A stretch of 64,000 nucleotides of DNA from Klebsiella phage Miami, in the sequence record MT701590.1; one strand, given 5' to 3'. The notes beneath the pieces were generated by a model. That model had not been told where the DNA came from, made no database searches, and was given only the letters and a program-made list of their open reading frames with translations. Positions 1 to 64,000 of this stretch are shown here, one piece after another (position 1 is the stretch's first letter; each line of letters opens with the position of its first letter). The position numbers and the translations under genes are program-made.

Positions 1-2
1 AC

Positions 3-2627
3 TGTGAAACGGCCGGATTCTGTTTGGAAGATAACGGAACGTTAATGATGCTCGCCAATGCGTCTGACGGAAAGCACAACGGTCTGTTTTACACCACTAT
101 TGAAAATTGGGATAGCACCAATCCAAAAGTCAGATATACCGGCTATCCTTACCAATGGGGGAATTTGGATTACCGTAAACTCAACGCCATTGTTGAAGGC
201 TCTGGTAAAGACGTGATGATCGTAGGGAACCGTGTTTCTCAGGATTGGTACATTACTCTGACCAAAGGGACCTTCGACCCAGCGAAACACAATCTGCACA
301 AAATCTCTTTCGATACCACCCCTCCTGGGATGTGGGACAATTATGTCGTTAACGAAAGATTCCCTTGGTTCGATATCAGCAAGGTTTTTGTTGCAGGGAA
401 CTATGTTTGGCTGATGTATCTCAACCATCAGTATTTTAGCAATGAGTTGAGGATGGCTAAGGATCTTTATTTTTATCGCATCCCTTTATCAGCCTTTGAT
501 ACTGACGGTCCGTTGGTATTCCAGGCGGTAACTCTGACAAGCGCGCATAACGTTTTCGGGACATTATTCTCTAACGTTAAACCGCTTAGAATGACGGATC
601 CTGTTAAGAAGTCCAACGGGTATTATAACAATAGTTGGTGCAGAACTTCCCTGGATCTAACGTCTTCATTCCAGTGGATAAAATCAGTTATTATCCCGAC
701 AGATTACGATACAACGTCTAACAAGAAGCTGATCTATTTAGAAACTAGAATGCATGACTATTATTATAATGGTTCTGTTTATAGTTTCTATTCTCCGGCC
801 CTGCAGTTCATTTATATCTTTGATCCTGACAATAATACGTTTTTACTCCATCCTGATAGCGGAAGAAACTACCTAATTGATTTGGGGAATACCTCCAATA
901 ATCCCCAGAGAGTAGAGGGAAGAATGGGTAATGGGGATGACTGGGTCAACATAGGTAGGAACCAAAGACCTAGTATCTACGCGATGAATGGCTATATTCT
1001 TAAGTCACAAATAAATCAGACTTACACCACCTTTAAATTAAAAACTGATTTACTCAGTTGGTTCAAAGACCCTTATTCGGGAGCAACGGGTGGGACTAAT
1101 GCTCTGACGGTAGTTAAAAAGTCTTATCCGATGGTAGAGCCCCCTGGCGCGGTTCAATCAAGCTATTTCGATGGCGCTGAAATATATGGAGTTTATGGTC
1201 CCCTTCCATCCAGCTCCACCAACGTCGCGACCAAAATGGGTTTATACCTCAGAACCGGATTGGGGGACTACGCCAATCACCCTGAGATGAGATGGGACAA
1301 CACTAATCTCATGATACGTCTGCCCAGCAACCAGGACTTTAAGATAGCGGGTGGTGGAAACTATGCAAGATGCAGTGTGACCGGTGATGCCGCAGCATTA
1401 ACCGCAGCAGGGACAACGATAGGGTGGACTGGATTCAGCGTTTATGAGGATAGGGGTGTTTTCGATAAATTCACCAACTGGCCCGCTCAGCCAAGTAATC
1501 AGGTTGCTTTACCCGGGAACATCACCTGGGATACAAGTGTTCCTGGAGTAGCGACAGCCCAGGTGAATTCTACAGTAAATTACCCAACCACCATTATCAA
1601 CCAGATTAAAGCGGTGTTGACTAATGGTATCGGGGCGACGAAATATTCGTCGTTTACACTTTACGATTTCACCTATTCCCCGTTTGCGGACGTCTATTCG
1701 GTAGCCACCCTTTTCTATACGAAGCCGGGATCTGCTGGACTGTGGACAAGGTTTATTTTGTTTAAACCTACGGTAACAACGTCCGGTACCGTAAAAACTG
1801 TGACCGCTTATTCCGTTCTGTACAACTCCGGTGAAGTGGTTAACGATGGTCCGAGGTTCTTCGCGAACATTGACATGAGCTATTCTAGAGGATTCGACAC
1901 TTATCCCATAGTGGAAGTCTATGTCAATCGAACCACCGGGATCCATTATTACAACATTTATCCGGGCGTTTGTTTCTATCCGGCAGGAAGTACTGGGGCG
2001 TACGCGGTTTCTTATATCGTACAGTCTCGTATACAGCTACAGCGGGCGACATCCAATAACGCGATTACTGTTACCGAAAACACAACAAGACCTACTTGGT
2101 ATAACGACGAATATTACGTTACCATGATTCCTAAGGTAGGGAGGGTCACTGTTTACGGCATTGATGTGCTAACTGAGATGGCGAATACTGGATCGATCGC
2201 AACAGTAAATGGAACGCGATATGTGACCGCTCACACTTATCCGGCGGATAACTGGTATGTGTATTTTACCAATGCGATTAACGTAACGATAGAAGGCGGC
2301 AGTTATCTCATGCCGACGGGCAGTATATCACTTTACGACATTGTAAGTAATCCCGTTGATAAGACGTTCTACGTTTATATCAGGTTGAACGGAACCAAAG
2401 CGGAATATTTCGTTACTACCAAAAAGCTTTACGTTTCTAGCAAAATGTTGTTTGTTGCAACGATAACGACTAACGATAAAGGGATCAGCAGCATCGATCT
2501 TCTCCAACCGATGATGGTGGGGGATTTGGTTCTCTCTAACGTACGTCGTGGTCAAGCAATTCCTGTTGTGGACGGGTCGCTGGGTCAAGAAGCAACTGTG
2601 GTATGGAAACGCAGCCAAGATAATTAA
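3..2627 (+). CDS. large virion structural protein, 5' end outside window (fibre/baseplate-associated candidate)
   Basis: The reading frame is open from nt 3 and the first in-frame start in the track is a TTG at 24, so the gene probably begins upstream. 867 aa rich in S/T/N/Y/G, typical of phage fibre or baseplate proteins. It sits directly upstream of a T4-type fibre gene. Confidence 0.5.
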   Translation, partial: CETAGFCLEDNGTLMMLANASDGKHNGLFYTTIENWDSTNPKVRYTGYPYQWGNLDYRKLNAIVEGSGKDVMIVGNRVSQDWYITLTKGTFDPAKHNLHKISFDTTPPGMWDNYVVNERFPWFDISKVFVAGNYVWLMYLNHQYFSNELRMAKDLYFYRIPLSAFDTDGPLVFQAVTLTSAHNVFGTLFSNVKPLRMTDPVKKSNGYYNNSWCRTSLDLTSSFQWIKSVIIPTDYDTTSNKKLIYLETRMHDYYYNGSVYSFYSPALQFIYIFDPDNNTFLLHPDSGRNYLIDLGNTSNNPQRVEGRMGNGDDWVNIGRNQRPSIYAMNGYILKSQINQTYTTFKLKTDLLSWFKDPYSGATGGTNALTVVKKSYPMVEPPGAVQSSYFDGAEIYGVYGPLPSSSTNVATKMGLYLRTGLGDYANHPEMRWDNTNLMIRLPSNQDFKIAGGGNYARCSVTGDAAALTAAGTTIGWTGFSVYEDRGVFDKFTNWPAQPSNQVALPGNITWDTSVPGVATAQVNSTVNYPTTIINQIKAVLTNGIGATKYSSFTLYDFTYSPFADVYSVATLFYTKPGSAGLWTRFILFKPTVTTSGTVKTVTAYSVLYNSGEVVNDGPRFFANIDMSYSRGFDTYPIVEVYVNRTTGIHYYNIYPGVCFYPAGSTGAYAVSYIVQSRIQLQRATSNNAITVTENTTRPTWYNDEYYVTMIPKVGRVTVYGIDVLTEMANTGSIATVNGTRYVTAHTYPADNWYVYFTNAINVTIEGGSYLMPTGSISLYDIVSNPVDKTFYVYIRLNGTKAEYFVTTKKLYVSSKMLFVATITTNDKGISSIDLLQPMMVGDLVLSNVRRGQAIPVVDGSLGQEATVVWKRSQDN

Positions 2628-2672
2628 TCGTTTTCACACGGGGGAGTAACCCTCCCCCTAAGAGGTCAGATA

Positions 2673-5600
2673 ATGATCATTTTAGATGAAACCATTCCTC
2701 CTAATGGTCAAGAGGATGAGCGCTTCGGTCTTTTACTTTACGCGTTAACCGACTACGGGATTAAAAGGGAGTTACAACACGTCGCCAGTGTGGCGGTGTT
2801 GACCGATAAAGTTGCCGAAGCGAATGCTAAGATGACATCGGTCAGCTCAGCGGTAAACGATGCTCTTGACGCCCACATTGCGACAAAAGGCCCCATCCAT
2901 GGGGAGACCAAGGAAACGATAGGTCTGGGTCTTGTTGACAATTTACGGACAGCCACGTTAGAAGAACATGTTGACGGTAGCGACGACCTGTTCTGTACTC
3001 CTGCTGGAGTAAAATACGCGGCTCAGTTTTTGGTTGAACCTGATTACACCGGGTTTATTCCACAGACTGTACTCCCTATTGCTTATTTCAAAAGACTGAC
3101 TGGGGATCTGAGCATTAACTCAATCTCTTTCAGTCCATGGACTCAGAGTAATAAGAAAGGTAACCTGTACATCACAGACGGTGCTTATTACGTCAGCTTG
3201 TTAAGTAAGAACGGCGGCGGGGTTAATTACCTGAGTGATCTTTTAACATCAAGGGATTTGATGTACTTCACACCTAGTGGCGGTACGATTGTACCTAAAC
3301 TGGCATACGGCTGGAACGCTAAGACGGGATACCAAACCCTGAGTGATGGTTCGAAACAGCTTACCTTTTTCGATTACACTCATAATGGCACTGGTGGGGA
3401 GTTCGCTCTTAATTTTTCGGGGTCTGTAACAGGCGACTATCTGTCGACCTTATTCGATCCTTTACTCGACACGTCTTCTTTAATAGGCGGGCTACGCTTA
3501 ACTCAGGCTGGATTAAATGTCACACTGACGACCATTACCCAGCCAGATGAGTCGGTCGCAACGCTACTGGTGGACAACACTACCGGTTTCAGTTTTAACG
3601 CCACGGGACCGAAGGGAACGGTTAGAACAGGGACGATTAATAACCTCATTCCTTTAGCCGACTTCATCACGGTAACTGACGCTACGGCGGTTACAATTGA
3701 CCCGACCTACACAGCCATTGACCAAACCCACGGCTATGGGAATATGGAATGGGAGGTTAAAGGGAAATCTGCGATTCTTTACACAGATGCTATCCTGAGG
3801 ACAACATTCCAAGGAGTCGTTAAGAAGATCGTCGCCAGAATAGCGTTAAGGTTGACGATAAGTGGGTCCACTTACACGATCGCTCCCTTATCTCAAGTGA
3901 GTATGGCGACGATAACTGCTGGCGCTGTTGCTGTATCCGGGAACATCCTTTTTGAAGAAGAAATTGATGGCGCTTTACACCCAGTTTACGGAAAAGGTCC
4001 GTTCTTAAGCGAGGGCGGGCACGCTACGTCAATGGCTTCCAACCAAAGCTTCTTCTTAAGGGCATTTACTCACGATCTAACCAGCCTCGTTGACCTGGCT
4101 AAAAACTATCACGAAACCCTTTCTCTCTCTGGAGAGTATACAAAGGAATATCCGGGTAGTTTTGCGGCTCCGATAGGGGTGAACATTAAACGCTTCATAC
4201 CGTTTAATAGTACCGCTTCGGGGTTAAAGGTTTTAACCTATCCGATGGCCAATACCTCAGAAGACTACTACGGGGTATTAAGTTGGGATAGTCCTCAGAT
4301 TCTCCAGTCGTCTAAGAACAAGCCGCTGTATTATCGGTTCAAGCAGGCGAGCTCTTTAACCAACTTTACATTAAGCTCCACCATACCGACCAGGCTGATT
4401 GTTAACTCCGGTGCTGATGGCAGCGTTACTGTGAGGGGGTTGAGTTTCTTACGCAGTGATTATACCGCCGGTACGGGTAAACTGGTCATTACGGAGAATG
4501 AGGTTAAAGCGTCTGAAACTTGGGCGTTGGACGCCGACTCCATTACCACAATGGAATCTATCTTGTCGACGTTCTCCACCAGAAGCCACACAGCGTATAC
4601 TTCTGCTGGGGTGGCGTACGACGCAAGTAAACAGTCAATGAGTTGGTCTGTTGGGATTTTGACGACCTCTGACGACATTACCGCAGTAACAAGATGTGTT
4701 GTGTTATTATCGGATGGTTGCGGTTATGTGGGGTGTCAAATCGTTCCTACGACGCCTAATAGCGGAACAAGAACGTTTACCATCAACAGAGCGTCATTGG
4801 GCACACTGACATCCATGACTTTTGGGATGGCTGCTGTTCCTGATTTTAGTGCGGCCGAATATCTGACACCGCCGGCGTACAACGACATAATGGTATTAAC
4901 TCGTTCCGATAATTCGTTAGAGATCGCATTTAATAACGCGTTTAAAACGAAATACGGGATGGCGTCATTCTTATATTCCGGAACAACGCTGGCACTGGAT
5001 AAAATAGAAAATCCAAGAGTCAGTGTAGGGAATTTCCCCATCATCGGGAAACGTGGGTGTTGCCCTATCAGTATTCCTTACTACGGTATTTTCAGGATGA
5101 CGGATAACGAGGAGGAGTTTTTCAACGCCAACCTCAATCGTTATCTTAACCAGTATGGCGATTTAACGGACGACGTAGTCACTATGGGGGGTTCGGATTA
5201 TCACCTAATCAGAATCCCTGCCGGGACCAAAGTGTTCTTGGATGGTCGAGAATTCCAAATGATCTCCGGTTTAGTCGTCTACGCTCAGGTAGGAGTGACG
5301 TCGTATATTTATCTCACAGCGGCGGCCGATAACGTGATGGCCGAGGCCAGAACCGTAAAATCAGAACCTGCCGTTGATGAAATCATTTACGCAGTAATGG
5401 ATGAAGCAGGGAATCTCGTTATCAACGACACGTACACTGTCATTGATGGGTTCGCGGTATCCTACACTCGTCAGGGTAGTTCTATCCCGTATACTACGGG
5501 TTACCCTATGGATCTTGGCGAAACACTCTTCTTTAAAACAACCTTCGGGGATCCTGATCTTGATGTAATCATGAACTCAACCATGCCAGAGTTTGGCGGG

Positions 5601-5888
5601 ATGGAGTACATGCCTGACCTTGATGAGGAGATCAACGACATTATTCCTTCTTGGGATAATCTCGAAGATCAAGCCATGGACCTCATGATGAACCAGATTC
5701 TCCCAGAGGATATTGGAACATTGGAGGAAAATATCGATGAGTGCATCAACGAAATTCAACCTGAGTACGTCGAAGACTACAGAGATTCCAACGACATCAT
5801 TGTTAACCAATTGATGCCGGAAATCGGTATGTCTCGATTTGTATTGACGGATTATATCGTTAACCAGATCTTACCTGATTCGGAATAA
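2673..5888 (+). CDS. tail fibre protein (T4-type fibre family) with acidic C-terminal repeat tail
   Basis: RBS aagagg upstream. The N-terminal region HGETKETIGLGLVDN resembles the GLGNVxN motif of T4-type fibre proteins. 1071 aa. The last ~100 aa are highly acidic with repeated NQ(I/L)(L/M)PE(D)IG units. Confidence 0.55.
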   Translation: MIILDETIPPNGQEDERFGLLLYALTDYGIKRELQHVASVAVLTDKVAEANAKMTSVSSAVNDALDAHIATKGPIHGETKETIGLGLVDNLRTATLEEHVDGSDDLFCTPAGVKYAAQFLVEPDYTGFIPQTVLPIAYFKRLTGDLSINSISFSPWTQSNKKGNLYITDGAYYVSLLSKNGGGVNYLSDLLTSRDLMYFTPSGGTIVPKLAYGWNAKTGYQTLSDGSKQLTFFDYTHNGTGGEFALNFSGSVTGDYLSTLFDPLLDTSSLIGGLRLTQAGLNVTLTTITQPDESVATLLVDNTTGFSFNATGPKGTVRTGTINNLIPLADFITVTDATAVTIDPTYTAIDQTHGYGNMEWEVKGKSAILYTDAILRTTFQGVVKKIVARIALRLTISGSTYTIAPLSQVSMATITAGAVAVSGNILFEEEIDGALHPVYGKGPFLSEGGHATSMASNQSFFLRAFTHDLTSLVDLAKNYHETLSLSGEYTKEYPGSFAAPIGVNIKRFIPFNSTASGLKVLTYPMANTSEDYYGVLSWDSPQILQSSKNKPLYYRFKQASSLTNFTLSSTIPTRLIVNSGADGSVTVRGLSFLRSDYTAGTGKLVITENEVKASETWALDADSITTMESILSTFSTRSHTAYTSAGVAYDASKQSMSWSVGILTTSDDITAVTRCVVLLSDGCGYVGCQIVPTTPNSGTRTFTINRASLGTLTSMTFGMAAVPDFSAAEYLTPPAYNDIMVLTRSDNSLEIAFNNAFKTKYGMASFLYSGTTLALDKIENPRVSVGNFPIIGKRGCCPISIPYYGIFRMTDNEEEFFNANLNRYLNQYGDLTDDVVTMGGSDYHLIRIPAGTKVFLDGREFQMISGLVVYAQVGVTSYIYLTAAADNVMAEARTVKSEPAVDEIIYAVMDEAGNLVINDTYTVIDGFAVSYTRQGSSIPYTTGYPMDLGETLFFKTTFGDPDLDVIMNSTMPEFGGMEYMPDLDEEINDIIPSWDNLEDQAMDLMMNQILPEDIGTLEENIDECINEIQPEYVEDYRDSNDIIVNQLMPEIGMSRFVLTDYIVNQILPDSE

Positions 5889-5893
5889 CGTTT

Positions 5894-5927
5894 ATAGCGG
5901 AGAGGGGCTCACGCCCCTCTCCGCTAT
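5894..5927. terminator. bidirectional rho-independent terminator between convergent fibre and spike genes
   Basis: Perfect 15-bp stem ATAGCGGAGAGGGGC/GCCCCTCTCCGCTAT with loop TCAC, T-rich on the + side and A-rich on the other. Confidence 0.6.
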
Positions 5928-5935
5928 ATTTATTG

Positions 5936-6922
5936 TTAACCGCCGCCAACCGGCATACCGCCTGTACCGCTGCCACCTGAATTGCTATGACGATGTTTCA
6001 ATAGGGATACTGCTCCGCCCCCTGCTGTTACATCACCTTTCGCATTTATAGATTCTTCTGCGTTAATGCTTCCAGAACATTCCATAGTTCCATCGCCACC
6101 TTCACCCGCAATTGTGGTAATGTTACCCGCCACACCCAAGTTACCGATAACTGACGTGTTAGCCTTTATGTTTACGCCTTCTGGGGCGACGACGTTGACG
6201 TCTTGCGCACTAACTAGCATTTGTTTACAGATTATGCTTAATAGTTTATCGGCACTAATTCCAAATGTGTCCGCGCACTTAATTAAGATGTTCATCTTAG
6301 CCAGTGTAATTTCTGACCCATCCTGATTTCGTACGCTCGTGGTGTGTGACATCGAATCAGTAGCGATAATGTTGCCTTCGCCATCCCCTAGGAGAACAGT
6401 ACCTGCCTGAGCATCTACCTGGAACTGATATTTGGTCTTCTCTCCATTAGCTTGGGATGTCATAAACCCAACCTTACCCGTATGAGTGGAGATCTCAAAC
6501 GTGTAATAGTTATCCAGAGAGAATTCAGCATTCTCGTCTAAATTAGGATTGGCGGAAAATCCCCAAACTACTGTCTCCAATCGTTTAGTCTTCGTATCGA
6601 CCCCATGGAGTGTCCAGAGTAATTGATCCGAATCCCCATACCGATATATGGCGACCGGGGTCCCTTCTCTGACATCCGGAGCCGTCATTCGGTTACCGCC
6701 GTCACCCATCCACTTAGCCGTAACTGAGTTAGATCCCAAAACCTGAGAAGTTTTGTTAGTTCCGTCGGCAGTTTGCGAAGTTTGAACAGAGGTTTGGGCT
6801 GTGGCCACTTCCCTACCGTCAGCCATCATGTTATACGATGGAAGGGAAACGGTAATTTCTTTTGAGTCAGTTTGTTTAGTCGATGTTACCGTTCCGACAC
6901 CTAAACAATTCAGTAAATTCAT
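5936..6922 (-). CDS. baseplate central spike protein (P2 gpV / T4 gp5-like), HxH tip motif
   Basis: OB-fold-like stretch GTPVAIYRYGDSDQLLW, then a beta-helix-like repetitive C-terminal half (NIKANTSVIGNLGVAGNITTIAGEGG). KHRH near the C-terminus resembles the iron-binding HxH of gpV-type spikes. It converges with the fibre gene on a shared hairpin. Confidence 0.5.
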   Translation of the reverse strand: MNLLNCLGVGTVTSTKQTDSKEITVSLPSYNMMADGREVATAQTSVQTSQTADGTNKTSQVLGSNSVTAKWMGDGGNRMTAPDVREGTPVAIYRYGDSDQLLWTLHGVDTKTKRLETVVWGFSANPNLDENAEFSLDNYYTFEISTHTGKVGFMTSQANGEKTKYQFQVDAQAGTVLLGDGEGNIIATDSMSHTTSVRNQDGSEITLAKMNILIKCADTFGISADKLLSIICKQMLVSAQDVNVVAPEGVNIKANTSVIGNLGVAGNITTIAGEGGDGTMECSGSINAEESINAKGDVTAGGGAVSLLKHRHSNSGGSGTGGMPVGGG

Positions 6923-6972
6923 ACCCTGTCCCTTTATTTATAAGACTTTGTCATTTAAAAAATGGTTACTAT

Positions 6973-9447
6973 ATGATCGTTAAGCTGATATTAAAAGGTT
7001 ACATTCCTTTGAACACCAAAGGAGTAGAATATTTTGAAACGGATCAATTGGGCTTAATGAATATCCTGATTGGACGCAATGGGCATGGGAAGAGTTCCAT
7101 ACTCAACGAGGCGTCGCCGATGCCTCCTGAAAACGCCGACTATGTAGAAGATGGCTATAAATACGTCGAAATAATTAATAAGGGAAAACGGTATTATTTG
7201 GAATCTTTCACGGGATCAAAAAGCAAACACTCGTTTAAAGATTCAGAAGGTAACGAACTTAATTCAGGCGGTACCCAAGCGGTACAAAAAGAACTGGTTA
7301 AACAGTATTTTGACCTCACCCCGTTGTACTTTAAAGTTCTTACTGCAATCAACGAAAACTATCGTTTCACGGCATTAGGGGTGGCAGAAAGGAAGTTCCT
7401 CTTAATGGACCTCTACCCTAACGATACCAAATACGCGCTGATTGTCTATAACAAAATCAAATCGGCGTATAGCGATACCGTAGGGGCGTTAAAGAACCAA
7501 AGTCAGAGATTGATTGAGGAACAGCAACGCGTAAGTGCCTTAGGAGGAAAAACCAAAGAAGAACTTCTTCACGATATTTCTCAGCTCGATAAACGCATTA
7601 ACGAAATTGTTTACCTGCAAGGAGAACTCAACGGAACTGCTAACGTTAGCGGGGATCTTCGTTTAGAAATTGAGGATTTCAATAGCAAAGTAAAATCTCT
7701 GCTCGTGATGGGAATGACCACAGGGACACTGTCACGTCAACAGTTAATAGCGAGCATTGAGAGTTTAAAAGCCTCGTTGGTTTATCACGAAACCCAGCAG
7801 AAGATGTATCAGACACAACTCAATGATATTTCATCCGCGATGAGTGGGCTAGAGTTGAAGGACCACGACCCTAAACAATTTGAAACGCAACTGTTGGATC
7901 TCGAGTATCGTCATGCCGTACTCGAAACGGTATTGAACGACTCGGAAGAACTCATCAAACGAGAACCGTTTATATCTGAACACCGGGAACGGCTGATTAA
8001 CCTCGCTCCTGGTTTTAGAACCTTGATAGATCGGATAAACTTAATCCCCCTTTGTTCTAATCCAGAGTTAACCACGAGTCAGTACCAAAACTGGTTAGAT
8101 AAGTCCGAACAGATTTTTAACGAAGGTAAACAATCCAGGGTTGAGTTGGAACACGTCCAACATCAACTCAAACATTATCGTGATGCTTCGGAAGTCCAGT
8201 GTCCTGAATGCTCTTCTCAGTTTAAACCTGGGTTCGATAAGACCTACGAATCTAAATTGATTAAACAGGAAGATGGATTAAAATCGACCATCGCTCATCT
8301 AACGAGTAAGTATAAGCAATACAAACAAACCCTCGCTTTGGATCAAGAATGGTTCAGTCAAATGAGGGCTTTGGAACAGTACGTAGAAAGCAGTCATGAA
8401 GCGAAATTCTTGCTTCATCTGTTAAGCGAGTATAAGGTAGGTTATGAACCAGCCGATAGGCTCATAAACGTCATTAAAACGCTCACTACGACGCTGGATT
8501 ATAAGAAACAACAGGATGCCTTGACCGAAGAAATAAACGTCTTAAAAACCCGTATAAACGTGTTTAAAACGAATAATATGGAAGAGGCTCTGGCCGCGTA
8601 CTCACTCAGCGAAGAAAGGCTGGGTGATAGTAATCGTGCAATTCGTCGTTGTATGACGTTGATGAGGGAGCATCAGAAGACCTTAAAGGATTATGACGCT
8701 TACGAAATAACGATTGATGCGGTCAGAGAAGGTCAGGCAAGAATCCTTGATTTGTTACGGGATGAGGGTAAAGTCAGTTTGCATAGAAGACTCAACGAAG
8801 TAATGTCAAGTCTTCTCCCTCAGAAAGATGAAGTCATGTCTCTGATGATCAGACAGGAGTCGTTAAAGACTCTGGTCGGGTCTATCGAAGATAACATCGC
8901 GAACCTTAAGAAAAGACAATCTGATCTTAAGATCTTGATGGACGGACTCTGCCCTAAGAAAGGATACATCGGGGAATTGATGAAGGACTTTATTACCGCG
9001 ATTTGTGCGAACATGAACGCGGTAATACGGGACATATGGAGTACGCCTCTCTTTGTTAAACCGTGTGTTAATAAGAAAGGTGAAATGGATTATAACTTCC
9101 CAGTTATTAATGGCGACTCTAGCAGAACAGCTTCTGACGTGGCTAAATGTAGCGGGGGAGAAAAGGAGATTATTAACTTCGCATTTCGGTTAGTTGTCTC
9201 TCGGTACGTGAAATACGACAGTCCTCTTTTCTTGGACGAGGTTGGCGTTAACATGGACGAATACCATCGAGGTCGATTCTTTGATTATGTCAAGCGGCTG
9301 ATGGCGACGGGTAAGATTGATCAGTGTTTTATGATCAGTCATTACTCTTCACAGTATGGGCTCATGGACAATGCCAACATTATTGCTTTAAATACAGAAG
9401 GTTTAACGGTTCCCCCTAACGTCAATCTCAGTACAACGATAAGGTAA
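6973..9447 (+). CDS. SbcC/Rad50-like recombination ATPase (T4 gp46-like)
   Basis: Walker A GRNGHGKSSILNE, long coiled-coil, CPEC zinc-hook-like CxxC, ABC signature CSGGEKEI and Walker B LFLDEVG at the C-terminus. Close motif-level match to the T4 gp46 layout. The start was moved to the ATG at 6973 because the track ORF begins inside the divergent promoter region. Confidence 0.8.
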   Translation: MIVKLILKGYIPLNTKGVEYFETDQLGLMNILIGRNGHGKSSILNEASPMPPENADYVEDGYKYVEIINKGKRYYLESFTGSKSKHSFKDSEGNELNSGGTQAVQKELVKQYFDLTPLYFKVLTAINENYRFTALGVAERKFLLMDLYPNDTKYALIVYNKIKSAYSDTVGALKNQSQRLIEEQQRVSALGGKTKEELLHDISQLDKRINEIVYLQGELNGTANVSGDLRLEIEDFNSKVKSLLVMGMTTGTLSRQQLIASIESLKASLVYHETQQKMYQTQLNDISSAMSGLELKDHDPKQFETQLLDLEYRHAVLETVLNDSEELIKREPFISEHRERLINLAPGFRTLIDRINLIPLCSNPELTTSQYQNWLDKSEQIFNEGKQSRVELEHVQHQLKHYRDASEVQCPECSSQFKPGFDKTYESKLIKQEDGLKSTIAHLTSKYKQYKQTLALDQEWFSQMRALEQYVESSHEAKFLLHLLSEYKVGYEPADRLINVIKTLTTTLDYKKQQDALTEEINVLKTRINVFKTNNMEEALAAYSLSEERLGDSNRAIRRCMTLMREHQKTLKDYDAYEITIDAVREGQARILDLLRDEGKVSLHRRLNEVMSSLLPQKDEVMSLMIRQESLKTLVGSIEDNIANLKKRQSDLKILMDGLCPKKGYIGELMKDFITAICANMNAVIRDIWSTPLFVKPCVNKKGEMDYNFPVINGDSSRTASDVAKCSGGEKEIINFAFRLVVSRYVKYDSPLFLDEVGVNMDEYHRGRFFDYVKRLMATGKIDQCFMISHYSSQYGLMDNANIIALNTEGLTVPPNVNLSTTIR

Positions 9448-9451
9448 TACC

Positions 9452-9736
9452 ATGTTGACCTTTACCACCACGGTGCGTAACAAAGCCGATAAGCTCGCAG
9501 CGGAACTCGATAAGGTTATCAGTAACTCATCGATAAACACCCGTAAAGCGACTTGGTTATTGCGTTACGCCAATGTCATTAACTACGCAAACGTCAATGG
9601 ATTAAAATTAGTTGAATTCAATACCAGAGCCGAAACTATTCGCAAATGGATAGCGACGGGGCATGTTTTCTTTGAGGGTAACAAAGCCATCTCTCTTGAA
9701 GAAATCGGTATGGATTTCAATACCGGTCGCCGGTAA
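9452..9736 (+). CDS. hypothetical protein
   Basis: 94-aa ORF immediately after the gp46-like gene, followed by a terminator hairpin. Confidence 0.5.
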   Translation: MLTFTTTVRNKADKLAAELDKVISNSSINTRKATWLLRYANVINYANVNGLKLVEFNTRAETIRKWIATGHVFFEGNKAISLEEIGMDFNTGRR

Positions 9737-9768
9737 AATAAGACAGATCTATATTATCTTAGAGAACC

Positions 9769-9808
9769 GTGAAGGGTGTCTCATTTTCTCTTACACCCTT
9801 CACTTTTT
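9769..9808 (+). terminator. rho-independent terminator
   Basis: Stem GTGAAGGGTGT/ACACCCTTCAC followed by TTTTT. Confidence 0.5.
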
Positions 9809-9826
9809 ACTACGAGGAAATAAAAA

Positions 9827-10495
9827 ATGAAGACCGCATTTGGTTTAATGTTCATTCTTATCATGGGGATAAGTAGCGCATTCGCATCAGTGAGTACATC
9901 TCAGTCGGATTACCACTATTTTAATAAACAGAAAACTTATATTTTCGAAGCATCCAAACTTACGGGGATCTCCCCTGAATTAGTTACCGCAATAGGTTCC
10001 ATTGAAAGTGGCCTGGGGCGTAATAAAGTTAATCGGTATTCTAAAGTCAAAGGTGTGATGCAAACCACCAAGCGGACTTATAACTCTAACCTTAAGAAAC
10101 ACCACGAAAGACTTGGGTTATCTCCTAACGCTTCTATCAAAAACGATAGAGCAAATATCTTAGTTGCTACCGCAGCATTAGCAGATAACAAACGTTACTT
10201 AGAGAAAGTCACGAATAAAAAAATCACAGATGGGGATGTGTTCATTTCTCATCTGGTAGGTTTAGGTGGCGCAGCTAAAATAATCAAAGGTAAACCCAAC
10301 GCCCCTATAAGCCGTTATATCACGCTTCATAAAGGTAACATGCGACTCTATACTGACAAAGGACGGGTATTGACCGTGGCGCAGTTTAGGAGGAATATGG
10401 ATCGGTTGGTAAAGAGAGAAAGCGCGAAGTATGCCGTGGTTATCAATCAGAACAAGTTGGATCGTTTGATAACAGCTGTCGCGTATAATCAATAA
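9827..10495 (+). CDS. secreted lytic transglycosylase (SLT domain) candidate
   Basis: Signal peptide MKTAFGLMFILIMGISSAFA. SIESGLG (catalytic E-S) and S-x-V-K-GVMQ resemble family-1 lytic transglycosylase motifs. Strong RBS gaggaaataaaaa. Confidence 0.55.
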   Translation: MKTAFGLMFILIMGISSAFASVSTSQSDYHYFNKQKTYIFEASKLTGISPELVTAIGSIESGLGRNKVNRYSKVKGVMQTTKRTYNSNLKKHHERLGLSPNASIKNDRANILVATAALADNKRYLEKVTNKKITDGDVFISHLVGLGGAAKIIKGKPNAPISRYITLHKGNMRLYTDKGRVLTVAQFRRNMDRLVKRESAKYAVVINQNKLDRLITAVAYNQ

Positions 10496-10585
10496 ATTTC
10501 CACCGATCGAATCCTTTATATAGGAGGATGTTTACTGTGGGTTGAGCGTGGTAACTTAACCCACTCTTTTTAAAGAGGCAGTATT

Positions 10586-10843
10586 GTGAACAAGACAATG
10601 CAATTTTCCCTTAACGACAAAGGGGTTTTAGTACAAGACGACAACGGTAACATTCCCGTTCAAATTATTGAAAATCAGACTGAGGACGGGCGTAAAACAG
10701 CCGCTATCGTATTCGGTGGAGAAACCCAAGGTTTCGCTTGTTTCGATTCTAATCAGAATAAACCGATAAGCGTAATCCCCTCCAAACCGTTTCAAGATCC
10801 AAATCTCGATGAATCGCTGTACAATATTTGTAAAGCCATCTGA
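10586..10843 (+). CDS. hypothetical protein (GTG start)
   Basis: 85-aa ORF, RBS agagg upstream of GTG. Hairpin after the stop. Confidence 0.45.
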   Translation: MNKTMQFSLNDKGVLVQDDNGNIPVQIIENQTEDGRKTAAIVFGGETQGFACFDSNQNKPISVIPSKPFQDPNLDESLYNICKAI

Positions 10844-10902
10844 TTTAATAGGGGAGGTTCTTCCTCCCCTATCCCTTATACCGCATTTTCGGAATTCTAA
10901 GA

Positions 10903-11313
10903 ATGAATAAAAATGAAATTATTGACCTCCGTTTTGGTCGCAGCGAATTCAAAGTCAATGGGTATTTCGTAGCCTTTACTGCCGGGATGACTAAGCAATT
11001 CGGCAGGGTTGTTAAAATCGAATTTAAAATTAAAAACTCTGCCTCTCGTTTTAGGCTGATCGCTCACGCATTGACGGTTATTGAAGAAACCGATCTCATT
11101 CTTTTGCATGGCGGAGATTCAAATATTATGGAATTTGTACTCGACGCTTGTGAGCAAAGCAAGAGTATTGTTGAATACGGCGGTGAACAGTTCGAAGCCT
11201 TTAATGTTTTGGAACGTGCTATCAAAGAAGACCCCGTTAATTGGGAACGGATGTTAAGTAAAGTGCAGTCGTCCTTGTTAACTAATAGTCCTTTGAGACA
11301 ACATTATCACTGA
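10903..11313 (+). CDS. hypothetical protein
   Basis: 136-aa ORF colinear with neighbours. Confidence 0.5.
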   Translation: MNKNEIIDLRFGRSEFKVNGYFVAFTAGMTKQFGRVVKIEFKIKNSASRFRLIAHALTVIEETDLILLHGGDSNIMEFVLDACEQSKSIVEYGGEQFEAFNVLERAIKEDPVNWERMLSKVQSSLLTNSPLRQHYH

Positions 11314-11332
11314 CTTTAGATGGGAGTGTGCT

Positions 11333-11803
11333 ATGGATACGACGGTTGCTTCAGAGATACCATTAGATCAGACCCCTCAGTACGCAGACGATGTAGAGTG
11401 CACGGATGCGTATATTTTTGAAACCGACGAAGACGGAGTAGGTTTAGAACTCGCTTTGTTCTCTCCCCTGCCCGATAGCTTTACTCCCGTATTAAGAATG
11501 GCTCTGGTCAAGTTGGATACCGCTATGCCTATTGACGGTATAGAGGGTTTATACCGGGATCTTGACCAGACATTTGTTAACAATTACATGACCGGGTATC
11601 TGGAAGATGATTTCGAACGCTTCTTTATCCATTTAGCGGAGCATCTAGAAAGATATGGCGGGGATACTCACCCGGCGATGATTGCGACGATTGAACAGAT
11701 AGCCTGCATGACTGAGATCTACGAGCTAAAGGATTTCAGAGAGTTCATTTACGGCGTGACCGTTATGGTCAAACTCTTTAATCCAGAACCCACCATCCAC
11801 TAA
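11333..11803 (+). CDS. highly acidic hypothetical protein (DNA-mimic candidate)
   Basis: 156 aa with about 31 D/E and very few K/R. RBS ggag upstream. Confidence 0.55.
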   Translation: MDTTVASEIPLDQTPQYADDVECTDAYIFETDEDGVGLELALFSPLPDSFTPVLRMALVKLDTAMPIDGIEGLYRDLDQTFVNNYMTGYLEDDFERFFIHLAEHLERYGGDTHPAMIATIEQIACMTEIYELKDFREFIYGVTVMVKLFNPEPTIH

Positions 11804-11811
11804 AGGTTTTT

Positions 11812-12438
11812 ATGGACACCAAATCCCCGGATTTTTATTTTGATTTAGACGACACCCTGACCGGCACCAACCCTTATTTATATCGCCGCGCTAAAACGTT
11901 TACTAAGCTGAATGGAGAACATGACGTTCACGACGTTCTCGTTCAATCAGAAAAGAATGGATTAACGACCCTACAACTACCTAAACCAATAGGTGATTAC
12001 ATTTTTACCCACTTCCTGGAAGACGGTAACTTTATGTTATCTGTTAACCGGTCTCCGTTATTAGAAGGGAATCTGGGTGCTTTTATTTGCTTGCTTAAAA
12101 CGATAAGAGCCAAAGGTGGGAAGGTAGGTGTTTGTACTCATCGCGGGTTTCATCCCAAAGCCAAGTCTTACTCCGAATATTGGCTAGATGCCAATATTGG
12201 AATGAAGTATTTTGACGAAGTTCATGTCCTCGACCCCAAGGCTCATCCTGATAAGCTGAAGTACCTCGAGACACAGTCAGAATCCTTTAAGTTGGTTGAT
12301 GATAATCCGTTCCATGATTTGAACAAAGTTCATCCCAGGGATAATCGAATCTTGCATTATAACGGGATTTCGGATTACTCAGGTTACCGCTTTCAACGCA
12401 AAGTCAAATCCGTTTCTGATATCATGCAATTGCTTTAA
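11812..12438 (+). CDS. HAD-superfamily phosphatase (nucleotidase-like)
   Basis: HAD motif I FYFDLDDTLT (DxDxT), later Thr-containing motif II-like VCTHRG and a D/K-rich C-terminal motif. Confidence 0.55.
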   Translation: MDTKSPDFYFDLDDTLTGTNPYLYRRAKTFTKLNGEHDVHDVLVQSEKNGLTTLQLPKPIGDYIFTHFLEDGNFMLSVNRSPLLEGNLGAFICLLKTIRAKGGKVGVCTHRGFHPKAKSYSEYWLDANIGMKYFDEVHVLDPKAHPDKLKYLETQSESFKLVDDNPFHDLNKVHPRDNRILHYNGISDYSGYRFQRKVKSVSDIMQLL

Positions 12439-12452
12439 ATTTAAACGATACC

Positions 12453-12495
12453 TACTATCTCTTGGGAAACCAAGAGATAGTAAAACCACTATTTT
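12453..12495 (+). terminator. rho-independent terminator (GNRA-loop hairpin)
   Basis: 13-bp stem TACTATCTCTTGG/CCAAGAGATAGTA with loop GAAA, followed by ACTATTTTT. Confidence 0.5.
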
Positions 12496-12516
12496 TGCAT
12501 TTAGGAAATTTTTACC

Positions 12517-14421
12517 ATGAGAGAGCAACTAGCTGAACAAATCAGGTATCATAATAAACGTTATTTTTTAGATAACGATCCGGAAATATCCGACGATCAA
12601 TACGACGAATTAAAACGGCAATACGACGCGTTGGGCGGTAATAAAAGTACTTCCCCCATCTTGTTAGACATGGAGGGGAGTGCTCTGCACAAGGTAGGGT
12701 TAGACATCCCCATGCTATCTTTATCTAAGAAATTGAACTTATCGGAATACGAAGCCTGGGAATCCGATTACGAAGATAAGGATAAATATCATTCTTACAA
12801 ACTGGACGGTCTGGCGATTGAAGCCTGTTACGAGTTTGGTTTGTTGACTAAACTCCGTACACGAGGAGATGGGTTAACTGGCGAAGATATCTTAGATAAT
12901 GCCGGGGTCTTCTCACCAGATCAACTCCCTTTAGAAAATCCAGCTTTAAAGGATTTCCACCGAGTTTGGTTACGAGGGGAAGGGTATGTCAGACTCGACG
13001 ATCTGGTTGTTATCAATGAGATCAACGCCAAGAGTTATCCCAATTGTCGTAGTGCGGCATCGGGCCTTATTCGTAGAAATCCAAAAGACAACGAAGATCT
13101 GGCAGGTAAGATTTCTTATAACGTTTATTGGTGCAGTGAACGTTTTGGTTTAGAGACTTACTCCGCCGTTATGGATAAACTCCGTGACTTCGGTTTCAGT
13201 ACTGCCCCGGAATGTCAGTATGAAGACATTGTCAATAATAACCGTCCCCCACTTCTTCCTACTGACGGAATCGTTTCCGTTATCGATAGTTTTTCTGATC
13301 AAGATGAATTGGGTTCGACTAATGAATACCCTCGCTGGGGCGTTGCTTATAAGTTCCCCCCAGAGCAAGCGGAAACCATTGCCGAAAACGTTTCGTGGGA
13401 AACGGGTAGAACAGGTCGGGTCACTCCTGTCCTCACCTATAAGGCGGTCACATTAGGTGGTAACACAAATACGGAATGTTCTTTGTTTAATTATCGTCAC
13501 TTCATCAAAACGGGTGTGCGTAAAGGGAGTCGGATTATCATTGCCCGTAACGGTGACGTCATTCCTTATTTCGTTAAGGTTGTGGAAGCCGGATTAGGGG
13601 ATGAGTTTAAAACCCCTAAAGTCTGTCCGTCGTGTTCGTCCATCCTGATGTACGAAGGGAAAGACGAGAAGAACATCTTCTTAACCTGTAAAAATACCGC
13701 GGATTGTCCAGCGCAGCATATCCAGCGATTCATTAATTTTGTCAGTCGTAAGGGATTGGATATCAAAGGTTACGGCGATAAGATGATGGAGAAACATGTC
13801 GGGGAAGGGAAAGTCAGCACGCTTTCTGACATTCTTAACTTAGGAGAAATCCTTTCAGGGGAGGGTTTGGATAGGAATACTGAGAAGGTTATTGAGAAAC
13901 TCAATAACTTAGGAAGTTACCCGGCATATAAGGTACTGGGTGCTTTGGGTATTCCTGGTGTCGCCGAAGGAACAGCTAAACTCATTACCGCTCAAGTCGG
14001 CAGTGTGGAAGATCTAATCGCTCTGCTTAAAGACGTTAAACGTTTGCTGGAGATTGAAGGTGTTGGAGTGAGTACCGTAAATGAGATCCAATCGTTTTTA
14101 AGTAACCCGGCTCTCCTTACGGATGTCGAAAACGTACTGAATAAACTCACGTTAACATTTGAAAAAGGGCAAGAACACGATATCAAAGTTTGCGTTACCG
14201 GGGGGTTATCCATTCCGAGAAAAGCAGCAGAAGAGAAGTTCAATCTTTCTGGGATTGAGTTACTGGACGGTGTAACTAAAAAGATGGATGTTCTCGTCTT
14301 CGCACCTGGAGGGAGCCAGGGTAAGAAGGATAAAGCTATCGCCATGAATAAAGTGGTTATAGAAGCAACCGACGTTCACACTGTAGAACAAATTATCGAT
14401 CAAATATTAACAGCCATTTAG
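12517..14421 (+). CDS. ligA: NAD-dependent DNA ligase (LigA family)
   Basis: Adenylation motif SYKLDGLA (KxDG) and TRGDGLTGEDI conserved. Zn-finger cysteines CPSC...C...C, then HhH and BRCT-like C-terminus. 634 aa. Confidence 0.9.
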   Translation: MREQLAEQIRYHNKRYFLDNDPEISDDQYDELKRQYDALGGNKSTSPILLDMEGSALHKVGLDIPMLSLSKKLNLSEYEAWESDYEDKDKYHSYKLDGLAIEACYEFGLLTKLRTRGDGLTGEDILDNAGVFSPDQLPLENPALKDFHRVWLRGEGYVRLDDLVVINEINAKSYPNCRSAASGLIRRNPKDNEDLAGKISYNVYWCSERFGLETYSAVMDKLRDFGFSTAPECQYEDIVNNNRPPLLPTDGIVSVIDSFSDQDELGSTNEYPRWGVAYKFPPEQAETIAENVSWETGRTGRVTPVLTYKAVTLGGNTNTECSLFNYRHFIKTGVRKGSRIIIARNGDVIPYFVKVVEAGLGDEFKTPKVCPSCSSILMYEGKDEKNIFLTCKNTADCPAQHIQRFINFVSRKGLDIKGYGDKMMEKHVGEGKVSTLSDILNLGEILSGEGLDRNTEKVIEKLNNLGSYPAYKVLGALGIPGVAEGTAKLITAQVGSVEDLIALLKDVKRLLEIEGVGVSTVNEIQSFLSNPALLTDVENVLNKLTLTFEKGQEHDIKVCVTGGLSIPRKAAEEKFNLSGIELLDGVTKKMDVLVFAPGGSQGKKDKAIAMNKVVIEATDVHTVEQIIDQILTAI

Positions 14422-14431
14422 GAGAAAAGCA

Positions 14432-14758
14432 ATGCGAATTATTAAAATCGTAACTGTTTTTGTAGATGCGACTATGGAGGAGATCAAAGCGATCGTGAAA
14501 CAACACGTCGAGCGTAATTTATACGAAGATCATATCCTCGAATACAAAGAAGGTTCGGCCGTTTTCTTGGTTGCCGAAAACCAAGCCGGATTGGTTGCGA
14601 CCTCTTTGCAAGGCGCTTTCGATAATTCGGAATACACGCCTCGCTCTACGTTAACGGATACTGACAAGGGATTGATCGTATTGCGTTACACCAAACTCAC
14701 TGGGGACCTGCGCGCTTCTAACGGTACTCGTAATCAAGCCAAAGCCATGTTTAACTAA
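14432..14758 (+). CDS. hypothetical protein
   Basis: 108-aa ORF, RBS ggagaaaag upstream. Confidence 0.5.
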   Translation: MRIIKIVTVFVDATMEEIKAIVKQHVERNLYEDHILEYKEGSAVFLVAENQAGLVATSLQGAFDNSEYTPRSTLTDTDKGLIVLRYTKLTGDLRASNGTRNQAKAMFN

Positions 14759-14773
14759 TCGGATATCAACAAA

Positions 14774-16054
14774 ATGACCAAAGAAACTAAAGCAGAAAAC
14801 AAATCTGACGTTATCTTTTTCGGAGATGAGAAAAAAGAGGCGGATGGATTTAAAGTTCGAGAGAAACAGATACAGGTTGCTAATCCTAAACGCGACTATC
14901 ATCTGATGATCGACGGAGAGGATAAAACTTCCGAATTAGTTGACGTGGATAAAGCGGGCATGGACGATTTCCAATTTCGGTTCGGATTCTTTATGTACAT
15001 CCGCGATAAAAACAAGAAGCTAAAAAGACTCTTTGAATACGGTTCTGCTGAGGGTTTGAAAGAGTTTACGTTTAAGCAATCTGATAAAGAATATCGGATC
15101 GTTTTAAGCAAGGGCTCCTCCGTGACACTTCAGACTAAATCTGGTGGCGGGATGTTCGATGAGGACTTCATGCCCATGGGAGAGGACGTCTCAGTGAACG
15201 ATTACCGATTACGTGATGCGTTCCACCCCTCTTTTAACCTTAAACCTGAGACAGGAAACAAAACTACTCTGGTAGTTCTTAACTCCACTGTTTCACTCAA
15301 ATATGTTTACGGGATTAATCTCGTTATCAATCAGGATATCACAGAAGGAACGCTGATATCCTCCTATGTTTACAATTCTCGGTATTCGGATTACCATAAG
15401 CTGGTTAACCCGACCATTGTGCGGTCAGAGATTGATGAAGGGTCGTTATCCGAATCACCTTATATTGTAAAAAGTGTTATTCGTGACTCCGGACTGAGAG
15501 GAAAGAGGGTTTCCGTCGTCAACTCTGTGTTTCTTAAAACCAGAATTAATGCCGAAGGTGGGATCACAGCAAGTAAAGTTAGTTTAGAAAACTCCAACAT
15601 CAGCTCCAGAAGTTCTAACGTAGATTTCGACGGGAGCTCTTTCAACGTTTACTCAGGCGTACAGCTTAATACGGTCGCCGGCGTTCTAATCAAACGTAAA
15701 GTAGATTTTTTAGAGTACTCCATCGGTGATGTCACTCTGATAGCGGTACGTAAAGGCGGGCTTTATCCTCGCACCTATGAATCCGACAAGGGTGTTGAAA
15801 TGATTATCTCGACACCTTATCGTTACGTCGATATTAGGGATGAAATTGTTGTTAGAGAGAAAGATTCCCGCAGTGAAATCACGGCTAAAGTAGCTAAGCT
15901 CATTTTCAATAGGGATACTGAACAGACTATTTATCAGGGTCCGTTCCAGAGTAACACTGTGGAGTCGACTATCGTTGAATCTTTCTCTGACGCCATTATG
16001 TCCCGTCTTCGTCTGTTGGGGATGATTGATACAGCTTTAAGTGTGGGGATTTAA
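14774..16054 (+). CDS. hypothetical protein
   Basis: 426-aa ORF, tightly packed with neighbours. Confidence 0.55.
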   Translation: MTKETKAENKSDVIFFGDEKKEADGFKVREKQIQVANPKRDYHLMIDGEDKTSELVDVDKAGMDDFQFRFGFFMYIRDKNKKLKRLFEYGSAEGLKEFTFKQSDKEYRIVLSKGSSVTLQTKSGGGMFDEDFMPMGEDVSVNDYRLRDAFHPSFNLKPETGNKTTLVVLNSTVSLKYVYGINLVINQDITEGTLISSYVYNSRYSDYHKLVNPTIVRSEIDEGSLSESPYIVKSVIRDSGLRGKRVSVVNSVFLKTRINAEGGITASKVSLENSNISSRSSNVDFDGSSFNVYSGVQLNTVAGVLIKRKVDFLEYSIGDVTLIAVRKGGLYPRTYESDKGVEMIISTPYRYVDIRDEIVVREKDSRSEITAKVAKLIFNRDTEQTIYQGPFQSNTVESTIVESFSDAIMSRLRLLGMIDTALSVGI

Positions 16055-16057
16055 ACC

Positions 16058-16663
16058 ATGTTAAAAATTCGTTTCGAAGAATTAAAGACGTTTAACAAAC
16101 TCATTGTTAACGACTTTACCATTAAGGTCGATAAAGGCCACGAGAACCTTCCTGCTGAGCTTTACGAAGGTAAGACGCTCATCGCTACCATACCGACAAC
16201 AAAATCGTCCTCAGGCGTTCCTATTAAGCCTATGGGGTTATTCCCGTTCGTTACTTTAATGGCCATGGGTGGGGCTATTATCAGTCAACAGAAAGAAGGC
16301 GTCTTTGATAAACTCCAGGGTTTATCCGAAGAAATCTTTTCTCACGCGGTTCATCGTCAAACGATGGGGGAACAGTTCTGCGACGATCCTAAGAATCACA
16401 AGTACCTTCGTGTGTGCTTGGATAATGGGGCGTGGTCAACTGAGAAGGAAATCCAACCCGGTATTTTTGTGAATAACGAGTTTTACGTGTCGTCCAACGT
16501 TAATTCGAAAAATCAGCGTTTTATGAAGGTTATTTCTATAACCGACGTCGCCTCCCCTAATCGTAAAAATATCGTTAGGCAGGAACTCCGTCAGGTTTAC
16601 GTCTTCACTGTACCGTTTGGGGAATTCGGATTTAAACACGAATTGGTCCAGTCGATTAAATAA
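16058..16663 (+). CDS. hypothetical protein
   Basis: 201-aa ORF, 3-nt spacing to the upstream gene, hairpin after the stop. Confidence 0.55.
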   Translation: MLKIRFEELKTFNKLIVNDFTIKVDKGHENLPAELYEGKTLIATIPTTKSSSGVPIKPMGLFPFVTLMAMGGAIISQQKEGVFDKLQGLSEEIFSHAVHRQTMGEQFCDDPKNHKYLRVCLDNGAWSTEKEIQPGIFVNNEFYVSSNVNSKNQRFMKVISITDVASPNRKNIVRQELRQVYVFTVPFGEFGFKHELVQSIK

Positions 16664-16715
16664 CGTTGAGAGGGGAGATTAAGTTCTCCCCTATTTAACC
16701 AACGAGGATAAGATT

Positions 16716-17237
16716 TTGGATCAAATTATTATCTACACCGACGGCAGTTGTCTTGAGAATAGCGCGGCCGGAGGACCGGGAGGATGGGCGTACATTATCG
16801 TAGGCAAGGATGAAAAATATTCGATAGAGCAAAACAAAGGTTATTTTAAAACCACAAATAACCGAATGGAAATGATGGCGTGTTTAGAAGCGTTATTGGA
16901 GTTCGATTACCCGAAAAGAATTATCATTCATACCGATAGCCAATATCTCATCGACGGGATGACCAAATGGATTTACGGTTGGAGAAAAAGGAATTGGGTG
17001 ACGGGTTACGGAGAAGCAGTTAAAAACAAAGACCTTTGGCAGGCGTTGATTGACGCAAGCAAATTTCATAAAGTCACCTACGTGAAAGTTAAAGCACACA
17101 ACGGCGATAAGTATAATGAACGTTGCGATGTTCTCGCTAAAGAAGCGGCGAGAAATCCAGAACTCGACGACGTAGGTTTCGTCCCCGTACACAACCCACC
17201 CAAAATTAAATATCCTTATTACTTTAGGAAAAGATAA
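16716..17237 (+). CDS. rnh: ribonuclease H (RNase HI type)
   Basis: IIIYTDGSC catalytic Asp motif, HTDSQY, WxxxGW..KN..W, VKAHNGDKYNERCDVLAK. TTG start with RBS gagga. Confidence 0.85.
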   Translation: MDQIIIYTDGSCLENSAAGGPGGWAYIIVGKDEKYSIEQNKGYFKTTNNRMEMMACLEALLEFDYPKRIIIHTDSQYLIDGMTKWIYGWRKRNWVTGYGEAVKNKDLWQALIDASKFHKVTYVKVKAHNGDKYNERCDVLAKEAARNPELDDVGFVPVHNPPKIKYPYYFRKR

Positions 17238-17239
17238 TC

Positions 17240-18580
17240 ATGGTTTCAATTGATGATGTGCAGAAAAAACTCACTGCTTATTTTGACGACCGTTTAATCG
17301 GACAACCTGAATTAGTAGAGGGTATTGTAACCAATATCAAACTACGAGAAATCTACCATAACAATTTAGCCTTTGCTAAAGAAACTGGGATTTATATCCC
17401 CCCTTTAAATATGCTGGTTAGGGGGAAATCTGGCAACGGTAAAAGTCATTCGATTAACTTTATTTGTCGATCTTTGGGATTACCTTTCGTCAGCGTCAAC
17501 GCCACGGATTTTACTTCTTCCGGTTACGTTGGCGCTTCGTTGTCAGATATTCCTAAAATGCTGATCGATGAAGCGGAAAGGATTCTTAAAGAGAAAGATC
17601 AAATTAAGGGTGGGTTCGACGTTCCCCCTCCTACACAGGACGATAAAGATATTGAGGAAGCCGACAATCGTTTTAAAGCGATAGAAAAAGAATTAATCGA
17701 CTTGGGCGTTCGTATGGATAAAATGGGCCCTAAGCGACCTGCCTTCGCCCACTCTATACGTTTGTATGAAAAGGGGATACCGTACAGAATCAGACTTTGT
17801 TTCCGTAACAAAACACCTAAGAAACTTTATGCCGAATTAACCGAAGGGAAGGAATTTACGGATAAAGAGAGGACTAAGATTAATAGTCTTTTAAACAAGC
17901 TATCCACCCCATATAAACCCTACTCGTTTAAATTCGATACAAGTTTCATTGATAAGTTCAGGTTAGGTGGAATAAAAGATTCTAATCCTGGAGTCAAAGA
18001 GTATGCCCAAAATAAGGGCATCGTTATGATCGATGAGATCGATAAAATCCTTATGGGTAAGAACGGACAATACAACGTTGGCACTCACGGAATCATTAGG
18101 GAGATTTTAGCGTATCTGTCCGGATCGAACATTATGTGCGGAGGGGATATGTTTGATACGTCAAACATCATCTTTATCTGTGCTGGCGCTTTTGACATGG
18201 TTGACTTTAAAGACATCCCCACCGAACTCTTAGGTCGGCTCCCTACACGTTTAACTGTTAAGGACCCTACTGAAGATAGTCTTTACCGGATGCTGACTTC
18301 CCAGGTAGTCGACCCGTGGGGTATGGTCAAACTCATTCTTCGTAATAAAGGATGTGAGAATTTTATCATTAGTGATGAAATCTCTAGGCATATCGCCAAA
18401 CGTGTTATTGAGGACGAAAAGATCAAACCCATTGGGGTCAGACGTTTAATGGCCGTGATTAGCGAAATAGCTAAAATCTATTATCTCATGGACGAGATAG
18501 ATAAAGAGATAACTTTATCAGAGTTCGTAGCGGATAAAGCACTTAAAACGATTAGAGACGGTTTATTAGAATCGGTTTAA
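17240..18580 (+). CDS. HslU/ClpX-like AAA+ unfoldase ATPase (orphan, no adjacent protease)
   Basis: LIGQPELVEG, Walker A VRGKSGNGKSH, ATDFTSSGYVG, an I-domain-like insertion, Walker B IVMIDEIDKI, DTSNIIFICAGAF and LLGRLPTRL all line up with HslU/ClpX landmarks. Confidence 0.75.
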   Translation: MVSIDDVQKKLTAYFDDRLIGQPELVEGIVTNIKLREIYHNNLAFAKETGIYIPPLNMLVRGKSGNGKSHSINFICRSLGLPFVSVNATDFTSSGYVGASLSDIPKMLIDEAERILKEKDQIKGGFDVPPPTQDDKDIEEADNRFKAIEKELIDLGVRMDKMGPKRPAFAHSIRLYEKGIPYRIRLCFRNKTPKKLYAELTEGKEFTDKERTKINSLLNKLSTPYKPYSFKFDTSFIDKFRLGGIKDSNPGVKEYAQNKGIVMIDEIDKILMGKNGQYNVGTHGIIREILAYLSGSNIMCGGDMFDTSNIIFICAGAFDMVDFKDIPTELLGRLPTRLTVKDPTEDSLYRMLTSQVVDPWGMVKLILRNKGCENFIISDEISRHIAKRVIEDEKIKPIGVRRLMAVISEIAKIYYLMDEIDKEITLSEFVADKALKTIRDGLLESV

Positions 18581-18584
18581 ACTT

Positions 18585-18613
18585 ATATCCTGGGCGGATC
18601 CGCCCAGGATATA
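18585..18613 (+). terminator. terminator-like hairpin
   Basis: 13-bp stem ATATCCTGGGCGG/CCGCCCAGGATAT after the HslU-like gene. Confidence 0.45.
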
Positions 18614-18643
18614 ATCTGTTAATTTAACTTTTGGAAACTCATC

Positions 18644-19162
18644 ATGCTTTTAGACGAATGGGCCAGAGAGTTTAACGTTCTACTACCACGGGAGGGTAAA
18701 ATGGATTTTATCGATTATCTTAAAGTACATGAAAGGACCATCGATTTATGTTTTTTAGGGGTTTTTATTATTTTGTTGGGAGCGTTAGGATTTTTCCTAA
18801 TGAAAATTAGAATTGACCTCGACAAAGAATATAAAAAGTATATGGACAGACGCGATTTTAAACTGGTTCAATCTATTCGTTTTTATTTGGCCTTTAAAGA
18901 ACCTCCGTCGGAATGCGACCGGACTAAACTCCTTATAAAGAATGAAAAAGAGCTTCTTATCGTGCTAGACCATTTTTTGAGAAAAGACGTTGTGTTACGC
19001 AAGAAGCTTAGGTTTAAAAGGCTCGGGGTTAAATTGTCAGACGGCAATTTCGAGATAAAAATCAAATCAATTTTTAGAACAAACCAATATGTGTTGGTCG
19101 CGGATTCCTCAAAGTTATTAATCTTCTTAGGTCTATTACTGGAGAAAAATAAAAATGGTTGA
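18644..19162 (+). CDS. membrane protein, hypothetical
   Basis: One predicted TM helix (GVFIILLGALGFFLM). The true start may be the internal Met at about 18701. Confidence 0.45.
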   Translation: MLLDEWAREFNVLLPREGKMDFIDYLKVHERTIDLCFLGVFIILLGALGFFLMKIRIDLDKEYKKYMDRRDFKLVQSIRFYLAFKEPPSECDRTKLLIKNEKELLIVLDHFLRKDVVLRKKLRFKRLGVKLSDGNFEIKIKSIFRTNQYVLVADSSKLLIFLGLLLEKNKNG

Positions 19163-19541
19163 ATTGTCGTTAGTCTCTATCATTTTTGGAATTGGGTTAG
19201 GTATACTGCTGACTCTTTTTTGGATTAAATTTTTAAAGGGAGTGCTGGAGAAGAAAGAAGCTGAAAGGAAACTTAAAGAGGAAATAGATGAAAAATCTAA
19301 GGAGTTGGATTTACTGGTGTCTAAATTAAGAAAAGAGGTTCGTAGTCTTGATGAGTTACTTAACCATCCGGACTTCGCCGAACTGTACAGTTTTCTTAAA
19401 TGTTCGATAATAGTAAGGTCCGACGCCCTTTTCATTATTTCGCCGTATTGGAGTAATACCAAAGAATGCTTTGAACATATTCCGATTCATTTAAAGCGGG
19501 TTGACCGGATCTCCTCGCGCATTTTAGGCGAACTTATCTAA
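19155..19541 (+). CDS. membrane protein, hypothetical
   Basis: N-terminal TM helix (LVSIIFGIGLGILLTLFWI). Its start overlaps the upstream stop. Confidence 0.5.
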   Translation: MVELSLVSIIFGIGLGILLTLFWIKFLKGVLEKKEAERKLKEEIDEKSKELDLLVSKLRKEVRSLDELLNHPDFAELYSFLKCSIIVRSDALFIISPYWSNTKECFEHIPIHLKRVDRISSRILGELI

Positions 19542-19577
19542 GTTCGATTTCTAAAACATACACTCATTAGGCAAATT

Positions 19578-19817
19578 ATGAAACTCGAAGACTATCAGCA
19601 TCACGTTTCCATCGTCCAACACGAAGATGGAAAGGAACTCCCCTATTTCAAACAAAAGACTTACTGTGGCGCTAAACCAGAACCTTGGATGTTTCAAGGG
19701 GCTGGACACGCCATACTGGCGATTTCTAATCAAAGCTACACACAACCCTGCCCGGAATGTATTAAAGCCATACAGGCGATTACAGAAGGGTATTTAAAGG
19801 AAAATTCCAATGACTAA
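19578..19817 (+). CDS. hypothetical small Cys-containing protein
   Basis: 79 aa with C...CPEC. Confidence 0.45.
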   Translation: MKLEDYQHHVSIVQHEDGKELPYFKQKTYCGAKPEPWMFQGAGHAILAISNQSYTQPCPECIKAIQAITEGYLKENSND

Positions 19818-20703
19818 AAGTTGCGGTAAAAACGTTCTTTCAGCAAAACAGGTCAAGAAAAATCTCGAACATTTACACGACACCCACCTAGTCAAATTAG
19901 GGGCGGTGTCCGACCAACTATTCAGCGTGCAATCTTTAAAAGCCTCATTATCTCGATTATTTGAAGCGGGTGAGTTGGGTGAAGTTATTGCCGACCCGGA
20001 TTATTTTAATGACGGGGTTTGTTTGGATCGTGATACCATTGAGTTTAAGAACCTCTGCGGGTTTATGGTGTCTGATTGCTTTTTCGATCTTGACGATGGC
20101 TTTTTCCATATTGGGTGTAAAGTAAGGTTTTTAAATAGCTTTAATGTCAGAACTGAAGACGAAATAGAATTCATTCCTAGGGTTTTGTTCGATGGCCAGG
20201 GAAGACCTAAGATCGTCGCATTTGATGTTAAGATTCATCCATTTATCGACGCTATAACCGAAGCAGTTAAAAGCCATTCTTACGGTTACACCCATGTCAA
20301 GAACTTCCTGTCCCAAACCGATTCCAACACACATACTTTAATACTAGGTTATTTTGATAAAAATAAAATCGCCCCTATCGAGCTCGAGAGAGTGTTGTCT
20401 CGCCTTTCCTTAAGTGGGGCGCCTATAGGGGAAGGTTCTAGACCGCCTACCGGAAGATCTAAGAAGAGATGGAGGACAGTAGATCATAATAATTCGCTTG
20501 GGCGAGTTATTTCATATGCGATAAATGACCATAGCGAAGACGCTTATTTTGTGGCGGGCGTTATTGAATTGAACTTGAATAATCCTCTAGTACTAGAGAC
20601 CTTTAAACAAGGGGCATTAACTATCGCCCCCAGAGTTTCTATGAATGTGGATATCTTTTCTTCCTGCACGGAACTTATCTGCTTTGATCTCATTCAGGAA
20701 TAA
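19810..20703 (+). CDS. hypothetical protein
   Basis: 297-aa ORF overlapping the upstream gene by 8 nt. Confidence 0.55.
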   Translation: MTKSCGKNVLSAKQVKKNLEHLHDTHLVKLGAVSDQLFSVQSLKASLSRLFEAGELGEVIADPDYFNDGVCLDRDTIEFKNLCGFMVSDCFFDLDDGFFHIGCKVRFLNSFNVRTEDEIEFIPRVLFDGQGRPKIVAFDVKIHPFIDAITEAVKSHSYGYTHVKNFLSQTDSNTHTLILGYFDKNKIAPIELERVLSRLSLSGAPIGEGSRPPTGRSKKRWRTVDHNNSLGRVISYAINDHSEDAYFVAGVIELNLNNPLVLETFKQGALTIAPRVSMNVDIFSSCTELICFDLIQE

Positions 20704-20706
20704 GTT

Positions 20707-20811
20707 ATGGCTAAATCCAAAATGTCCGACTTTATTGATATTGCCGTGCTGTTCCTGGTAATATCTCTCGTCTTAACCTTTTTCTTTTACGCTATTATTA
20801 AATATGGATAA
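20707..20811 (+). CDS. small hydrophobic peptide (34 aa), not in the ORF track
   Basis: ATG 4 nt after the upstream stop, preceded by aggaa. Single TM-like segment IAVLFLVISLVLTFFFYAII. Its stop overlaps the start of the next gene. Confidence 0.35.
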   Translation: MAKSKMSDFIDIAVLFLVISLVLTFFFYAIIKYG

Positions 20812-21154
20812 AACTACTATGTTTGACCTTATTAAGCTTCTCGAGATCTTCCTGGGATTCTTTATTTGTATTCTGCTGATCGTTCTGCTCATCATAACGG
20901 TACGGAAAAACAAATACCCTCAACTACCGCCCACCCATGAAACGATACGTTACATCATCTCTGGGGCTCTCCAGACGAAGAAATACGACACGCCTGATCT
21001 TTATACCTATCTCGGTATAAAACTCTCTAAAGAGTATGGAGAGTTCTTAAACATAAAGATAGAGTACGATCTATTATCCCCTCCCGGGCAAGTAACCTTT
21101 TACATAAAGGATTATAGGCTTAAACGAGTTTACCCGCTAACCTTTAACGCATAA
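20804..21154 (+). CDS. membrane protein, hypothetical
   Basis: TM helix LLEIFLGFFICILLIVLLIITV. Followed by a repeat-family hairpin. Confidence 0.5.
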   Translation: MDKTTMFDLIKLLEIFLGFFICILLIVLLIITVRKNKYPQLPPTHETIRYIISGALQTKKYDTPDLYTYLGIKLSKEYGEFLNIKIEYDLLSPPGQVTFYIKDYRLKRVYPLTFNA

Positions 21155-21162
21155 AACATAGT

Positions 21163-21200
21163 CCTACTCCTACTCCCGTAATAGGGAGTAGGAGTACTCT
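21163..21200 (+). repeat. repeat-family hairpin copy 1 (terminator-like)
   Basis: CCTACTCCTACTCCC-GTAATA-GGGAGTAGGAGTA, then TTTATTTTT 10 nt downstream. Confidence 0.6.
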
Positions 21201-21247
21201 TATGAATTTATTTTTAATTAATTAATGTTAAACCTAGGATAGTATAG

Positions 21248-21255
21248 TATAAATA
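21248..21255 (+). promoter_or_regulatory. TATAAATA box (T4-late-promoter-like) at the head of a ~270-nt leader
   Basis: Exact TATAAATA inside GTATAGTATAAATAGC. The only long non-coding gap in the window (about 21202-21530) follows it. Confidence 0.3.
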
Positions 21256-21530
21256 GCTCTAGCGTAATATATTAGGCCTTCGGCCTAAAGGGCTAGGGTA
21301 AGTCAATTCGTTCGTTTCAGCATCAATCAAGGTATTCGCTACGCTCATACTTTCTTATGCTTACACTCACCCATGCAACCTGGAGAGAAACCCCGACTGA
21401 ACAAAGTTGTTTATTCCTTCTCAGGGGAATAAACAGTTCGTCGGCTAAAGACATAGGATGTTTTATGATCAGTAAAGAAATACGATAATCTAAACTTATT
21501 AGTTCAAACACTGTAATCTAGGAGATAACC

Positions 21531-21647
21531 ATGAATATCGTAATGCCATTAAAGTTACTCGGAGGGTTACTTATCCTGGGGGTGAGTTTTGGATTACTGG
21601 TTTATCTCATTGTTAAACTCTCCGTTAAAATGGCGTATAAAAAATGA
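21531..21647 (+). CDS. small hydrophobic peptide (38 aa), not in the ORF track
   Basis: Excellent RBS taggagataacc-ATG. Sequence MNIVMPLKLLGGLLILGVSFGLLVYLIVKLSVKMAYKK. The stop overlaps the ATG of the next gene (ATGA). Confidence 0.45.
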   Translation: MNIVMPLKLLGGLLILGVSFGLLVYLIVKLSVKMAYKK

Positions 21648-22111
21648 GTGAAGAAGAGCTGTCATTAGGTTATATTTCGGTTAAAGTCATTCCCACTCAG
21701 GAAGGGATTCTTAAAGATAAGGTGTTGGATGCAGGCTGTCTTCCGTTAGATGAAGGGTCGTACCACGCTACGCTTATTTTTGATATTCATCAGGATGGTG
21801 TCATTCCCAACGTACCTATGATTCCTGAAAAGATCTTCGAGGGAAAGGTTATTGGAATCAAGGAACTCGGAGAGCGTAAAGGAGATATTATCTCAGCCGT
21901 TGTACTCGAACTGGATTCTCCTGAACTGATAGAAGAACACGATCGGTTAATACAATGTGGGTATGGTCATTCCTATCCGGATTACATCCCCCATATTTCG
22001 CTCGCTTACAAGGTCACAGAAGAGCAAATGGAAGATCTCAAACGACAGTGTGAGTCGCTTATTGGTAAAACGTTCTACTTATCCGGAGAAAGCATCGACT
22101 GGATAGATTAA
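21644..22111 (+). CDS. 2H phosphoesterase (LigT/Acb1-like cyclic-nucleotide phosphodiesterase candidate)
   Basis: Two H-x-T/S-x motifs in hydrophobic context, YHATLIF (H41) and PHISLAY (H117). 155 aa. Size and His spacing are typical of 2H-family enzymes, including the phage anti-CBASS Acb1. Confidence 0.6.
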   Translation: MSEEELSLGYISVKVIPTQEGILKDKVLDAGCLPLDEGSYHATLIFDIHQDGVIPNVPMIPEKIFEGKVIGIKELGERKGDIISAVVLELDSPELIEEHDRLIQCGYGHSYPDYIPHISLAYKVTEEQMEDLKRQCESLIGKTFYLSGESIDWID

Positions 22112-22124
22112 GAGGTAAAGGGGT

Positions 22125-22553
22125 ATGTCTGATAAACTTACTGTATCACTTTTTAAGCTTATAAAAAACCACACTGGGTTAACGTTAAAGGAAGGCGAAT
22201 TCTCTTTAACGGGAGAAAGACCCTTTTGGTTCAGAATACCTCCTTTTCCCCTTAACCCCAGTTCAAGAGAGAGATTGAGAGATCTCTTTCAAGATAACTT
22301 TGATGTGACTGTAGTTGATTATGTTGACGATTACCAGATCATATTCAGCCAAATTGAACCAACAACTTCTCGTCGTATAAAACGCGTCAGGAACATCCTA
22401 GATGTGTTAGAAAGAGAGTACGGTAGAAACTGTCTCAGACCAGAAACCGGTAGAATCTTGAGCGGATATTACTCTACTCATAAAGACAGAATAGAACAGG
22501 AAGAACTTGCTTATAATAAAAAGATTTTAAATGAAGCGTTACGAAGACGCTAA
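22125..22553 (+). CDS. hypothetical protein
   Basis: 142-aa ORF, RBS gaggtaaagggg, basic C-terminus. Confidence 0.5.
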   Translation: MSDKLTVSLFKLIKNHTGLTLKEGEFSLTGERPFWFRIPPFPLNPSSRERLRDLFQDNFDVTVVDYVDDYQIIFSQIEPTTSRRIKRVRNILDVLEREYGRNCLRPETGRILSGYYSTHKDRIEQEELAYNKKILNEALRRR

Positions 22554-22594
22554 TCTTATGCGATATTTTTAATCTTAAAACGTGGGGTGGGTAA

Positions 22595-22918
22595 ATGACG
22601 TACGATGAAGTCGAGAAATATCTGGAAATGGGAGAGGCTATCTCTAAGGGTAGTTGGAAAGCTAACGAAGCGGTTTATTTAGAGCCGACAACGTTACTTA
22701 ATCCAGCTCACTATCCTGAGTGTTTAAAAGCCGCAGGTATTAACTCCCTTTTGAGAGTCGATCGGCATTTAGTGCGTGTTACCGCGAGTAACACTGTTGA
22801 GCGTTTTATTCCCAACATTGTAGAAAGAAAAGAAAACGATTGGTACGTTAAGAGTTACACCTTCGAACAAAATAAAGCATTGCCAGAACACAATCAAACC
22901 CAAGAAGAAGCTGCATAA
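22595..22918 (+). CDS. DUF2829-like small protein (Tad2-like anti-Thoeris sponge candidate)
   Basis: N-terminal MTYDEVEKYLEMGEAISKGSWK matches my recollection of the DUF2829 start (M-x-F-x-EAL-x-x-L-K-x-G-K-x-V-x-R-x-G-W). A C-terminal ENDWYV-type motif is also present. 107 aa. Followed by a C12 tract and a strong terminator. Confidence 0.5.
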   Translation: MTYDEVEKYLEMGEAISKGSWKANEAVYLEPTTLLNPAHYPECLKAAGINSLLRVDRHLVRVTASNTVERFIPNIVERKENDWYVKSYTFEQNKALPEHNQTQEEAA

Positions 22919-22923
22919 TAACA

Positions 22924-22935
22924 CCCCCCCCCCCC
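22924..22935. repeat. homopolymeric C12 tract (intergenic)
   Basis: Twelve consecutive C immediately after the stop of the DUF2829-like gene and before the terminator hairpin. Confidence 0.8.
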
Positions 22936-22950
22936 TACACTTAGATTTTA

Positions 22951-22985
22951 ACCAGGAGAGGCGTAAGCCTCTCCTGGTTTATTTT
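22951..22985 (+). terminator. rho-independent terminator
   Basis: 12-bp stem ACCAGGAGAGGC/GCCTCTCCTGGT with loop GTAA, followed by TTTATTTT. Confidence 0.6.
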
Positions 22986-23053
22986 ACATGTATTCTTTTT
23001 TGGATCGATATTATTAAAGTGTAAACCTCAATAACTTTTTAGGAATTAACATC

Positions 23054-23269
23054 ATGAATGGTCTTTTTGGAACAGGTTGTTTGCTGTTAGGTGCTGCGGT
23101 GTATTTCTTCCTGAAGTACCTGGAACTGCGTAAAGATTTTAAAGAGAATAAGATTAAAGACAAGGGTCGGGCGTCTGGGTATAAAAATGCCTATTTCTCT
23201 TTAACCATTTGCGTTTTGGGCCTGGGCGTCTTTTTAATGGTTAATGGGACTCTGTTGGAGATCAGATAA
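23054..23269 (+). CDS. small two-TM membrane protein
   Basis: 71 aa, with two hydrophobic helices flanking a basic loop. Confidence 0.45.
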   Translation: MNGLFGTGCLLLGAAVYFFLKYLELRKDFKENKIKDKGRASGYKNAYFSLTICVLGLGVFLMVNGTLLEIR

Positions 23270-23736
23270 TGGATATCGTTATGCTGACCGACGCAGAAAC
23301 AGTTTTGGATGTCGTCGATGCAGAGGAATACTATCTTCCTACGGGAATTATGCGGCATTGGATACAGATGGCTATCCGAAGAGGGCCTGGGCATTGTAGG
23401 GCATTTTGGTTTGAAGGTGGGATCTTTGTTTTGACCAAAATACCCTTAACGAATAGTAATACCTGGAACGCTTCGATTTGGATTTCTGAAGATTACAGGC
23501 GAAAAGGACTGGCCAAGCGAATAACCGTTTTGGCTTTGGATATGTTCAGACTGGCTAACGCGACTCTACGTTTCCATCCTTGGGATCAGCGTAGCGTTGC
23601 ATTCTTTTCTAATTTGGTTAACGAGGGATTGTTGACCGGGAAGAATTTTGGGGATATTGGGTCAAGACGTCTTTTATCTTCTGAACTCCTTAAAGACCCT
23701 GAGACTTTTACATCCCAGCGCGTTGAGTTAGTTTAA
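23269..23736 (+). CDS. GNAT-family acetyltransferase-like protein
   Basis: ISEDYRRKGLAKRI resembles GNAT motif A (R-x-x-G-x-A). Confidence 0.5.
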   Translation: MDIVMLTDAETVLDVVDAEEYYLPTGIMRHWIQMAIRRGPGHCRAFWFEGGIFVLTKIPLTNSNTWNASIWISEDYRRKGLAKRITVLALDMFRLANATLRFHPWDQRSVAFFSNLVNEGLLTGKNFGDIGSRRLLSSELLKDPETFTSQRVELV

Positions 23737-23760
23737 TCTTTCATAGTAAGAGGTAATAAA

Positions 23761-24141
23761 ATGGACCGTAACGAATTAGCGATTATTCTCATCGATCAAC
23801 TTAACAAATTCCTTTACCCTAAACTTGAGAAAACCAATATGACGAAATTTTGTCTATTGGGAACGCTGAGCCTTGAGGTCGTCACCGGTCAGTTTTATGA
23901 TCATAAAACATGCGTGGGGTCGGAGGATATCCTTGCATTGCTCAAAGAGCACGGGATTAACAACGACGGATTCTTAAGCGTAGAAAAACGACTATCGGCC
24001 TTTGGCGACATTTTGACATCCTATTCCTATAGAGTTCTAGGGGATCGTTATGGCGATTCTTTTGTTACTGTGAATTTCAATTTGAATTTAACCAATCTTA
24101 ACATGCTTGAGTTTACTAACGAACTAGCGCGGTACGAATAA
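23761..24141 (+). CDS. hypothetical protein
   Basis: 126-aa ORF, RBS agaggtaataaa. Confidence 0.5.
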   Translation: MDRNELAIILIDQLNKFLYPKLEKTNMTKFCLLGTLSLEVVTGQFYDHKTCVGSEDILALLKEHGINNDGFLSVEKRLSAFGDILTSYSYRVLGDRYGDSFVTVNFNLNLTNLNMLEFTNELARYE

Positions 24142-24186
24142 ATCATAGTCCCGCCAATTTATTTTATACTTTTAGGAAACGCCATC

Positions 24187-24927
24187 ATGAACATCAATCA
24201 GTTGCCAGAGAACCATCACGTCATTTCTTCTATGGTCAATCCGTTTGACGCTAATGAGGAATTGTTCTTCGTTACCCATGCTCGTGTAAATACTTACTTG
24301 GATCTCGATGTTTGGTTCTGCGATATGGGTACCGGGGATATGAGAGTTGTCGAGCCCTACGGCAAAGTATCCGACGTTCGGTTGCATGATTACATGGAAA
24401 GACATGTTGCGAACAATTCGGATCAATTTCTTTATCCCACCGTGATCGCCCCGCTGAGTTTGCAGGATACCGTTCTAAAGGTGGAGGGTATTCTCGGTGG
24501 TGATAAACTTAACCCATTTCCGTTATCTGGAAGCGGCGCCGACCCGATGACCGGATGGTACACCGACCCTCACGGAGTGAAAAGGAATATTCGAAAATTA
24601 CCGGATATTTTTGATTTATTAAAGGATGAACAACAAGAAAACACTCACCCTCTCGAAAGTACTAACACCAGTAAATCCCTTCATCGCCCTTCGCCAGAGG
24701 AAATATCAGCTGGAGCGACTAAGGAGTACGAAGCGAGGAAAGCGGCTTTAAAAGAACTTCTGGAAACCGGAGGTGAAATTAAAGCCATTCCTAAAATTGT
24801 TCATTACACTAAATTGGTGAGTTACGATGAAAAGGCTCATATCCCTACTCCAAGAAAAGGGAAGCTCAAGAAACCAAACCATAATCTTAACGCGATCATG
24901 GGGTTGTTAGCGAGGACCAAGAAGTGA
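24187..24927 (+). CDS. hypothetical protein
   Basis: 246-aa ORF preceded by TTTTAGGAAACGCCATCATG. Confidence 0.55.
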   Translation: MNINQLPENHHVISSMVNPFDANEELFFVTHARVNTYLDLDVWFCDMGTGDMRVVEPYGKVSDVRLHDYMERHVANNSDQFLYPTVIAPLSLQDTVLKVEGILGGDKLNPFPLSGSGADPMTGWYTDPHGVKRNIRKLPDIFDLLKDEQQENTHPLESTNTSKSLHRPSPEEISAGATKEYEARKAALKELLETGGEIKAIPKIVHYTKLVSYDEKAHIPTPRKGKLKKPNHNLNAIMGLLARTKK

Positions 24928-25298
24928 CAGAAGCGTATCAGAGTTGGGCTGCTGATTTTAAAAAATCCGTGGGTCGACTCAAGGAAGTAAAATCGGCCGG
25001 CTACGGTAAATATCGTTTAGGTGTGCAGGATCCGCCAGGAAAGCCCTACGTTCTGGTGGAAGTAAAAACTTCCGATTGTGCGTACACGCCCAACTATTCG
25101 TTGGATCTTGTGAAAACGATTAAGATTCCAAAACCTAAAGGGTTGCGGTTATCGGTAGAACGTCGTATTCGATTAGTAGGGTACCTTTTACAAATCGGCG
25201 TGTTTGATTTACTCACTCAGGCAGAATGGGGGATGGTCTTTAATGTCTCTCGTGGGTCCATCTGGCATTATAAGAAACAGTACGAGGAATCGTTATGA
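24924..25298 (+). CDS. hypothetical protein
   Basis: ATGA overlap with the upstream gene. Confidence 0.5.
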   Translation: MTEAYQSWAADFKKSVGRLKEVKSAGYGKYRLGVQDPPGKPYVLVEVKTSDCAYTPNYSLDLVKTIKIPKPKGLRLSVERRIRLVGYLLQIGVFDLLTQAEWGMVFNVSRGSIWHYKKQYEESL

Positions 25299-25609
25299 AG
25301 ATTTATGCTGTAGTTAGTAAGGAAACCGATAATGTGATCGCTCAGTTTCTCGATCACGGGACGGAGAAAGTCAAGTTCAATGGGATCAAATTGGGGATCT
25401 TGGATCAACAGGTTCATCCAGATGAAAGAGAACTGCTGAAAGTTGTAGAGGTTTATCTTTCGTCGTCAAAAGGAAAGATGGATCAGACGAAACAACTCGA
25501 TCCAGACACGTTTATTGTTGAGACGCTCAGTTATTATGAGGAGGTCGATTTTGTCTATCTATCTCGTAACCCTGAGCATGACATCGCTCTGTGCACACCA
25601 AAGGAATAA
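25295..25609 (+). CDS. hypothetical protein
   Basis: ATGA overlap with the upstream gene. Confidence 0.5.
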   Translation: MKIYAVVSKETDNVIAQFLDHGTEKVKFNGIKLGILDQQVHPDERELLKVVEVYLSSSKGKMDQTKQLDPDTFIVETLSYYEEVDFVYLSRNPEHDIALCTPKE

Positions 25610-25611
25610 CG

Positions 25612-25977
25612 ATGCCCGAGATTGTAACCGCTTTTAGTGCTTGGGAATCGAAGTTCGTCTCCAGCTTAAATGAAATGGAGAATTTTCTGAAGACTCCGCC
25701 CGAGCACACCAAAATCGAATCGATGATCAAAGGGACGAAACACGGTGTTTGGATTACGTTACTTTATTTCAAAGACCGGGACGTTGTTCTAGGGAGAAGT
25801 TTCTCTATCACCAAGTGCCCTATCTACGTTGCGAATAACGTCGTGAGAACCAAACTGATTCGTCATATCGCCGACCGTGGATTAGAGTCAATTGTTTCGA
25901 TGACTCGGTGGGGCGGTATCTTAGGAATGAGTTCCGCCACCACCATTCGATGTTTTAAAGAAACTAAAGCACAATAA
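25612..25977 (+). CDS. hypothetical protein
   Basis: The start was moved to ATG 25612 (RBS aaggaataac), 3 nt after the upstream stop. The track ORF begins earlier, inside the upstream gene. Confidence 0.5.
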   Translation: MPEIVTAFSAWESKFVSSLNEMENFLKTPPEHTKIESMIKGTKHGVWITLLYFKDRDVVLGRSFSITKCPIYVANNVVRTKLIRHIADRGLESIVSMTRWGGILGMSSATTIRCFKETKAQ

Positions 25978-26008
25978 CCTTTCAATACCTTTATTTAGGA
26001 AAAATATC

Positions 26009-26536
26009 ATGGTCAAACATTTTGCAGAAGATTTTAAATTAATGCTAGATCTTCACCAGCGCGTACCAGTTGAAGTGCTCAGGACCTCAGACCAGGTTAA
26101 AGCCGCAGTTAAGGTTATCGTAGACACTGTGTCTAAAATCAACGAAGCTCACCCTAGCAAACTCTTACAATCAGGGTTTGCTATCACGGGATCTCATATT
26201 GCAAAAAATACTGATTTTGTTATTGAGCAAACCGAACTTAAGTTGGCATTATCAGAAATAGTGAGTTCTTCTTGTTACCGTGTAAAGATTGATCTGGTGA
26301 ACACGAAAAATGACTGTCCTTCCTCGGCGGACCACCACATCTTATCCGAAGCTATTTTACTAGCTTTGGATATTTATGCCGTCTCCCCCTCTGGGGTTAG
26401 AGTGAATGATAAGCCTAAACCCAGCCTGTGTTTAGCAAATCATTTACAAGAAAGTTTTAAAATGTATTCTTGCGAAGCTTTCGTCAATATCAACCCCTAC
26501 GCGATAGACATCCTCTTCCCTATCGTTTCATTATAA
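26009..26536 (+). CDS. hypothetical protein
   Basis: Preceded by TTTAGGAAAAATATCATG. Confidence 0.55.
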   Translation: MVKHFAEDFKLMLDLHQRVPVEVLRTSDQVKAAVKVIVDTVSKINEAHPSKLLQSGFAITGSHIAKNTDFVIEQTELKLALSEIVSSSCYRVKIDLVNTKNDCPSSADHHILSEAILLALDIYAVSPSGVRVNDKPKPSLCLANHLQESFKMYSCEAFVNINPYAIDILFPIVSL

Positions 26537-26567
26537 TCAAAAATCTCCGTGCCCTACCTAAATAAGG

Positions 26568-26921
26568 ATGAATAAAATGAGTACATTTCTGTTAGTTGTA
26601 TCCGGCTGGTTCGCTCTGTCTGTTATCTGTGTCGCTGGCTACTCCTTCGTAAGAGAGGGGTGGAAAAAAGAAGATCTCTCTTGGTCGGAGTTTATTAAAC
26701 AAAGCACGATCTGCGCTAACGTCATTAAAGACAAAGCGGCACATAAACCTCACGATGTGACGTTGGCGGATTTCTTAAGCTCCGAAGAAGTTAAACCTTG
26801 GTTAAAAGGTTTTGACTACGACGTTGAAGAGAAAACCGATTCTTACGTTATTACGTTGAGAACCCCGTCTCACGCAAGAGATTTTCTGTTACCACGACAG
26901 CTCTTTCCTAATGCCGCATAA
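26568..26921 (+). CDS. membrane-anchored hypothetical protein
   Basis: N-terminal signal-anchor STFLLVVSGWFALSVICVAGY. Followed by a strong terminator with a T10 run. Confidence 0.5.
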   Translation: MNKMSTFLLVVSGWFALSVICVAGYSFVREGWKKEDLSWSEFIKQSTICANVIKDKAAHKPHDVTLADFLSSEEVKPWLKGFDYDVEEKTDSYVITLRTPSHARDFLLPRQLFPNAA

Positions 26922-26924
26922 AAC

Positions 26925-26978
26925 AGTATAGTCCATCCCCTAGGGGATGGACTATACTCAACATTTCATTTTTTTTTT
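26925..26978 (+). terminator. strong rho-independent terminator
   Basis: 15-bp palindrome AGTATAGTCCATCCCC-TA-GGGGATGGACTATACT followed by a T10 run. It closes the accessory block before the tailspike cassette. Confidence 0.65.
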
Positions 26979-27070
26979 CACTAACGAATTTTATGCTTTG
27001 AAAACCGAGTATGTGGGACGCCGCATAAACGTAATCATACATGTATGCTTATTGGTGAAAAGAGGACATT

Positions 27071-28708
27071 ATGACCACACCAACCAAATTACCGATTCCC
27101 AGCAATAACTTGCTGGATTCGAGATTTAACTTTGAGAAGTTAGACCAGATAGTTAATTCCGATGCCAATTATTATACCGATAGATTCGGTAAGAAAAGAT
27201 TTACTTTTAATGGAATATATCTCGCTTTAAAAGGATACTTTGATACTTTAAAATCAAATTTATCTTCAGACGAAGGATATAAAGAAATAGGCGGGTTTTT
27301 TAGTGCTGAGGGACCGGAACAGATAGGCTATCAAAAATATTCCATTTTTGATAGAGTTTTCAAAAGAGGGATGTATGAAATTGATCAAGGGCCTGGAGAT
27401 CCAAAAGGAATTGCCGGAATAACATTTGGTGGGGAAAATAATAAAGGGACGATCCTACTGGATGAAAGAGGGCGTATTCAAACCTATTCCGTAAAAGAAA
27501 ATGTTATTACCGCCGCAAGGGTAGCCATTCCCTATGGAGAACTCTTTGGTCAAGGACCTAATGCCAGTAACTACGACGGGCACATCGTCCATTTCCCTTT
27601 TCCAGGAGGAGAAGACGACAGCCTACATTCGTCTTTAGTTTTTATTCCAAACCAATTAGGCGGTTCTGACGTATGGGTGCGGGGACCGGGGGCGTACGGA
27701 AATTACGACGTTCCTTATCCTAATGCTAAAAAAGTGATGTCTAAACTCGCCAAAGTTAATGATCTTCCACCGGCTATATTAAAATCGAGTACCAACTATA
27801 GCAGCTTTGTTAGCTCGGTAAGTTGGAGCCTGCTTTTTGTTTTAAGAACCGATACTGTTGGACCTATTTTTACCGGTGTTTATATTTCTGGAAACGTTCT
27901 TAGTAATGCGGTATATAGTTATCTCATAGAGGTTAACAATGTCGGAACTTTAGCCCCAACTACAGCGACAGCTAAAGATGTGATGAGGGTGACTTGTCTT
28001 AGGGACCGAGGCGACGCCCAGTGGAGTACCGATAACCAGACTAAATTCGGTTACGTTTACGATAGTGCTAATAACACGCTTTCTTTTTATGCTAAAGATG
28101 CGATACGCAGCGATAACGCGACCTTTATTCCTTGGCGTTACACCGATCAAAATAGTGCAGGTGTTTTAGGCGTAGATGTTAAACAACCTAATAACACTTA
28201 TGTTAGCGTGGAGCCCACTGGAATTGTTTATTTAGATGTCAACGACGCATTAACGAACAACACTTATGTGGATCTAAATGATGGGACTGTCGTAAAGACC
28301 ACCGGTGCAGTGATAAGACTCACTAATGGCATTACTTCAAGCACCAAAACACCCATCACGGGATTATTCAAAAAGAACGATGATTATTGCGCTATTAACC
28401 GAGGATATTCCGGGTTAAATATTGTAACGGCAACGAAATTATCTACGGGAACCTATCAAATTACTGGGGCGACAACTAATAAGACGGGTATAGGGTGGAA
28501 ACTCAAATCCCCGGTTTTTTCTGGTGGGAGCGGGATTCAAAATATAGTTGGGAACATAGTTTCTGATACGGGAACTGTGATTACAATCGAAGTAAGACAA
28601 GTGGTCTACACACTTAATACTACGACTAATGCGATCACCCAATCTCTTGGTGATTTGATTGATATTCCTGCTGATTCATGGGTTGATATCCACACGTCAT
28701 TGAGGTAA
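27071..28708 (+). CDS. tail fibre/tailspike paralog 1 (conserved N-terminal anchor domain)
   Basis: N-terminus MTTPTKLPIPSNN..FNFEKLDQIVNSDANYYTDRFGKKRFT is shared with three other genes in the window. RBS aagagga. Confidence 0.7.
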   Translation: MTTPTKLPIPSNNLLDSRFNFEKLDQIVNSDANYYTDRFGKKRFTFNGIYLALKGYFDTLKSNLSSDEGYKEIGGFFSAEGPEQIGYQKYSIFDRVFKRGMYEIDQGPGDPKGIAGITFGGENNKGTILLDERGRIQTYSVKENVITAARVAIPYGELFGQGPNASNYDGHIVHFPFPGGEDDSLHSSLVFIPNQLGGSDVWVRGPGAYGNYDVPYPNAKKVMSKLAKVNDLPPAILKSSTNYSSFVSSVSWSLLFVLRTDTVGPIFTGVYISGNVLSNAVYSYLIEVNNVGTLAPTTATAKDVMRVTCLRDRGDAQWSTDNQTKFGYVYDSANNTLSFYAKDAIRSDNATFIPWRYTDQNSAGVLGVDVKQPNNTYVSVEPTGIVYLDVNDALTNNTYVDLNDGTVVKTTGAVIRLTNGITSSTKTPITGLFKKNDDYCAINRGYSGLNIVTATKLSTGTYQITGATTNKTGIGWKLKSPVFSGGSGIQNIVGNIVSDTGTVITIEVRQVVYTLNTTTNAITQSLGDLIDIPADSWVDIHTSLR

Positions 28709-28711
28709 ATA

Positions 28712-30391
28712 ATGAATTTTTATTATGTCGATCCTTCTCTTAAAGTAGATGGAAACGGAACGCTGTCATCTCCTTTTAATTCGATGGATTCCTTGGTTGC
28801 TTCCAGCTGGGCGCATCCGATGACCATTCTTATTAAAAGAGGGACATCTTTTAAATGGTCGTATTTAAATAATTCCTTAGCTAATCTTAACTCTGTCTTA
28901 TTTTGTAACCAATCTGGAACGCAAAGCGTTCTTTCTTCTTATGGCGATGGTCCTCTGCCAATATGGTATCCGGCAGATGAAACAAAAAGACACACTTATA
29001 CCATATTTCAAAATTTTTACATAGGTGATCTTCAACTATCTCCTACCCCTGGCGTGGTGCAAACAATGGGGTATCTTTATGGTTGGATAAAGGGAGACAG
29101 TAATGGGTTATGTAACATGGAAATCGGTAATTTAAGATTTATAGGAACGCCTGAATCTATCGGTAAGTCTGCTGGAATGAATGAGGTGGCGTGTATATTG
29201 TTACAGGCGGATTACGTCAGTAGGACGAATATCGCGCACAAAATTTACATCCATGACATATACGGAGACCATGTTAATTGTGGAATAATGGTAAGAGGAA
29301 ATCCACATCTTTCCGATACCACTACTTTTTATGGTGATCAAAGAAAAAGTTATGGGGTAAGAATACTGGATATCTCTTTTACAAACATAATCAATTACGG
29401 CATCAAGCTCTGTGGCGCAACCAGTAAAAATAAAAATAAAAATGTGAGGGGGGATGAATGGGAATCCGGATTCGATGGGGTTTATTACTCTTCTTACAAA
29501 ACAAACGTTTATAATCCAAACACCGATCCAAAAGGTTCAACTGGTCGTGCCGATGTTCCCATTTGGATTACTATGTGTTCTTATATCACGGGGCAGAATT
29601 TCGAGATTCACGGATCAGGGCCTGGTCTTCCCGATAGACAATCGTTGGATTTTGATTATCATACCAACAATTGTACTTTTCGATATGGGTATTGTACTAA
29701 CAACGCCAGAGGTCCGATGTTTATACAAGGCCCTTATAGCAACTCTTGGTATGCTGCACAAGGATATACTGCGCCGAGCTCGGATCCGTACACTTTATAT
29801 AAGACATTAGGGTGCGGTGTAATAAATAATGTCATTGAATACGTGACGTTCTATAACGACGGAATCGGCAGAACCGACGAGGTTAGTACATTTAAATGGA
29901 CGAAACCACAAGTTTATCGGTATTGCTATGACAACACCATCAGAAACTGTCTTTTTATCGATTCAGCCACCAGAACGGGTGATAACATTGTAGGGGCGAA
30001 CCCTCAGACTGATGATGATGCAACCGCTAATTCTCTTAGCATCGATAGCTGTATTTTTTATTGGAGAATAAGAGACGAAAGCGATTTAATCTCATCGTCT
30101 GTTGTGACGTCATTTGGAGCCTTACTCCAAAAAATCAGTTTCAAAAACTGTTTGATTTTTTCTAAGTCGTGGGCTACCACGCCATCATTACCTGGCGTGG
30201 TTACATCGGGAATCCTTTACGCAGATCCTAAATTTAAAAATGAAATCCCAACTGTTCCTCCTTCCGGATTTAAAGAAGCGATGAATATTTTGAGGTTATC
30301 AAGTAGTTCTCCTGCTTTATCCGCGGGTACCATTAATCCGAATCCAGATAGTTGGGGCAACACAGGAAAAAATATAGGGTGGGAACAATAA
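28712..30391 (+). CDS. tailspike-associated right-handed beta-helix protein (pectate-lyase-fold depolymerase candidate), lacks anchor domain
   Basis: Starts 3 nt after paralog 1. N-terminus FYYVDPSLKVDGNGTLSSPF..ILIKRGTSF is typical of beta-helix glycanase/lyase domains. 559 aa. Confidence 0.55.
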   Translation: MNFYYVDPSLKVDGNGTLSSPFNSMDSLVASSWAHPMTILIKRGTSFKWSYLNNSLANLNSVLFCNQSGTQSVLSSYGDGPLPIWYPADETKRHTYTIFQNFYIGDLQLSPTPGVVQTMGYLYGWIKGDSNGLCNMEIGNLRFIGTPESIGKSAGMNEVACILLQADYVSRTNIAHKIYIHDIYGDHVNCGIMVRGNPHLSDTTTFYGDQRKSYGVRILDISFTNIINYGIKLCGATSKNKNKNVRGDEWESGFDGVYYSSYKTNVYNPNTDPKGSTGRADVPIWITMCSYITGQNFEIHGSGPGLPDRQSLDFDYHTNNCTFRYGYCTNNARGPMFIQGPYSNSWYAAQGYTAPSSDPYTLYKTLGCGVINNVIEYVTFYNDGIGRTDEVSTFKWTKPQVYRYCYDNTIRNCLFIDSATRTGDNIVGANPQTDDDATANSLSIDSCIFYWRIRDESDLISSSVVTSFGALLQKISFKNCLIFSKSWATTPSLPGVVTSGILYADPKFKNEIPTVPPSGFKEAMNILRLSSSSPALSAGTINPNPDSWGNTGKNIGWEQ

Positions 30392-30399
30392 TCTAACAA

Positions 30400-30432
30400 T
30401 TACTACTGGTCGGTATTTCCGACCAGTAGTAA
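30400..30432 (+). terminator. terminator-like hairpin
   Basis: 13-bp stem TTACTACTGGTCGG/CGACCAGTAGTAA after the depolymerase-like gene. Confidence 0.5.
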
Positions 30433-30512
30433 CCTTCTCGATTTTATGCTGATCTAAATTCAGTAGACTTGCGCAAGTCTTTACAATTTATTTATTCATA
30501 AGGAGTAACCTC

Positions 30513-32627
30513 GTGGCTACAACTCCAACTACGGGTGATATCCCCAGCAATGCTGCGGTGGACCTCAAGTTTAACTCGGAACAATTCGACCGAGTGATGA
30601 ATTCTGACGATCTGACTTATACAGATCGGTTTGGTAAAAAACGCATTACGATGAAAGGTGTACAAGAACTAGCTAACGGGTTCCAGGATACTTTCACTAA
30701 TCTGCTGGGTTCTCCTGACGGGTTCAAATTAATCGGCGGAGTTAAATCTTTTGATACTTTAAGATCGACCCCGGTGAAAACGGAAGGCCAGCGTATTTTT
30801 CTTAAGTCTTATTATGAAAACGGCTCTACCGGCGGTGGTATTTTTATTGGTCATATCGGCACTAAGTTAGATGACGGCGGTACTGTTGCCCAGGGCGTGG
30901 GCTTTTATTGGGAAAGGGTTGGGTCAGAAATAAAACTCGCCGATTACGGGATTTACCAGCAAAATATTTCCGTGGGAACCCCCGTCGACATGTCCGGATT
31001 ATTGCAGAGTGCAATAAATCAAGCGATTTCTCGCAAAACCCATATCGTTACAGGCATGGGAAACGAAAACCATTATATAAAATCAGGGATTTATATAAAA
31101 AATGGGATTACCATAACAGGACTCAAAGGGATCACGGGTCCGCTCCCATTATTTCTAGACTCATCTGTTTTCTCAGGAATAACAGCGCCTGGGTACAGTG
31201 TTCCATGGGCCCTAACTAACCTTAACGCCACGTACGACGCTACAGGAATGATCTTCGGGACATCGATAGGAAACCAGTTAATCGATTCAATAACGATAAG
31301 AGATATTAACTCAAGACATTCCAAATTGGGCGGGCAGCTTCATACATTTAGCGGAACGGTAATTAGAGGGGCTTTATGTTCAACTGGTTTCGACGGGCCA
31401 GGGGTTTACTTGTCGAGCTGTTATGATTCGTCAATTCTTGATGTCCGGGCCATCAGTTGCGGTAACACGTCTTATTGGGGTGTTTCTTTCGAGAGTTATC
31501 CGGCATCAACAGCGTCAACATTGGATACTTCCAATCACTTAACCGTTGGGTCTGTTGAAGTTCACGATTGTTACGACAAATGTTTAAACCTGAATGCTTC
31601 TTCAAGCATGATATCTCATATCCATGAAGAGGCTTCTTACGTCACCGACACCACTACTTGGTCTTCGGCGACGGTCTCGACTAATGGATTTGGATGGACC
31701 AACACCATTCTTTCCGGAGCCTGGTCCGTTTATGGAACAGTTAGAATTCTTCCTACTTCTTCTACTGACAGTAATCACGTAACGACGATCGTTTCTGATC
31801 AGCTAGAAATAGGGTCGATTAACACCACGGGTAATGTCAGTCTCCATTTCTCGTACACGACCGTAAAAAGGGGAATCTCCATAGGTACGGCGGATATAGC
31901 AAAGAATCTCTATGTTACTTCCGATGTTCCTGGAGAAATAGGTTACTGTCAATTGATAGGCGATGCGTCCGTAGCCACCATCTTATCTAACTCATTAAAT
32001 TTTGAATATCTTAATATTCCTGGATCTTCCGGATCGGTTAGTTCCGCCGGAGGCGTGTTTGGAAAGGTCGTGTGTAAAACGGCCAGTTTTAGTTCTTCCG
32101 TAATTCATAAAGGGTCATTTACGACATTGAATTTGTTAGGTAAAACTTACGTTAGGGATGTTGGGGCGGCAGCACTGGTCGTTTCAGGAGGAAAAAATAA
32201 AATAGAGGATTCCTATATTTCTGGGAATGCAACTTTAGACGGCGGCGGAACAATATTTAACACGGACATAGCCGGACCCGCATCCTTTACTGGATCGTGG
32301 GCGTCGAGAATGAATAGAGTTAATGGAAATTACTCTATTGGATCTTCCTCAGCTGAGACGTACGCGTCAGAACATAGTAACATTTTCGTAAACGGTCAGC
32401 TTTCAATCAATGGATACGCTAAAGCATCGTTAGAAAAAATGACCGTGGGTAACATCTACTTCAATGTTACTGGCGGATGGTGTACTTTAGAAAAAATAAA
32501 GATGGCCGGGGCTTTAAGTGGAAACCCAATAAGCGCAACAAATATTCCTGGGTACGGGTCGGTAACAACCAATCCTTCTACCGGGGCGATCTATGTTTAT
32601 AAATCCACAGGATGGACGGAATTATAA
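30513..32627 (+). CDS. tail fibre/tailspike paralog 2 (conserved N-terminal anchor domain)
   Basis: GTG start after aaggagtaacctc. N-terminus MATTPTTGDIPSN..FNSEQFDRVMNSDDLTYTDRFGKKRIT. Confidence 0.7.
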   Translation: MATTPTTGDIPSNAAVDLKFNSEQFDRVMNSDDLTYTDRFGKKRITMKGVQELANGFQDTFTNLLGSPDGFKLIGGVKSFDTLRSTPVKTEGQRIFLKSYYENGSTGGGIFIGHIGTKLDDGGTVAQGVGFYWERVGSEIKLADYGIYQQNISVGTPVDMSGLLQSAINQAISRKTHIVTGMGNENHYIKSGIYIKNGITITGLKGITGPLPLFLDSSVFSGITAPGYSVPWALTNLNATYDATGMIFGTSIGNQLIDSITIRDINSRHSKLGGQLHTFSGTVIRGALCSTGFDGPGVYLSSCYDSSILDVRAISCGNTSYWGVSFESYPASTASTLDTSNHLTVGSVEVHDCYDKCLNLNASSSMISHIHEEASYVTDTTTWSSATVSTNGFGWTNTILSGAWSVYGTVRILPTSSTDSNHVTTIVSDQLEIGSINTTGNVSLHFSYTTVKRGISIGTADIAKNLYVTSDVPGEIGYCQLIGDASVATILSNSLNFEYLNIPGSSGSVSSAGGVFGKVVCKTASFSSSVIHKGSFTTLNLLGKTYVRDVGAAALVVSGGKNKIEDSYISGNATLDGGGTIFNTDIAGPASFTGSWASRMNRVNGNYSIGSSSAETYASEHSNIFVNGQLSINGYAKASLEKMTVGNIYFNVTGGWCTLEKIKMAGALSGNPISATNIPGYGSVTTNPSTGAIYVYKSTGWTEL

Positions 32628-32692
32628 ATTTAAAATCAATCTTATTTCCCTGACGGACGTCAGGGAAATGGCTATTAAAGAAAGGCTAGAAC

Positions 32693-35600
32693 ATGACCAC
32701 GCCAACCGATAAAGATATACCGAGTAACTCGGTACAAGATAGACTGTATAACGCCGAGAAATTTGATGAGTTTATGAACTCGGATAATGTCAATTACACT
32801 GACCGTAAAGGAAAAAGCAGATGGACATTATCGGGTATTAGACAAGCCGTCCAAAATTGGATGGATACTCTGAAAACCAGTTCAGGGGCTTCAGCTATCG
32901 GCTACGGTACGAGCACAGTCGCCGATGAAATCGCTAAGACGGTCAAGCAGCAGATCACTTTCTCAACCGGCGGCACACTGAATACACCGTTAGATCGTAT
33001 AAGTGACGGAACGTATTTGTATTACTGGACCGGTGTATTCCCGAAACAAATCCCGGCGAATTCAACAATTGATTCAACCGGCGGCATGGGAGTTGGTGCG
33101 TGGGCCGCGGATACCGATTCATTATTGAGAAAAAAATTATCAGATGAGGGCGGTTCTCAGCTTATTTTCGGGTTAGGAAACATAATCGGGACAGTCGTCG
33201 AGATCCTGAATTCCACAGAATCCCCCCAGATATATCAGGCAAATGGGTTTTATGCGCAGAATGACGGCGGCGAAGGCGTTTGGGTAGCGACGGGGAATAC
33301 CTCTCCTGAATTATCAGGTAAACACGTGCCATCAAGCGCGGCGGTATACAACGCAAATGGCGTCGAATATCAACTGAAAGTACAATCTGGATTTGAATTA
33401 TCAGCAAAAGCTAACGGATCTAAGCCAGTCAGCAATGTCGATGCTCAAACCGAAGATTTCGTATGTCTTGGTGAAGTAGTGAACGGTATCACGTCGCGTG
33501 TCAAAACTATGAGCAATGACGACGATTTTTGGACGTACCTAAAAGTCACCATACCGTCCGAGACCCCATTACGTATCGGGAAAAGCAGTATCAAGGCTTA
33601 TTCGCGCTTGACGTTAGATTTTCAGCAGGCTTCAATTTACGTCAGGCCGAGCCCGTCAAAACGCCAGGAAGTCACCGGCGTTTATATGAACGCCATCGAG
33701 CGCGGTATTGAAGATATCAAGGCGATATCCGCAAAGTATGCCGGTAAGACGTCTTACTTTAATATGACCGTTTCGAATTTTCACATCATCGGTGGGAAGT
33801 TCTTCGGCGACCATAACACTGATAAGGGGGTTGCGAATTGCAGTACCGGCACTGGATTGCTCACTTACAATTTAGAAGAGTCCAGCGTCACTAATACGTG
33901 GTTCCAGGGATTTGCTTGTGGGCGTCAATACGTCCGCACCGTGTCCGGTTATTATTTCGATAACCTTGGGCGCAAAATAACGGGCACGCTGGTTCCAGAA
34001 GTTGCTTCTTCAGCCACTGGTTCTTATGAGGGCGTTAAGGAATGGTCCGTCACGGCTTATGGCTGCCGTTACATGTACCTGAGAACTGTCAGTAACTGGG
34101 CGAGATTCGAGAACTGCAAATTCGGTACCTACGCTGACTGGGGGTCAAGCCCTGATGGCAACCAGTGCGAATACTTCATTGAGAACCGAGGAGCCGGTGT
34201 AGTATTCAGTGGCGGTGTGATTGAAGCCAATACCTCGGCCGCCAACCCAACAAAAGGCTTTGTGAGGGACTTCGCCCGCGGGTGTACGTTCACAGGTATC
34301 TACTACGAGAACTGCCTGTCGGCTGGGTGGGTCATCACCACTCCTGAAAAGAGCCAGTACAACCGAGCTAATGGACTGTTCCTTACAGCTATTGGGAGTC
34401 AGTATACTGGATCGTCGAAGGGCGCCCCCCTGGTTAAATTTGAACCGGGATACTTTGGCTCATACGACGCTACTACGGGGCTGTATAAAACAGGTGGTTG
34501 GGAAACAAATTACCAGTATTCGGGTGGGGTTAACACCTGGTCTGTAGGTCAACCTGTTTTAGATTCCGGGGCTTTCCCTCACGGTGGGTATGACTTTAAA
34601 TATGGGACTTACGGGATCCATTATTCTGGAGCTGCGCCGGATGTAGACTCGCTTCGGGACACCCCTGAAGGTAATGAGTTTCTGTCTCAATATGGATTAC
34701 TGGTTAACTCCGGAGTTTTGTTATTCCCTGAATTATCCCCGGCATATCACTCTAACATCGTAGTTTGGTATAAAGACCTGACGGGTAACTTTGACCCAAG
34801 GGGTATTGTTGTTGGTGATTTCGACAATAACAACGTGTCTGATGGGACCAGCAATGCGCTCTACCGTACTAATGGGTTTAATTACTATGACTACGGTAAT
34901 GGGTATAAGGCGGCCATTGTGCCCTACGTTAACCCGCGCCCACTCGATAACAGGATGACAACGTCTGCCGGACGCAAGTTAAAAATTACTGTAACCAGTG
35001 ACGCTCCTATTATCCTGAAAAGCATTCAGGCGTTCGTAGGGGGGACTCCGATATTCCCGCCAGCCGTTAAGGAATATGTGCCTCGTTCACAACGAGACCG
35101 CATATGGGGTACTATGACTGGTGCCTCTACGAATTCTGGTGCGTATTACGGTCCACTGATTGGCGGCGGTATCTTCCGACCAGGTGATGTAGTGTTACCT
35201 TTTACGCCGTTCCAGAACCCCTTGTTGCTGGATCCGCTAACGTACACAGATATTTCCGGGACCTTTGGCTCGAGCGCAGAAATCGTTACTATTACCGGTG
35301 GTGCGACCTGGGGAGCTGGATTATCCGGTAAAACCATCGCCCTTACAGTAGTAGACCAAGACGCAACCCATGGCTGGACAACCGTCTCGGTACCGTCTGA
35401 CAGTTTGGCATACATCTTAACCGGGATGCCGGTTAACATAACGGCAAACTCCTCCGGGGGGGGTACAGGGTTTATAAATATTGTACGCAGGATTATTAAT
35501 TCCGATGGGACTCTGAGCAATAATTACGTGTTGTCCGGTACCCTTGGGGCCCCTGGTACGACCCTAACAGCGTCAACAAACGGGAGTTATACATTGCGCT

Positions 35601-36334
35601 CTGGGGTGTCTTCGACGCTTTCTGGTGTTTCTGGTTCGTTCAGTTCTGGATCGTGGTTAGGTTCGTCATCTGGAGATTTGCGCGTAGGGTATGGGGCTTC
35701 ATCTTCTAGTACGCGTCAAATACGTTACTACTACAACGGCACGGATGTGTCCGCCGGGATAGGGTCTAATGGTCTTACCTCCTTGTACTTAACAGGTACA
35801 GGCGGGATCACCCTCAATGGGTCTTTACTAACAAGTACAAGCTACTCATTTGGTAGTGCGTCGGCATACCCAGCGAACATCTACTCTCAAAACGCCGTAA
35901 CAGTAGTCTCTGACGAGAACTACAAAACCGACATAGTAGAGTTAGAAGATGCTGAGATTGAGTGCGCTAAAGCCTGCGCCAAGTTGTATCGCCGCTATAA
36001 GTTGAAAACAGCCGTAGCTTTAAAAGGTGAAGATGGGGCCAGATACCATGTGGGTACCATTGCTCAACTTGTTATGCAGGCTTTCACTGACGCTGGTCTG
36101 GACTGGACGAAGTACGGGATCATTACTTATGAGTCTTGGGAAGATTCCGATGCAGTTTTTGAAACTGTGGGTGCTACCTATGATGAAGAAGGTAATGAGT
36201 TAACTCCTGAAACTACTGTAGAAGTTACTCCTGCTAAAAAGGCCGGGGAAATCTACATGGTTCGCTACGACGAATTTAATAGTTTCGTTATGGCTGGACT
36301 AGAAGCGCGGATTCAAGACCTAGAGATTAAGTGA
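32693..36334 (+). CDS. tail fibre/tailspike paralog 3 with C-terminal intramolecular chaperone (peptidase S74-like) domain
   Basis: N-terminus MTTPTDKDIPSN..YNAEKFDEFMNSDNVNYTDRKGKSRWT. C-terminus SDENYKTDI...YHVGTIAQLVMQAF matches the auto-cleaving chaperone of endosialidase and T5 pb1-type fibres. Confidence 0.75.
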   Translation: MTTPTDKDIPSNSVQDRLYNAEKFDEFMNSDNVNYTDRKGKSRWTLSGIRQAVQNWMDTLKTSSGASAIGYGTSTVADEIAKTVKQQITFSTGGTLNTPLDRISDGTYLYYWTGVFPKQIPANSTIDSTGGMGVGAWAADTDSLLRKKLSDEGGSQLIFGLGNIIGTVVEILNSTESPQIYQANGFYAQNDGGEGVWVATGNTSPELSGKHVPSSAAVYNANGVEYQLKVQSGFELSAKANGSKPVSNVDAQTEDFVCLGEVVNGITSRVKTMSNDDDFWTYLKVTIPSETPLRIGKSSIKAYSRLTLDFQQASIYVRPSPSKRQEVTGVYMNAIERGIEDIKAISAKYAGKTSYFNMTVSNFHIIGGKFFGDHNTDKGVANCSTGTGLLTYNLEESSVTNTWFQGFACGRQYVRTVSGYYFDNLGRKITGTLVPEVASSATGSYEGVKEWSVTAYGCRYMYLRTVSNWARFENCKFGTYADWGSSPDGNQCEYFIENRGAGVVFSGGVIEANTSAANPTKGFVRDFARGCTFTGIYYENCLSAGWVITTPEKSQYNRANGLFLTAIGSQYTGSSKGAPLVKFEPGYFGSYDATTGLYKTGGWETNYQYSGGVNTWSVGQPVLDSGAFPHGGYDFKYGTYGIHYSGAAPDVDSLRDTPEGNEFLSQYGLLVNSGVLLFPELSPAYHSNIVVWYKDLTGNFDPRGIVVGDFDNNNVSDGTSNALYRTNGFNYYDYGNGYKAAIVPYVNPRPLDNRMTTSAGRKLKITVTSDAPIILKSIQAFVGGTPIFPPAVKEYVPRSQRDRIWGTMTGASTNSGAYYGPLIGGGIFRPGDVVLPFTPFQNPLLLDPLTYTDISGTFGSSAEIVTITGGATWGAGLSGKTIALTVVDQDATHGWTTVSVPSDSLAYILTGMPVNITANSSGGGTGFINIVRRIINSDGTLSNNYVLSGTLGAPGTTLTASTNGSYTLRSGVSSTLSGVSGSFSSGSWLGSSSGDLRVGYGASSSSTRQIRYYYNGTDVSAGIGSNGLTSLYLTGTGGITLNGSLLTSTSYSFGSASAYPANIYSQNAVTVVSDENYKTDIVELEDAEIECAKACAKLYRRYKLKTAVALKGEDGARYHVGTIAQLVMQAFTDAGLDWTKYGIITYESWEDSDAVFETVGATYDEEGNELTPETTVEVTPAKKAGEIYMVRYDEFNSFVMAGLEARIQDLEIK

Positions 36335-36473
36335 TTAATAACTCACAATTGATGTGGGGACCGGTGACGAGTGATAGAATCTGTAAGAGGTGACATCGTT
36401 ACAGATTTTTTGTTACCGCACCGGTCGATGTTATGAAAGGATCATGGTTTTATCACACACAGCAGGTACTTAT

Positions 36474-37247
36474 ATGCATAATCGTAGTGTTAAGCGTGCT
36501 AACCGCGACGCTCGTCGCGAAGCAAGACGTCAAGATAAGTCCCAAAGTAGTCAACTGAAACTGGTGGACAACAATTTCAGTGAAGTAAACCTACCTCTTG
36601 CAAAAGCTGATCGGAGTAAGATTGAGCCGAAAACCCCAATGCAACAAAAATATTGGGATGGGTTACACGCCCACGATGTCGTCATCGGTATTGGTGAAGC
36701 GGGTAGCGGTAAAACGTTCCTCCCGACTTGTTACGCTGCAGAACGTCTGCTGGCTAAAGACGTGGAAAAGATTATCGTTACACGACCAGTCCTACAGGCC
36801 GATGAAGATCTGGGTTTTCTCCCCGGGGATGTTAATGAGAAATTCGCACCTTACTTCCGACCGGTCTACGATATCTTACTGAAGCGCCTGGGTGGTGGAA
36901 TGCTTAACTATTGCATGAAGCCTGGCGTGGAGAAAGTTGAAGTCGCCCCCTTTGCTTTTATGAGAGGTCGTACTTTTTCTGACTCAGTAGTGATTCTTGA
37001 CGAAGCGCAAAACGTTACAGTTATGCAGATGAAAATGTTCATCACTCGTATGGGTGAGAACACTACGGTAATCATCAACGGCGACCTTACCCAGTGCGAT
37101 CTTCCTAAAGGAGTTAAATCCGGTCTGGAAGATCTGCTGGAACGCATTGAACGAGATCCTGAAAATGGATTCCCGATTTATCGTTTCAATGCGGCTGATA
37201 GTGTGCGGTCAGAGATTTGTTCCAAAGCCCTGAAACTTTATAAGTAA
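36474..37247 (+). CDS. phoH: PhoH-like ATPase
   Basis: Walker A GIGEAGSGKTFL, LGFLPGD, APFAFMRGRT, Walker B VILDEAQN. The start was moved to ATG 36474 (RBS aggt), because the track ORF starts upstream in the intergenic region. Confidence 0.8.
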   Translation: MHNRSVKRANRDARREARRQDKSQSSQLKLVDNNFSEVNLPLAKADRSKIEPKTPMQQKYWDGLHAHDVVIGIGEAGSGKTFLPTCYAAERLLAKDVEKIIVTRPVLQADEDLGFLPGDVNEKFAPYFRPVYDILLKRLGGGMLNYCMKPGVEKVEVAPFAFMRGRTFSDSVVILDEAQNVTVMQMKMFITRMGENTTVIINGDLTQCDLPKGVKSGLEDLLERIERDPENGFPIYRFNAADSVRSEICSKALKLYK

Positions 37248-37256
37248 GTTCTAATA

Positions 37257-37291
37257 ACTCCTACTCCCGATAAGGGAGTAGGAGTTATTTT
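37257..37291 (+). repeat. repeat-family hairpin copy 2 (terminator)
   Basis: AACTCCTACTCCC-GATAA-GGGAGTAGGAGTT followed by ATTTTAAA. After phoH. Confidence 0.65.
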
Positions 37292-37337
37292 AAACGCACC
37301 ACGACCATTTATGAACTTTTCATAAGAGACTGTAATC

Positions 37338-37805
37338 ATGAACCTCATGTACGACAATTACTACGGAAAAGAAATACTTGGATTGGGTTTAGAGGGTGAA
37401 GTCATCACAATGCTAAATTTGGCGATGGCTGATATTAATCACTTCGCTAAGAAAAGTATCGCTAAAGATATCAACCCCTATCCGTTCAATCTGGAAGATT
37501 TTAAGCACAACCGTTTTAACGAACACTACTTCCTCGTTTTTGATGGGAAGAAAATAGTGTCGATTCTATCCGTCGTTTACGCTTTAGAGCATCATCTCAA
37601 AATAGCTAAAATCTTTAACGTTTATACGTTACCGGAGTATCGCCATAAAGGGCTTGCTAAACGCAACCTAATCGCCGCTATCGTGTCGGCAAGATCAAAT
37701 GGGTACATTGTGCAGTTAAACGTTTACAGGTCTAATAAAGCCGCTCAGAGGCTTTACAAGAGCCTTAAATTTAAACCCGTCGAATACACTATGCAGCTCG
37801 GTTAA
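37338..37805 (+). CDS. GNAT-family N-acetyltransferase
   Basis: GNAT motif A YRHKGLAKRNL. 155 aa. Confidence 0.65.
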   Translation: MNLMYDNYYGKEILGLGLEGEVITMLNLAMADINHFAKKSIAKDINPYPFNLEDFKHNRFNEHYFLVFDGKKIVSILSVVYALEHHLKIAKIFNVYTLPEYRHKGLAKRNLIAAIVSARSNGYIVQLNVYRSNKAAQRLYKSLKFKPVEYTMQLG

Positions 37806-37917
37806 TTTTAACGACCATAATGTTTTATTGGTAATAAACGAGAATACGTTGTTTTAAACATCGGTTTGAAATAACACGTTCTCATTTTAAACAATAAATA
37901 AAAAGGTAATAGCCGTT

Positions 37918-38706
37918 ATGAAAATCACGAAACAAGAATTATTATCCGCTTATGTTAACAACGGCACGTCAGATGTCTTAATTATCAATAAAGATAATGA
38001 CACGTTAACTCTTCGTCTTCGTCAGTCTGATACCGATTACGACGATTTCAAGAACATCATAGGTTGGTTAGAAGAAATCACCTTCGTTGGCCATAATGAA
38101 TTACGTCTAAATCCAGGATCCTCACTAACCGGTAAGATCCATCTGGATAACGTGAGTTCTGACGTAGCGAAACTTAATATCGGCCACAGCTCTCTTGGTG
38201 TAACTAAGATAATTGGACGTGGTAGTGTGGAACTCACTAACGCCAGGATACAAGCGGCCACGATCATCTCCAATGCAGGTGATGATGTTACGACAATTAA
38301 AGATTCCGAAATCATTAAAGTTGATGTGGGGGCGAGTAAGATAGCTAATAGTTCTTTGGTTTGTAAAGACATCGTAGGATCGTCCCTCAAAGTCCATAAC
38401 TCCGATATTTGTCATTCGGTTATTTACGCTAACGGGGGAGAGATATTGGATAAGGCGATACGTTCTATTGTCGTCGATACGGACTTATTCGAAGGGAAGT
38501 ATTTATCCATTGGATTCAACGGTTGTCAGATCGTTTGTTATACAAATAAGAACGAGAAGATCGTCGTTGTAGGCGATAAACGATACAACCTAGGACTGTG
38601 GGAAGAACAATTCGTTAATAAAGAGCAAAATTCATTCATTAAAATGGTGAATCAAAAGAAATTAGAAATGATGAATATGTTCTTCGATAGTTTGGCGTTT
38701 AAATAA
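37918..38706 (+). CDS. beta-solenoid repeat protein, hypothetical (possible virion/tailspike accessory)
   Basis: Repetitive short beta-strand units (V/I-x-x-S-x-I/V). Converges with inverted tailspike paralog 4 on a perfect 18-bp palindromic hairpin. Confidence 0.5.
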   Translation: MKITKQELLSAYVNNGTSDVLIINKDNDTLTLRLRQSDTDYDDFKNIIGWLEEITFVGHNELRLNPGSSLTGKIHLDNVSSDVAKLNIGHSSLGVTKIIGRGSVELTNARIQAATIISNAGDDVTTIKDSEIIKVDVGASKIANSSLVCKDIVGSSLKVHNSDICHSVIYANGGEILDKAIRSIVVDTDLFEGKYLSIGFNGCQIVCYTNKNEKIVVVGDKRYNLGLWEEQFVNKEQNSFIKMVNQKKLEMMNMFFDSLAFK

Positions 38707-38712
38707 TAAAGT

Positions 38713-38748
38713 TTTACTCTACCTCGCGATATCGCGAGGTAGAGTAAA
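38713..38748. terminator. bidirectional terminator between convergent genes
   Basis: Perfect 18-bp palindrome TTTACTCTACCTCGCGAT|ATCGCGAGGTAGAGTAAA. Confidence 0.6.
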
Positions 38749-38752
38749 TTGT

Positions 38753-41323
38753 TTAACTTACATAAATGGAAGTTAACGATAGCTGGGAGAATATCCCTGA
38801 AATGTACGCCTGAACACCTCGCGTCCCTACGGTGTAGCGATCAATAAAACTATTCATTTGGGTCGAACTAGTTCCTGAATAGTCAGTCCCTGAAACCGAC
38901 ACGGAGGTTGTTCCCGATAGAGTATTGACTGAACTGGTAATATTAGTGGCGATGGATCTCGCCAAAATACCACTTCCGGGATAGTCAATTTTAAAAACAT
39001 CAAAAAAGGTATTACCGGATTGCAAATGGGTGGCCTGCAGACAATTTCCTTTGGCCACATATAAAGCCCCGGACCAACTACTATTATTTACTCCGGTGTT
39101 CCAGATCATCAGAGAAGAAATTGGCGTACCTGAGTTATTATAATAGGAGCAGTCACTTAACCGGAACCATTGGGCTAAATTCAAATTAGATGATGTGACC
39201 GAACTTAACGAGTAGTCGCCGGAAAAACTTACCCCTGACGCTTTCAGTCTGTGAAGGAACGCCGAATCGGCGGTCGTTAAAGGCAAATTAGTCCCTGATT
39301 TGACACTCCCTCCCCTCATGTTAATTTCTACACGTTGATTGGCTTCCTGGGTGCCGTCGTTGGTAATGAACCTTGATAACTCACAGTCGTTGAAATTATA
39401 GGACCCCCTTTGTGAGATTCTCACTAGGGTGGGGGTGCCGTTGTAATTGGGGTTGTGTAATCTCCTAGCGTCGAGCCTAATATTGTGTTGAAATCCGTAA
39501 GATGGACGTTTGATAATTAAATTATCCACCCCTACGTTGTTCATACTGACTTTCATGTCGATAGGTTCGAACATAGTGTCGGTCGATGCAGAAGTATTGC
39601 TTGCCCTGGGCTTCGTGTTGGTGAAATCAATTTTTAACGTCCCGCCGGCGGCGTAGGTAACGTTGTCAAATCGAATATTCATAGGAGGGGTAACCGTTCT
39701 GTCGCGGTTTATCCAATAAATATTTTGAAGGCAACTAGAAGCTTCCGGAGTCTCAATAGTCAAGCCGTCAATATCTATTTTATTAAATAGCTCCCCAGCC
39801 ATCTGAGACCCAGTAGGTAAAGAAGTGTAATTATCGGCGGCTCCCTGTACAATGGACCCTTCTCCATTGGACGCTAAACTGTAATATTTCCAAAATCCTC
39901 TGACCCTGACGTTACGCATAATCAGCGTCCCATCGGTGATTCCTCCGGAAGTAGTCCTGGCCTGCACAAGTGAAGGGAAAAGAAATTTTCCGTAGTAAGG
40001 GTCTCCGGATCCCCTCCCCAGTTCGTATACTGTGTCAAGTATCTCGAGAGTTGAGTTTTTAGTACCTAAGAAAACAGCAGCTCCGTCACCAATCTTGCAG
40101 TTTACAAGTTTGTAATATCCGATGCTTGGGTTATGACTATCGAAGTTGTTGGCCGAGCAATTATCAAAAATGGTATCGGCTATCCAACCGGCCGCGGATA
40201 TCGACCCCCATCCGTAGCCAAACGCGTTTACGTTTCTTACGTATAACTTCGCCCCCCACCCATGGTGGAGTGTGTAAGATGCATAAATGGTCGTTTGATC
40301 CGAGGAAGAAAAGGAAGCGGTTGGGTGAGCGTCGTAGATGAAATCCACGTAGGTGTTGTAGTAATACTGAATGTCGATAACGTGACGTGATCCTATTTCC
40401 GTAATCGGTTTATTGAGTATTCTCCCCTCTTTTATGATCAAGTTGGACACATAAAAGAACTGGAAGAATATAGGTCTAGGTCCATAACGATAGTCGACGT
40501 CCGGCATAATAAATTCACTGAAACCAGCCTGGATAGGTAGCGCCGATATGCTAGTAATCGACGTCCCGTTGTAAGGGAAGACGTTATCCATTTTGCCGTT
40601 AGCGCTTATCCTGGTTACGTGAGCGAGTTTCTGAGTTTTTGCGCCAGCTTGGGTTTGTGTGCTATTATAAACATATAGGTCGTCTGAAAAATTCATAATG
40701 ACCATGCTGTCGTTTAAAGTCGTGTCCGATCCCAACGAATCTAAACAACCGTTTCCGCTTAAGAAGTCTGTGGAGGCATTAGCATTTAACTTAGTTACCA
40801 CGGAAGATCCGGAGGCATGGTTAACTAATCCGCTCGATTGAGAGATCCAGAAAGTCCCGGTAAAATCAGCCGCCGGAATAATTTTCATTCCCCCTAAATC
40901 GGTCTTCTTATTATCGATGATCCAGTTAAACTTGGCGTTACCGGAAATCAAGTACTCACCAGATTTTTGTTTTATAGGAATGCCCGTCAATGTCGACAAT
41001 TGAATAAGGGCTAAAAGTTTGTCGGTGACGTCAACATCCCCCGTGTTCTCTATACCAAACATGTCACAGGAAAGAAATGTTTGAAGGTTAGAGACTTTAC
41101 CTCCATAAGGAAGATTTATAATTGACGACCCGTCCCCTCCGGTTAAAACATTCAGGGTTTCCTGGACGGCCGCCGCTACCCCCTTAGCGGTCAATCTCTG
41201 GTTACCAAAACGATCAGTATAGGTATTCTCATCGGAATTAATGATCTCATCTAACTTTTCGGCATTAAATCTAACATCTATAGCGGTGCTACTGGGTATA
41301 CCATTTTGTGTTGGAGTCGTCAT
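38753..41323 (-). CDS. tail fibre/tailspike paralog 4 (conserved N-terminal anchor domain), inverted orientation
   Basis: N-terminus MTTPTQNGIPSS..FNAEKLDEIINSDENTYTDRFGNQRLT. RBS ggagggagag on the minus strand. 856 aa. Confidence 0.7.
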   Translation of the reverse strand: MTTPTQNGIPSSTAIDVRFNAEKLDEIINSDENTYTDRFGNQRLTAKGVAAAVQETLNVLTGGDGSSIINLPYGGKVSNLQTFLSCDMFGIENTGDVDVTDKLLALIQLSTLTGIPIKQKSGEYLISGNAKFNWIIDNKKTDLGGMKIIPAADFTGTFWISQSSGLVNHASGSSVVTKLNANASTDFLSGNGCLDSLGSDTTLNDSMVIMNFSDDLYVYNSTQTQAGAKTQKLAHVTRISANGKMDNVFPYNGTSITSISALPIQAGFSEFIMPDVDYRYGPRPIFFQFFYVSNLIIKEGRILNKPITEIGSRHVIDIQYYYNTYVDFIYDAHPTASFSSSDQTTIYASYTLHHGWGAKLYVRNVNAFGYGWGSISAAGWIADTIFDNCSANNFDSHNPSIGYYKLVNCKIGDGAAVFLGTKNSTLEILDTVYELGRGSGDPYYGKFLFPSLVQARTTSGGITDGTLIMRNVRVRGFWKYYSLASNGEGSIVQGAADNYTSLPTGSQMAGELFNKIDIDGLTIETPEASSCLQNIYWINRDRTVTPPMNIRFDNVTYAAGGTLKIDFTNTKPRASNTSASTDTMFEPIDMKVSMNNVGVDNLIIKRPSYGFQHNIRLDARRLHNPNYNGTPTLVRISQRGSYNFNDCELSRFITNDGTQEANQRVEINMRGGSVKSGTNLPLTTADSAFLHRLKASGVSFSGDYSLSSVTSSNLNLAQWFRLSDCSYYNNSGTPISSLMIWNTGVNNSSWSGALYVAKGNCLQATHLQSGNTFFDVFKIDYPGSGILARSIATNITSSVNTLSGTTSVSVSGTDYSGTSSTQMNSFIDRYTVGTRGVQAYISGIFSQLSLTSIYVS

Positions 41324-41436
41324 CTCTCCCTCCGACTATAAAAATTAACGGCCACACATATTACTATGCATGACTCCTAATGAACTTGGGTCATAAAATT
41401 CAACATGATATTAATCTACATTATTGAGGTTTTATT

Positions 41437-41712
41437 ATGAAATTTACTTCTGCTGTTGCAAAACTCAAACCCGGTTACGGGATTCAGTGCACCGATTGGA
41501 ATGGTGCTAATCAATTTGTTTTTGATGCCTCTTTGACCATGTCTCTCGTTGAAGCACGCAAGCAGGGCTTCCCCGGCCCGGTTAAACTGAAACCGGTTTA
41601 CGTGTTGCATAACGCTAAAGGTGAGCTGCAACCTGGTTGGGTGCCTTCTCAGGGTGATCTGCGCAACGAGAACTGGGTCGTTGTCAAAATCAAAGACGCG
41701 CTGGCGAAATGA
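41437..41712 (+). CDS. hypothetical protein
   Basis: 91-aa ORF, divergent from the inverted tailspike gene. Confidence 0.5.
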   Translation: MKFTSAVAKLKPGYGIQCTDWNGANQFVFDASLTMSLVEARKQGFPGPVKLKPVYVLHNAKGELQPGWVPSQGDLRNENWVVVKIKDALAK

Positions 41713-42035
41713 ACTACCATCTCTTCTTCGTCGTAGGATTGACGGTTTGTTTGATCGTTTTTAGTGTCTTTGACGATTACTACACGAAAAGAGCGATTGG
41801 ACTTAAAGGTTACGTTCCTTTCTGGGCCGTCGCAGTAATTCCAGGAAAATCCAAACTTAGTCTTAAACTGATTAAGTTTAAGATGGCGTGTTATGTTTTA
41901 GTTTGGATTGCGTGGCTGGTCATTCTATCATCTCCGTTACCTTTTCTTGTTGCGTTGATGATGACGATCTTGGGATTACTCAGTTGTATCATGTTAGGAT
42001 CGTTGCTTCACAACATCGCTCAATCTAAAAAATAA
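41709..42035 (+). CDS. membrane protein, hypothetical
   Basis: Three hydrophobic helices. ATGA overlap with the upstream gene. Confidence 0.5.
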   Translation: MNYHLFFVVGLTVCLIVFSVFDDYYTKRAIGLKGYVPFWAVAVIPGKSKLSLKLIKFKMACYVLVWIAWLVILSSPLPFLVALMMTILGLLSCIMLGSLLHNIAQSKK

Positions 42036-42086
42036 ATCTAAGTAGGAGAGGTTTCCCCTCTCCTACTTAATAAAGGATGATCTTTT

Positions 42087-43010
42087 ATGCCTATCATTAT
42101 CGTTCCAGTTAGCGGTGGGGTGGAATCCACTGCTTTACTCCATAAAGCCTTACAAGGTGACAACGAAGTTCATCCCGTATACGTTGCCGTCAACGGCGAT
42201 CCCAGATCATCAGTATTTGATTTAACCGCAGCCGAACATATAGTGAATTGGTTTGAAGAACATAAAGGTGGTTACGTCGGGAGATTAAGACCCTTAACGT
42301 ATATGATCAATCCGGTTTTCTTTCATCTCCATAACAACAACAAAATAGAAAACACTCCGGCTAATTATGGAGTGACCCAACAATTTCAATTGGTTTACAA
42401 CATTAGTCTTCTTCGATCTAAATTTTGGGATTGTAATCCAGGTGTCTGGATTGGTTGGTTAAAGGAGGATGGCAATGAATTTTCTTTTAACGAATACGAT
42501 TTCTCGGCAGAGGAGTATAAGGAACTATTAAAATTACCCGTGACACTAGGGACGTTATCTAATATAGATAGAACGTGTAAGCCTTTTAGAGCCCCCTTCT
42601 GGGAAATGACTAAATCGGATGTTTATCTGAGCTTACCTGAAGAACTTAAAACTTTAGTCGTTCCTAACGGTTCCGAGTATTATAACGGAGACGGTGACTT
42701 GGTCAGAACACCTTGGAAAGCTAAAAGGAAAGAATGGATCAATGCGAACATACCTATTAAAGACAGTTATGTATTTTCAGCAGCTCAGATTTCCCGCATA
42801 GGGCGATACGCCGGAAAGAAACTCTTGGGGAAAGATTTCAATCTCTCTCCTAATTACGACGCTTTAATCGAATTAGTTTATCGAGACTCTCGATGGCACC
42901 CCCTCCCCTTTACCAATAAAGACTTCTACACCATTTGTAGTGCGAATAACTTAAAAGACATCGTCAGGGAAGCCCAACACAACATCCCTGCTATCAGACC
43001 AATCGGTTAG
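42087..43010 (+). CDS. PP-loop ATPase (adenine-nucleotide alpha-hydrolase superfamily, QueC-like)
   Basis: N-terminus IIIVPVSGGVESTALLHKA fits the SGGxDS PP-loop, with Glu in place of Asp. The following YVAVNGD resembles the QueC layout. There is no obvious C-terminal Cys cluster. 307 aa. Confidence 0.6.
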   Translation: MPIIIVPVSGGVESTALLHKALQGDNEVHPVYVAVNGDPRSSVFDLTAAEHIVNWFEEHKGGYVGRLRPLTYMINPVFFHLHNNNKIENTPANYGVTQQFQLVYNISLLRSKFWDCNPGVWIGWLKEDGNEFSFNEYDFSAEEYKELLKLPVTLGTLSNIDRTCKPFRAPFWEMTKSDVYLSLPEELKTLVVPNGSEYYNGDGDLVRTPWKAKRKEWINANIPIKDSYVFSAAQISRIGRYAGKKLLGKDFNLSPNYDALIELVYRDSRWHPLPFTNKDFYTICSANNLKDIVREAQHNIPAIRPIG

Positions 43011-43061
43011 TTGGATGGCTTTATCTATTTTCAGTTCTACATTATCTTTTCGGAGTAATCA

Positions 43062-43250
43062 ATGAAATGTAATCACGATTTTGAAAAACCAACTTACGAA
43101 TTCTTAAAGAAGGAGCTGGGTTTCTTTCACTGCTTTAAACGAACGTGTAAACTATGCGGTCATGTTCACCAACAAGAAGTGAAACGTAAATCAGATGCGC
43201 CTCTCTGGGCTAAAGAAGCGGAAGAGGTATTTCACTATCACAAATTTTAG
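43062..43250 (+). CDS. small zinc-ribbon protein
   Basis: 62 aa with C-x-H ... C-x4-C-x2-C-x-H-x-H. Confidence 0.45.
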   Translation: MKCNHDFEKPTYEFLKKELGFFHCFKRTCKLCGHVHQQEVKRKSDAPLWAKEAEEVFHYHKF

Positions 43251-43262
43251 GAGTCAATATCA

Positions 43263-43658
43263 ATGGGTATGATCGATTATGTTTACGTTGAGGGAGATAA
43301 TAAGGTCGGAATCCCTAAACTAATCGGCGGTGAGCACTATCAAACCACGGAAATGGATTGTCTTTCGGTTAAATACAAAATTAATGAAAATGGTGTATTT
43401 TCTGTCGTGGGAAAGGGTAATTGGGAAGGTGATTACGAACAAGATGTTTTGGGTGGGCGTTTAACCGAAACAATTGCGCTCGTAGGAGAAACGGAAGAAG
43501 GTAATAAAGAGCTTTTTCTTTATATCGAGAATAACGTTGTTAAATTCGTTTTCGAATACGGTAACATTCGGTATAGAGCCGAAGATATTAACCTTGACAG
43601 CATGTATCGAAAATTCACCGATGAATTCTTGGGTGAATTCGAATTCTTATTAGAGTGA
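43263..43658 (+). CDS. hypothetical protein
   Basis: 131-aa ORF. Confidence 0.5.
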   Translation: MGMIDYVYVEGDNKVGIPKLIGGEHYQTTEMDCLSVKYKINENGVFSVVGKGNWEGDYEQDVLGGRLTETIALVGETEEGNKELFLYIENNVVKFVFEYGNIRYRAEDINLDSMYRKFTDEFLGEFEFLLE

Positions 43659-43665
43659 GGATAAA

Positions 43666-44232
43666 ATGGCTTTCTCTATTTCTGGAAATGGTCTAAAGAC
43701 AAAGGGTTTAAGGACACCTAATTGCTCTTGGATTAAAAATGCAAATGATCGATTCTATTCAATCGATAATGGTTGGGAGCGGTATATGAAAGCCTCTACA
43801 GAAGAGATCATTAATGGGGTAAAACGCATTAACCTCAGTTCACCTGATTTTGGCATTAACGATATTTTGATTAGTTTAATCGTTAGATTCAATACCGATA
43901 TTCGTTTGAGCAAAATCTTCAAGAAGGTTAACAATAACGATGTTCCTTCTTTGTTTAATGACAGCGACTTCGTAAAGCATTACACTCAGCGACCTCATAT
44001 AGAAAACGGGTTATTGAAATATAACAGTTGGACAGTGGGGGCGGGCCGTCTGCCAAAAATCCAGTCTTTTGATTGGAGAGTGTATGGGTCTGAGGGATTT
44101 AATATCATAACCATCCCCAACCCAAAACCTAAACTAAAGATCCGGTTTACAAGAAGTAATAAGCCAGGGTACGTTAATTTTGTTGTTAAAGAACAACCGG
44201 AACTTAACGAATGGGAGAAAGTTTATGGGTAA
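43666..44232 (+). CDS. hypothetical protein
   Basis: 188-aa ORF, RBS gagtgaggataaa. Confidence 0.5.
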   Translation: MAFSISGNGLKTKGLRTPNCSWIKNANDRFYSIDNGWERYMKASTEEIINGVKRINLSSPDFGINDILISLIVRFNTDIRLSKIFKKVNNNDVPSLFNDSDFVKHYTQRPHIENGLLKYNSWTVGAGRLPKIQSFDWRVYGSEGFNIITIPNPKPKLKIRFTRSNKPGYVNFVVKEQPELNEWEKVYG

Positions 44233-44443
44233 AGCGGATCGAATTAAAGTTAAACGGGCCGCGAAGTCATTGGCCTCGATGAAAGACGAGATGGCACGGG
44301 CGTTAGACAGGTCGTTTTTAGCCGCAATCGAAGCGTTAAAATCGGTTACGGCCCCACCCCAACCGGCTTTGGTGAAAAAGTCGGAAGCAGAGGACCTGGA
44401 CGAAGGTACGATCGTTGAGGAACGCAGTAATGACAAAACGTAA
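44225..44443 (+). CDS. hypothetical small protein
   Basis: Start taken at ATG 44225 (RBS gggagaaag), overlapping the upstream stop. The track gives a longer version starting at 44180. Confidence 0.4.
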   Translation: MGKADRIKVKRAAKSLASMKDEMARALDRSFLAAIEALKSVTAPPQPALVKKSEAEDLDEGTIVEERSNDKT

Positions 44444-44735
44444 GTTACTCTCTGGTCAAGGCATGACACGATCTGAAAAGAAGATTTTCAGATATTTCGA
44501 GGGTCGTGTTTTAAGGGGTCGGCGTAAGTATATTAAAATTACTCGTGATGAGATTTTATCTCGGAAATATGACGGGTCTTTCATGCCCGAATCGGCATTC
44601 GTCAAGATGTTGGAAAAATCCTTCGGTCACGCCTTCGAAGGAAAAATAAACGAACGCTGGTCTGCGAGTTTAGCCAACTATTCTTCTCTCAACAAAAAGG
44701 TCGCTCTTCGCGGACATTTAAGAGATTCTGTTTAA
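44430..44735 (+). CDS. hypothetical basic protein
   Basis: ATG 44430 preceded by gagg. The track ORF begins at a TTG at 44415. Confidence 0.45.
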   Translation: MTKRKLLSGQGMTRSEKKIFRYFEGRVLRGRRKYIKITRDEILSRKYDGSFMPESAFVKMLEKSFGHAFEGKINERWSASLANYSSLNKKVALRGHLRDSV

Positions 44736-44761
44736 ACCTAATTACCGACAGGAAATAAAAA

Positions 44762-45151
44762 ATGAGTAAACGAGGATTATCATCCAGCCCCTATAGGAGT
44801 AGACTCGAAAAGAAAAAGTTGGATAAGAGGAGAGCCGATCTTTTCACAGGACCTAAACTGAGGGGCCGTAAAGCTATTCAACAGAAAATCCGGATTGAAT
44901 CATATTTTAAAGACATTTGTTGGAATCCCGACGGATACTTATTAAGTCAAAATCACACTCGTAAATTTAGACAAATGCTCTCCGCCACCCCAATTCTTAG
45001 TGCTTCAGCGGAAGCGCTTAATGGTTCCGCTAACCGACAAGAGAGTATCTACGAAACATTCTCTTTTTATACCCACAAAAATATTGACCTTAGAGATTAT
45101 CGCAAGGCTCATGGTCGTCCTTTAACTACTAACGGATTCCAACATGGCTAA
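44762..45151 (+). CDS. hypothetical basic protein
   Basis: 129 aa, K/R-rich N-terminus. Confidence 0.5.
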   Translation: MSKRGLSSSPYRSRLEKKKLDKRRADLFTGPKLRGRKAIQQKIRIESYFKDICWNPDGYLLSQNHTRKFRQMLSATPILSASAEALNGSANRQESIYETFSFYTHKNIDLRDYRKAHGRPLTTNGFQHG

Positions 45152-45692
45152 AAGTATCTGGAAACCGGGCGTTAAGATCACCCGTAAAGAAAAGAAAGCG
45201 CTTCGTCGTTTAATGCCGCATCCTAATAAGGGTCGTAAGCACTACCAGTGGCGGGTAGAAAACTTACGCATTAGTCACATCATGAAAAACGTATTGAATG
45301 ATGACGGTACGCTGAATATCGTTCAGGTTGCTAAACACTCGGTTCGCGTTTCGGCTAAACTCACGATGAAGAGAGAATTCGCGATATCGCGTGTCCAGGG
45401 TAAAGTAAAGGGTCCGATCTTTACAGAAGTCGATAACATCGGTCAAAATCAAGGGGAGGTCACCGAGAGACTGAGAACCGGATACCAATTCACCGTGACC
45501 TCCCCAGAGTTAGCGAAAACGATTAGGGAACTCCCCGCTGATATCGATCCGGTCCAATTCAAAGAAACCTGTGATAAGGTTATCGAACAATATCTCAGTG
45601 ATAACATTAAGAACGGAACCACCAATCCAGAAATAAAAGGAGTGCATCTTTGTGGCAAAGCCAGTAACATACCGCCAGTTCCTAAAGAATAA
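45144..45692 (+). CDS. hypothetical basic protein
   Basis: 182 aa, K/R-rich N-terminus, overlaps the upstream gene by 8 nt. Confidence 0.5.
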   Translation: MAKSIWKPGVKITRKEKKALRRLMPHPNKGRKHYQWRVENLRISHIMKNVLNDDGTLNIVQVAKHSVRVSAKLTMKREFAISRVQGKVKGPIFTEVDNIGQNQGEVTERLRTGYQFTVTSPELAKTIRELPADIDPVQFKETCDKVIEQYLSDNIKNGTTNPEIKGVHLCGKASNIPPVPKE

Positions 45693-45906
45693 CGGCATCC
45701 CTAAAGATAAGAAGGAACCCCTTATCCCACCCACAGCGACATTGCTGCCTAAACCGGAAGTTCCTAAAGGATTGGATTCTAGTCTTCGCGGTACAGATGG
45801 AATCGGGATTGATACGTTTGGGGACGTGGATGGTCGTTCAGGGAGGATTCAAATCATTAATGCTAAGAAAGCCCACGGAGAATGGTTTACTTGGCCTAAC
45901 AAATGA
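45652..45906 (+). CDS. hypothetical protein (GTG start, 41-nt overlap with the upstream gene)
   Basis: 84-aa ORF whose exact start is uncertain. Confidence 0.35.
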   Translation: MAKPVTYRQFLKNNGIPKDKKEPLIPPTATLLPKPEVPKGLDSSLRGTDGIGIDTFGDVDGRSGRIQIINAKKAHGEWFTWPNK

Positions 45907-46811
45907 GGTCCGCAAAGGTGGCAGTTAAAACAATCCCGCTTCACTCCCTCACAGTCTCTGAATTGAAAATAGATTTGGGTAAAACCACTAAAGACCGACC
46001 CGTTATCTTCCATCTCCTGATAATGGTGGCGGCTAACATCAGGTTTCCTTATTTAAGGACGGAACTCACCTACGGGGATAAAATAAAACACAGCTCTAAT
46101 TTCTCCATCCATATAGACGCTTTAAAGGAGATCGTAGCGGGAAAACAAAATGTGTTTAACTTTTTCATCAGTCACTTAAAAGAGACTCTTAATAAAGAAA
46201 CTGAATCGGCTTACTTTAGGGGCTTAAAAGAAGGTTGTGATAAGATAAAAATTCTTGGGAACAAGCTTGATCTTTTTGAAGAAGAGCCGGTGTGCTTCAA
46301 TCAAGTTTTCATTGAGCACGTTAATCGTATTTTTATGAAAAAAGAAGCGTCCGTGCGGCGTAGAATGCTATTCCACAAGGAACCTTTTAGATTAGTAGAA
46401 AGTTTCTCTTTCCCGCTAGAAACCAACGGACCGACTTTGTCCTTTTACATGGTTACGTCAGGAGAGAGGCAGCTGCCTTGGGTCCTTTGTATTATTGAGT
46501 TAGATTATCTGGTTAATAAAGAGTTTGACATTTATCTGACAAACGAAGATTTTCAGCTCATCATTAACAAAACGGTAAGCGCCGAAGAACTTTGTATTGG
46601 GAAAGCCATATTAGTAGCCAAAGGGATTTTTGGTGAGGAGTCATCTATTACGGGAAGGCTGAAAACACTATACGAGGCTTTCTTCCAGGTAGGGGTCGGG
46701 TCTGAAACATTAATCAGTTCTGGGTTTTATCAGGCAACGGTAAAAACATATTTGGATTGTGAAAATATCCAGAAAGCGCAGTTTAGTCAAAATTCAGAGA
46801 TGAAGAAATAA
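45903..46811 (+). CDS. hypothetical protein
   Basis: 302-aa ORF, ATGA overlap. Confidence 0.55.
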   Translation: MRSAKVAVKTIPLHSLTVSELKIDLGKTTKDRPVIFHLLIMVAANIRFPYLRTELTYGDKIKHSSNFSIHIDALKEIVAGKQNVFNFFISHLKETLNKETESAYFRGLKEGCDKIKILGNKLDLFEEEPVCFNQVFIEHVNRIFMKKEASVRRRMLFHKEPFRLVESFSFPLETNGPTLSFYMVTSGERQLPWVLCIIELDYLVNKEFDIYLTNEDFQLIINKTVSAEELCIGKAILVAKGIFGEESSITGRLKTLYEAFFQVGVGSETLISSGFYQATVKTYLDCENIQKAQFSQNSEMKK

Positions 46812-47110
46812 TGGAAACGTTAAAACTAGCACATAAATCTGGGAAGATGGATGTCTACACTTTTTCTTTTGGGACTAAATCCTTCTCGATTAGAACCACA
46901 CAACCTTTAACGAGGATGAATAGACTAAATAAATTAATCGAATATTTGAGTTCGTCTAATTCAGCAGTTAAAATTTCTCCCAAGGATGTTTGCGATCTTT
47001 ATAAACTTCGCGTAATGACAGATGATGGGAAGAACATTAGATTACTATTAACCATTAAAACTATGGTTGAGAAACTCATAGTCAAATTAGAGAAGGATAA
47101 CCAAAAATGA
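46811..47110 (+). CDS. hypothetical protein
   Basis: 99-aa ORF, start overlapping the upstream stop. Confidence 0.5.
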   Translation: METLKLAHKSGKMDVYTFSFGTKSFSIRTTQPLTRMNRLNKLIEYLSSSNSAVKISPKDVCDLYKLRVMTDDGKNIRLLLTIKTMVEKLIVKLEKDNQK

Positions 47111-47628
47111 TCATTAGTCTTATTATCGCATTGGACGAAAATAACGTTATTGGTCAAGATGATCATATTCCTTGGAATGAACCAGAGGATATGATGTGGT
47201 TTGTTAATAAAACCCGTCATAAAGCCATCGTAATGGGTCGTAAGACGTTTGATGGATTATCTAACCCATTACCAGATCGTTTGAATATCGTGCTCTCTAA
47301 GGACGGTAAAGATCGCCCTGGAGCCATTACGGCTAAAACACCATGGGATGTTCAGAAAGCGGCTATCGACTCAGGTTATAACGAATTGGTTATTTGTGGC
47401 GGCCCTGGGTTATACGACTACGCGCTGAATAACAATATTGTCGATAAGATTTACCTTACACGGGTTTTGAAAGAACACGAAGGTAACGTTAAATACGAAC
47501 ATCCTCTTTTGGAAGAACTCTTAGGCAGTGATAAAGTTGGTAATCTGTATGCCGATAAGTGGGTTCTGGATCAATTCGTCTCAGCACCGGGTTTGGTGTT
47601 CCGGACCTTAACCAAAGTAAGGAAATAA
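47107..47628 (+). CDS. frd: dihydrofolate reductase
   Basis: MIISLIIALDENNVIGQDDHIPW...IVMGRKTF...LPDRLNIVLS...ICGG matches the DHFR fold motifs (ISLIAA, MGRKT, GG). 173 aa. Confidence 0.85.
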   Translation: MIISLIIALDENNVIGQDDHIPWNEPEDMMWFVNKTRHKAIVMGRKTFDGLSNPLPDRLNIVLSKDGKDRPGAITAKTPWDVQKAAIDSGYNELVICGGPGLYDYALNNNIVDKIYLTRVLKEHEGNVKYEHPLLEELLGSDKVGNLYADKWVLDQFVSAPGLVFRTLTKVRK

Positions 47629-47629
47629 A

Positions 47630-48091
47630 ATGGGGCTGGTCATCAGAATAGGTAATGCGCGAATAAGACCTCAAGATCCGATGTTCCCGCATTACGAAAT
47701 GGATGTCGAGACGGAGGTTCTGGCAAGAGACGACAGTGCTCCGTTCACAGTTGGGATATGGTCGAGTAATGAGATTGAACCACGTTACTGCGATTGGATA
47801 TCCTTTTGTGGAGAGGTTGGTATATTCGAAGCATTTTTTTACATAGACCGTAATGGAGATCCTTGTGCTTACGGAGATCCGGGCGCCGTTTTCCTTTCTA
47901 ATGATATTTTGGATAGTTTTAAAGAAGCGTTAGAAACTTATCAAGCCAAATATCCCGATGTGGAAATAAAGGACGAACTGACGACCGATACAGTTAAAAC
48001 ATATCTTCATTATTTGAATTGGTTGATTTATTGGTCTGAAAGGGCTTTAAAAAACGAAGACATTCCGGCCATTGGGATTGGGGTTGAATAG
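47630..48091 (+). CDS. hypothetical protein
   Basis: 153-aa ORF 2 nt after frd. Confidence 0.5.
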   Translation: MGLVIRIGNARIRPQDPMFPHYEMDVETEVLARDDSAPFTVGIWSSNEIEPRYCDWISFCGEVGIFEAFFYIDRNGDPCAYGDPGAVFLSNDILDSFKEALETYQAKYPDVEIKDELTTDTVKTYLHYLNWLIYWSERALKNEDIPAIGIGVE

Positions 48092-48100
48092 GGGTAAGAT

Positions 48101-48661
48101 ATGAAACAGAAATTTCATCAAGGCGATTTAGTTTTTATAAAAGAAGACCTCGGCCCATACATGTCCCATTTCGAAAGTGGGTGTCTGGCCATCGTTCAAT
48201 ACAGTTACAATGATCGTTACGGCGACAAAGATAAATCAAAAGAGTTTAAAAATGAGTCTGGCATCAGCTATTCTCTTTGGTTGGAAGGGAGGGGAAGTGT
48301 TGCTTGGTATCATCAGAACCAACTCATTCTCATTGAAGCGGGGAGAGGTGATCTCTTAGAACGGTGGGAAAAGGAAGAGGAAGAGAAAAAGGTTAGGGAA
48401 TCCGATCTGGATTATATCTTTTCCATTAAAGATCCAAATCAACTAGGCTATTACAGTCTGCAGGCCTTGGCTGACGTTATGGAACTGGGCTCGCTTTGGG
48501 GTTCAAGAGGAGAGGGCGTGGATTTGGTCCGTAATCAACACTGCATGCGTATTCTCTTTAGCCGATTCGTATCGTGTGAAAACCCAAAAGAAGAATTCCT
48601 GAAAGCCGTAGCCGAGTTTAAAGAGAAAGTTCGGTCTGACAAAATCGACACACAGATTTAA
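48101..48661 (+). CDS. hypothetical protein
   Basis: 186-aa ORF. Confidence 0.5.
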   Translation: MKQKFHQGDLVFIKEDLGPYMSHFESGCLAIVQYSYNDRYGDKDKSKEFKNESGISYSLWLEGRGSVAWYHQNQLILIEAGRGDLLERWEKEEEEKKVRESDLDYIFSIKDPNQLGYYSLQALADVMELGSLWGSRGEGVDLVRNQHCMRILFSRFVSCENPKEEFLKAVAEFKEKVRSDKIDTQI

Positions 48662-48716
48662 TCAGGTCTTTAATATCTCTTCGTAAATCCAATTACTAAT
48701 TTTAGGAAAAAATATC

Positions 48717-49151
48717 ATGAGTGACGAAATCGAAAAACCAGATTGCTTTTATATTGCTGAAGGTCATCTGTCAGGATGCAGTTCTACGTCTTTCGACAAA
48801 GAAGGGTTCTTAAGTAATACCGAGGTCGATGAAACGCTGATTGAAAGTCTGGTCGGCGGGTATCTCGAAATAGAAGATCACGAAGATGGGCTTAGTTATT
48901 TTGAGGCGTTGGTGACCGTCTCGGAAGAACGGATTGGATGTGGATTTAAAACCCATACGGTAAAACGTCACACGCTCCATATCGAAGCCGTCAATGACGA
49001 ATCAGACACCCTGAAATTCACCATCGACAACGTTGATACGAAAGACTTCGACGCGCTAATCGAACGTTACAACGGTGTGATCTCCGCCTTTGATGAGAAT
49101 CGTCAACACTCTCTGTACTCGGCCTTTGCAACTGCTTTACAATACTGCTAA
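48717..49151 (+). CDS. hypothetical acidic protein
   Basis: Preceded by TTTTAGGAAAAAATATCATG. 144 aa. Confidence 0.55.
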   Translation: MSDEIEKPDCFYIAEGHLSGCSSTSFDKEGFLSNTEVDETLIESLVGGYLEIEDHEDGLSYFEALVTVSEERIGCGFKTHTVKRHTLHIEAVNDESDTLKFTIDNVDTKDFDALIERYNGVISAFDENRQHSLYSAFATALQYC

Positions 49152-49178
49152 TTAACATCACTTTTAGGAATAAATATC

Positions 49179-49682
49179 ATGTCTGACATCAAACGTATCG
49201 CTGACCTTATGTACCAATCGGTTATTCAAAGAAACCCGGATATTCTGAAAGCCGGTCTTATCGTGCTGGCCACCGACCAAAAAGTAATGGTAAAATCATC
49301 GGTTTATTTTATCCCCAGACCGATCACCGCCGGGAAGGACGAAGTAGAAGGAGAAGTTGAAGAAGCGGCTAAGGAATTCGATTTCCACGTCTATCATCTC
49401 GATAAGGTTAAGGTTATTTTGGATGAAGGGCTTAAAATAAGAGCCGTGATCATCAGTGGCGGGAGTGATAATTTCCCTGGTTTCCAACAACAGCATCTCG
49501 GATATGGCCGGTTCCCTCAAATGGGGGAAATCCACCCTACTGACGTGTTCGAGGTTATTGGGTTTTCTGACGCCGGAATGTATCCAGGAAACGTTTTCGG
49601 TTTATACGATGCGCTTTGTAAAATTTACGATGGTAAGGCGGTTCCCGGGGGACGCCGGGCTGACCGACCAGTTCCTTTCTGA
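49179..49682 (+). CDS. hypothetical protein
   Basis: Preceded by TTTTAGGAATAAATATCATG. Confidence 0.55.
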   Translation: MSDIKRIADLMYQSVIQRNPDILKAGLIVLATDQKVMVKSSVYFIPRPITAGKDEVEGEVEEAAKEFDFHVYHLDKVKVILDEGLKIRAVIISGGSDNFPGFQQQHLGYGRFPQMGEIHPTDVFEVIGFSDAGMYPGNVFGLYDALCKIYDGKAVPGGRRADRPVPF

Positions 49683-49725
49683 TTGAACGAGAACATCGTG
49701 AAAACTACAATTATTAGGAATAAAA

Positions 49726-50091
49726 ATGATAGTAAGACTCGTAGTTAACCAACATTGTCGTCTAGGTTGGTGGTTTGAAAGAGAATATTTCTCCCACCTT
49801 AATCGTGATCTGAGAGACCTCGCCCCTAAGAATAGTGAGAAGTATTATTCTGGCGGGGAACATGGTGTTAACCTACTCACGGATGAAGGTGATGAGATCA
49901 GGGCGTGGTTAGAACTCGTCAAAGAAACTTATCCGGTTATTGAAGAAGAGATCGGTTTACTTCTTAAAGAAATCGGAAACAGTAAAGGTGGTTTTTACGA
50001 CATGCGTAAAATACTGCAGGATCGTAAACCCTCTTTACTTTGGCGGTGGTCTCCATTGAACAAGGACTTCTTACCCCCTTCTGTATTTTGA
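49726..50091 (+). CDS. hypothetical protein
   Basis: Preceded by TTAGGAATAAAAATG. Confidence 0.5.
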   Translation: MIVRLVVNQHCRLGWWFEREYFSHLNRDLRDLAPKNSEKYYSGGEHGVNLLTDEGDEIRAWLELVKETYPVIEEEIGLLLKEIGNSKGGFYDMRKILQDRKPSLLWRWSPLNKDFLPPSVF

Positions 50092-50176
50092 TCTGCAGTA
50101 ATACCCAGACAAGGATGTCGTCAACACAGCTTAGTGCTGTTTCGAGTCAACTAATTAAACTCAACGAGGAATAAAC

Positions 50177-51052
50177 ATGTTAAGAAATATTCACGAATGC
50201 ATCCGCGCTATCGATATTCATTCTGGTGTAGTGATGTCACTCAGACTCAACGCAGATGATCGAGTAGAACGTCTCACTGCGTCGATCATGATCTCAGATA
50301 GATACGATAACCGGTTCTTAATATTACCGGATGAAATTAGAACATTCACACAAACCATCCGTGAGTTTGTGCACGGAATTATACCAGGATTTAATCCTAA
50401 CGCACCTAAACTTCAATATGTCGTAGTAGAAAACCTGAAAGAAAAACGGGTCAACATTTCTTTTAAAGGAACGACGATAAAAGTGGGCGGGGATAGAGAC
50501 CCAAGAATCAATCTTACTGAGATTCTTGAAACAATATCACTCTGGCACCCTTTCATTCTCCAGTGGGAATCCACCGGGATAATAGATCACTCTGCCCTTG
50601 ATCTGCTAAACAGAATGCTGTTGCTTCATCGAGACTCCGGCAACTTCCTTAAAGTTCTAACTCGGCAAGGAAATATGTCCAATCCGTTGACGACCATTAC
50701 TGTAAGAGATGGTCGAGGATCTCGCAAGGAGCTGGTGATTTCTAACAGAACCCAATTCTCGATGATTATTTCTGGTACTGCCGGTAAAGACATCTTGGAG
50801 TTGATTATCGAAACGCTCCAATCTAAACCAATGTTAGGTAATCGGAAAGGTCACATCAAAGAGCTGGCAGGGAAGTACGTTTTTGTCTGCTCCTTGATAA
50901 AAGCCCCTCGTAAAGAAAACTTTGATCGACGCCAGCTCACGATTATGAGTGAAGCCGGGCCCTATCCTCAAGCGATCCGTTTAAATTTTGAAACAGAAGA
51001 AGAAAGAAATGAAATTCTTTCTGGGTTAGAACACGCCTTAACAATCGTTTAA
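50177..51052 (+). CDS. hypothetical protein
   Basis: 291-aa ORF followed by a repeat-family hairpin. Confidence 0.55.
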   Translation: MLRNIHECIRAIDIHSGVVMSLRLNADDRVERLTASIMISDRYDNRFLILPDEIRTFTQTIREFVHGIIPGFNPNAPKLQYVVVENLKEKRVNISFKGTTIKVGGDRDPRINLTEILETISLWHPFILQWESTGIIDHSALDLLNRMLLLHRDSGNFLKVLTRQGNMSNPLTTITVRDGRGSRKELVISNRTQFSMIISGTAGKDILELIIETLQSKPMLGNRKGHIKELAGKYVFVCSLIKAPRKENFDRRQLTIMSEAGPYPQAIRLNFETEEERNEILSGLEHALTIV

Positions 51053-51055
51053 CCT

Positions 51056-51088
51056 ATACTCCTACTCCCGATAAGGGAGTAGGAGTAT
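51056..51088 (+). repeat. repeat-family hairpin copy 3 (terminator-like)
   Basis: ATACTCCTACTCCC-GATAA-GGGAGTAGGAGTAT. The core is identical to copy 2. Confidence 0.6.
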
Positions 51089-51184
51089 AAACCTTATTAT
51101 TTTTTACTTGTATTTATTTATAGATCTTTATTATCAAAGCGTAAACTAAAACAACTGTTGACCTTATATGGTTGTTTTTTCCTA

Positions 51185-51216
51185 ACCGAGGAAATGGAAG
51201 TCCTCGGTCTTTTTTA
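51185..51216 (+). terminator. rho-independent terminator
   Basis: Stem ACCGAGGA/TCCTCGGT followed by CTTTTTT. Confidence 0.55.
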
Positions 51217-51247
51217 ATACGGAATGCAAATTTAGGAAACCCACATC

Positions 51248-51664
51248 ATGAAAAATATCTTTATCGCCCTCTCTCTGTTCGTTTTCTCTTTCTCTGCACT
51301 GGCTGAAGATTTTGTCTGTAAGACGGAAGCCTATGTCGCTGATCCGAAAGGAACTGATCCGGCCGTAATAACTCACGGTGTTTACAGTTTTGATTACAAT
51401 CGCTCTACCGATGTTTTAACCAAAATTGATGGTAAGAAAGATGACTTCGCAGTCCCTACCTTTGCAGTAGGTAAGGACGACAAAGGCATCACCGTCCGCG
51501 TGGGGTATAAAGGCAAAATGGTATATTGGTTTGGGTTTAACGGCCGTGCTATCGATTCCGTCATTCTGGCGGAACATAAAACCATGATAACCCGAGATTC
51601 TTTTAAAGGGGATACCATGGCGAAAACTGTTTATTTGAAAATGTACAGCGACTGTTCTTATTAA
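51248..51664 (+). CDS. secreted small protein (signal peptide)
   Basis: MKNIFIALSLFVFSFSALA-ED signal peptide. Preceded by TTTAGGAAACCCACATCATG. Confidence 0.55.
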   Translation: MKNIFIALSLFVFSFSALAEDFVCKTEAYVADPKGTDPAVITHGVYSFDYNRSTDVLTKIDGKKDDFAVPTFAVGKDDKGITVRVGYKGKMVYWFGFNGRAIDSVILAEHKTMITRDSFKGDTMAKTVYLKMYSDCSY

Positions 51665-51673
51665 GGGACGACG

Positions 51674-52369
51674 ATGAAAAGAAATGTGTTTGTCGAAATG
51701 CTCGACAACGGAGTGAGGATAAGAGCGCTTTCAGAAGATGGTAAATCCACACTGATCGACCACACGTTCACCACTCAATCGTTGTTGACTTCCGAACAGT
51801 TTCGACACCTAGTGGACATCGCAGAAGAGAATTGGGAGATCGAAAGCCAGTTTAGAAGGTCTGTTCAGCTGTCTGTCCACTGGGGGGTAGTTACCAAGGA
51901 AATTGTAGACGGGTTAACTGAATACATCGGCGATCGTAAAGTTGCTGAACTGGGTTGCGGGCACGGTTATCTTCTTTCTTGTTTAAAAGAAAAAGGAGTC
52001 GATATCCGAGGATACGACCTGGGGATCGAATCAGGAGAGGCCGAAGAATGGTTGGGGTCTAAACTCGTAACTGATAAAAAGCACCATTTGTTTGCTTCTT
52101 ATACTTCGGGTAATTATAACGAACTCTCGTTCGATTATTACGATATCATTCTCATGGTCTGGCCTCGTAATGCCGACCAAGCATTACTCAAAATGAAGCC
52201 TGGGCGGACGCTCATTCTCATCGGGGAATTGGACGGCTGCACCGGAGGTCCTCTTCAAGAGAGGATTTTGGATGAGCGTTTTGAAGTCATAGAAGAAAAT
52301 TTCTTAGGGGAGCATTTTATTCGTTGGCCTGGATTGTACGACAAGATTAACATTTATCGTAAAAACTGA
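51674..52369 (+). CDS. class I SAM-dependent methyltransferase
   Basis: Motif I VAELGCGHGY (GxGxG) followed by an acidic beta2 end (DIRGYDL). Confidence 0.55.
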   Translation: MKRNVFVEMLDNGVRIRALSEDGKSTLIDHTFTTQSLLTSEQFRHLVDIAEENWEIESQFRRSVQLSVHWGVVTKEIVDGLTEYIGDRKVAELGCGHGYLLSCLKEKGVDIRGYDLGIESGEAEEWLGSKLVTDKKHHLFASYTSGNYNELSFDYYDIILMVWPRNADQALLKMKPGRTLILIGELDGCTGGPLQERILDERFEVIEENFLGEHFIRWPGLYDKINIYRKN

Positions 52370-52396
52370 CATCAACTTTATTTAGGGAAACGTATC

Positions 52397-52852
52397 ATGT
52401 CATTACTGAAAAACATCGTTATTAAATCTTCTTCTATTTCCGCCATCTGCGGGATTCCGACTTATAAGGATAAACCTTGCGCTTACACCAACGTGGGGTT
52501 CAATCGCAAACTTTACGGCACTGGCGTGGATTACGTCCTTGATAATTCGGATGGGATCCTCAAACAAACTAATCTGGATGAAGCCAGTTCTGATCAGCCG
52601 ACTAAGCTTAACGGTGTTTTCATTATTAAACACATGACTGGGTTGGTTGACGGCAATTCCTGCGTAATCGGGGTTAAGGATGACGTTATCCTTTGCGTAG
52701 CGGATAGCAAGGGTCTTATTTGGACCCACCCCACCCATTCCACAATGACCATTCAGGATGAATGCCTCAAAGAGGTGATGACTCCGGATGGATTCGAGCA
52801 GTATAAGCTGGGGCGCAAACGTCGCTTCTCTGACGATCTGGCTTTCTTTTAA
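52397..52852 (+). CDS. hypothetical protein
   Basis: Preceded by TTTAGGGAAACGTATCATG. Confidence 0.5.
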   Translation: MSLLKNIVIKSSSISAICGIPTYKDKPCAYTNVGFNRKLYGTGVDYVLDNSDGILKQTNLDEASSDQPTKLNGVFIIKHMTGLVDGNSCVIGVKDDVILCVADSKGLIWTHPTHSTMTIQDECLKEVMTPDGFEQYKLGRKRRFSDDLAFF

Positions 52853-52864
52853 AGGAAACGAAAA

Positions 52865-53179
52865 ATGCACTCGCAACTCACGACCATTATCGACACGGTA
52901 GAACGGGTTAAAAACGATCGGTTTAATCCCGAGACCTTCATCACCAGTCGAAAAGTAAGCACCAACGATATGGTGTTTTCTTACAGTTATCTTTTGGGTA
53001 ATCTTTACATCAAAGGTGCGTTCGACGACGGCGAATTCGAAATCTTCAAAGATCACGCTACCTGGCAGGTTTGGATCTGGGGTGAAAAGAAACCTGATCG
53101 CTGTCAGTTCTCCTGTCCTGAACACGGGTACGATAAAGTAAAACACTTTATCGAAACCACTTTCCCAGAAACGAAATAA
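52865..53179 (+). CDS. hypothetical protein
   Basis: 104-aa ORF, RBS aaaggaaacgaaaa. Confidence 0.5.
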   Translation: MHSQLTTIIDTVERVKNDRFNPETFITSRKVSTNDMVFSYSYLLGNLYIKGAFDDGEFEIFKDHATWQVWIWGEKKPDRCQFSCPEHGYDKVKHFIETTFPETK

Positions 53180-53225
53180 CTTAATCGGGAGGAAACTCCC
53201 GATTGATAGATTAGGAAACCACGCC

Positions 53226-53690
53226 ATGTCCGATATTTTTGAAGCTAAGACTTATATCGAAATCGTTTCTTGTTCTGATGACGAGGTGATTCTTAGAGAT
53301 ACTCGCCATGACGGGATCTTGAAAATTAAATGCCTCGGTGATTTAAAAGGAACCGCCGTCTGTTCTGAAATCCAACATGCTTTTATTTACGGTAATCTGT
53401 TGCTGAGAATCAAAGGAGAGAATACTTTCTTCTGCAAAGAAGGGTTTGACCTATCAGGTAACGTTCAAATCCATAACGTTGTTCTTCTCGACCCTATTTT
53501 GGAAGATGCTTCTCTGATCGACGTTGAACTCCCTAATGCAGAGTTAAGCGTCCGTTTTGCTTCTCTTGAAAACGTTCCTTCTTATAAGCGACCAAAGAAA
53601 ATTACCTTGGCTTACGGGTTGTATGCAGGAAGCGATCTTTGTGGTTCTTCAGATATTAACCGTATTAACAGATCGAATGTAAGAGTCTAA
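53226..53690 (+). CDS. hypothetical protein
   Basis: Preceded by TTAGGAAACCACGCCATG. Confidence 0.5.
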   Translation: MSDIFEAKTYIEIVSCSDDEVILRDTRHDGILKIKCLGDLKGTAVCSEIQHAFIYGNLLLRIKGENTFFCKEGFDLSGNVQIHNVVLLDPILEDASLIDVELPNAELSVRFASLENVPSYKRPKKITLAYGLYAGSDLCGSSDINRINRSNVRV

Positions 53691-53715
53691 AATATTTATA
53701 TCACGGGAGATTAAA

Positions 53716-54108
53716 ATGGTTACTGTCGATTTAACAATGGGCTGTGTGACTCGTCTGGGTCTAATCATCAACAGAATCCAAAATTATCCGCGTCGTAAGG
53801 ACCTCAAAGATTTAGCTCCGCTATTTATCTTTGATGAAACCAATTGGTTTTATCCGCGTTGCGAAATAAAGTGGAATAACTCGGAAGCCTTAATCACCTG
53901 GTTGGGGTTGGTGGCTGACGAATTTCCCGAAGTCGGTGAAGAAGTCGAATTGATCGTTCGTGCGATCGAGGGTAAAACGTCCGGTCGGGTCAGTATTTTT
54001 GATTTACTCAATACCCCCACCCACCAACACCTTCTCCTGGTTTGGGATATCCATGAGAAGAAAACAACGGTTAAACATCCCGGCGGGGACCATCCCTATT
54101 CGAAATAA
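53716..54108 (+). CDS. hypothetical protein
   Basis: RBS gggagattaaa. Confidence 0.5.
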   Translation: MVTVDLTMGCVTRLGLIINRIQNYPRRKDLKDLAPLFIFDETNWFYPRCEIKWNNSEALITWLGLVADEFPEVGEEVELIVRAIEGKTSGRVSIFDLLNTPTHQHLLLVWDIHEKKTTVKHPGGDHPYSK

Positions 54109-54127
54109 CAAAATAAGGAGATGAGAA

Positions 54128-54460
54128 ATGGGCTTACCCTCTCGTTTCGCAGAAGAAATGTTTACCCCTATTACAGGGTATGCATTTTCAGAGAAAATAA
54201 ATCCCGGATATTTGGTCTCGTTGAAAGGGATTTCATACAAATCGGATATCTCGTTTTTAGAAAACCTCGGCGATATCGAGGAGTTCACTAAAGAGTTTAT
54301 CGATCAGGATTTCCAGTTCACGCTGGGGGTCGTCGTCGGAGTGACCGATTTGGAACTCATCGTAAAACTTCGGACAGGGGACCACGTTAAGATCTCTGAC
54401 ATAGGTGACGGAGAAATCGTCATTGCTCCGACAGTAAAAATCGCCGAGCGTTGGATATAA
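54128..54460 (+). CDS. hypothetical protein
   Basis: RBS aaggagatgagaa. Confidence 0.5.
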   Translation: MGLPSRFAEEMFTPITGYAFSEKINPGYLVSLKGISYKSDISFLENLGDIEEFTKEFIDQDFQFTLGVVVGVTDLELIVKLRTGDHVKISDIGDGEIVIAPTVKIAERWI

Positions 54461-54484
54461 GACAACCTTTTAGGAATTGACACC

Positions 54485-54862
54485 ATGTCTAAGTTATCAT
54501 CTTCAGCGGTAAATGATTTATTTTGTGACTGTTTGGCTGAATCAGAAGAAGATCCCGACGTAAAGGTCGTAGTGGGTATCGTAGGGGTCTTTATCTTCGA
54601 TCCCGCTAAACTTATTGAAAACAAAGAAAGTATCGTTTCTTTTCTCATGGAGCTTCCTGAGAAATTTCAGGAAGAGAAAGGAGGCGGGTGGAGTTTCCTC
54701 GAAGCTTGTATGGACAAAGAGGGAAACCACTGGGCAGAACATCCAACCATCGAACGGCTAATGGGTCTGGGGATCGCCATAGATAAAGTAGAATACGTTC
54801 TACCGCGCGAAATGTGGTCCGTCCTCCCAGGCGGAATGCCGTATTTTGTTATTAAGAAATAA
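54485..54862 (+). CDS. hypothetical protein
   Basis: Preceded by TTTTAGGAATTGACACCATG. Confidence 0.5.
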   Translation: MSKLSSSAVNDLFCDCLAESEEDPDVKVVVGIVGVFIFDPAKLIENKESIVSFLMELPEKFQEEKGGGWSFLEACMDKEGNHWAEHPTIERLMGLGIAIDKVEYVLPREMWSVLPGGMPYFVIKK

Positions 54863-54891
54863 CCAAACCTAACTTTTGAAAGGAACATCCA

Positions 54892-55350
54892 ATGAAAAGC
54901 ATCGTTTTAGTTTTACTCTCTTTCTTTTCCGCTTCCGTATTTGCTGGTGCAATGGGAATGGTCGATCCTCTGGACGTTGTAGGTGATCGTTGTGCCCCAG
55001 GTGATATCGTCTTTTACGGTCAAACTGAAAAAGGACATAAAGAAGTTCTCGTCTGCCGTTGGGACAATGATGTCTTTTACTCCTACGGTAAGATCGGTCA
55101 GAAACCCGAGCTGTATCTCAAAGTCAACGTTCGCGACGTAAGGGCTCAGGTTGAAGACACCGACAACACCAGCGGCGAACAAGTCATTATCAAAAATGGT
55201 AATGTGCTTTATTACGTTGGCGCGAAATCTTACTTCAACGAAGCCAAAGATGTAGGTTGGGTTAACGTTACCGATACCGATGGTAAAAAGATCGTTAACA
55301 TTCCACTGGTAGGCAGCGGAACCATAAGCGATATCCGTAACCAATTTTAA
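54892..55350 (+). CDS. secreted small protein (signal peptide)
   Basis: MKSIVLVLLSFFSASVFA-GA signal peptide. RBS aaaggaacatcca. Confidence 0.55.
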   Translation: MKSIVLVLLSFFSASVFAGAMGMVDPLDVVGDRCAPGDIVFYGQTEKGHKEVLVCRWDNDVFYSYGKIGQKPELYLKVNVRDVRAQVEDTDNTSGEQVIIKNGNVLYYVGAKSYFNEAKDVGWVNVTDTDGKKIVNIPLVGSGTISDIRNQF

Positions 55351-55364
55351 CTGAGAAGATTAAG

Positions 55365-55712
55365 ATGACGTATAAAGAGCTCAACGAACTACTCTCTACC
55401 AAAACACCGACCGAACAGTTTGTTTGGTTGGAAGCTGAAGTTAAACGCCTCGGTCTCGAGATCACCGATAAGCGCCACGCCGATTGGATGACTGAAGGAA
55501 AGCAAGATCCTTTCGGAGGACAGTATGACGGCGATGACCGCCCGCATCAGTCTCAACGTACCGACTATGTCGTAGGGAACGCGGTTTACCTGGCGGATCG
55601 GCACGACCTCAGTCTCATCGCTCAACAAACCGAAGCTAAAGAACGCATCCGCTGGCTATCCCGGCAGTTGTATAAACATCGATTAATCCAGGCCATCCTT
55701 TTAGCCGAATAA
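55365..55712 (+). CDS. hypothetical protein
   Basis: 115-aa ORF. Confidence 0.5.
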   Translation: MTYKELNELLSTKTPTEQFVWLEAEVKRLGLEITDKRHADWMTEGKQDPFGGQYDGDDRPHQSQRTDYVVGNAVYLADRHDLSLIAQQTEAKERIRWLSRQLYKHRLIQAILLAE

Positions 55713-55725
55713 CAAAGGTATCACC

Positions 55726-56079
55726 GTGAAAAACATTTTAGGTCTCATCATCCTGTTCTTTCTGGCAACAACCCCGGCCCGAGCCCACTTGTTTGGACCG
55801 GTGGACCAAGTCAACATCCGTGGTTACGAAACGACTCTGATCAACATGCGGTTAAAATCGGATCGTAACGACTACTACGCGTTTAGCGTCGGAGACGTCA
55901 CTAAGGTGGACAGTAAGGGCAATCCGGTTAAGATGTACGTGATGGCTGGCATGGAAGCCATTTTCCCGATGACCATCAGTAACAAGTACATTAAAAACGA
56001 CCACATCAAGATCTGTTCCTGGCCTCTTGATGCCCACTCGCAATTCACCGGAAAGGTATGCTTCGATGTTCGCGTATAA
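55726..56079 (+). CDS. secreted small protein (signal peptide, GTG start)
   Basis: MKNILGLIILFFLATTPARA-HL signal peptide. Confidence 0.5.
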   Translation: MKNILGLIILFFLATTPARAHLFGPVDQVNIRGYETTLINMRLKSDRNDYYAFSVGDVTKVDSKGNPVKMYVMAGMEAIFPMTISNKYIKNDHIKICSWPLDAHSQFTGKVCFDVRV

Positions 56080-56461
56080 AACACTCATCATCCTCATTGC
56101 AGCGTTTTTCACTAACCTGGCGTTAGCTGACGCACCCTACATGACTAACAACACCGCCTCGTCTTCTGAACGAGTACAGGTCGGTGATGTGAGTTGCGAT
56201 TCTTCTAAACCACAGTCGACTATTAATATAGGAGCTTACGGTAACAACGGCAATCGTTACAGTTACGAAGATTCTGATAAAGGCGGGTTCGTATCCATCT
56301 CCATCCCTATCGGGGAATCTGCCGTAAAGACGGATTGCTCGCGCCTCTATGACTTAGGCGTGAAGATGAAAGAAGTTGAATTAAAACAGCGTGAAATGGC
56401 TGTTGCTGCCGCCGAAGAAAACCTTCGGCTCCAACAGCAGCGAGCTTTAGATTTCAAATAA
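56066..56461 (+). CDS. secreted small protein (signal peptide)
   Basis: Start taken at ATG 56066 (RBS ggaaagg), giving MFAYKTLIILIAAFFTNLALA-DA. The track ORF starts 39 nt earlier, inside the upstream gene. The C-terminus has a coiled-coil-like stretch. Confidence 0.45.
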   Translation: MFAYKTLIILIAAFFTNLALADAPYMTNNTASSSERVQVGDVSCDSSKPQSTINIGAYGNNGNRYSYEDSDKGGFVSISIPIGESAVKTDCSRLYDLGVKMKEVELKQREMAVAAAEENLRLQQQRALDFK

Positions 56462-56506
56462 CCAACCTTAACGTTATACCAACCAACCCAACAGGAAAAT
56501 TCCTAA

Positions 56507-56998
56507 ATGAAAAAGATCATGATCGCTATTGCTCTTCTGTCTACCACAGCATTCGCCAACGCCGCTTCTGAGCAGGTATGGAACGCGTCTCTCACCAACA
56601 GCCAAATCACCTGCGGCATCGACTACACCGGCGGCACCCAGGTTGAAGGCGGTATTCTTACCGCTAACGAAAGCGGGACGAATACATCCAAAGCGATTTC
56701 CTTCACCCTGATCGCGAACACGCAAAACGTCAACTGGCAGATCACCGAAGCCAAACTGGTTCAAAACACCGGCCGGTTTGATTTCAGCGATAACCTGCTG
56801 AGTGTAAACGATAAGACCAAAACGTCGGTCTACATCAACGATCAGGAATACGCGTGGCCTGACGCCGCTCAAGCTAAAGCGTTGGCCAGCAATTCTCGCG
56901 TGATCAAACTGGCGCCGAAAATCAATCTGGAACAGTCGGTCTTCCCGATTGGCCAAACAAGGATCGCTGGGAAAATTGTGATTACGTGCACGCAGTAA
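56507..56998 (+). CDS. secreted protein (signal peptide)
   Basis: MKKIMIAIALLSTTAFANA-AS signal peptide. Followed by a strong terminator. Confidence 0.55.
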   Translation: MKKIMIAIALLSTTAFANAASEQVWNASLTNSQITCGIDYTGGTQVEGGILTANESGTNTSKAISFTLIANTQNVNWQITEAKLVQNTGRFDFSDNLLSVNDKTKTSVYINDQEYAWPDAAQAKALASNSRVIKLAPKINLEQSVFPIGQTRIAGKIVITCTQ

Positions 56999-57012
56999 AT
57001 TAGGTTTACTTA

Positions 57013-57055
57013 TTTTAACCTACCGACCGGTTGGTCGGTAGGTTAAAAACTTTTA
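57013..57055 (+). terminator. rho-independent terminator
   Basis: 16-bp stem TTTTAACCTACCGACC/GGTCGGTAGGTTAAAA with loop GGTT, followed by ACTTTT. Confidence 0.55.
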
Positions 57056-57069
57056 AGTAAGGATATGAA

Positions 57070-58089
57070 ATGGGGCGGCTACCAACGAAATCTAAACATG
57101 AAATATACCTTGAAAGAGTTAAATTAAAACATAATAATTTTTATGATTACTCTAAAACTATCTTTACCGGGTCTCTGAACACAGTAAAAATAATTTGTCC
57201 TATTCACGGTGAATTCGAACAACGAGCATCCAAACATTTAGAGGGGTGTGGGTGTAAACAATGTGGAACCGACCGACAGCGAAAGGCTCTAAATAAAACA
57301 ACGGAAGATTTCATTAAAGAAGCCAAGGCAATTCACGGAGAAACATACGACTACTCACAAACGGTTTACTCAAATGGCCACTTCCCGGTAAAAATAATTT
57401 GCAGAACTCACGGTGTATTCTATCAGACGCCCTCCAATCACATTGGAGCGCATAAACATGGGTGTCAAAAATGTGTCTATGATAGCTTACGACTCGGATC
57501 TAAAATATTCATTGATCGGGCGAAAGAAGTGCATGGCGATAGGTACGATTATTCTAAAGTCGTTTACAATAAAAACTCTGAAGAGGTCGTCATCGTTTGT
57601 AAAGAACATGGGGAGTTCAAACAAACACCAAATACCCACACTGTCGACAAATCAGGGTGTCCCAGCTGTTCCAAAAAATTCACCAGAATGGTTCCGCTAA
57701 CGGTTTACTTTATAGTAAGCGAGGACCTTAAATTCATCAAGATAGGTGTTACACGATCTTTAGTAGGTAGATTAAAAACTCTCTTCTCTGCACGCCACAC
57801 CAAATTAATAGGATTCAATTCTTTCTTTTACACTAGAAAGTTTTATTCTGATGGTTACGAGGCTGGAGAAGCGGAGCGTAGTTTCAAAAATATGTTTTCA
57901 GAGTATAACGCCGGTTTCCTTATTGAAGGCTACTCTGGATCAACAGAATGGTTCAAGCTTAACCAAATAATTCTTAACTGGATAAAGGAGAATATAGACG
58001 ATCAACTCGATTTAACAGCACCGCCCTCTAACGCACGGTTAGGTTTAGACTCGATTCCTGGACAACCCGCATCCAAGGCAAGATTGTGA
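57070..58089 (+). CDS. T5orf172/GIY-YIG-superfamily protein with three tandem zinc-ribbon repeats (free-standing homing-endonuclease-like gene)
   Basis: Three ~95-aa repeats of HG(E/D)xYDYS...V(K)IICxxHGxFxQxPxxH....GCxxC, then VYFIVSEDLKFIKIGVTRSLVGRLKTL...GSTEWFKL resembling the T5orf172 (MUG113) GIY-YIG-like domain. Confidence 0.6.
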   Translation: MGRLPTKSKHEIYLERVKLKHNNFYDYSKTIFTGSLNTVKIICPIHGEFEQRASKHLEGCGCKQCGTDRQRKALNKTTEDFIKEAKAIHGETYDYSQTVYSNGHFPVKIICRTHGVFYQTPSNHIGAHKHGCQKCVYDSLRLGSKIFIDRAKEVHGDRYDYSKVVYNKNSEEVVIVCKEHGEFKQTPNTHTVDKSGCPSCSKKFTRMVPLTVYFIVSEDLKFIKIGVTRSLVGRLKTLFSARHTKLIGFNSFFYTRKFYSDGYEAGEAERSFKNMFSEYNAGFLIEGYSGSTEWFKLNQIILNWIKENIDDQLDLTAPPSNARLGLDSIPGQPASKARL

Positions 58090-58179
58090 TCAACTGCATT
58101 CAGTAATCGTCATCTGTACTTCTTCAATAGGGGGAACGCTTCCCCTATTTTTCTCCATCTCACTTTTAGGAAAACACAA

Positions 58180-58578
58180 ATGTCTACTATCTCTCAAAAC
58201 TCAACTACTGATATGAACGGCAAAGTGACTTTTAATAAAGGCGCTTTCCCGCAGCTGATGACCCCAACTTTCATGATCTTCATCTGGGCCTATCAGCCGG
58301 TTATGAACGCCATCCAGGGCTGGAACCCGGCCATCGGTTTCATCTTCGCCTTTGTCGTCTTCCTGATCTGGTTTTGTCATGACCGCGCATTCTTGGCTTC
58401 ACAAGGTGCGTTCGTCCCTCACTGGCTTTGGTTCCTTTTCGTTCCGGTGTATATCTATAAACGCCAGAAACGTAACGGTAATAGCCGTTGGTGGGTTGTC
58501 TTCTGGCTGATCAGTGTATTAATGGGTCTGGTGGTTTCCGCCGCCACTATGGCAGTATTCCATCCCCAGGGTTACTAA
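58180..58578 (+). CDS. polytopic membrane protein, hypothetical
   Basis: Three or four hydrophobic helices. Preceded by TTTTAGGAAAACACAAATG. Confidence 0.5.
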   Translation: MSTISQNSTTDMNGKVTFNKGAFPQLMTPTFMIFIWAYQPVMNAIQGWNPAIGFIFAFVVFLIWFCHDRAFLASQGAFVPHWLWFLFVPVYIYKRQKRNGNSRWWVVFWLISVLMGLVVSAATMAVFHPQGY

Positions 58579-58585
58579 TTTCATA

Positions 58586-58630
58586 TGTGAGGCGGAATTC
58601 CGCCTCACAAAAACTCTCTTTTATTTTTTA
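58586..58630 (+). terminator. rho-independent terminator
   Basis: Stem TGTGAGGCGG/CCGCCTCACA with loop AATT, then a T-rich tail TCTTTTATTTTTTATTT. Confidence 0.5.
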
Positions 58631-58653
58631 TTTATTTCTTAGGAATAAACATC

Positions 58654-59298
58654 ATGGCAACTCCACGTAAAAAGAAACCTGCAACAAAAAACCGCATGAC
58701 TTTCGAACAAAAACGTCTGTCTGAAATCATTAAGAAAGTCTATCACGAGCTTTATTTTGTCGGGGCGTCTTTTTATAAACCGACGGCGGTCAACGCCAAT
58801 AAGCTCTTCTTGGGCGCTCAGGGCAAGGAAGTGCATACCGCCAGGAGAATTCTATTAGATCATTTGATCAGCCTTAAGACGAACTGGCCTTTATGGGTTG
58901 GGTGTTTCTTCAATACCCCTAATGGAATCTCTGTGGCTACCGCAGACTCTTTATGGGAAGCAGAGACGATGTTATCCTTCGGGGGACAGTTCAATAAAAG
59001 AATAGAGACTGTGGTAGATGGCATCATCGAAGCTGAAAATGACCCCGACTGCACTCGGGAAACATTGATAGGCTACGGATATTTCTTTAGCCACTGCGAC
59101 ATCTACAACATGTCTGGGACAGACGAACGTTTAGTAAAACTGATGCTCCCCTATATGGATAAACATTTGGCTAAAGAAGTTAAACCAGAAGACGTCGTCG
59201 TTAGCACAGACCTTTTGATCGAATCAATAGTCAAACGTGGTGGGGTCGCTAAAGATGGCAAAATCGAAGAATACATCGAGGTGTCGGAGGAGTGGTGA
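58654..59298 (+). CDS. hypothetical protein
   Basis: Preceded by TTAGGAATAAACATCATG. 214 aa. Confidence 0.55.
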   Translation: MATPRKKKPATKNRMTFEQKRLSEIIKKVYHELYFVGASFYKPTAVNANKLFLGAQGKEVHTARRILLDHLISLKTNWPLWVGCFFNTPNGISVATADSLWEAETMLSFGGQFNKRIETVVDGIIEAENDPDCTRETLIGYGYFFSHCDIYNMSGTDERLVKLMLPYMDKHLAKEVKPEDVVVSTDLLIESIVKRGGVAKDGKIEEYIEVSEEW

Positions 59299-59852
59299 AA
59301 CGATTATACCTGTTACTCATTTTGCTCGGATTAAGTTTTAGTAGTTTGGCCAGAGTCGACATCGTCCTGGTCTGTAACAAAGTTGGAGAGACCAAAGGAA
59401 CTGGGGTTGTTAAACCGACTCTTTACAACACCGACATCAATTATTTTATAATTTCCAAAAATAAAATCTCGTTACTTAATGGGCGTTACGGTGGGGTTCT
59501 TATGGAACTGCCTTTTTTCCTTTTTCATGATAAAGGAAAAATAGAAGGTAGTGGGACTGCTGGGTACGATAAGATCGATCTCGGTTTTACTAACGGCGAC
59601 CTCGTCATAAACCTCACTAGGTTCACGAAATTCATAGCGACCCCGGATAACAAAGAGAACAAAGTAGATAAAACGATTGAGTTCTCAGAATGTTATATTT
59701 TGGATCGGATTATCACGCCTGATGTAGAAGAAGCAGTACCTTTCTCTGAAACTGATAATAGTGATGTTAAAGGCAGAAGAGGTCCTGGTCCGGGACCTGG
59801 TCCGGCTAATCCAGGCGGTCACCCCAACGGTCCTCCGGGACCACCCCGTTAA
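59292..59852 (+). CDS. secreted protein with Pro/Gly-rich C-terminal tail
   Basis: Signal peptide LYLLLILLGLSFSSLA. C-terminus GRRGPGPGPGPANPGGHPNGPPGPPR. GTG start overlapping the upstream gene. Confidence 0.5.
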   Translation: MVKRLYLLLILLGLSFSSLARVDIVLVCNKVGETKGTGVVKPTLYNTDINYFIISKNKISLLNGRYGGVLMELPFFLFHDKGKIEGSGTAGYDKIDLGFTNGDLVINLTRFTKFIATPDNKENKVDKTIEFSECYILDRIITPDVEEAVPFSETDNSDVKGRRGPGPGPGPANPGGHPNGPPGPPR

Positions 59853-59870
59853 TTACTCAAAGGAAATATC

Positions 59871-60488
59871 GTGGAAAAAACTATTTTTGACAAGATCGTC
59901 GACTGGTCTACTGAACGCAATATCATCACCGCGGGCAAGCCTTCCGGCCAAGTCCTTAAAGTCATGGAAGAAATGGGAGAAATCGCGGGCGGCGTTGCTC
60001 GCAATAAACTCGATTTGATCAAAGATGCCGTAGGTGATGTTTTGGTCATCATGACCAACGTCGCTAAGATGTACGGGGTTGAACCGTCTTCTGTTATTAC
60101 CTTTGACGAAGATGAACGAGGAGGGCATTTTGAATGGAGCGCAGGTACGATTGGGTTGATCGCGGACATGTACGCCTTTTGGGGGGAAGCTTTTAGCCTT
60201 GTAGAAGATCACGACGTCGAGCGCAATTTTACCGACCTAGACGCCGTCTATTATCCGGTACTCAATATCCTTTATGAGATCGCCCGCCGTTATAACTTTA
60301 CGTTGCAGGAAGCCATCGAAGCGTCTTACGACGAGATTAAAGATCGTAAGGGGGTTTTCTATAATGACGTCTTCGTTAAAGAAGCTGACTTTACTCCGGC
60401 TTGGGCGGTTGAGACGTTAGTGGATAAAGGTCTGTCGATGTCGGCTCGAGGATATCTCTCCCATTGGTTGGCGAGACAAGCCGGTTAG
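59871..60488 (+). CDS. MazG-like nucleoside triphosphate pyrophosphohydrolase (all-alpha NTP-PPase)
   Basis: VLKVMEEMGEIAGG...IKDAVGDVLVIMTNVAKMYGVEP matches the EExxE/D...D metal-binding helix pattern of MazG-family enzymes. Confidence 0.6.
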   Translation: MEKTIFDKIVDWSTERNIITAGKPSGQVLKVMEEMGEIAGGVARNKLDLIKDAVGDVLVIMTNVAKMYGVEPSSVITFDEDERGGHFEWSAGTIGLIADMYAFWGEAFSLVEDHDVERNFTDLDAVYYPVLNILYEIARRYNFTLQEAIEASYDEIKDRKGVFYNDVFVKEADFTPAWAVETLVDKGLSMSARGYLSHWLARQAG

Positions 60489-60534
60489 TAATCTTTGTGG
60501 GTGGGGCTTCCCACCCCCTATTTAGGAGAAAATT

Positions 60535-60810
60535 ATGGCTCAGGCGCCATCCATAGTTTATTATGCTGCACGCACCACACCGACGGGAATTCTTTTGGTT
60601 GGTCAGGATCCTGACACCAAAGAGGTTCGTAAGTTCGATGTACCTAAAGATAAGCTGAACGCCAAATTAGGCGAGAAGTTTCGTTTGAGTTTCGGGGAGT
60701 TTCTCAGGGAAGATGAGCCTGACCCGATTATCTTCAGGGTTCATGATCTGAGTAAACCCAAAAAGAAACTCAATCCAAATAAGAAACATGCTAAAAGGAA
60801 AAGAAAATGA
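60535..60810 (+). CDS. hypothetical protein with basic C-terminal tail
   Basis: 91 aa ending KPKKKLNPNKKHAKRKRK. RBS taggagaaaatt. Confidence 0.5.
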   Translation: MAQAPSIVYYAARTTPTGILLVGQDPDTKEVRKFDVPKDKLNAKLGEKFRLSFGEFLREDEPDPIIFRVHDLSKPKKKLNPNKKHAKRKRK

Positions 60811-61016
60811 TCACGGAGATAGTAACTATCGTACTATGTTACTTCGCCGGAGGGTGGTTTTTACATTTACTCTGGTGGCGTAATCAGAGAGCTCCAAAAG
60901 AAGGCTACGTCAAAACGTTATTCAAAGCCTGGCTTAGTCCTATATGGCATCTGTTTATTCTTATCGGCCATGCGTTCAAACGGGTAAGTGAATTCTTTTT
61001 GGAAATCTTTAAGTAG
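60807..61016 (+). CDS. small membrane protein
   Basis: ATGA overlap. One TM helix. Confidence 0.45.
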   Translation: MITEIVTIVLCYFAGGWFLHLLWWRNQRAPKEGYVKTLFKAWLSPIWHLFILIGHAFKRVSEFFLEIFK

Positions 61017-61018
61017 TC

Positions 61019-61243
61019 ATGTTAGAGTTTAAAATTAAATGCGTCAGAGGAAGACGGATGTATAAACTGTTTTCCTTTTTAAGGGAAGTTCTTTACGGGA
61101 GAGGGGTGATTTCTTCTACAGCGATTGACTGGGAGTTGGGAGAAATCACTTTGAGTATCTTTGCGCCGGGAGAAGAAGAAACACTGACAGAAGAAATAAA
61201 ACAGTATTGCGAACAACACAGCTCATTGACTTTTCTATCCTAG
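61019..61243 (+). CDS. hypothetical small protein
   Basis: 74-aa ORF 2 nt after the upstream stop. Confidence 0.4.
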   Translation: MLEFKIKCVRGRRMYKLFSFLREVLYGRGVISSTAIDWELGEITLSIFAPGEEETLTEEIKQYCEQHSSLTFLS

Positions 61244-61267
61244 TCTATCTTTTTAGGAACCAACATC

Positions 61268-61516
61268 ATGATGAATAGGTTGAAGTTAAGACTAAAGAAA
61301 AACCTTTCTAAGACCTATCGACAATCCATTAGGTTTGAATCAGATTACCGCTATAGGGTTATCGACCTCGGCAATCATTTTCGTATTGAAAAAAGGATCT
61401 CCGGATATTGGATATTTGCACACTGGATGCGTTTACCGGTTATTTTTAATACCTACGACAGGGCTAAGAACAAGATCATTATTCTCGGCATTCATCACAC
61501 GTTTAAACTCAACTAA
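61268..61516 (+). CDS. hypothetical small protein
   Basis: Preceded by TTTTTAGGAACCAACATCATG. Confidence 0.45.
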   Translation: MMNRLKLRLKKNLSKTYRQSIRFESDYRYRVIDLGNHFRIEKRISGYWIFAHWMRLPVIFNTYDRAKNKIIILGIHHTFKLN

Positions 61517-61545
61517 TCGATTCACTACTAATTAAGGAAACAAAA

Positions 61546-61968
61546 ATGTATTTATGGTTATTTCGCATTTTAATGGTAATTGCTGTTGCGCTCAATCTTT
61601 ATGGGACGTCGGTTGGTAGCGAGCAAATCGTTTCGTTCGCTGACTGGTTATTTTTACTCTTCACGTCATTCACGATAGGTTGTGTTATCGCTTTGTGTTT
61701 AGTTTACGCCACCCTATTCGCAGCGGGTCAAAAAGTCAAAGATATAGCTAAGAATATCTTAGCTAAAAACGAAGAACGTAAGAAAAAATCATGGTACGGT
61801 CTCAGGGTATGTGTCGGTCGTATCTGGGTATTTGGTTTCATGGCGTTTATGGCTTACTCAGGTTCACCTATTTTGGCTACGCTCAGCATCGTCTTCGTAT
61901 TGATGTCATATGGGCTGAGTTCTTTGATCATGACAAAGGTAAAAGACGTTGTCGCTAAGGAGATTTAA
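61546..61968 (+). CDS. polytopic membrane protein, hypothetical
   Basis: Four hydrophobic helices. RBS aaggaaacaaaa. Confidence 0.5.
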   Translation: MYLWLFRILMVIAVALNLYGTSVGSEQIVSFADWLFLLFTSFTIGCVIALCLVYATLFAAGQKVKDIAKNILAKNEERKKKSWYGLRVCVGRIWVFGFMAFMAYSGSPILATLSIVFVLMSYGLSSLIMTKVKDVVAKEI

Positions 61969-62216
61969 TGGAGAATATCTCTTTCGGCGATTACCGAAGA
62001 TCGTTAGGGCTGACTAGGACCAATCCTAAGACCGATAAAGAGTTCGCGGTTCCTGATCACGCAGAACGCGTTTACGAGATACCCACAGAGATTGATGTTA
62101 TCGAGGGCGGCGTAAAGCTTGAGTACATTAGCGGAAAGGGTCACGTGTACGCGACATACCGCTGGATCGGCGACATGGGTTGGTGGCGCTGGGAAAGCAG
62201 AAATAAACCAAATTAA
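61968..62216 (+). CDS. hypothetical small protein
   Basis: Start overlaps the upstream stop. Confidence 0.45.
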   Translation: MENISFGDYRRSLGLTRTNPKTDKEFAVPDHAERVYEIPTEIDVIEGGVKLEYISGKGHVYATYRWIGDMGWWRWESRNKPN

Positions 62217-62230
62217 CTTTAGGGAATATC

Positions 62231-62683
62231 ATGGCTAACGAATTCAACATTAACGGTAAAAGTATCAATGTGCCTTCAGGCGCGTCCATCAGTTTCTCCA
62301 ATGGAGAACTGTTAATTAACGGCAAACCTCCTTCAGAGATTGAGCCTGGTCAGAACATCACAGTTAATATCGTCGTACAGGGTTCTGTTACGAAAATCGA
62401 TATCGGATCAGGGACTGTCACTGTCAATGGATCGGCCGGGGAAATAAAAACAGCATCCGGCAACGTCAATGTCCAAGGTAATTGCGAGGGTCAGATAACC
62501 ACCGCATCGGGGGATGTGGGCGTTGGCCAAGAAGCAAGAAACGGAATAAAAACCGCGTCTGGTAACGTGACCACAAAGACTATAAAGGGCAACGTTGAAA
62601 CTTCTTCCGGAGATATTCAAGCTGATCAGATCGTCGGTAATGTTAAAACGACTTTCGGCACGATAAAACACCCTCATGGATAA
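62231..62683 (+). CDS. bactofilin-like beta-helical repeat protein
   Basis: Tandem ~17-aa units (IKTASGNVNVQGNCEGQI, TTASGDVGVGQEARNGIK, TASGNVTTKTIKGNVE, TSSGDIQADQIVGNVK) resemble the bactofilin (DUF583) G-x-V-x-G-x-I repeat pattern. Preceded by TTTAGGGAATATCATG. Confidence 0.55.
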   Translation: MANEFNINGKSINVPSGASISFSNGELLINGKPPSEIEPGQNITVNIVVQGSVTKIDIGSGTVTVNGSAGEIKTASGNVNVQGNCEGQITTASGDVGVGQEARNGIKTASGNVTTKTIKGNVETSSGDIQADQIVGNVKTTFGTIKHPHG

Positions 62684-62690
62684 ACCATTT

Positions 62691-62722
62691 ATACTCCTAC
62701 GGCGATTAAGCCGTAGGAGTAT
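62691..62722 (+). repeat. repeat-family hairpin copy 4 (variant core)
   Basis: ATACTCCTAC-GGCGATTAAGCC-GTAGGAGTAT. Same outer stem TACTCCTAC/GTAGGAGTA with a different inner stem. Confidence 0.55.
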
Positions 62723-62776
62723 ATTTAAACGGTTATTTTTAGTTATTGAACTTCTCTTCCCTTTTAAGGATTATCT

Positions 62777-63640
62777 ATGAATTTTCAATCTTTGAAGAAA
62801 CTCGTCGGCCCGATTGAGTTATCTTGCATATCCTTCTGTTTGTTATTTATGATATTTAATCTACCGGCGGCTCAGGAGTCGTGGTTAGTCTCCGCAGTAT
62901 GTTATTTGGCTTTATTGTTCTCTGCCAGTTGGTTATTCAAAGCGGCAGGTTGTGTTCTGTGTTATAAAACGGAAGGCGGGTATGATGACGAACACGATCT
63001 AGAACATGTAGAGAACGTATTGCGAGGCGACCTTAGTTCTAAAGAGTGGTCTGCATTAACAGCGTGGCGAGTTCTAGTCGGGGTGGTTGTTCTGTTAGGA
63101 CTGGGAATATGGTACGGGGTGGGTTATTTCACCATGTTCTTTGCATCGCAGGGAATAGGTTTGCTTGTCAAAACCTATTACGATGATTGGAAGAAAAACA
63201 ACCAACCGTTATTAGAGAACGCCCGTAAAGAATTTCTTTTGGCTATTCAAGATGAAGGCGCTATTCTCAGCGGGGCTATTTTTATTAAAGGTCGGGGATC
63301 CTTCATTCTTAAGAAAGGATATAACGCAGCCGAATTTGACGCCATGTTAGATTGGTTAGATTTCGATTACGACCAAGAAGCATTAGAAGACGGATTCATG
63401 ATGATCCAGGGCTTCTTCGAACTCCAAGACAACTATCAAATTCAGCGTTATTGGGATGGGGAAGTTGGAGAATGCTGGGTGGTATTTAAGTGCCATGATC
63501 TAAGTACCATAACCGATCCGTTAACGTTATCGGCCGCATTATTAACCGATAATGAATTCGTAGAGGAATTCGAAGAATACCTCAAACAACATCCAGAAGA
63601 AATAGGATTAGAAAATGAAACCGATCGAACCGGGCTGTAA
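62777..63640 (+). CDS. membrane protein with cytoplasmic C-terminal domain, hypothetical
   Basis: Four N-terminal hydrophobic helices followed by an acidic soluble domain. Preceded by a repeat-family hairpin. Confidence 0.55.
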   Translation: MNFQSLKKLVGPIELSCISFCLLFMIFNLPAAQESWLVSAVCYLALLFSASWLFKAAGCVLCYKTEGGYDDEHDLEHVENVLRGDLSSKEWSALTAWRVLVGVVVLLGLGIWYGVGYFTMFFASQGIGLLVKTYYDDWKKNNQPLLENARKEFLLAIQDEGAILSGAIFIKGRGSFILKKGYNAAEFDAMLDWLDFDYDQEALEDGFMMIQGFFELQDNYQIQRYWDGEVGECWVVFKCHDLSTITDPLTLSAALLTDNEFVEEFEEYLKQHPEEIGLENETDRTGL

Positions 63641-64000
63641 GTGCCTGATTATTAAAGATATTTATTCTCCTGAGAACGTGGGTAAAGAGGTCACCGTGAT
63701 CAGGGTTTACGATCCCGGTACTCGCTTCTTTTTCTCATTTAAGGACGGTCAGGTGGGGAGCTTTATAACAGCGGGCAGATGTTGGAGTGTGTCTGAAATA
63801 ATCCCCGCCGTAGTGTTTGTGCGGACGGGCGGCGGTCGCATACCCAGCCAGGTCTTTGATATTAACGAATCGGGACGCTGCATCAATGGACTGGTGGGGG
63901 AACCCAGACTCATACGTATCGATGGGGAAGACTTCGACGATAATCCTTATCAGGAGAAGAAACCAATCTCAGATATACTGAGTTCTTTACAAGCCCACTG
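63614..64000 (+). CDS. hypothetical protein, 3' end outside window
   Basis: ATG around 63614, overlapping the upstream stop by about 25 nt. Open to the window end. Not in the track because it is truncated. Coordinates are approximate (+/-1). Confidence 0.35.

Follow-up and report, generated by a model that had tools for sequence, protein, structure and literature searches.

The Klebsiella jumbo phage Miami carries a plus-strand unit of four genes (a 38-aa ORF, ORF1, ORF2, and ORF3; positions 21531-22918) that encodes a member of the Acb1 family and a highly divergent DUF2829/Tad2-like protein. The unit was analysed within a window comprising a 64,000-nucleotide stretch of the phage sequence (MT701590.1). 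We consider it probable that this Miami-type unit at least partly neutralises nucleotide-based immune signalling by means of Acb1 and a divergent Tad2-like sponge, and the locus is plausibly an anti-defence island. It involves no new principle, as Acb1 and Tad2 are established, and so are anti-defence islands. The features of the locus, together with a canonical Tad2-like gene found elsewhere in the same window, are listed in the table.

Table. Features of the four-gene unit, its flanks, and the second DUF2829 gene (positions in the window)
Feature	Position	Strand	Description
Upstream boundary hairpin	21165..21196	+	ACTCCTACTCCC-loop-GGGAGTAGGAGT; -25.1 kcal/mol, z -4.7
Intergenic leader	21197..21530	+	between the family hairpin and the 38-aa ORF
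38-aa ORF	21531..21647	+	hydrophobic, single transmembrane-like, MNIVMPLKLLGGLLILGVSFGLLVYLIVKLSVKMAYKK
ORF1	21644..22111	+	155 aa; Acb1-family 2H phosphodiesterase; orthologue of Miami gp080
ORF2	22125..22553	+	142 aa; identical to Miami gp081
ORF3	22595..22918	+	107 aa; DUF2829/Tad2-like domain (residues 1-86) and 21-residue acidic/polar tail
Poly-C tract (C12)	22924..22935	+	follows the ORF3 stop and precedes the terminator
Intrinsic terminator	22950..22979	+	closes the unit; 13 bp stem, 8 GC pairs, T-run
Canonical Tad2-like gene	41437..41712	+	91 aa; D-W-N-G and W-V-P-S-Q-G-D motifs

Layout and boundaries of the unit

The first-pass annotation had described ORF1, ORF2, and ORF3 as a transcription unit of their own. 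All three ORFs are present at the claimed positions and lengths, and the flanking hairpin and terminator are real, but the unit comprises four genes rather than three: the 38-aa ORF, which has AGGAG as its ribosome-binding site, overlaps the ORF1 start with its stop codon (ATGA), so that the two are start/stop-coupled. The intergenic gaps are small or overlapping, and strong hairpins flank the unit. The 38-aa ORF is conserved, and it is annotated in the relatives KPN8, BUCTxx100, and VB_ZK_P1. We considered whether the ORFs might be spurious and rejected this, as in comparisons with four relatives dN/dS of the four genes ranged from 0.0 to 0.46 (0.14-0.46 for the 38-aa ORF, 0.03-0.27 for ORF1, 0.06-0.15 for ORF2, and 0.0-0.17 for ORF3). 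Purifying selection acts on each of the four.

The upstream boundary is marked by a hairpin that belongs to a family of four copies, with sisters at 37257, 51058, and 62693, the last of these a variant. Each copy stands directly 3' of a plus-strand stop codon and folds with -25 to -27.5 kcal/mol, and the copy preceding our locus is probably a terminator or an RNA-processing hairpin. The repeat family had been recognised correctly, but its member lies some 330 nt upstream of position 21531, where the locus had been taken to start. A second hairpin, located in the leader (21407-21436), was considered as a possible member and rejected, being unique and outside the repeat family.

The promoter of the unit must be placed in the leader. 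A sigma-70 promoter scan produced matches at chance level, with no enrichment over shuffles, while a search of intergenic regions for 8-mers recovered the hairpin family and no promoter motif for the four-gene unit. An Rfam search of the region from 20.5 to 23.5 kb yielded no credible match. The leader also contains a site, 21359/21360, which is empty here and carries a 1392-bp IS200/IS605-family TnpB element in the relative phiKp_32. At the other end, the strong terminator is the strongest within 20 kb (-26.8 kcal/mol, z -7.5); its stem is kept in all relatives, the variation being confined to the loop, and the length of the poly-C tract in front of it varies among relatives from C10 to C12.

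The Acb1-family protein ORF1

Judging from profile and structure-database matches, ORF1 belongs to the Acb1 family. It matches the Pfam profile of Acb1 (PF23474) over positions 33-122 of 144 with 47.7 bits (E = 1.7e-12), above the gathering score of 27 bits, while the scores of its relatives are 57.8 bits (USC-1) and 50.5 bits (RisingSun). In addition, it matches PHROG 755 (E = 6e-24), its best PDB sequence matches are the Acb1 entries 7t26 and 9q2g, and UniProt names the Miami protein 'Anti-CBASS protein Acb1'. A tblastn search with ORF1 found matches in 180 phage records, KVP40 gp57B among them. The GenBank annotation of the gene gives a shorter form of 129 aa.

The two H-x-T/S motifs of the 2H superfamily, already noted in the first reading of the sequence, are confirmed at H41 (SYHATLI) and H117 (IPHISLA), and the protein has no others. 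Such a pair in 155 aa is unremarkable alone, and becomes significant because of the match to the PF23474 profile. The catalytic tetrad of ORF1 (H41, T43, H117, and S119) is equivalent to H44, T46, H113, and T115 of FBB1; both histidines and the first threonine are invariant in nine homologues, and the second position is occupied by Ser or Thr throughout the family. G9, Y10, H41, T43, G106, H117, and Y122 show no variation among nine Acb1 homologues, which include those of FBB1 and a T4-like phage as well as KVP40 gp57B. Hobbs et al. (PMC9117128) described the HxT/HxT tetrad, Y12, and F107 of Acb1; the equivalents of the latter two, Y10 and Y112, are conserved in ORF1.

Like Acb1 of T4 (gp57B) and of Erwinia phage FBB1 (PDB 7T26/7T27), ORF1 is phage-encoded and adjoins other candidate counter-defence genes. 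It is similar to them in size (155 vs. 144-152 aa), has the tetrad at equivalent positions, and keeps the N-terminal G-Y, the aromatic residue at Y112, and the P-D-Y-x-P-H motif. Unlike them, it falls into a jumbo-phage clade (Aphroditevirus, RisingSun, EL, OBP), and our alignments give it no more than 24-31% identity with the T4-type proteins; the homologues of this clade are 24-37% identical either to ORF1 or to T4-type Acb1. Further differences concern the ligand contacts. The stacking residue W74 of Acb1 aligns to L75/G76, that is, to Leu or Gly, and the C-terminus of ORF1 lies two residues past W153, which is aligned with Acb1 W147 in one of two alignments (A4, not A5). The residue contacting adenine N6, E141, aligns ambiguously, to S147 in A4 or to D152 in A5, with E149 nearby; the C-terminal lid region is too divergent for alignment.

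The lack of conserved W74 and E141 equivalents would also suit a LigT-type RNA 2',3'-cyclic phosphodiesterase or a 2'-5' RNA ligase, with a role in RNA repair or turnover, such as countering anticodon nucleases, rather than an immune-signal nuclease. The 2H fold and the HxT/S motifs are common to LigT-type enzymes, there is a weak match to Pfam 2_5_RNA_ligase2 (E = 9e-4), and GenBank records name the protein 'RNA ligase'. Nevertheless, we regard this reading as highly improbable. The score of ORF1 on 2_5_RNA_ligase2 (PF13563) is 19.7 bits, under the cutoff of 27 and against 47.7 bits for Acb1, the Pfam search gave no match to LigT (PF02834), and the sole cellular 2H match in PDB has E = 0.79. 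The operon contains no partner of the RNA ligase or polynucleotide kinase type, and ORF1 has no match in NCBIfam, the library from which NCBI names proteins of bacteria and archaea. As for the name 'RNA ligase', it is the old PHROG/T4 57B name of a protein identified as Acb1 by Hobbs et al. (PMC9117128). The first-pass annotation had found LigT to fit equally well; its Acb1-like call is upheld over LigT.

By homology with Acb1, ORF1 would cleave CBASS cyclic di- and trinucleotides (3'3'-cGAMP, cUA, cAAA) at their 3'-5' bonds in a metal-free manner, with His41 and His117 serving as acid-base catalysts and a 2',3'-cyclic phosphate as the intermediate. Such cleavage would prevent activation of the CBASS effectors.

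The DUF2829/Tad2-like protein ORF3

The N-terminus of ORF3, MTYDEVEKYLEMGEAISKGSWK, is as first reported, and the assignment to DUF2829 based on it holds at the family level: the evidence supports a highly divergent DUF2829/Tad2-like protein. ORF3 itself scores 23.4 bits on PF11195 (DUF2829), just below the gathering score of 25, and its orthologues 29.9, 25.0, and 18.1 bits. Its homologues are confined to the Miami clade and two metagenomic proteins; the latter (P0009 and P0010), the only remote relatives found among 1.84 billion representatives in deep searches, score 38.5 and 36.0 bits. When the ORF3 family profile is compared with PDB, each of the top seven matches is a Tad2/AcrIIA7 chain with an end-to-end alignment (E = 5.5e-4 to 7e-3). 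In a Foldseek search of PDB with the AF2 model of ORF3, the best 24 matches are all Tad2 (E = 2.5e-4 to 4e-3, TM 0.45-0.62), and the next one, after an approximately 40-fold drop, has E = 0.19. This result is partly sequence-driven, as the model is poor (pLDDT 50.9, alignment of 7 sequences). The signature G13, W21, D82, and W83 is invariant in the ORF3 orthologues, both remote relatives, and four solved Tad2 proteins.

Similar to the solved Tad2 (SPO1 gp34.65, 8SME; HgmTad2/AcrIIA7, 8KBI; MoTad2, 9EIB; SptTad2, 8WJD), ORF3 is a small phage protein, aligned end-to-end with them over about 86 residues. It shares the N-terminal helix motif M-x-[FY]...L-x-x-G...W with identical spacing and the C-terminal D-W, and its beta2-beta5 insert is SPO1-like in length. 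The Tad2 fold consists of an N-terminal helix and an antiparallel sheet, and Tad2 sponges of gcADPR are homotetramers with pockets at the interfaces. On the other hand, its identity to these proteins is 14-18%, its Pfam score is under the threshold, it has the extra C-terminal tail, and two motifs are changed, W-N-G to W-K-A and [PA]-S-x-[TS]-D to P-N-I-V-E.

The gene at 41437-41712, 18.5 kb from the four-gene locus, provides a comparison within the same phage. Its protein scores 53.2 bits on PF11195 (local hmmsearch E = 6e-10), matches Tad2 in PDB with E = 6e-7 to 1e-4, has homologues in 110 phage records, and is 14% identical to ORF3. As this gene keeps the canonical motifs, ORF3 is the atypical paralogue. 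The canonical Tad2 would cover the classical Thoeris signals, while ORF3 most likely forms an oligomeric sponge that sequesters a small signal derived from a nucleotide. Since no solved Tad2 has the pocket residues of ORF3, the ligand of ORF3 probably binds in another way than gcADPR does in those proteins and may be another molecule, which makes ORF3 a candidate for a new ligand specificity.

It is conceivable, if unlikely, that ORF3 has the DUF2829 fold and no sponge activity, being instead an AcrIIA7-like anti-CRISPR, a protein-binding inhibitor, or a non-immune protein whose proximity to Acb1 is coincidental. This would agree with the lost ligand-contact motifs, with the canonical Tad2 encoded elsewhere, and with the restriction of the Acb1-DUF2829 pairing to the Miami clade. 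Moreover, DUF2829 was first noted in AcrIIA7, which was reported as an anti-CRISPR, and ORF3 matches PHROG 1048 over the C-terminal half alone of this 211-residue profile. Still, every characterised DUF2829 protein, AcrIIA7/HgmTad2 included, binds nucleotide signals, and the ligand plasticity of the domain is wide (3'cADPR, His-ADPR, N7-cADPR, cUMP/cCMP, and cyclic dinucleotides). Purifying selection on ORF3 is strong, and by our estimate the chance of a given gene falling within two genes of Acb1 would be about 1.3% in a genome of about 300 genes.

The opposite possibility, that ORF3 is an ordinary Tad2, a type I Thoeris inhibitor with gcADPR (3'cADPR) as its ligand, is doubtful. In its favour are the family-level homology, the conserved W21, D82, and W83, and the conservative replacement of the ribose-contacting Asp by E77. 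However, W21-N22-G23 of HgmTad2, in which N22 and G23 hold the diphosphate, corresponds to W21-K22-A23 in ORF3, and S90, T92, and D93 correspond to N74, V76, and E77; the HgmTad2 mutants W21A/N22A and S90A/T92A/D93A show markedly reduced binding. W-N-G is retained by all four solved Tad2 homologues aligned and by the phage's own second DUF2829 gene, beside which another gcADPR sponge would be redundant. With the contact motifs replaced, the anti-Thoeris gcADPR sponge proposed in the first-pass annotation is not supported.

Clustering of the candidate counter-defence genes

Anti-defence islands have been defined by at least two recognised anti-defence families at a distance of at most 1 kb on the same strand (PMC11724313). 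ORF1 and ORF3 form such a pair: the end of ORF1 and the start of ORF3 are separated by 483 nt inside one hairpin-to-terminator unit. According to the AntiDefenseFinder survey, 17.8% of phage anti-defence genes have another one within 1 kb (PMC11724313), and in T4, acb1 adjoins ipI. The Miami cluster resembles these islands in having two counter-defence families on one strand less than 1 kb apart, interleaved with small genes lacking functional annotation. It differs in that the pairing of Acb1 and DUF2829 is confined to the Miami clade, and in the literature searched we did not find this pairing in a chimallin-family jumbo phage.

We also considered conserved Acb1/DUF2829 synteny and rejected it. 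In USC-1, PDCC-1, RisingSun, EL, OBP, and KVP40, no DUF2829 gene is annotated next to the Acb1 homologue, a Pfam scan of the Acb1 neighbours in USC-1 and RisingSun detected no DUF2829, and a metagenomic contig (L007) contains an ORF3 relative without Acb1. The earlier suggestion of co-localised CBASS and Thoeris inhibitors is plausible as far as two anti-signalling candidates in one unit are concerned, but its Thoeris part exceeds the evidence for ORF3.

Nucleus-forming jumbo phages escape DNA-targeting defences, which makes them attractive for Klebsiella therapy; signalling-based abortive infection still stops them. Miami is related to RisingSun and Aphroditevirus, which are nucleus-forming phages that encode chimallin. 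Exposure of such phages to signalling-based abortive infection, e.g. by cA3-NucC, has been described (10.1101/2022.06.20.496707), and the locus suggests the answer of the Miami group to it.

The two remaining genes of the unit, the 38-aa membrane ORF and ORF2, would be co-transcribed with ORF1 and ORF3. In our sequence comparisons, ORF2 is a clade-restricted orphan: it matches no known family, structure, or fold, and deep homologue searches found no relatives beyond the Miami clade. Its AF2 model is poor (pLDDT 53.4, alignment of 5 sequences), and the only meaningful match in a fold search was the BFVD model of the identical Miami protein. NCBIfam and PADLOC gave no matches. ORF2 is a candidate anti-defence gene by its position only.

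A more far-reaching reading, which we consider rather unlikely, is that the ORF3 clade represents a DUF2829 sponge re-tooled for a signal new to Tad2, and/or that ORF2 or the 38-aa ORF is a new anti-defence protein. If this were true, a nucleus-forming phage would possess a layered anti-signalling kit of Acb1, a canonical Tad2, an atypical Tad2, and a further partner, directed against abortive infection that the phage nucleus cannot block, including cA3-dependent CBASS and type III CRISPR-NucC. The locus offers several items for testing: an Acb1 from the uncharacterised jumbo-phage clade, an atypical DUF2829 protein with a candidate new ligand specificity, and, by association, two orphan genes.

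Operon layout and boundaries

Between 21.1 and 23.0 kb, the window contains four ORFs on the same strand (see table). This locus is an anti-defence island of an already established type: of the anti-defence systems detected in phages, 17.8% have another one no more than 1 kb away (PMC11724313), and acb1 of T4 adjoins ipI. The first-pass annotation described the unit accurately, including its flanking hairpin and strong terminator, except that it counted three genes, missing the 38-aa ORF. When dN/dS was computed for each gene against four relatives, synonymous change was in excess in all four. In particular, ORF1 and its counterpart in phage VB_ZK_P1 have 57.5 synonymous and 10.5 non-synonymous differences (dN/dS 0.03). 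All four genes are real.

Features of the locus and related sites in the window, with dN/dS ranges where computed
Feature	Position	Strand	Length	dN/dS	Remark
Repeat-family hairpin	21165-21196	+	13 bp		~330 nt upstream of the unit
Empty site	21359/21360				site of the TnpB element in phiKp_32
Hydrophobic ORF	21531-21647	+	38 aa	0.14-0.46	stop overlaps ORF1 start (ATGA)
ORF1	21644-22111	+	155 aa	0.03-0.27	Acb1 family
ORF2	22125-22553	+	142 aa	0.06-0.15	orphan
ORF3	22595-22918	+	107 aa	0.0-0.17	divergent DUF2829
C12 homopolymer	22924-22935
Intrinsic terminator	22950-22979		13 bp		-26.8 kcal/mol, z -7.5
GNAT-like gene	23269-23736		155 aa		weak match, 19.8 bits, below cutoff
ORF	23761-24141		126 aa
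Gene	24187-24927				homologue in metagenomic contig
Gene	25295-25609				homologue in metagenomic contig
Repeat-family hairpin	37257-37290	
GNAT-like gene	37338-37805		155 aa		clear match, 47.5 bits
Second DUF2829 gene	41437-41712	+	91 aa		canonical Tad2-like
Uncharacterised ORF	41709-42035		108 aa		start overlapped by preceding stop
DHFR homologue	47107-47628
Repeat-family hairpin	51058-51090	
Repeat-family hairpin	62693-62725				variant copy

The terminator closing the block is the strongest in 20 kb. Between it and the ORF3 stop codon lies a C-tract of 10, 11 or 12 nucleotides in the relatives, a variation that could reflect either a slippage hotspot or sequencing ambiguity. Upstream, directly after the preceding gene, is one of the near-identical, GC-rich ACTCCTACTCCC-loop-GGGAGTAGGAGT hairpins. 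Each copy is located immediately 3' of a + strand stop codon and has a folding energy of -25 to -27.5 kcal/mol; these hairpins probably act in RNA processing or as phage-specific terminators. In phiKp_32, the operon leader carries a 1392-bp IS200/IS605-family TnpB-only element (1849-3240 of the extracted locus) next to ...TTATGCT/TACAC..., while the corresponding site in the window is empty. Therefore, mobile TnpB elements are active in this jumbo-phage lineage. Two GNAT-type acetyltransferase-like genes were also seen, one of them just downstream of the operon.

ORF1 as a member of the Acb1 family

ORF1 belongs to the Acb1 family, one of the two readings (Acb1 or LigT type) proposed from the sequence; UniProt already has it, naming the Miami orthologue 'Anti-CBASS protein Acb1'. 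It scores 47.7 bits against PF23474 (Acb1; gathering score 27), compared to 19.7 bits, below the threshold of 27, for the generic 2'-5' RNA ligase model of Pfam, and its top PDB sequence matches are the Acb1 entries 7t26 and 9q2g. It also matches PHROG 755 (6e-24), whose label 'RNA ligase' is the old label of T4 57B. Using tblastn, we found homologues in 180 phage records, mostly of jumbo phages, KVP40 gp57B being among them.

Acb1 proteins are defined by the 2H fold, the H44/T46/H113/T115 tetrad, the stacking aromatics Y12, W74, F107, and W147, the adenine-reading E141, and a C-terminal lid (Hobbs et al., PMC9117128). ORF1 has exactly two H-x-[TS] motifs, at the predicted residues H41 (SYHATLI) and H117 (IPHISLA). 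In alignments with FBB1 Acb1, T4-like Acb1, and six further homologues, the tetrad is kept as H41, T43, H117, and S119, and Y12 and F107 correspond to Y10 and Y112. The position of W74 is occupied by Leu/Gly, and the E141/lid region could not be aligned reliably. Judging from the sequence, the substrate range may be that of Acb1.

GenBank labels the Miami gene 'RNA ligase' and starts it at an internal GTG 26 codons late (129 aa, skipping 21644-21721). This start drops G9-Y10, invariant in Acb1 homologues. The ATG that is coupled to the upstream ORF and gives 155 aa is the preferable start.

T4 Acb1 cleaves cAAA (PMC9117128), and nucleus-forming phages are still vulnerable to signalling-based abortive infection, e.g., by type III CRISPR acting via cA3 and NucC (10.1101/2022.06.20.496707). 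Miami has served as a distant relative in work on the family of nucleus-forming phages that encode chimallin (10.1101/2023.02.24.529968). The cAAA cleavage by Acb1 and the vulnerability to cA3-NucC may be connected in this phage.

ORF3 and a second, canonical Tad2-like protein

The most interesting element of the locus is ORF3, an atypical DUF2829 protein located beside the orphan ORF2. ORF3 alone scores 23.4 bits against PF11195, just under the gathering score of 25, and phmmer against 1.84 billion representative proteins returned, apart from the cluster of its own orthologues, just two remote relatives, the metagenomic proteins P0009 and P0010 (28% identity). In a tblastn search of 50,697 phage records, with E allowed up to 1, the only genomes with a match were the five of the Miami group. 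Still, the DUF2829 homology suggested earlier is supported by its relatives, as the KPN8 orthologue, P0009, and P0010 score 29.9, 38.5, and 36.0 bits, respectively. The top seven PDB matches of the ORF3-family profile are all Tad2/AcrIIA7 chains (8kbi, 8v3e, 9eib, 9kzr, 8wjd, 8sme, and 8wje), aligned end to end with E from 5.5e-4 to 7e-3, and the first 24 structure matches of a low-confidence AF2 model (pLDDT 51) are all Tad2 chains. Moreover, G13, W21, D82, and W83 are invariant in the ORF3 family and four solved Tad2 proteins.

The function of a gcADPR sponge, also proposed in the first-pass annotation, finds no such support. In HgmTad2, gcADPR is contacted by W21/N22/G23 and S90/T92/D93, and the mutants bind markedly less (10.1101/2023.11.15.567273). 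All four solved Tad2 homologues aligned have G-W-N-G-K, whereas ORF3 has S-W-K-A-N, and S/T/D are replaced by N74/V76/E77. The beta2-beta5 insert is short, similarly to SPO1 Tad2, and therefore a cyclic-dinucleotide pocket of the HgmTad2 type is unlikely. On the other hand, Tad2 proteins variously bind 3'cADPR, His-ADPR, N7-cADPR, cUMP/cCMP, and cyclic dinucleotides (10.1101/2025.08.24.671296). Given this plasticity, a sponge of an unspecified ligand is still the best guess for ORF3, a very divergent DUF2829 protein atypical as a Tad2.

When the full set of stop-to-stop ORFs in the window (614) was searched with HMMs made from our alignments, a second DUF2829 gene emerged. Its product scores 53.2 bits against PF11195 and matches Tad2 structures directly (E 6e-7 to 1e-4); homologues occur in 110 phage records. 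The protein shows the motifs D-W-N-G and W-V-P-S-Q-G-D, covering the gcADPR-contact motifs W-N-G and P-S-Q-G-D, and is only 14% identical to ORF3, with no significant BLASTP match between the two. That the phage encodes an orthodox Tad2 as well as an atypical paralogue speaks for differing ligands and against redundancy.

For ORF2, no matches were found in Pfam, NCBIfam, or PADLOC, nor in PDB by sequence search or Foldseek. PHROGs yielded one weak match (E 0.007), the only BFVD model returned by Foldseek was that of the Miami protein, identical to ORF2, and no homologues were found outside the Miami clade. It is a candidate for an anti-defence role by position alone.

Conservation and recombination in the Miami group

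Five jumbo phages of ~250 kb, phiKp_32, KPN8, YC1, BUCTxx100, and VB_ZK_P1, show 92-96.5% identity to the region; ORF2 and ORF3 are identical to Miami QPB09176 (gp081) and QPB09177, respectively, so the DNA comes from Miami or a near-identical relative. RisingSun, an Erwinia phage, has 124 proteins in common with Miami, and the Aphroditevirus Vibrio phages have 105 (PMC7844079). 'Stenotrophomonas phage BUCTxx100' (OR529409.1) has ~96% nucleotide identity to Miami-group Klebsiella phages in this region, so its host label is unexpected.

The pairing of Acb1 with DUF2829 is kept within the Miami clade but not outside it. No annotated DUF2829 gene adjoins the Acb1 homologue in USC-1, PDCC-1, RisingSun, EL, OBP, or KVP40, and a Pfam scan of the Acb1-flanking genes in USC-1 and RisingSun found no DUF2829. 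Downstream of ORF3, the metagenomic contig encoding P0009 shows synteny to the window (see table). Its ORF3-like gene directly follows DHFR (217-1146 for this stretch of the contig), in whose place the window has Acb1 and ORF2. In RisingSun, DHFR is directly upstream of Acb1 (2419-3441 of the extracted locus for this stretch), and the DHFR homologue of the window is far off. The slot looks variable, as expected of accessory counter-defence genes, and the adjacency suggests that phages of this group have, downstream of DHFR, a slot for varying counter-defence genes.

Divergence from VB_ZK_P1 is mosaic, with dS of 1.10 in ORF1 but 0.24 and 0.10 in the adjacent ORF2 and ORF3. Identity to the 126-aa ORF drops from 98% in KPN8 and phiKp_32 to 69% in BUCTxx100 and VB_ZK_P1. 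The uneven dS and identity over 21644-24141 indicate recombinational allele replacement within the cluster.

Follow-up and report, generated by a model that had tools for sequence, protein, structure and literature searches.

Organization of the spike locus

We analyzed a 64-kb stretch of the Klebsiella phage Miami genome (hereafter, the window). The four open reading frames reported in the initial annotation (545, 704, 1213 and 856 aa, here P1 to P4) are present as claimed. Together with their neighbors and the intergenic elements they are arranged as follows (positions are those of the window).

26925–26958, plus strand: hairpin with a perfect stem, after the upstream 117-aa gene; left cassette border (-26.6 kcal/mol, z -8.25)
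26988–26995, plus strand: ATTTTATG motif, 83 nt before P1; candidate promoter or other control element for unit 1
27071–28708, plus strand: P1, 545 aa; anchor at aa 1–57 (27071–27241), then a fibre-type body
28712–30391, plus strand: 559-aa anchorless partner; predicted right-handed beta-helix carbohydrate-active enzyme
30400–30432, plus strand: hairpin closing unit 1 (-23.8 kcal/mol, z -7.4)
30441–30448, plus strand: ATTTTATG motif, 72 nt before P2
30513–32627, plus strand: P2, 704 aa, GTG start; anchor at aa 1–58 (30513–30686)
32644–32669, plus strand: hairpin between P2 and P3, without a T-run (-18.8 kcal/mol, z -4.1)
32693–36334, plus strand: P3, 1213 aa; anchor at aa 1–57, Tail_spike_N at aa 77–138, putative KN2/KL102-type body, Peptidase_S74
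36474–37247, plus strand: PhoH-like ATPase; conserved spacer gene outside the spike set
37338–37805, plus strand: GNAT acetyltransferase; conserved spacer gene
37918–38706, plus strand: 262-aa protein with no assigned function; position conserved, middle part variable
38713–38748, no strand: perfect palindrome of 36 bp between convergent genes; terminator-like hairpin on either strand
38753–41323, minus strand: P4, 856 aa; anchor at aa 1–57 (41153–41323), putative K64-ORF41-type polysaccharide lyase body
41392–41399, minus strand: ATTTTATG motif, 76 nt before P4

For PhoH, the most likely start is position 36474 (giving 257 aa, in agreement with related phages) and not the GTG at 36390. P4 had been described as one of only two minus-strand genes, but there are at least three credible ones in the window (5936–6922, 38753–41323 and 52403–53227). 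The impression that P1 and its partner are more AT-rich than P3 was borne out by the computed GC content: 40.8% in P1, 39.9% in the 559-aa gene, 43.9% in P2, 44.3% in P4 and 48.4% in P3, with 42.9% for the window. At third codon positions GC is 36% in P1 and the 559-aa gene versus 49% in P3.

The perfect palindrome between P4 and the gene converging on it is real. Its 18-nt arms, TTTACTCTACCTCGCGAT and ATCGCGAGGTAGAGTAAA, fold at -28 kcal/mol (z about -8) on both strands. Strong hairpins flank the units at four intergenic sites, the palindrome included. The ATTTTATG motif occurs only three times in 64 kb, each time upstream of an anchored gene, and the block conserved with relatives begins at the copy upstream of P2 (30441). 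In the related phage KPN8, a search of the 100–200 kb region found no copy of the 8-mer before other genes. The motif ends in TATG, which is the consensus of phiKZ late promoters, with G as the start. RNA polymerase beta subunits are annotated in KPN8, and since its multisubunit enzyme is split, the lineage is probably phiKZ-like in transcription.

An N-terminal anchor shared by four spikes

The common N-terminus proposed for the four proteins was confirmed as a module of 57–60 aa, and no other similarity among the four was detected. The anchor occupies the extreme N-terminus (residues 1–57 in P1 to P4), and an alignment of the four copies contains 22 invariant positions within the first 48 residues. 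Pairwise BLASTP returned a single high-scoring segment for each pair, beginning at residue 1, ending between residues 60 and 103, and showing 39–53% identity (E 1e-14 to 1e-18). The similarity also survived alignment statistics, the refuting test set beforehand: leave-one-out profiles built from any three copies recovered the omitted one with E values of 1e-23 to 3e-25, while the next-best six-frame match in 64 kb reached only E 0.9–3.5. No fifth copy of the anchor was found in the window.

Searches of the PDB with phmmer linked all four anchors to the same chain, 9occ_G, which is gp13 of the Shigella siphophage Sf11 (Cedarrivervirus), at E 1e-9 to 3.5e-11 (P1 3.5e-11, P2 1.3e-9, P4 9.2e-10; i-E 3.3e-9 for the anchor stretch of P3 alone). 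The homologous part of gp13 comprises about 55 N-terminal residues (approximately 4–59), and tblastn aligned the P4 anchor with Sf11 at about 50% identity. A search with the anchor profile returned 1279 cluster representatives; among the 150 matches listed, nearly all carry the module at residues 1–60 of proteins of 500–1300 aa.

In the cryo-EM structure of Sf11, gp13 residues 4–59 bundle with a single helix of gp17, the distal tail protein (PMC12724387), so that three gp13 helices clamp this one adaptor helix (PDB 9OCC). The earlier interpretation of the common N-terminus as a virion-attachment module is thus supported by its homology to exactly the gp13 segment observed in contact with the tail. 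By the same homology, the 57-aa module of each spike trimer would form a three-helix collar clamping a single helix of a tail or baseplate protein and thereby fixing the spike to the virion. For Klebsiella phage Miami, we infer both the partner of the anchor and the shape of the bundle from this precedent. A search for a gp17 homologue gave no significant match in the window or in the 69–94 and 100–200 kb regions of KPN8 (about 125 kb), where a short helix could escape sequence search.

The likeness to Sf11 extends to domain order, as gp13, like P3, has the anchor followed by a Tail_spike_N domain. However, Sf11, a siphophage of 46 kb, mounts a single type of spike on the helix of its distal tail protein, whereas here a jumbo myovirus has four spikes (six to nine in relatives) with diverged anchor alleles. 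The strategy of four spikes on one module is already familiar, and the anchor type was known earlier from the tail structure of a small siphophage.

Spike bodies and the P1 pair

The expectation that the divergent bodies are receptor-degrading enzymes is supported by homology for P2, P3 and P4. The closest relationship is that of P3, in which residues 154–1213 are 82% identical over 1060 aa, S74 chaperone included, to ORF96 of phage 0507-KN2-1, a verified depolymerase for the KN2 (=KL102) capsule. In contrast, the N-terminal 150–190 residues of the two proteins are unrelated, with Ackermannviridae-type attachment in ORF96 and the Sf11-type anchor in P3. Pfam detected Tail_spike_N and Peptidase_S74 in P3, the latter an intramolecular chaperone from Ser1073 onward (35909–36331). 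P3 would thus degrade capsule of the KN2/KL102 type and carry a C-terminal chaperone that cleaves itself off.

Unlike P3, P4 and P2 appear to be related only remotely to verified depolymerases. P4, which is 97.8% identical to KPN8_83 at the nucleotide level, is homologous over about 700 aa (aa 55–763) to the K64-ORF41 lyase (PDB 8X8M, E 8e-52). Its Tyr350, His397 and Arg456 align with residues 548, 594 and 648 of the 8X8M chain, which after a constant 20-residue offset are the catalytic Tyr528, His574 and Arg628. The retained triad suggests that P4 is a K64-ORF41-type polysaccharide lyase, but identity is low and the N-terminus differs, so that K64 specificity is not to be assumed. In P2, a neck conserved in all relatives extends to about aa 135. 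The body shares 51% identity with a spike of FBKp24 and 35% with a KN4-1 protein that is annotated as a tail fibre and presumed to be KN4dep; P2 is a putative beta-helix depolymerase of the KN4dep family. For P2, P4 and the 559-aa protein, capsule specificity cannot be read from identities of 30–51%.

The 559-aa protein had been described as a beta-helix protein that lacks the anchor and is coupled to P1. The profile search indeed found no anchor, and the open reading frame starts 3 nt past the stop codon of P1, whose 3' end contains a GAGG. A beta-helix is predicted, all structures matched by the model being right-handed beta-helix enzymes (lyases and hydrolases). The model has a pLDDT of 60, is confident only over the first ~200 residues, and its matches reach TM 0.45 or lower. 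The predicted structure of P1 is poor (pLDDT 55) and yielded no fold match; a Phage_tail_C_2 domain was identified at aa 427–541. The P1 anchor looks hybrid, being of slot-1 type to about aa 41 and of middle-slot type beyond.

A 559-type partner is the obligate neighbor of a P1-type body in some 40 phage records spanning myo-, sipho- and podoviruses, including RaK2 (gp526/gp525) and phiKp24 (gp312/gp313). In these records the P1-type gene has a different, phage-specific N-terminus each time, while the partner always opens directly at M-x-Y-Y-V-D. The two-gene receptor-binding modules of phages 1513, KpS110, 0507-KN2-1 and K15PH90 have homologous bodies (29–59%), the same order and tight spacing. 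The 1513-type module consists of an anchor-bearing nonenzymatic receptor-binding protein and an anchorless putative depolymerase; its gene 1 anchor is replaced here by that of the Miami lineage, and our anchor profile did not match RBP1 of phage 1513. Judged by sequence, P1 and the 559-aa protein are a portable two-gene module, in which P1 would be a fibre-like protein, most likely with the anchorless beta-helix enzyme as its passenger.

It might be argued that the 559-aa protein is instead a soluble depolymerase released at lysis, whose adjacency to P1 reflects only co-regulation. The protein lacks an anchor, Latka et al. suggested that its homologue in phage 1513, likewise the second protein of a pair, may be soluble, and a homologous pair lies in a Pantoea chromosome near a Wzx flippase gene, with no obvious virion context. 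Yet across unrelated phages the pair stays together and new anchors are acquired by gene 1 alone; the gaps, where measured, are 3 nt here and ~11–27 nt in four other phages, with an annotated overlap in RaK2. Moreover, Ouyang et al. class the phiKp24 homologue gp313 as a tail fibre that may be joined to another fibre through its short N-terminal peptide. In Pantoea some P1-like proteins have a Tat-type signal, and the 559-like protein next to one of these opens at the conserved N-terminus without a signal-like extension, which would fit export as a complex. We therefore regard a soluble enzyme as doubtful. Counting the 559-aa protein, as many as five different activities against glycans would be present on the virion, which could infect hosts of several capsule types.

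Conservation and mounting of the spikes

Five related jumbo phages (91–96% backbone identity) have the same layout with six to nine anchored genes, one of them inverted. Nucleotide identity with these relatives (87–97%) reaches into the first 100–400 nt of P1, P2 and P4 and then ends; the start of P3 is conserved at only 73–81% over the first 120–170 nt. Each anchor is 70–100% identical to anchors of the same slot elsewhere versus 48–55% to its own paralogs. The modular exchange initially suggested by base composition is thus visible in the comparison with relatives as bodies swapped just past slot-specific anchors, and the GC contrast agrees with it. Taken together, we read the cluster as the locus for the receptor-binding proteins of a jumbo myovirus of about 250 kb that belongs to the KPN8/YC1/phiKp_32 lineage (KPN8 is a myovirus), having four spikes with the same type of anchor and different bodies swapped after it; we put the probability of this joint reading at about 0.8.

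The initial annotation also suggested that paralog 4 had been recently inverted or independently acquired, with the palindrome marking the junction, as P4 lies on the opposite strand behind three unrelated genes and has a perfect palindrome at its 3' end. This did not hold up. In all five relatives one inverted anchored gene lies behind the PhoH, GNAT and 262-aa genes with the same upstream leader, and its anchor is orthologous (70–100% identical), only the body changing. The inversion is therefore ancestral rather than recent. The palindrome, shared among relatives just with KPN8 and phiKp_32, was rejected as an inversion scar, since similar hairpins close other units. A recent event at P4 is thus extremely improbable. 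The locus is instead a row of fixed sockets, each with a hairpin, a slot-specific anchor and, in three of the four, the upstream motif; the bodies alone are swapped, through recombination immediately downstream of the anchor, and the inverted socket is old and conserved in the lineage.

How the spikes are mounted relative to one another is a separate question. PhiK64-1/RaK2 and phiKp24 (vB_KpM_FBKp24), whose backbones are unrelated to that of Miami in nucleotide comparison, likewise have many spikes of different capsule specificity in one or two clusters. They have been modelled as branched, with T4gp10-like domains and various conserved peptides, whereas here a single anchor type is present on all anchored spikes. 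A hierarchy of the kind described for CBA120, RaK2/K64-1 and phiKp24 would place one anchored spike on the baseplate and hang the others off it or each other, the shared N-terminus being a spike-to-spike contact. That such a model has already been applied to other Klebsiella jumbo phages speaks for it, as do the Tail_spike_N domain of P3 and Sf11 gp13, which also occurs in CBA120 tailspikes, and the empty search for a baseplate adaptor in the window and ~125 kb of KPN8. On the other hand, the anchor type is common to all spikes, and in the sole solved case it binds a tail protein and not another spike. Searches of Pfam, PHROG and PDB sequences found no T4gp10-like docking domain (scheme of Latka 2019) in the five proteins. 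In addition, slot-specific anchor alleles are kept across phages while bodies change, which would be odd if docking sites were in the bodies. Branching is accordingly unlikely.

The same anchor type on every spike would rather favor parallel docking, P1 with the 559-aa protein excepted. As a tentative possibility, all spikes of the lineage might dock side by side on a multi-helix adaptor through slot-specific triple-helix anchors, so that the anchor allele and not the body sets the position on the baseplate, with ATTTTATG at each socket serving coordinated late expression. If true, this would be a parallel plug-board architecture, unlike the hierarchical T4gp10-type branching modelled in other Klebsiella jumbo phages, and its layout would be directly usable to swap spike bodies.

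Capsule specificity limits Klebsiella phages, and combining several spikes on one phage is the natural route to a wider range. At least one capsule target, KL102, can be predicted from the locus, which also offers three further candidate enzymes, and the sharp breakpoints right after the anchors mark where bodies can be swapped in phage engineering. As the anchor now has a solved structural precedent, how large phages mount many different spikes becomes testable with anchor peptides.

Genes of the region and the shared anchor

According to the ORF listing, the region is made up of eight genes. Four of them (P1-P4) code for putative spikes or fibres that share an N-terminal module of about 60 residues, here called the anchor, followed by an individual body.

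Genes of the spike region
27071-28708, plus strand, P1, 545 aa
28712-30391, plus strand, anchorless ORF, 559 aa
30513-32627, plus strand, P2, GTG start, 704 aa
32693-36334, plus strand, P3, 1213 aa
Between P3 and P4, PhoH-like ATPase, GNAT acetyltransferase and a 262-aa gene of unknown function
38753-41323, minus strand, P4, 856 aa

The initial annotation had proposed one module common to four genes, and this similarity survives alignment statistics. The four aligned N-termini have 22 invariant residues within the first 48 positions. Pairwise BLASTP yields a single HSP per pair, confined to residues 1 to 60...103, with 39-53% identity (E-values of 1e-14 to 1e-18). Leave-one-out profiles, each built from three copies, retrieve the fourth at 1e-23 to 3e-25, while the next six-frame match within the window is at E ~1; there is no fifth copy in the window. 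At the DNA level the four anchors are only 50-60% identical, with the longest exact runs of 7-12 nt, which argues that they are old paralogs whose similarity has been maintained at the protein level. For the same reason, present-day recombination between anchors inside this genome looks unlikely.

At the level of sequence, the anchors are homologous to the N-terminus of gp13, a putative tail protein of Shigella siphophage Sf11 (PDB 9OCC, chain G), which each of the four matches at E-values between 1e-9 and 3.5e-11. As in gp13, the anchor of P3 is followed by a Tail_spike_N domain. Residues 4-59 of gp13 were modelled as N-terminal helices; in Sf11 the spike is held on the tail by a helical bundle, made up of the three helices of the spike trimer and a single helix contributed by the adaptor, the distal tail protein gp17 (PMC12724387). 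By analogy, the anchors of P1-P4 may form the same bundle. A search for a gp17 homolog gave nothing significant in the six-frame translated window or in ~125 kb of the related phage KPN8, and none of the seven small ORFs that precede the cassette has PHROG matches or adaptor-like features.

The anchor is widespread. Using tblastn, we matched 234 phage records; among those listed, nearly all belong to phages of 45-50 kb that have a single copy, and 7-9 copies occur only in ~250-kb relatives of the window. A profile search against 1.84 billion representatives matched 1279 proteins; in almost all of those listed, which are 500-1300 aa long, the module occupies residues 1-60. One match of this search, P0095, was discarded as a spurious tandem-repeat artefact.

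Several other features of the window deserve mention. The PhoH ORF is listed at 36390-37247 with a GTG start; its counterparts in relatives begin at MHNRSVKRANRD, corresponding to position 36474 and a protein of 257 aa. The 262-aa gene (37918-38706), for which neither Pfam nor PHROG matches were found, has conserved ends and a middle (~37940-38500) diverged from all relatives, even from KPN8, though the adjacent spike of KPN8 is 97.8% identical. A 339-aa ORF at 57070-58089 with T5orf172/MUG113 and zinc-finger matches looks like a homing endonuclease. Long minus-strand ORFs are also present at 5936-6922 and 52403-53227, with no comparable plus-strand ORF overlapping them; the initial statement that just two genes, P4 among them, lie on the minus strand therefore needs correction.

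Spike bodies and the P1 two-gene module

The main interpretation of the initial annotation, different depolymerase bodies on a shared attachment module, proved right. Residues 154-1213 of P3 share 82% identity with ORF96 of phage 0507-KN2-1, an experimentally verified KN2 (=KL102) capsule depolymerase, and the C-terminal end of P3, from Ser1073, is a Peptidase_S74 chaperone. Full-length P3 shares 73% identity with a protein that also bears this anchor, the tail fibre of Klebsiella phage VLCpiS13a (48 kb). P4 (residues 55-763) matches the K64-ORF41 lyase (PDB 8X8M) at E = 8e-52, and its Tyr350, His397 and Arg456 align with the catalytic Tyr528, His574 and Arg628 once a constant 20-residue tag offset is allowed for. 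Residues 45-191 of P2 are similar to the neck region found in two K2 depolymerases, DpK2 and Depo32; the P2 body shares 51% identity with a phiKp24 spike and 35% with a phage KN4-1 protein annotated as a tail fibre and presumed to be the depolymerase of that phage. When the conserved N-terminus of P2 was used to scan IMG/VR, only relatives at 36-37% identity were retrieved. The body of P1 contains a Phage_tail_C_2 domain; its AlphaFold model was too poor for fold assignment and gave no fold match.

The 559-aa protein encoded next to P1 has no Pfam match. Its AlphaFold model (pLDDT 60, with the first ~200 residues confident) has matches only among hydrolases and lyases of the right-handed beta-helix type. 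The P1 body and the 559-aa protein have homologs that adjoin each other in ~40 phage records, in conserved order and with small gaps. Such pairs include RaK2 gp526/gp525 and phiKp24 gp312/gp313 as well as those of KpS110, 0507-KN2-1, siphophage 1513 and podophage K15PH90. In each phage the first gene has its own phage-specific N-terminus, and the second directly begins M-x-(Y/L)-Y-V-D in every case. The simplest reading is that a fit to the virion would be required of the first protein alone, with the second riding on it. A similar view was taken by Ouyang et al. for gp313, whereas Latka et al. proposed a soluble enzyme for the second protein of phage 1513. The DepoCatalog supplements do not include gp313 and hold no activity data for the 559-aa family.

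The pair is also found on a chromosome of Pantoea, in the vicinity of a Wzx flippase gene. Here a Tat-type (twin-arginine) signal is present on the P1-like protein, and the 559-like protein (58% identity) begins at the conserved N-terminus without one, a pattern that would fit a physical complex of the two proteins. In this bacterial module (Candidatus Pantoea formicae contig, 3285-6617) the gene order is reversed.

Conserved slots and exchanged bodies

In its backbone, the window shares 91-96% identity with five jumbo phages (251-257 kb): KPN8, YC1, phiKp_32, Raoultella phage VB_ZK_P1 and 'Stenotrophomonas' phage BUCTxx100. KPN8 is a myovirus and codes for split RNA polymerase beta subunits. 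The ~299-kb 'novel genus' jumbo phages (iScience 2023) were placed nearest Moabitevirus in that paper and are not of this lineage. In all five relatives, 5-8 anchored genes stand in a forward row and are followed by PhoH, GNAT, a 262-265-aa gene and one inverted anchored gene; with four anchored genes, the window has the fewest among the six phages.

Coming from the flank, nucleotide identity with the relatives reaches 100-145 nt into P1, covers 72 nt upstream of P2 and its first ~400 nt, the first 120-170 nt of P3 and the first 120-130 nt of P4, and then ends; the whole of P4 is common only to KPN8 (97.8%). These breaks just after the anchors bear out the proposed modular exchange of bodies. 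In P3, GC content rises from 40.6% (anchor) to 48.8% (body), and this jump fits import of the body.

Each anchor of the window is 70-100% identical to those occupying the same position (slot) in the other phages, compared with 48-55% to its own paralogs; the P2 anchor is identical at 56/56 positions in all six. The P1 anchor looks like a hybrid: it is of the slot-1 type to about residue 41 and then switches to the KKRFTF.G.Y form that characterizes the middle slots, which this phage lacks. This is consistent with an anchor-to-anchor recombination that deleted the middle slots. The suggestion that the P4 module was inverted or independently acquired is not supported. Since all five relatives have one inverted anchored gene, the inversion is ancestral, with the P4 body alone exchanged.

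One spike slot of phiKp_32 (L007, 9898-12170) is broken up: a 259-aa fragment holds the anchor, and a 445-aa ORF stands apart from it. This genome also has annotated TnpB genes at other positions near the locus. The phages recorded on Stenotrophomonas (L005, OR529409.1) and Raoultella (L002, PV662128.1), with backbones 91-95% identical to those of Klebsiella phages, differ from them mainly in spike bodies; either host genus tracks the cassette, or one of the host labels is doubtful.

Unit boundaries and place among known systems

Perfect-stem hairpins with z-scores of -4 to -8 bracket the units, and there are three copies of the 8-mer ATTTTATG in 64 kb, both strands counted.

Hairpins and upstream motif
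26925-26958, hairpin
26988, plus strand, ATTTTATG, 83 nt upstream of P1
30400-30432, hairpin
30441, plus strand, ATTTTATG, 72 nt upstream of P2
32644-32669, hairpin
38713-38748, hairpin
41399, minus strand, ATTTTATG, 76 nt upstream of P4

The hairpin at 38713-38748, noted initially as a palindrome, folds equally on both strands. In the loci of the five relatives (L002, L003, L005, L006 and L007), all 20 of 20 occurrences of ATTTTATG precede an anchored gene by 45-83 nt and often come right after a terminator-like hairpin. The motif ends in TATG, the core of phiKZ late promoters, in which G is the start site (PMC4666361). We hypothesize that ATTTTATG is a candidate spike-unit promoter. It is not a general late promoter, since KPN8 has no occurrences at 100-150 kb and five, mostly intragenic, at 150-200 kb. 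Scans for consensus sigma-70 promoters and terminators gave chance-level results for the region.

Systems of this kind, combining a shared attachment module with various depolymerase bodies, are well known in Klebsiella phages; our literature search found no paper describing the locus of this lineage. The branched apparatus initially envisaged stays a conjecture, with P1 and its partner perhaps the exception. What is new here is the presence in this lineage of an Sf11-type anchor multiplied into slot-specific alleles, together with the conserved inverted slot and the unit-specific upstream motif.
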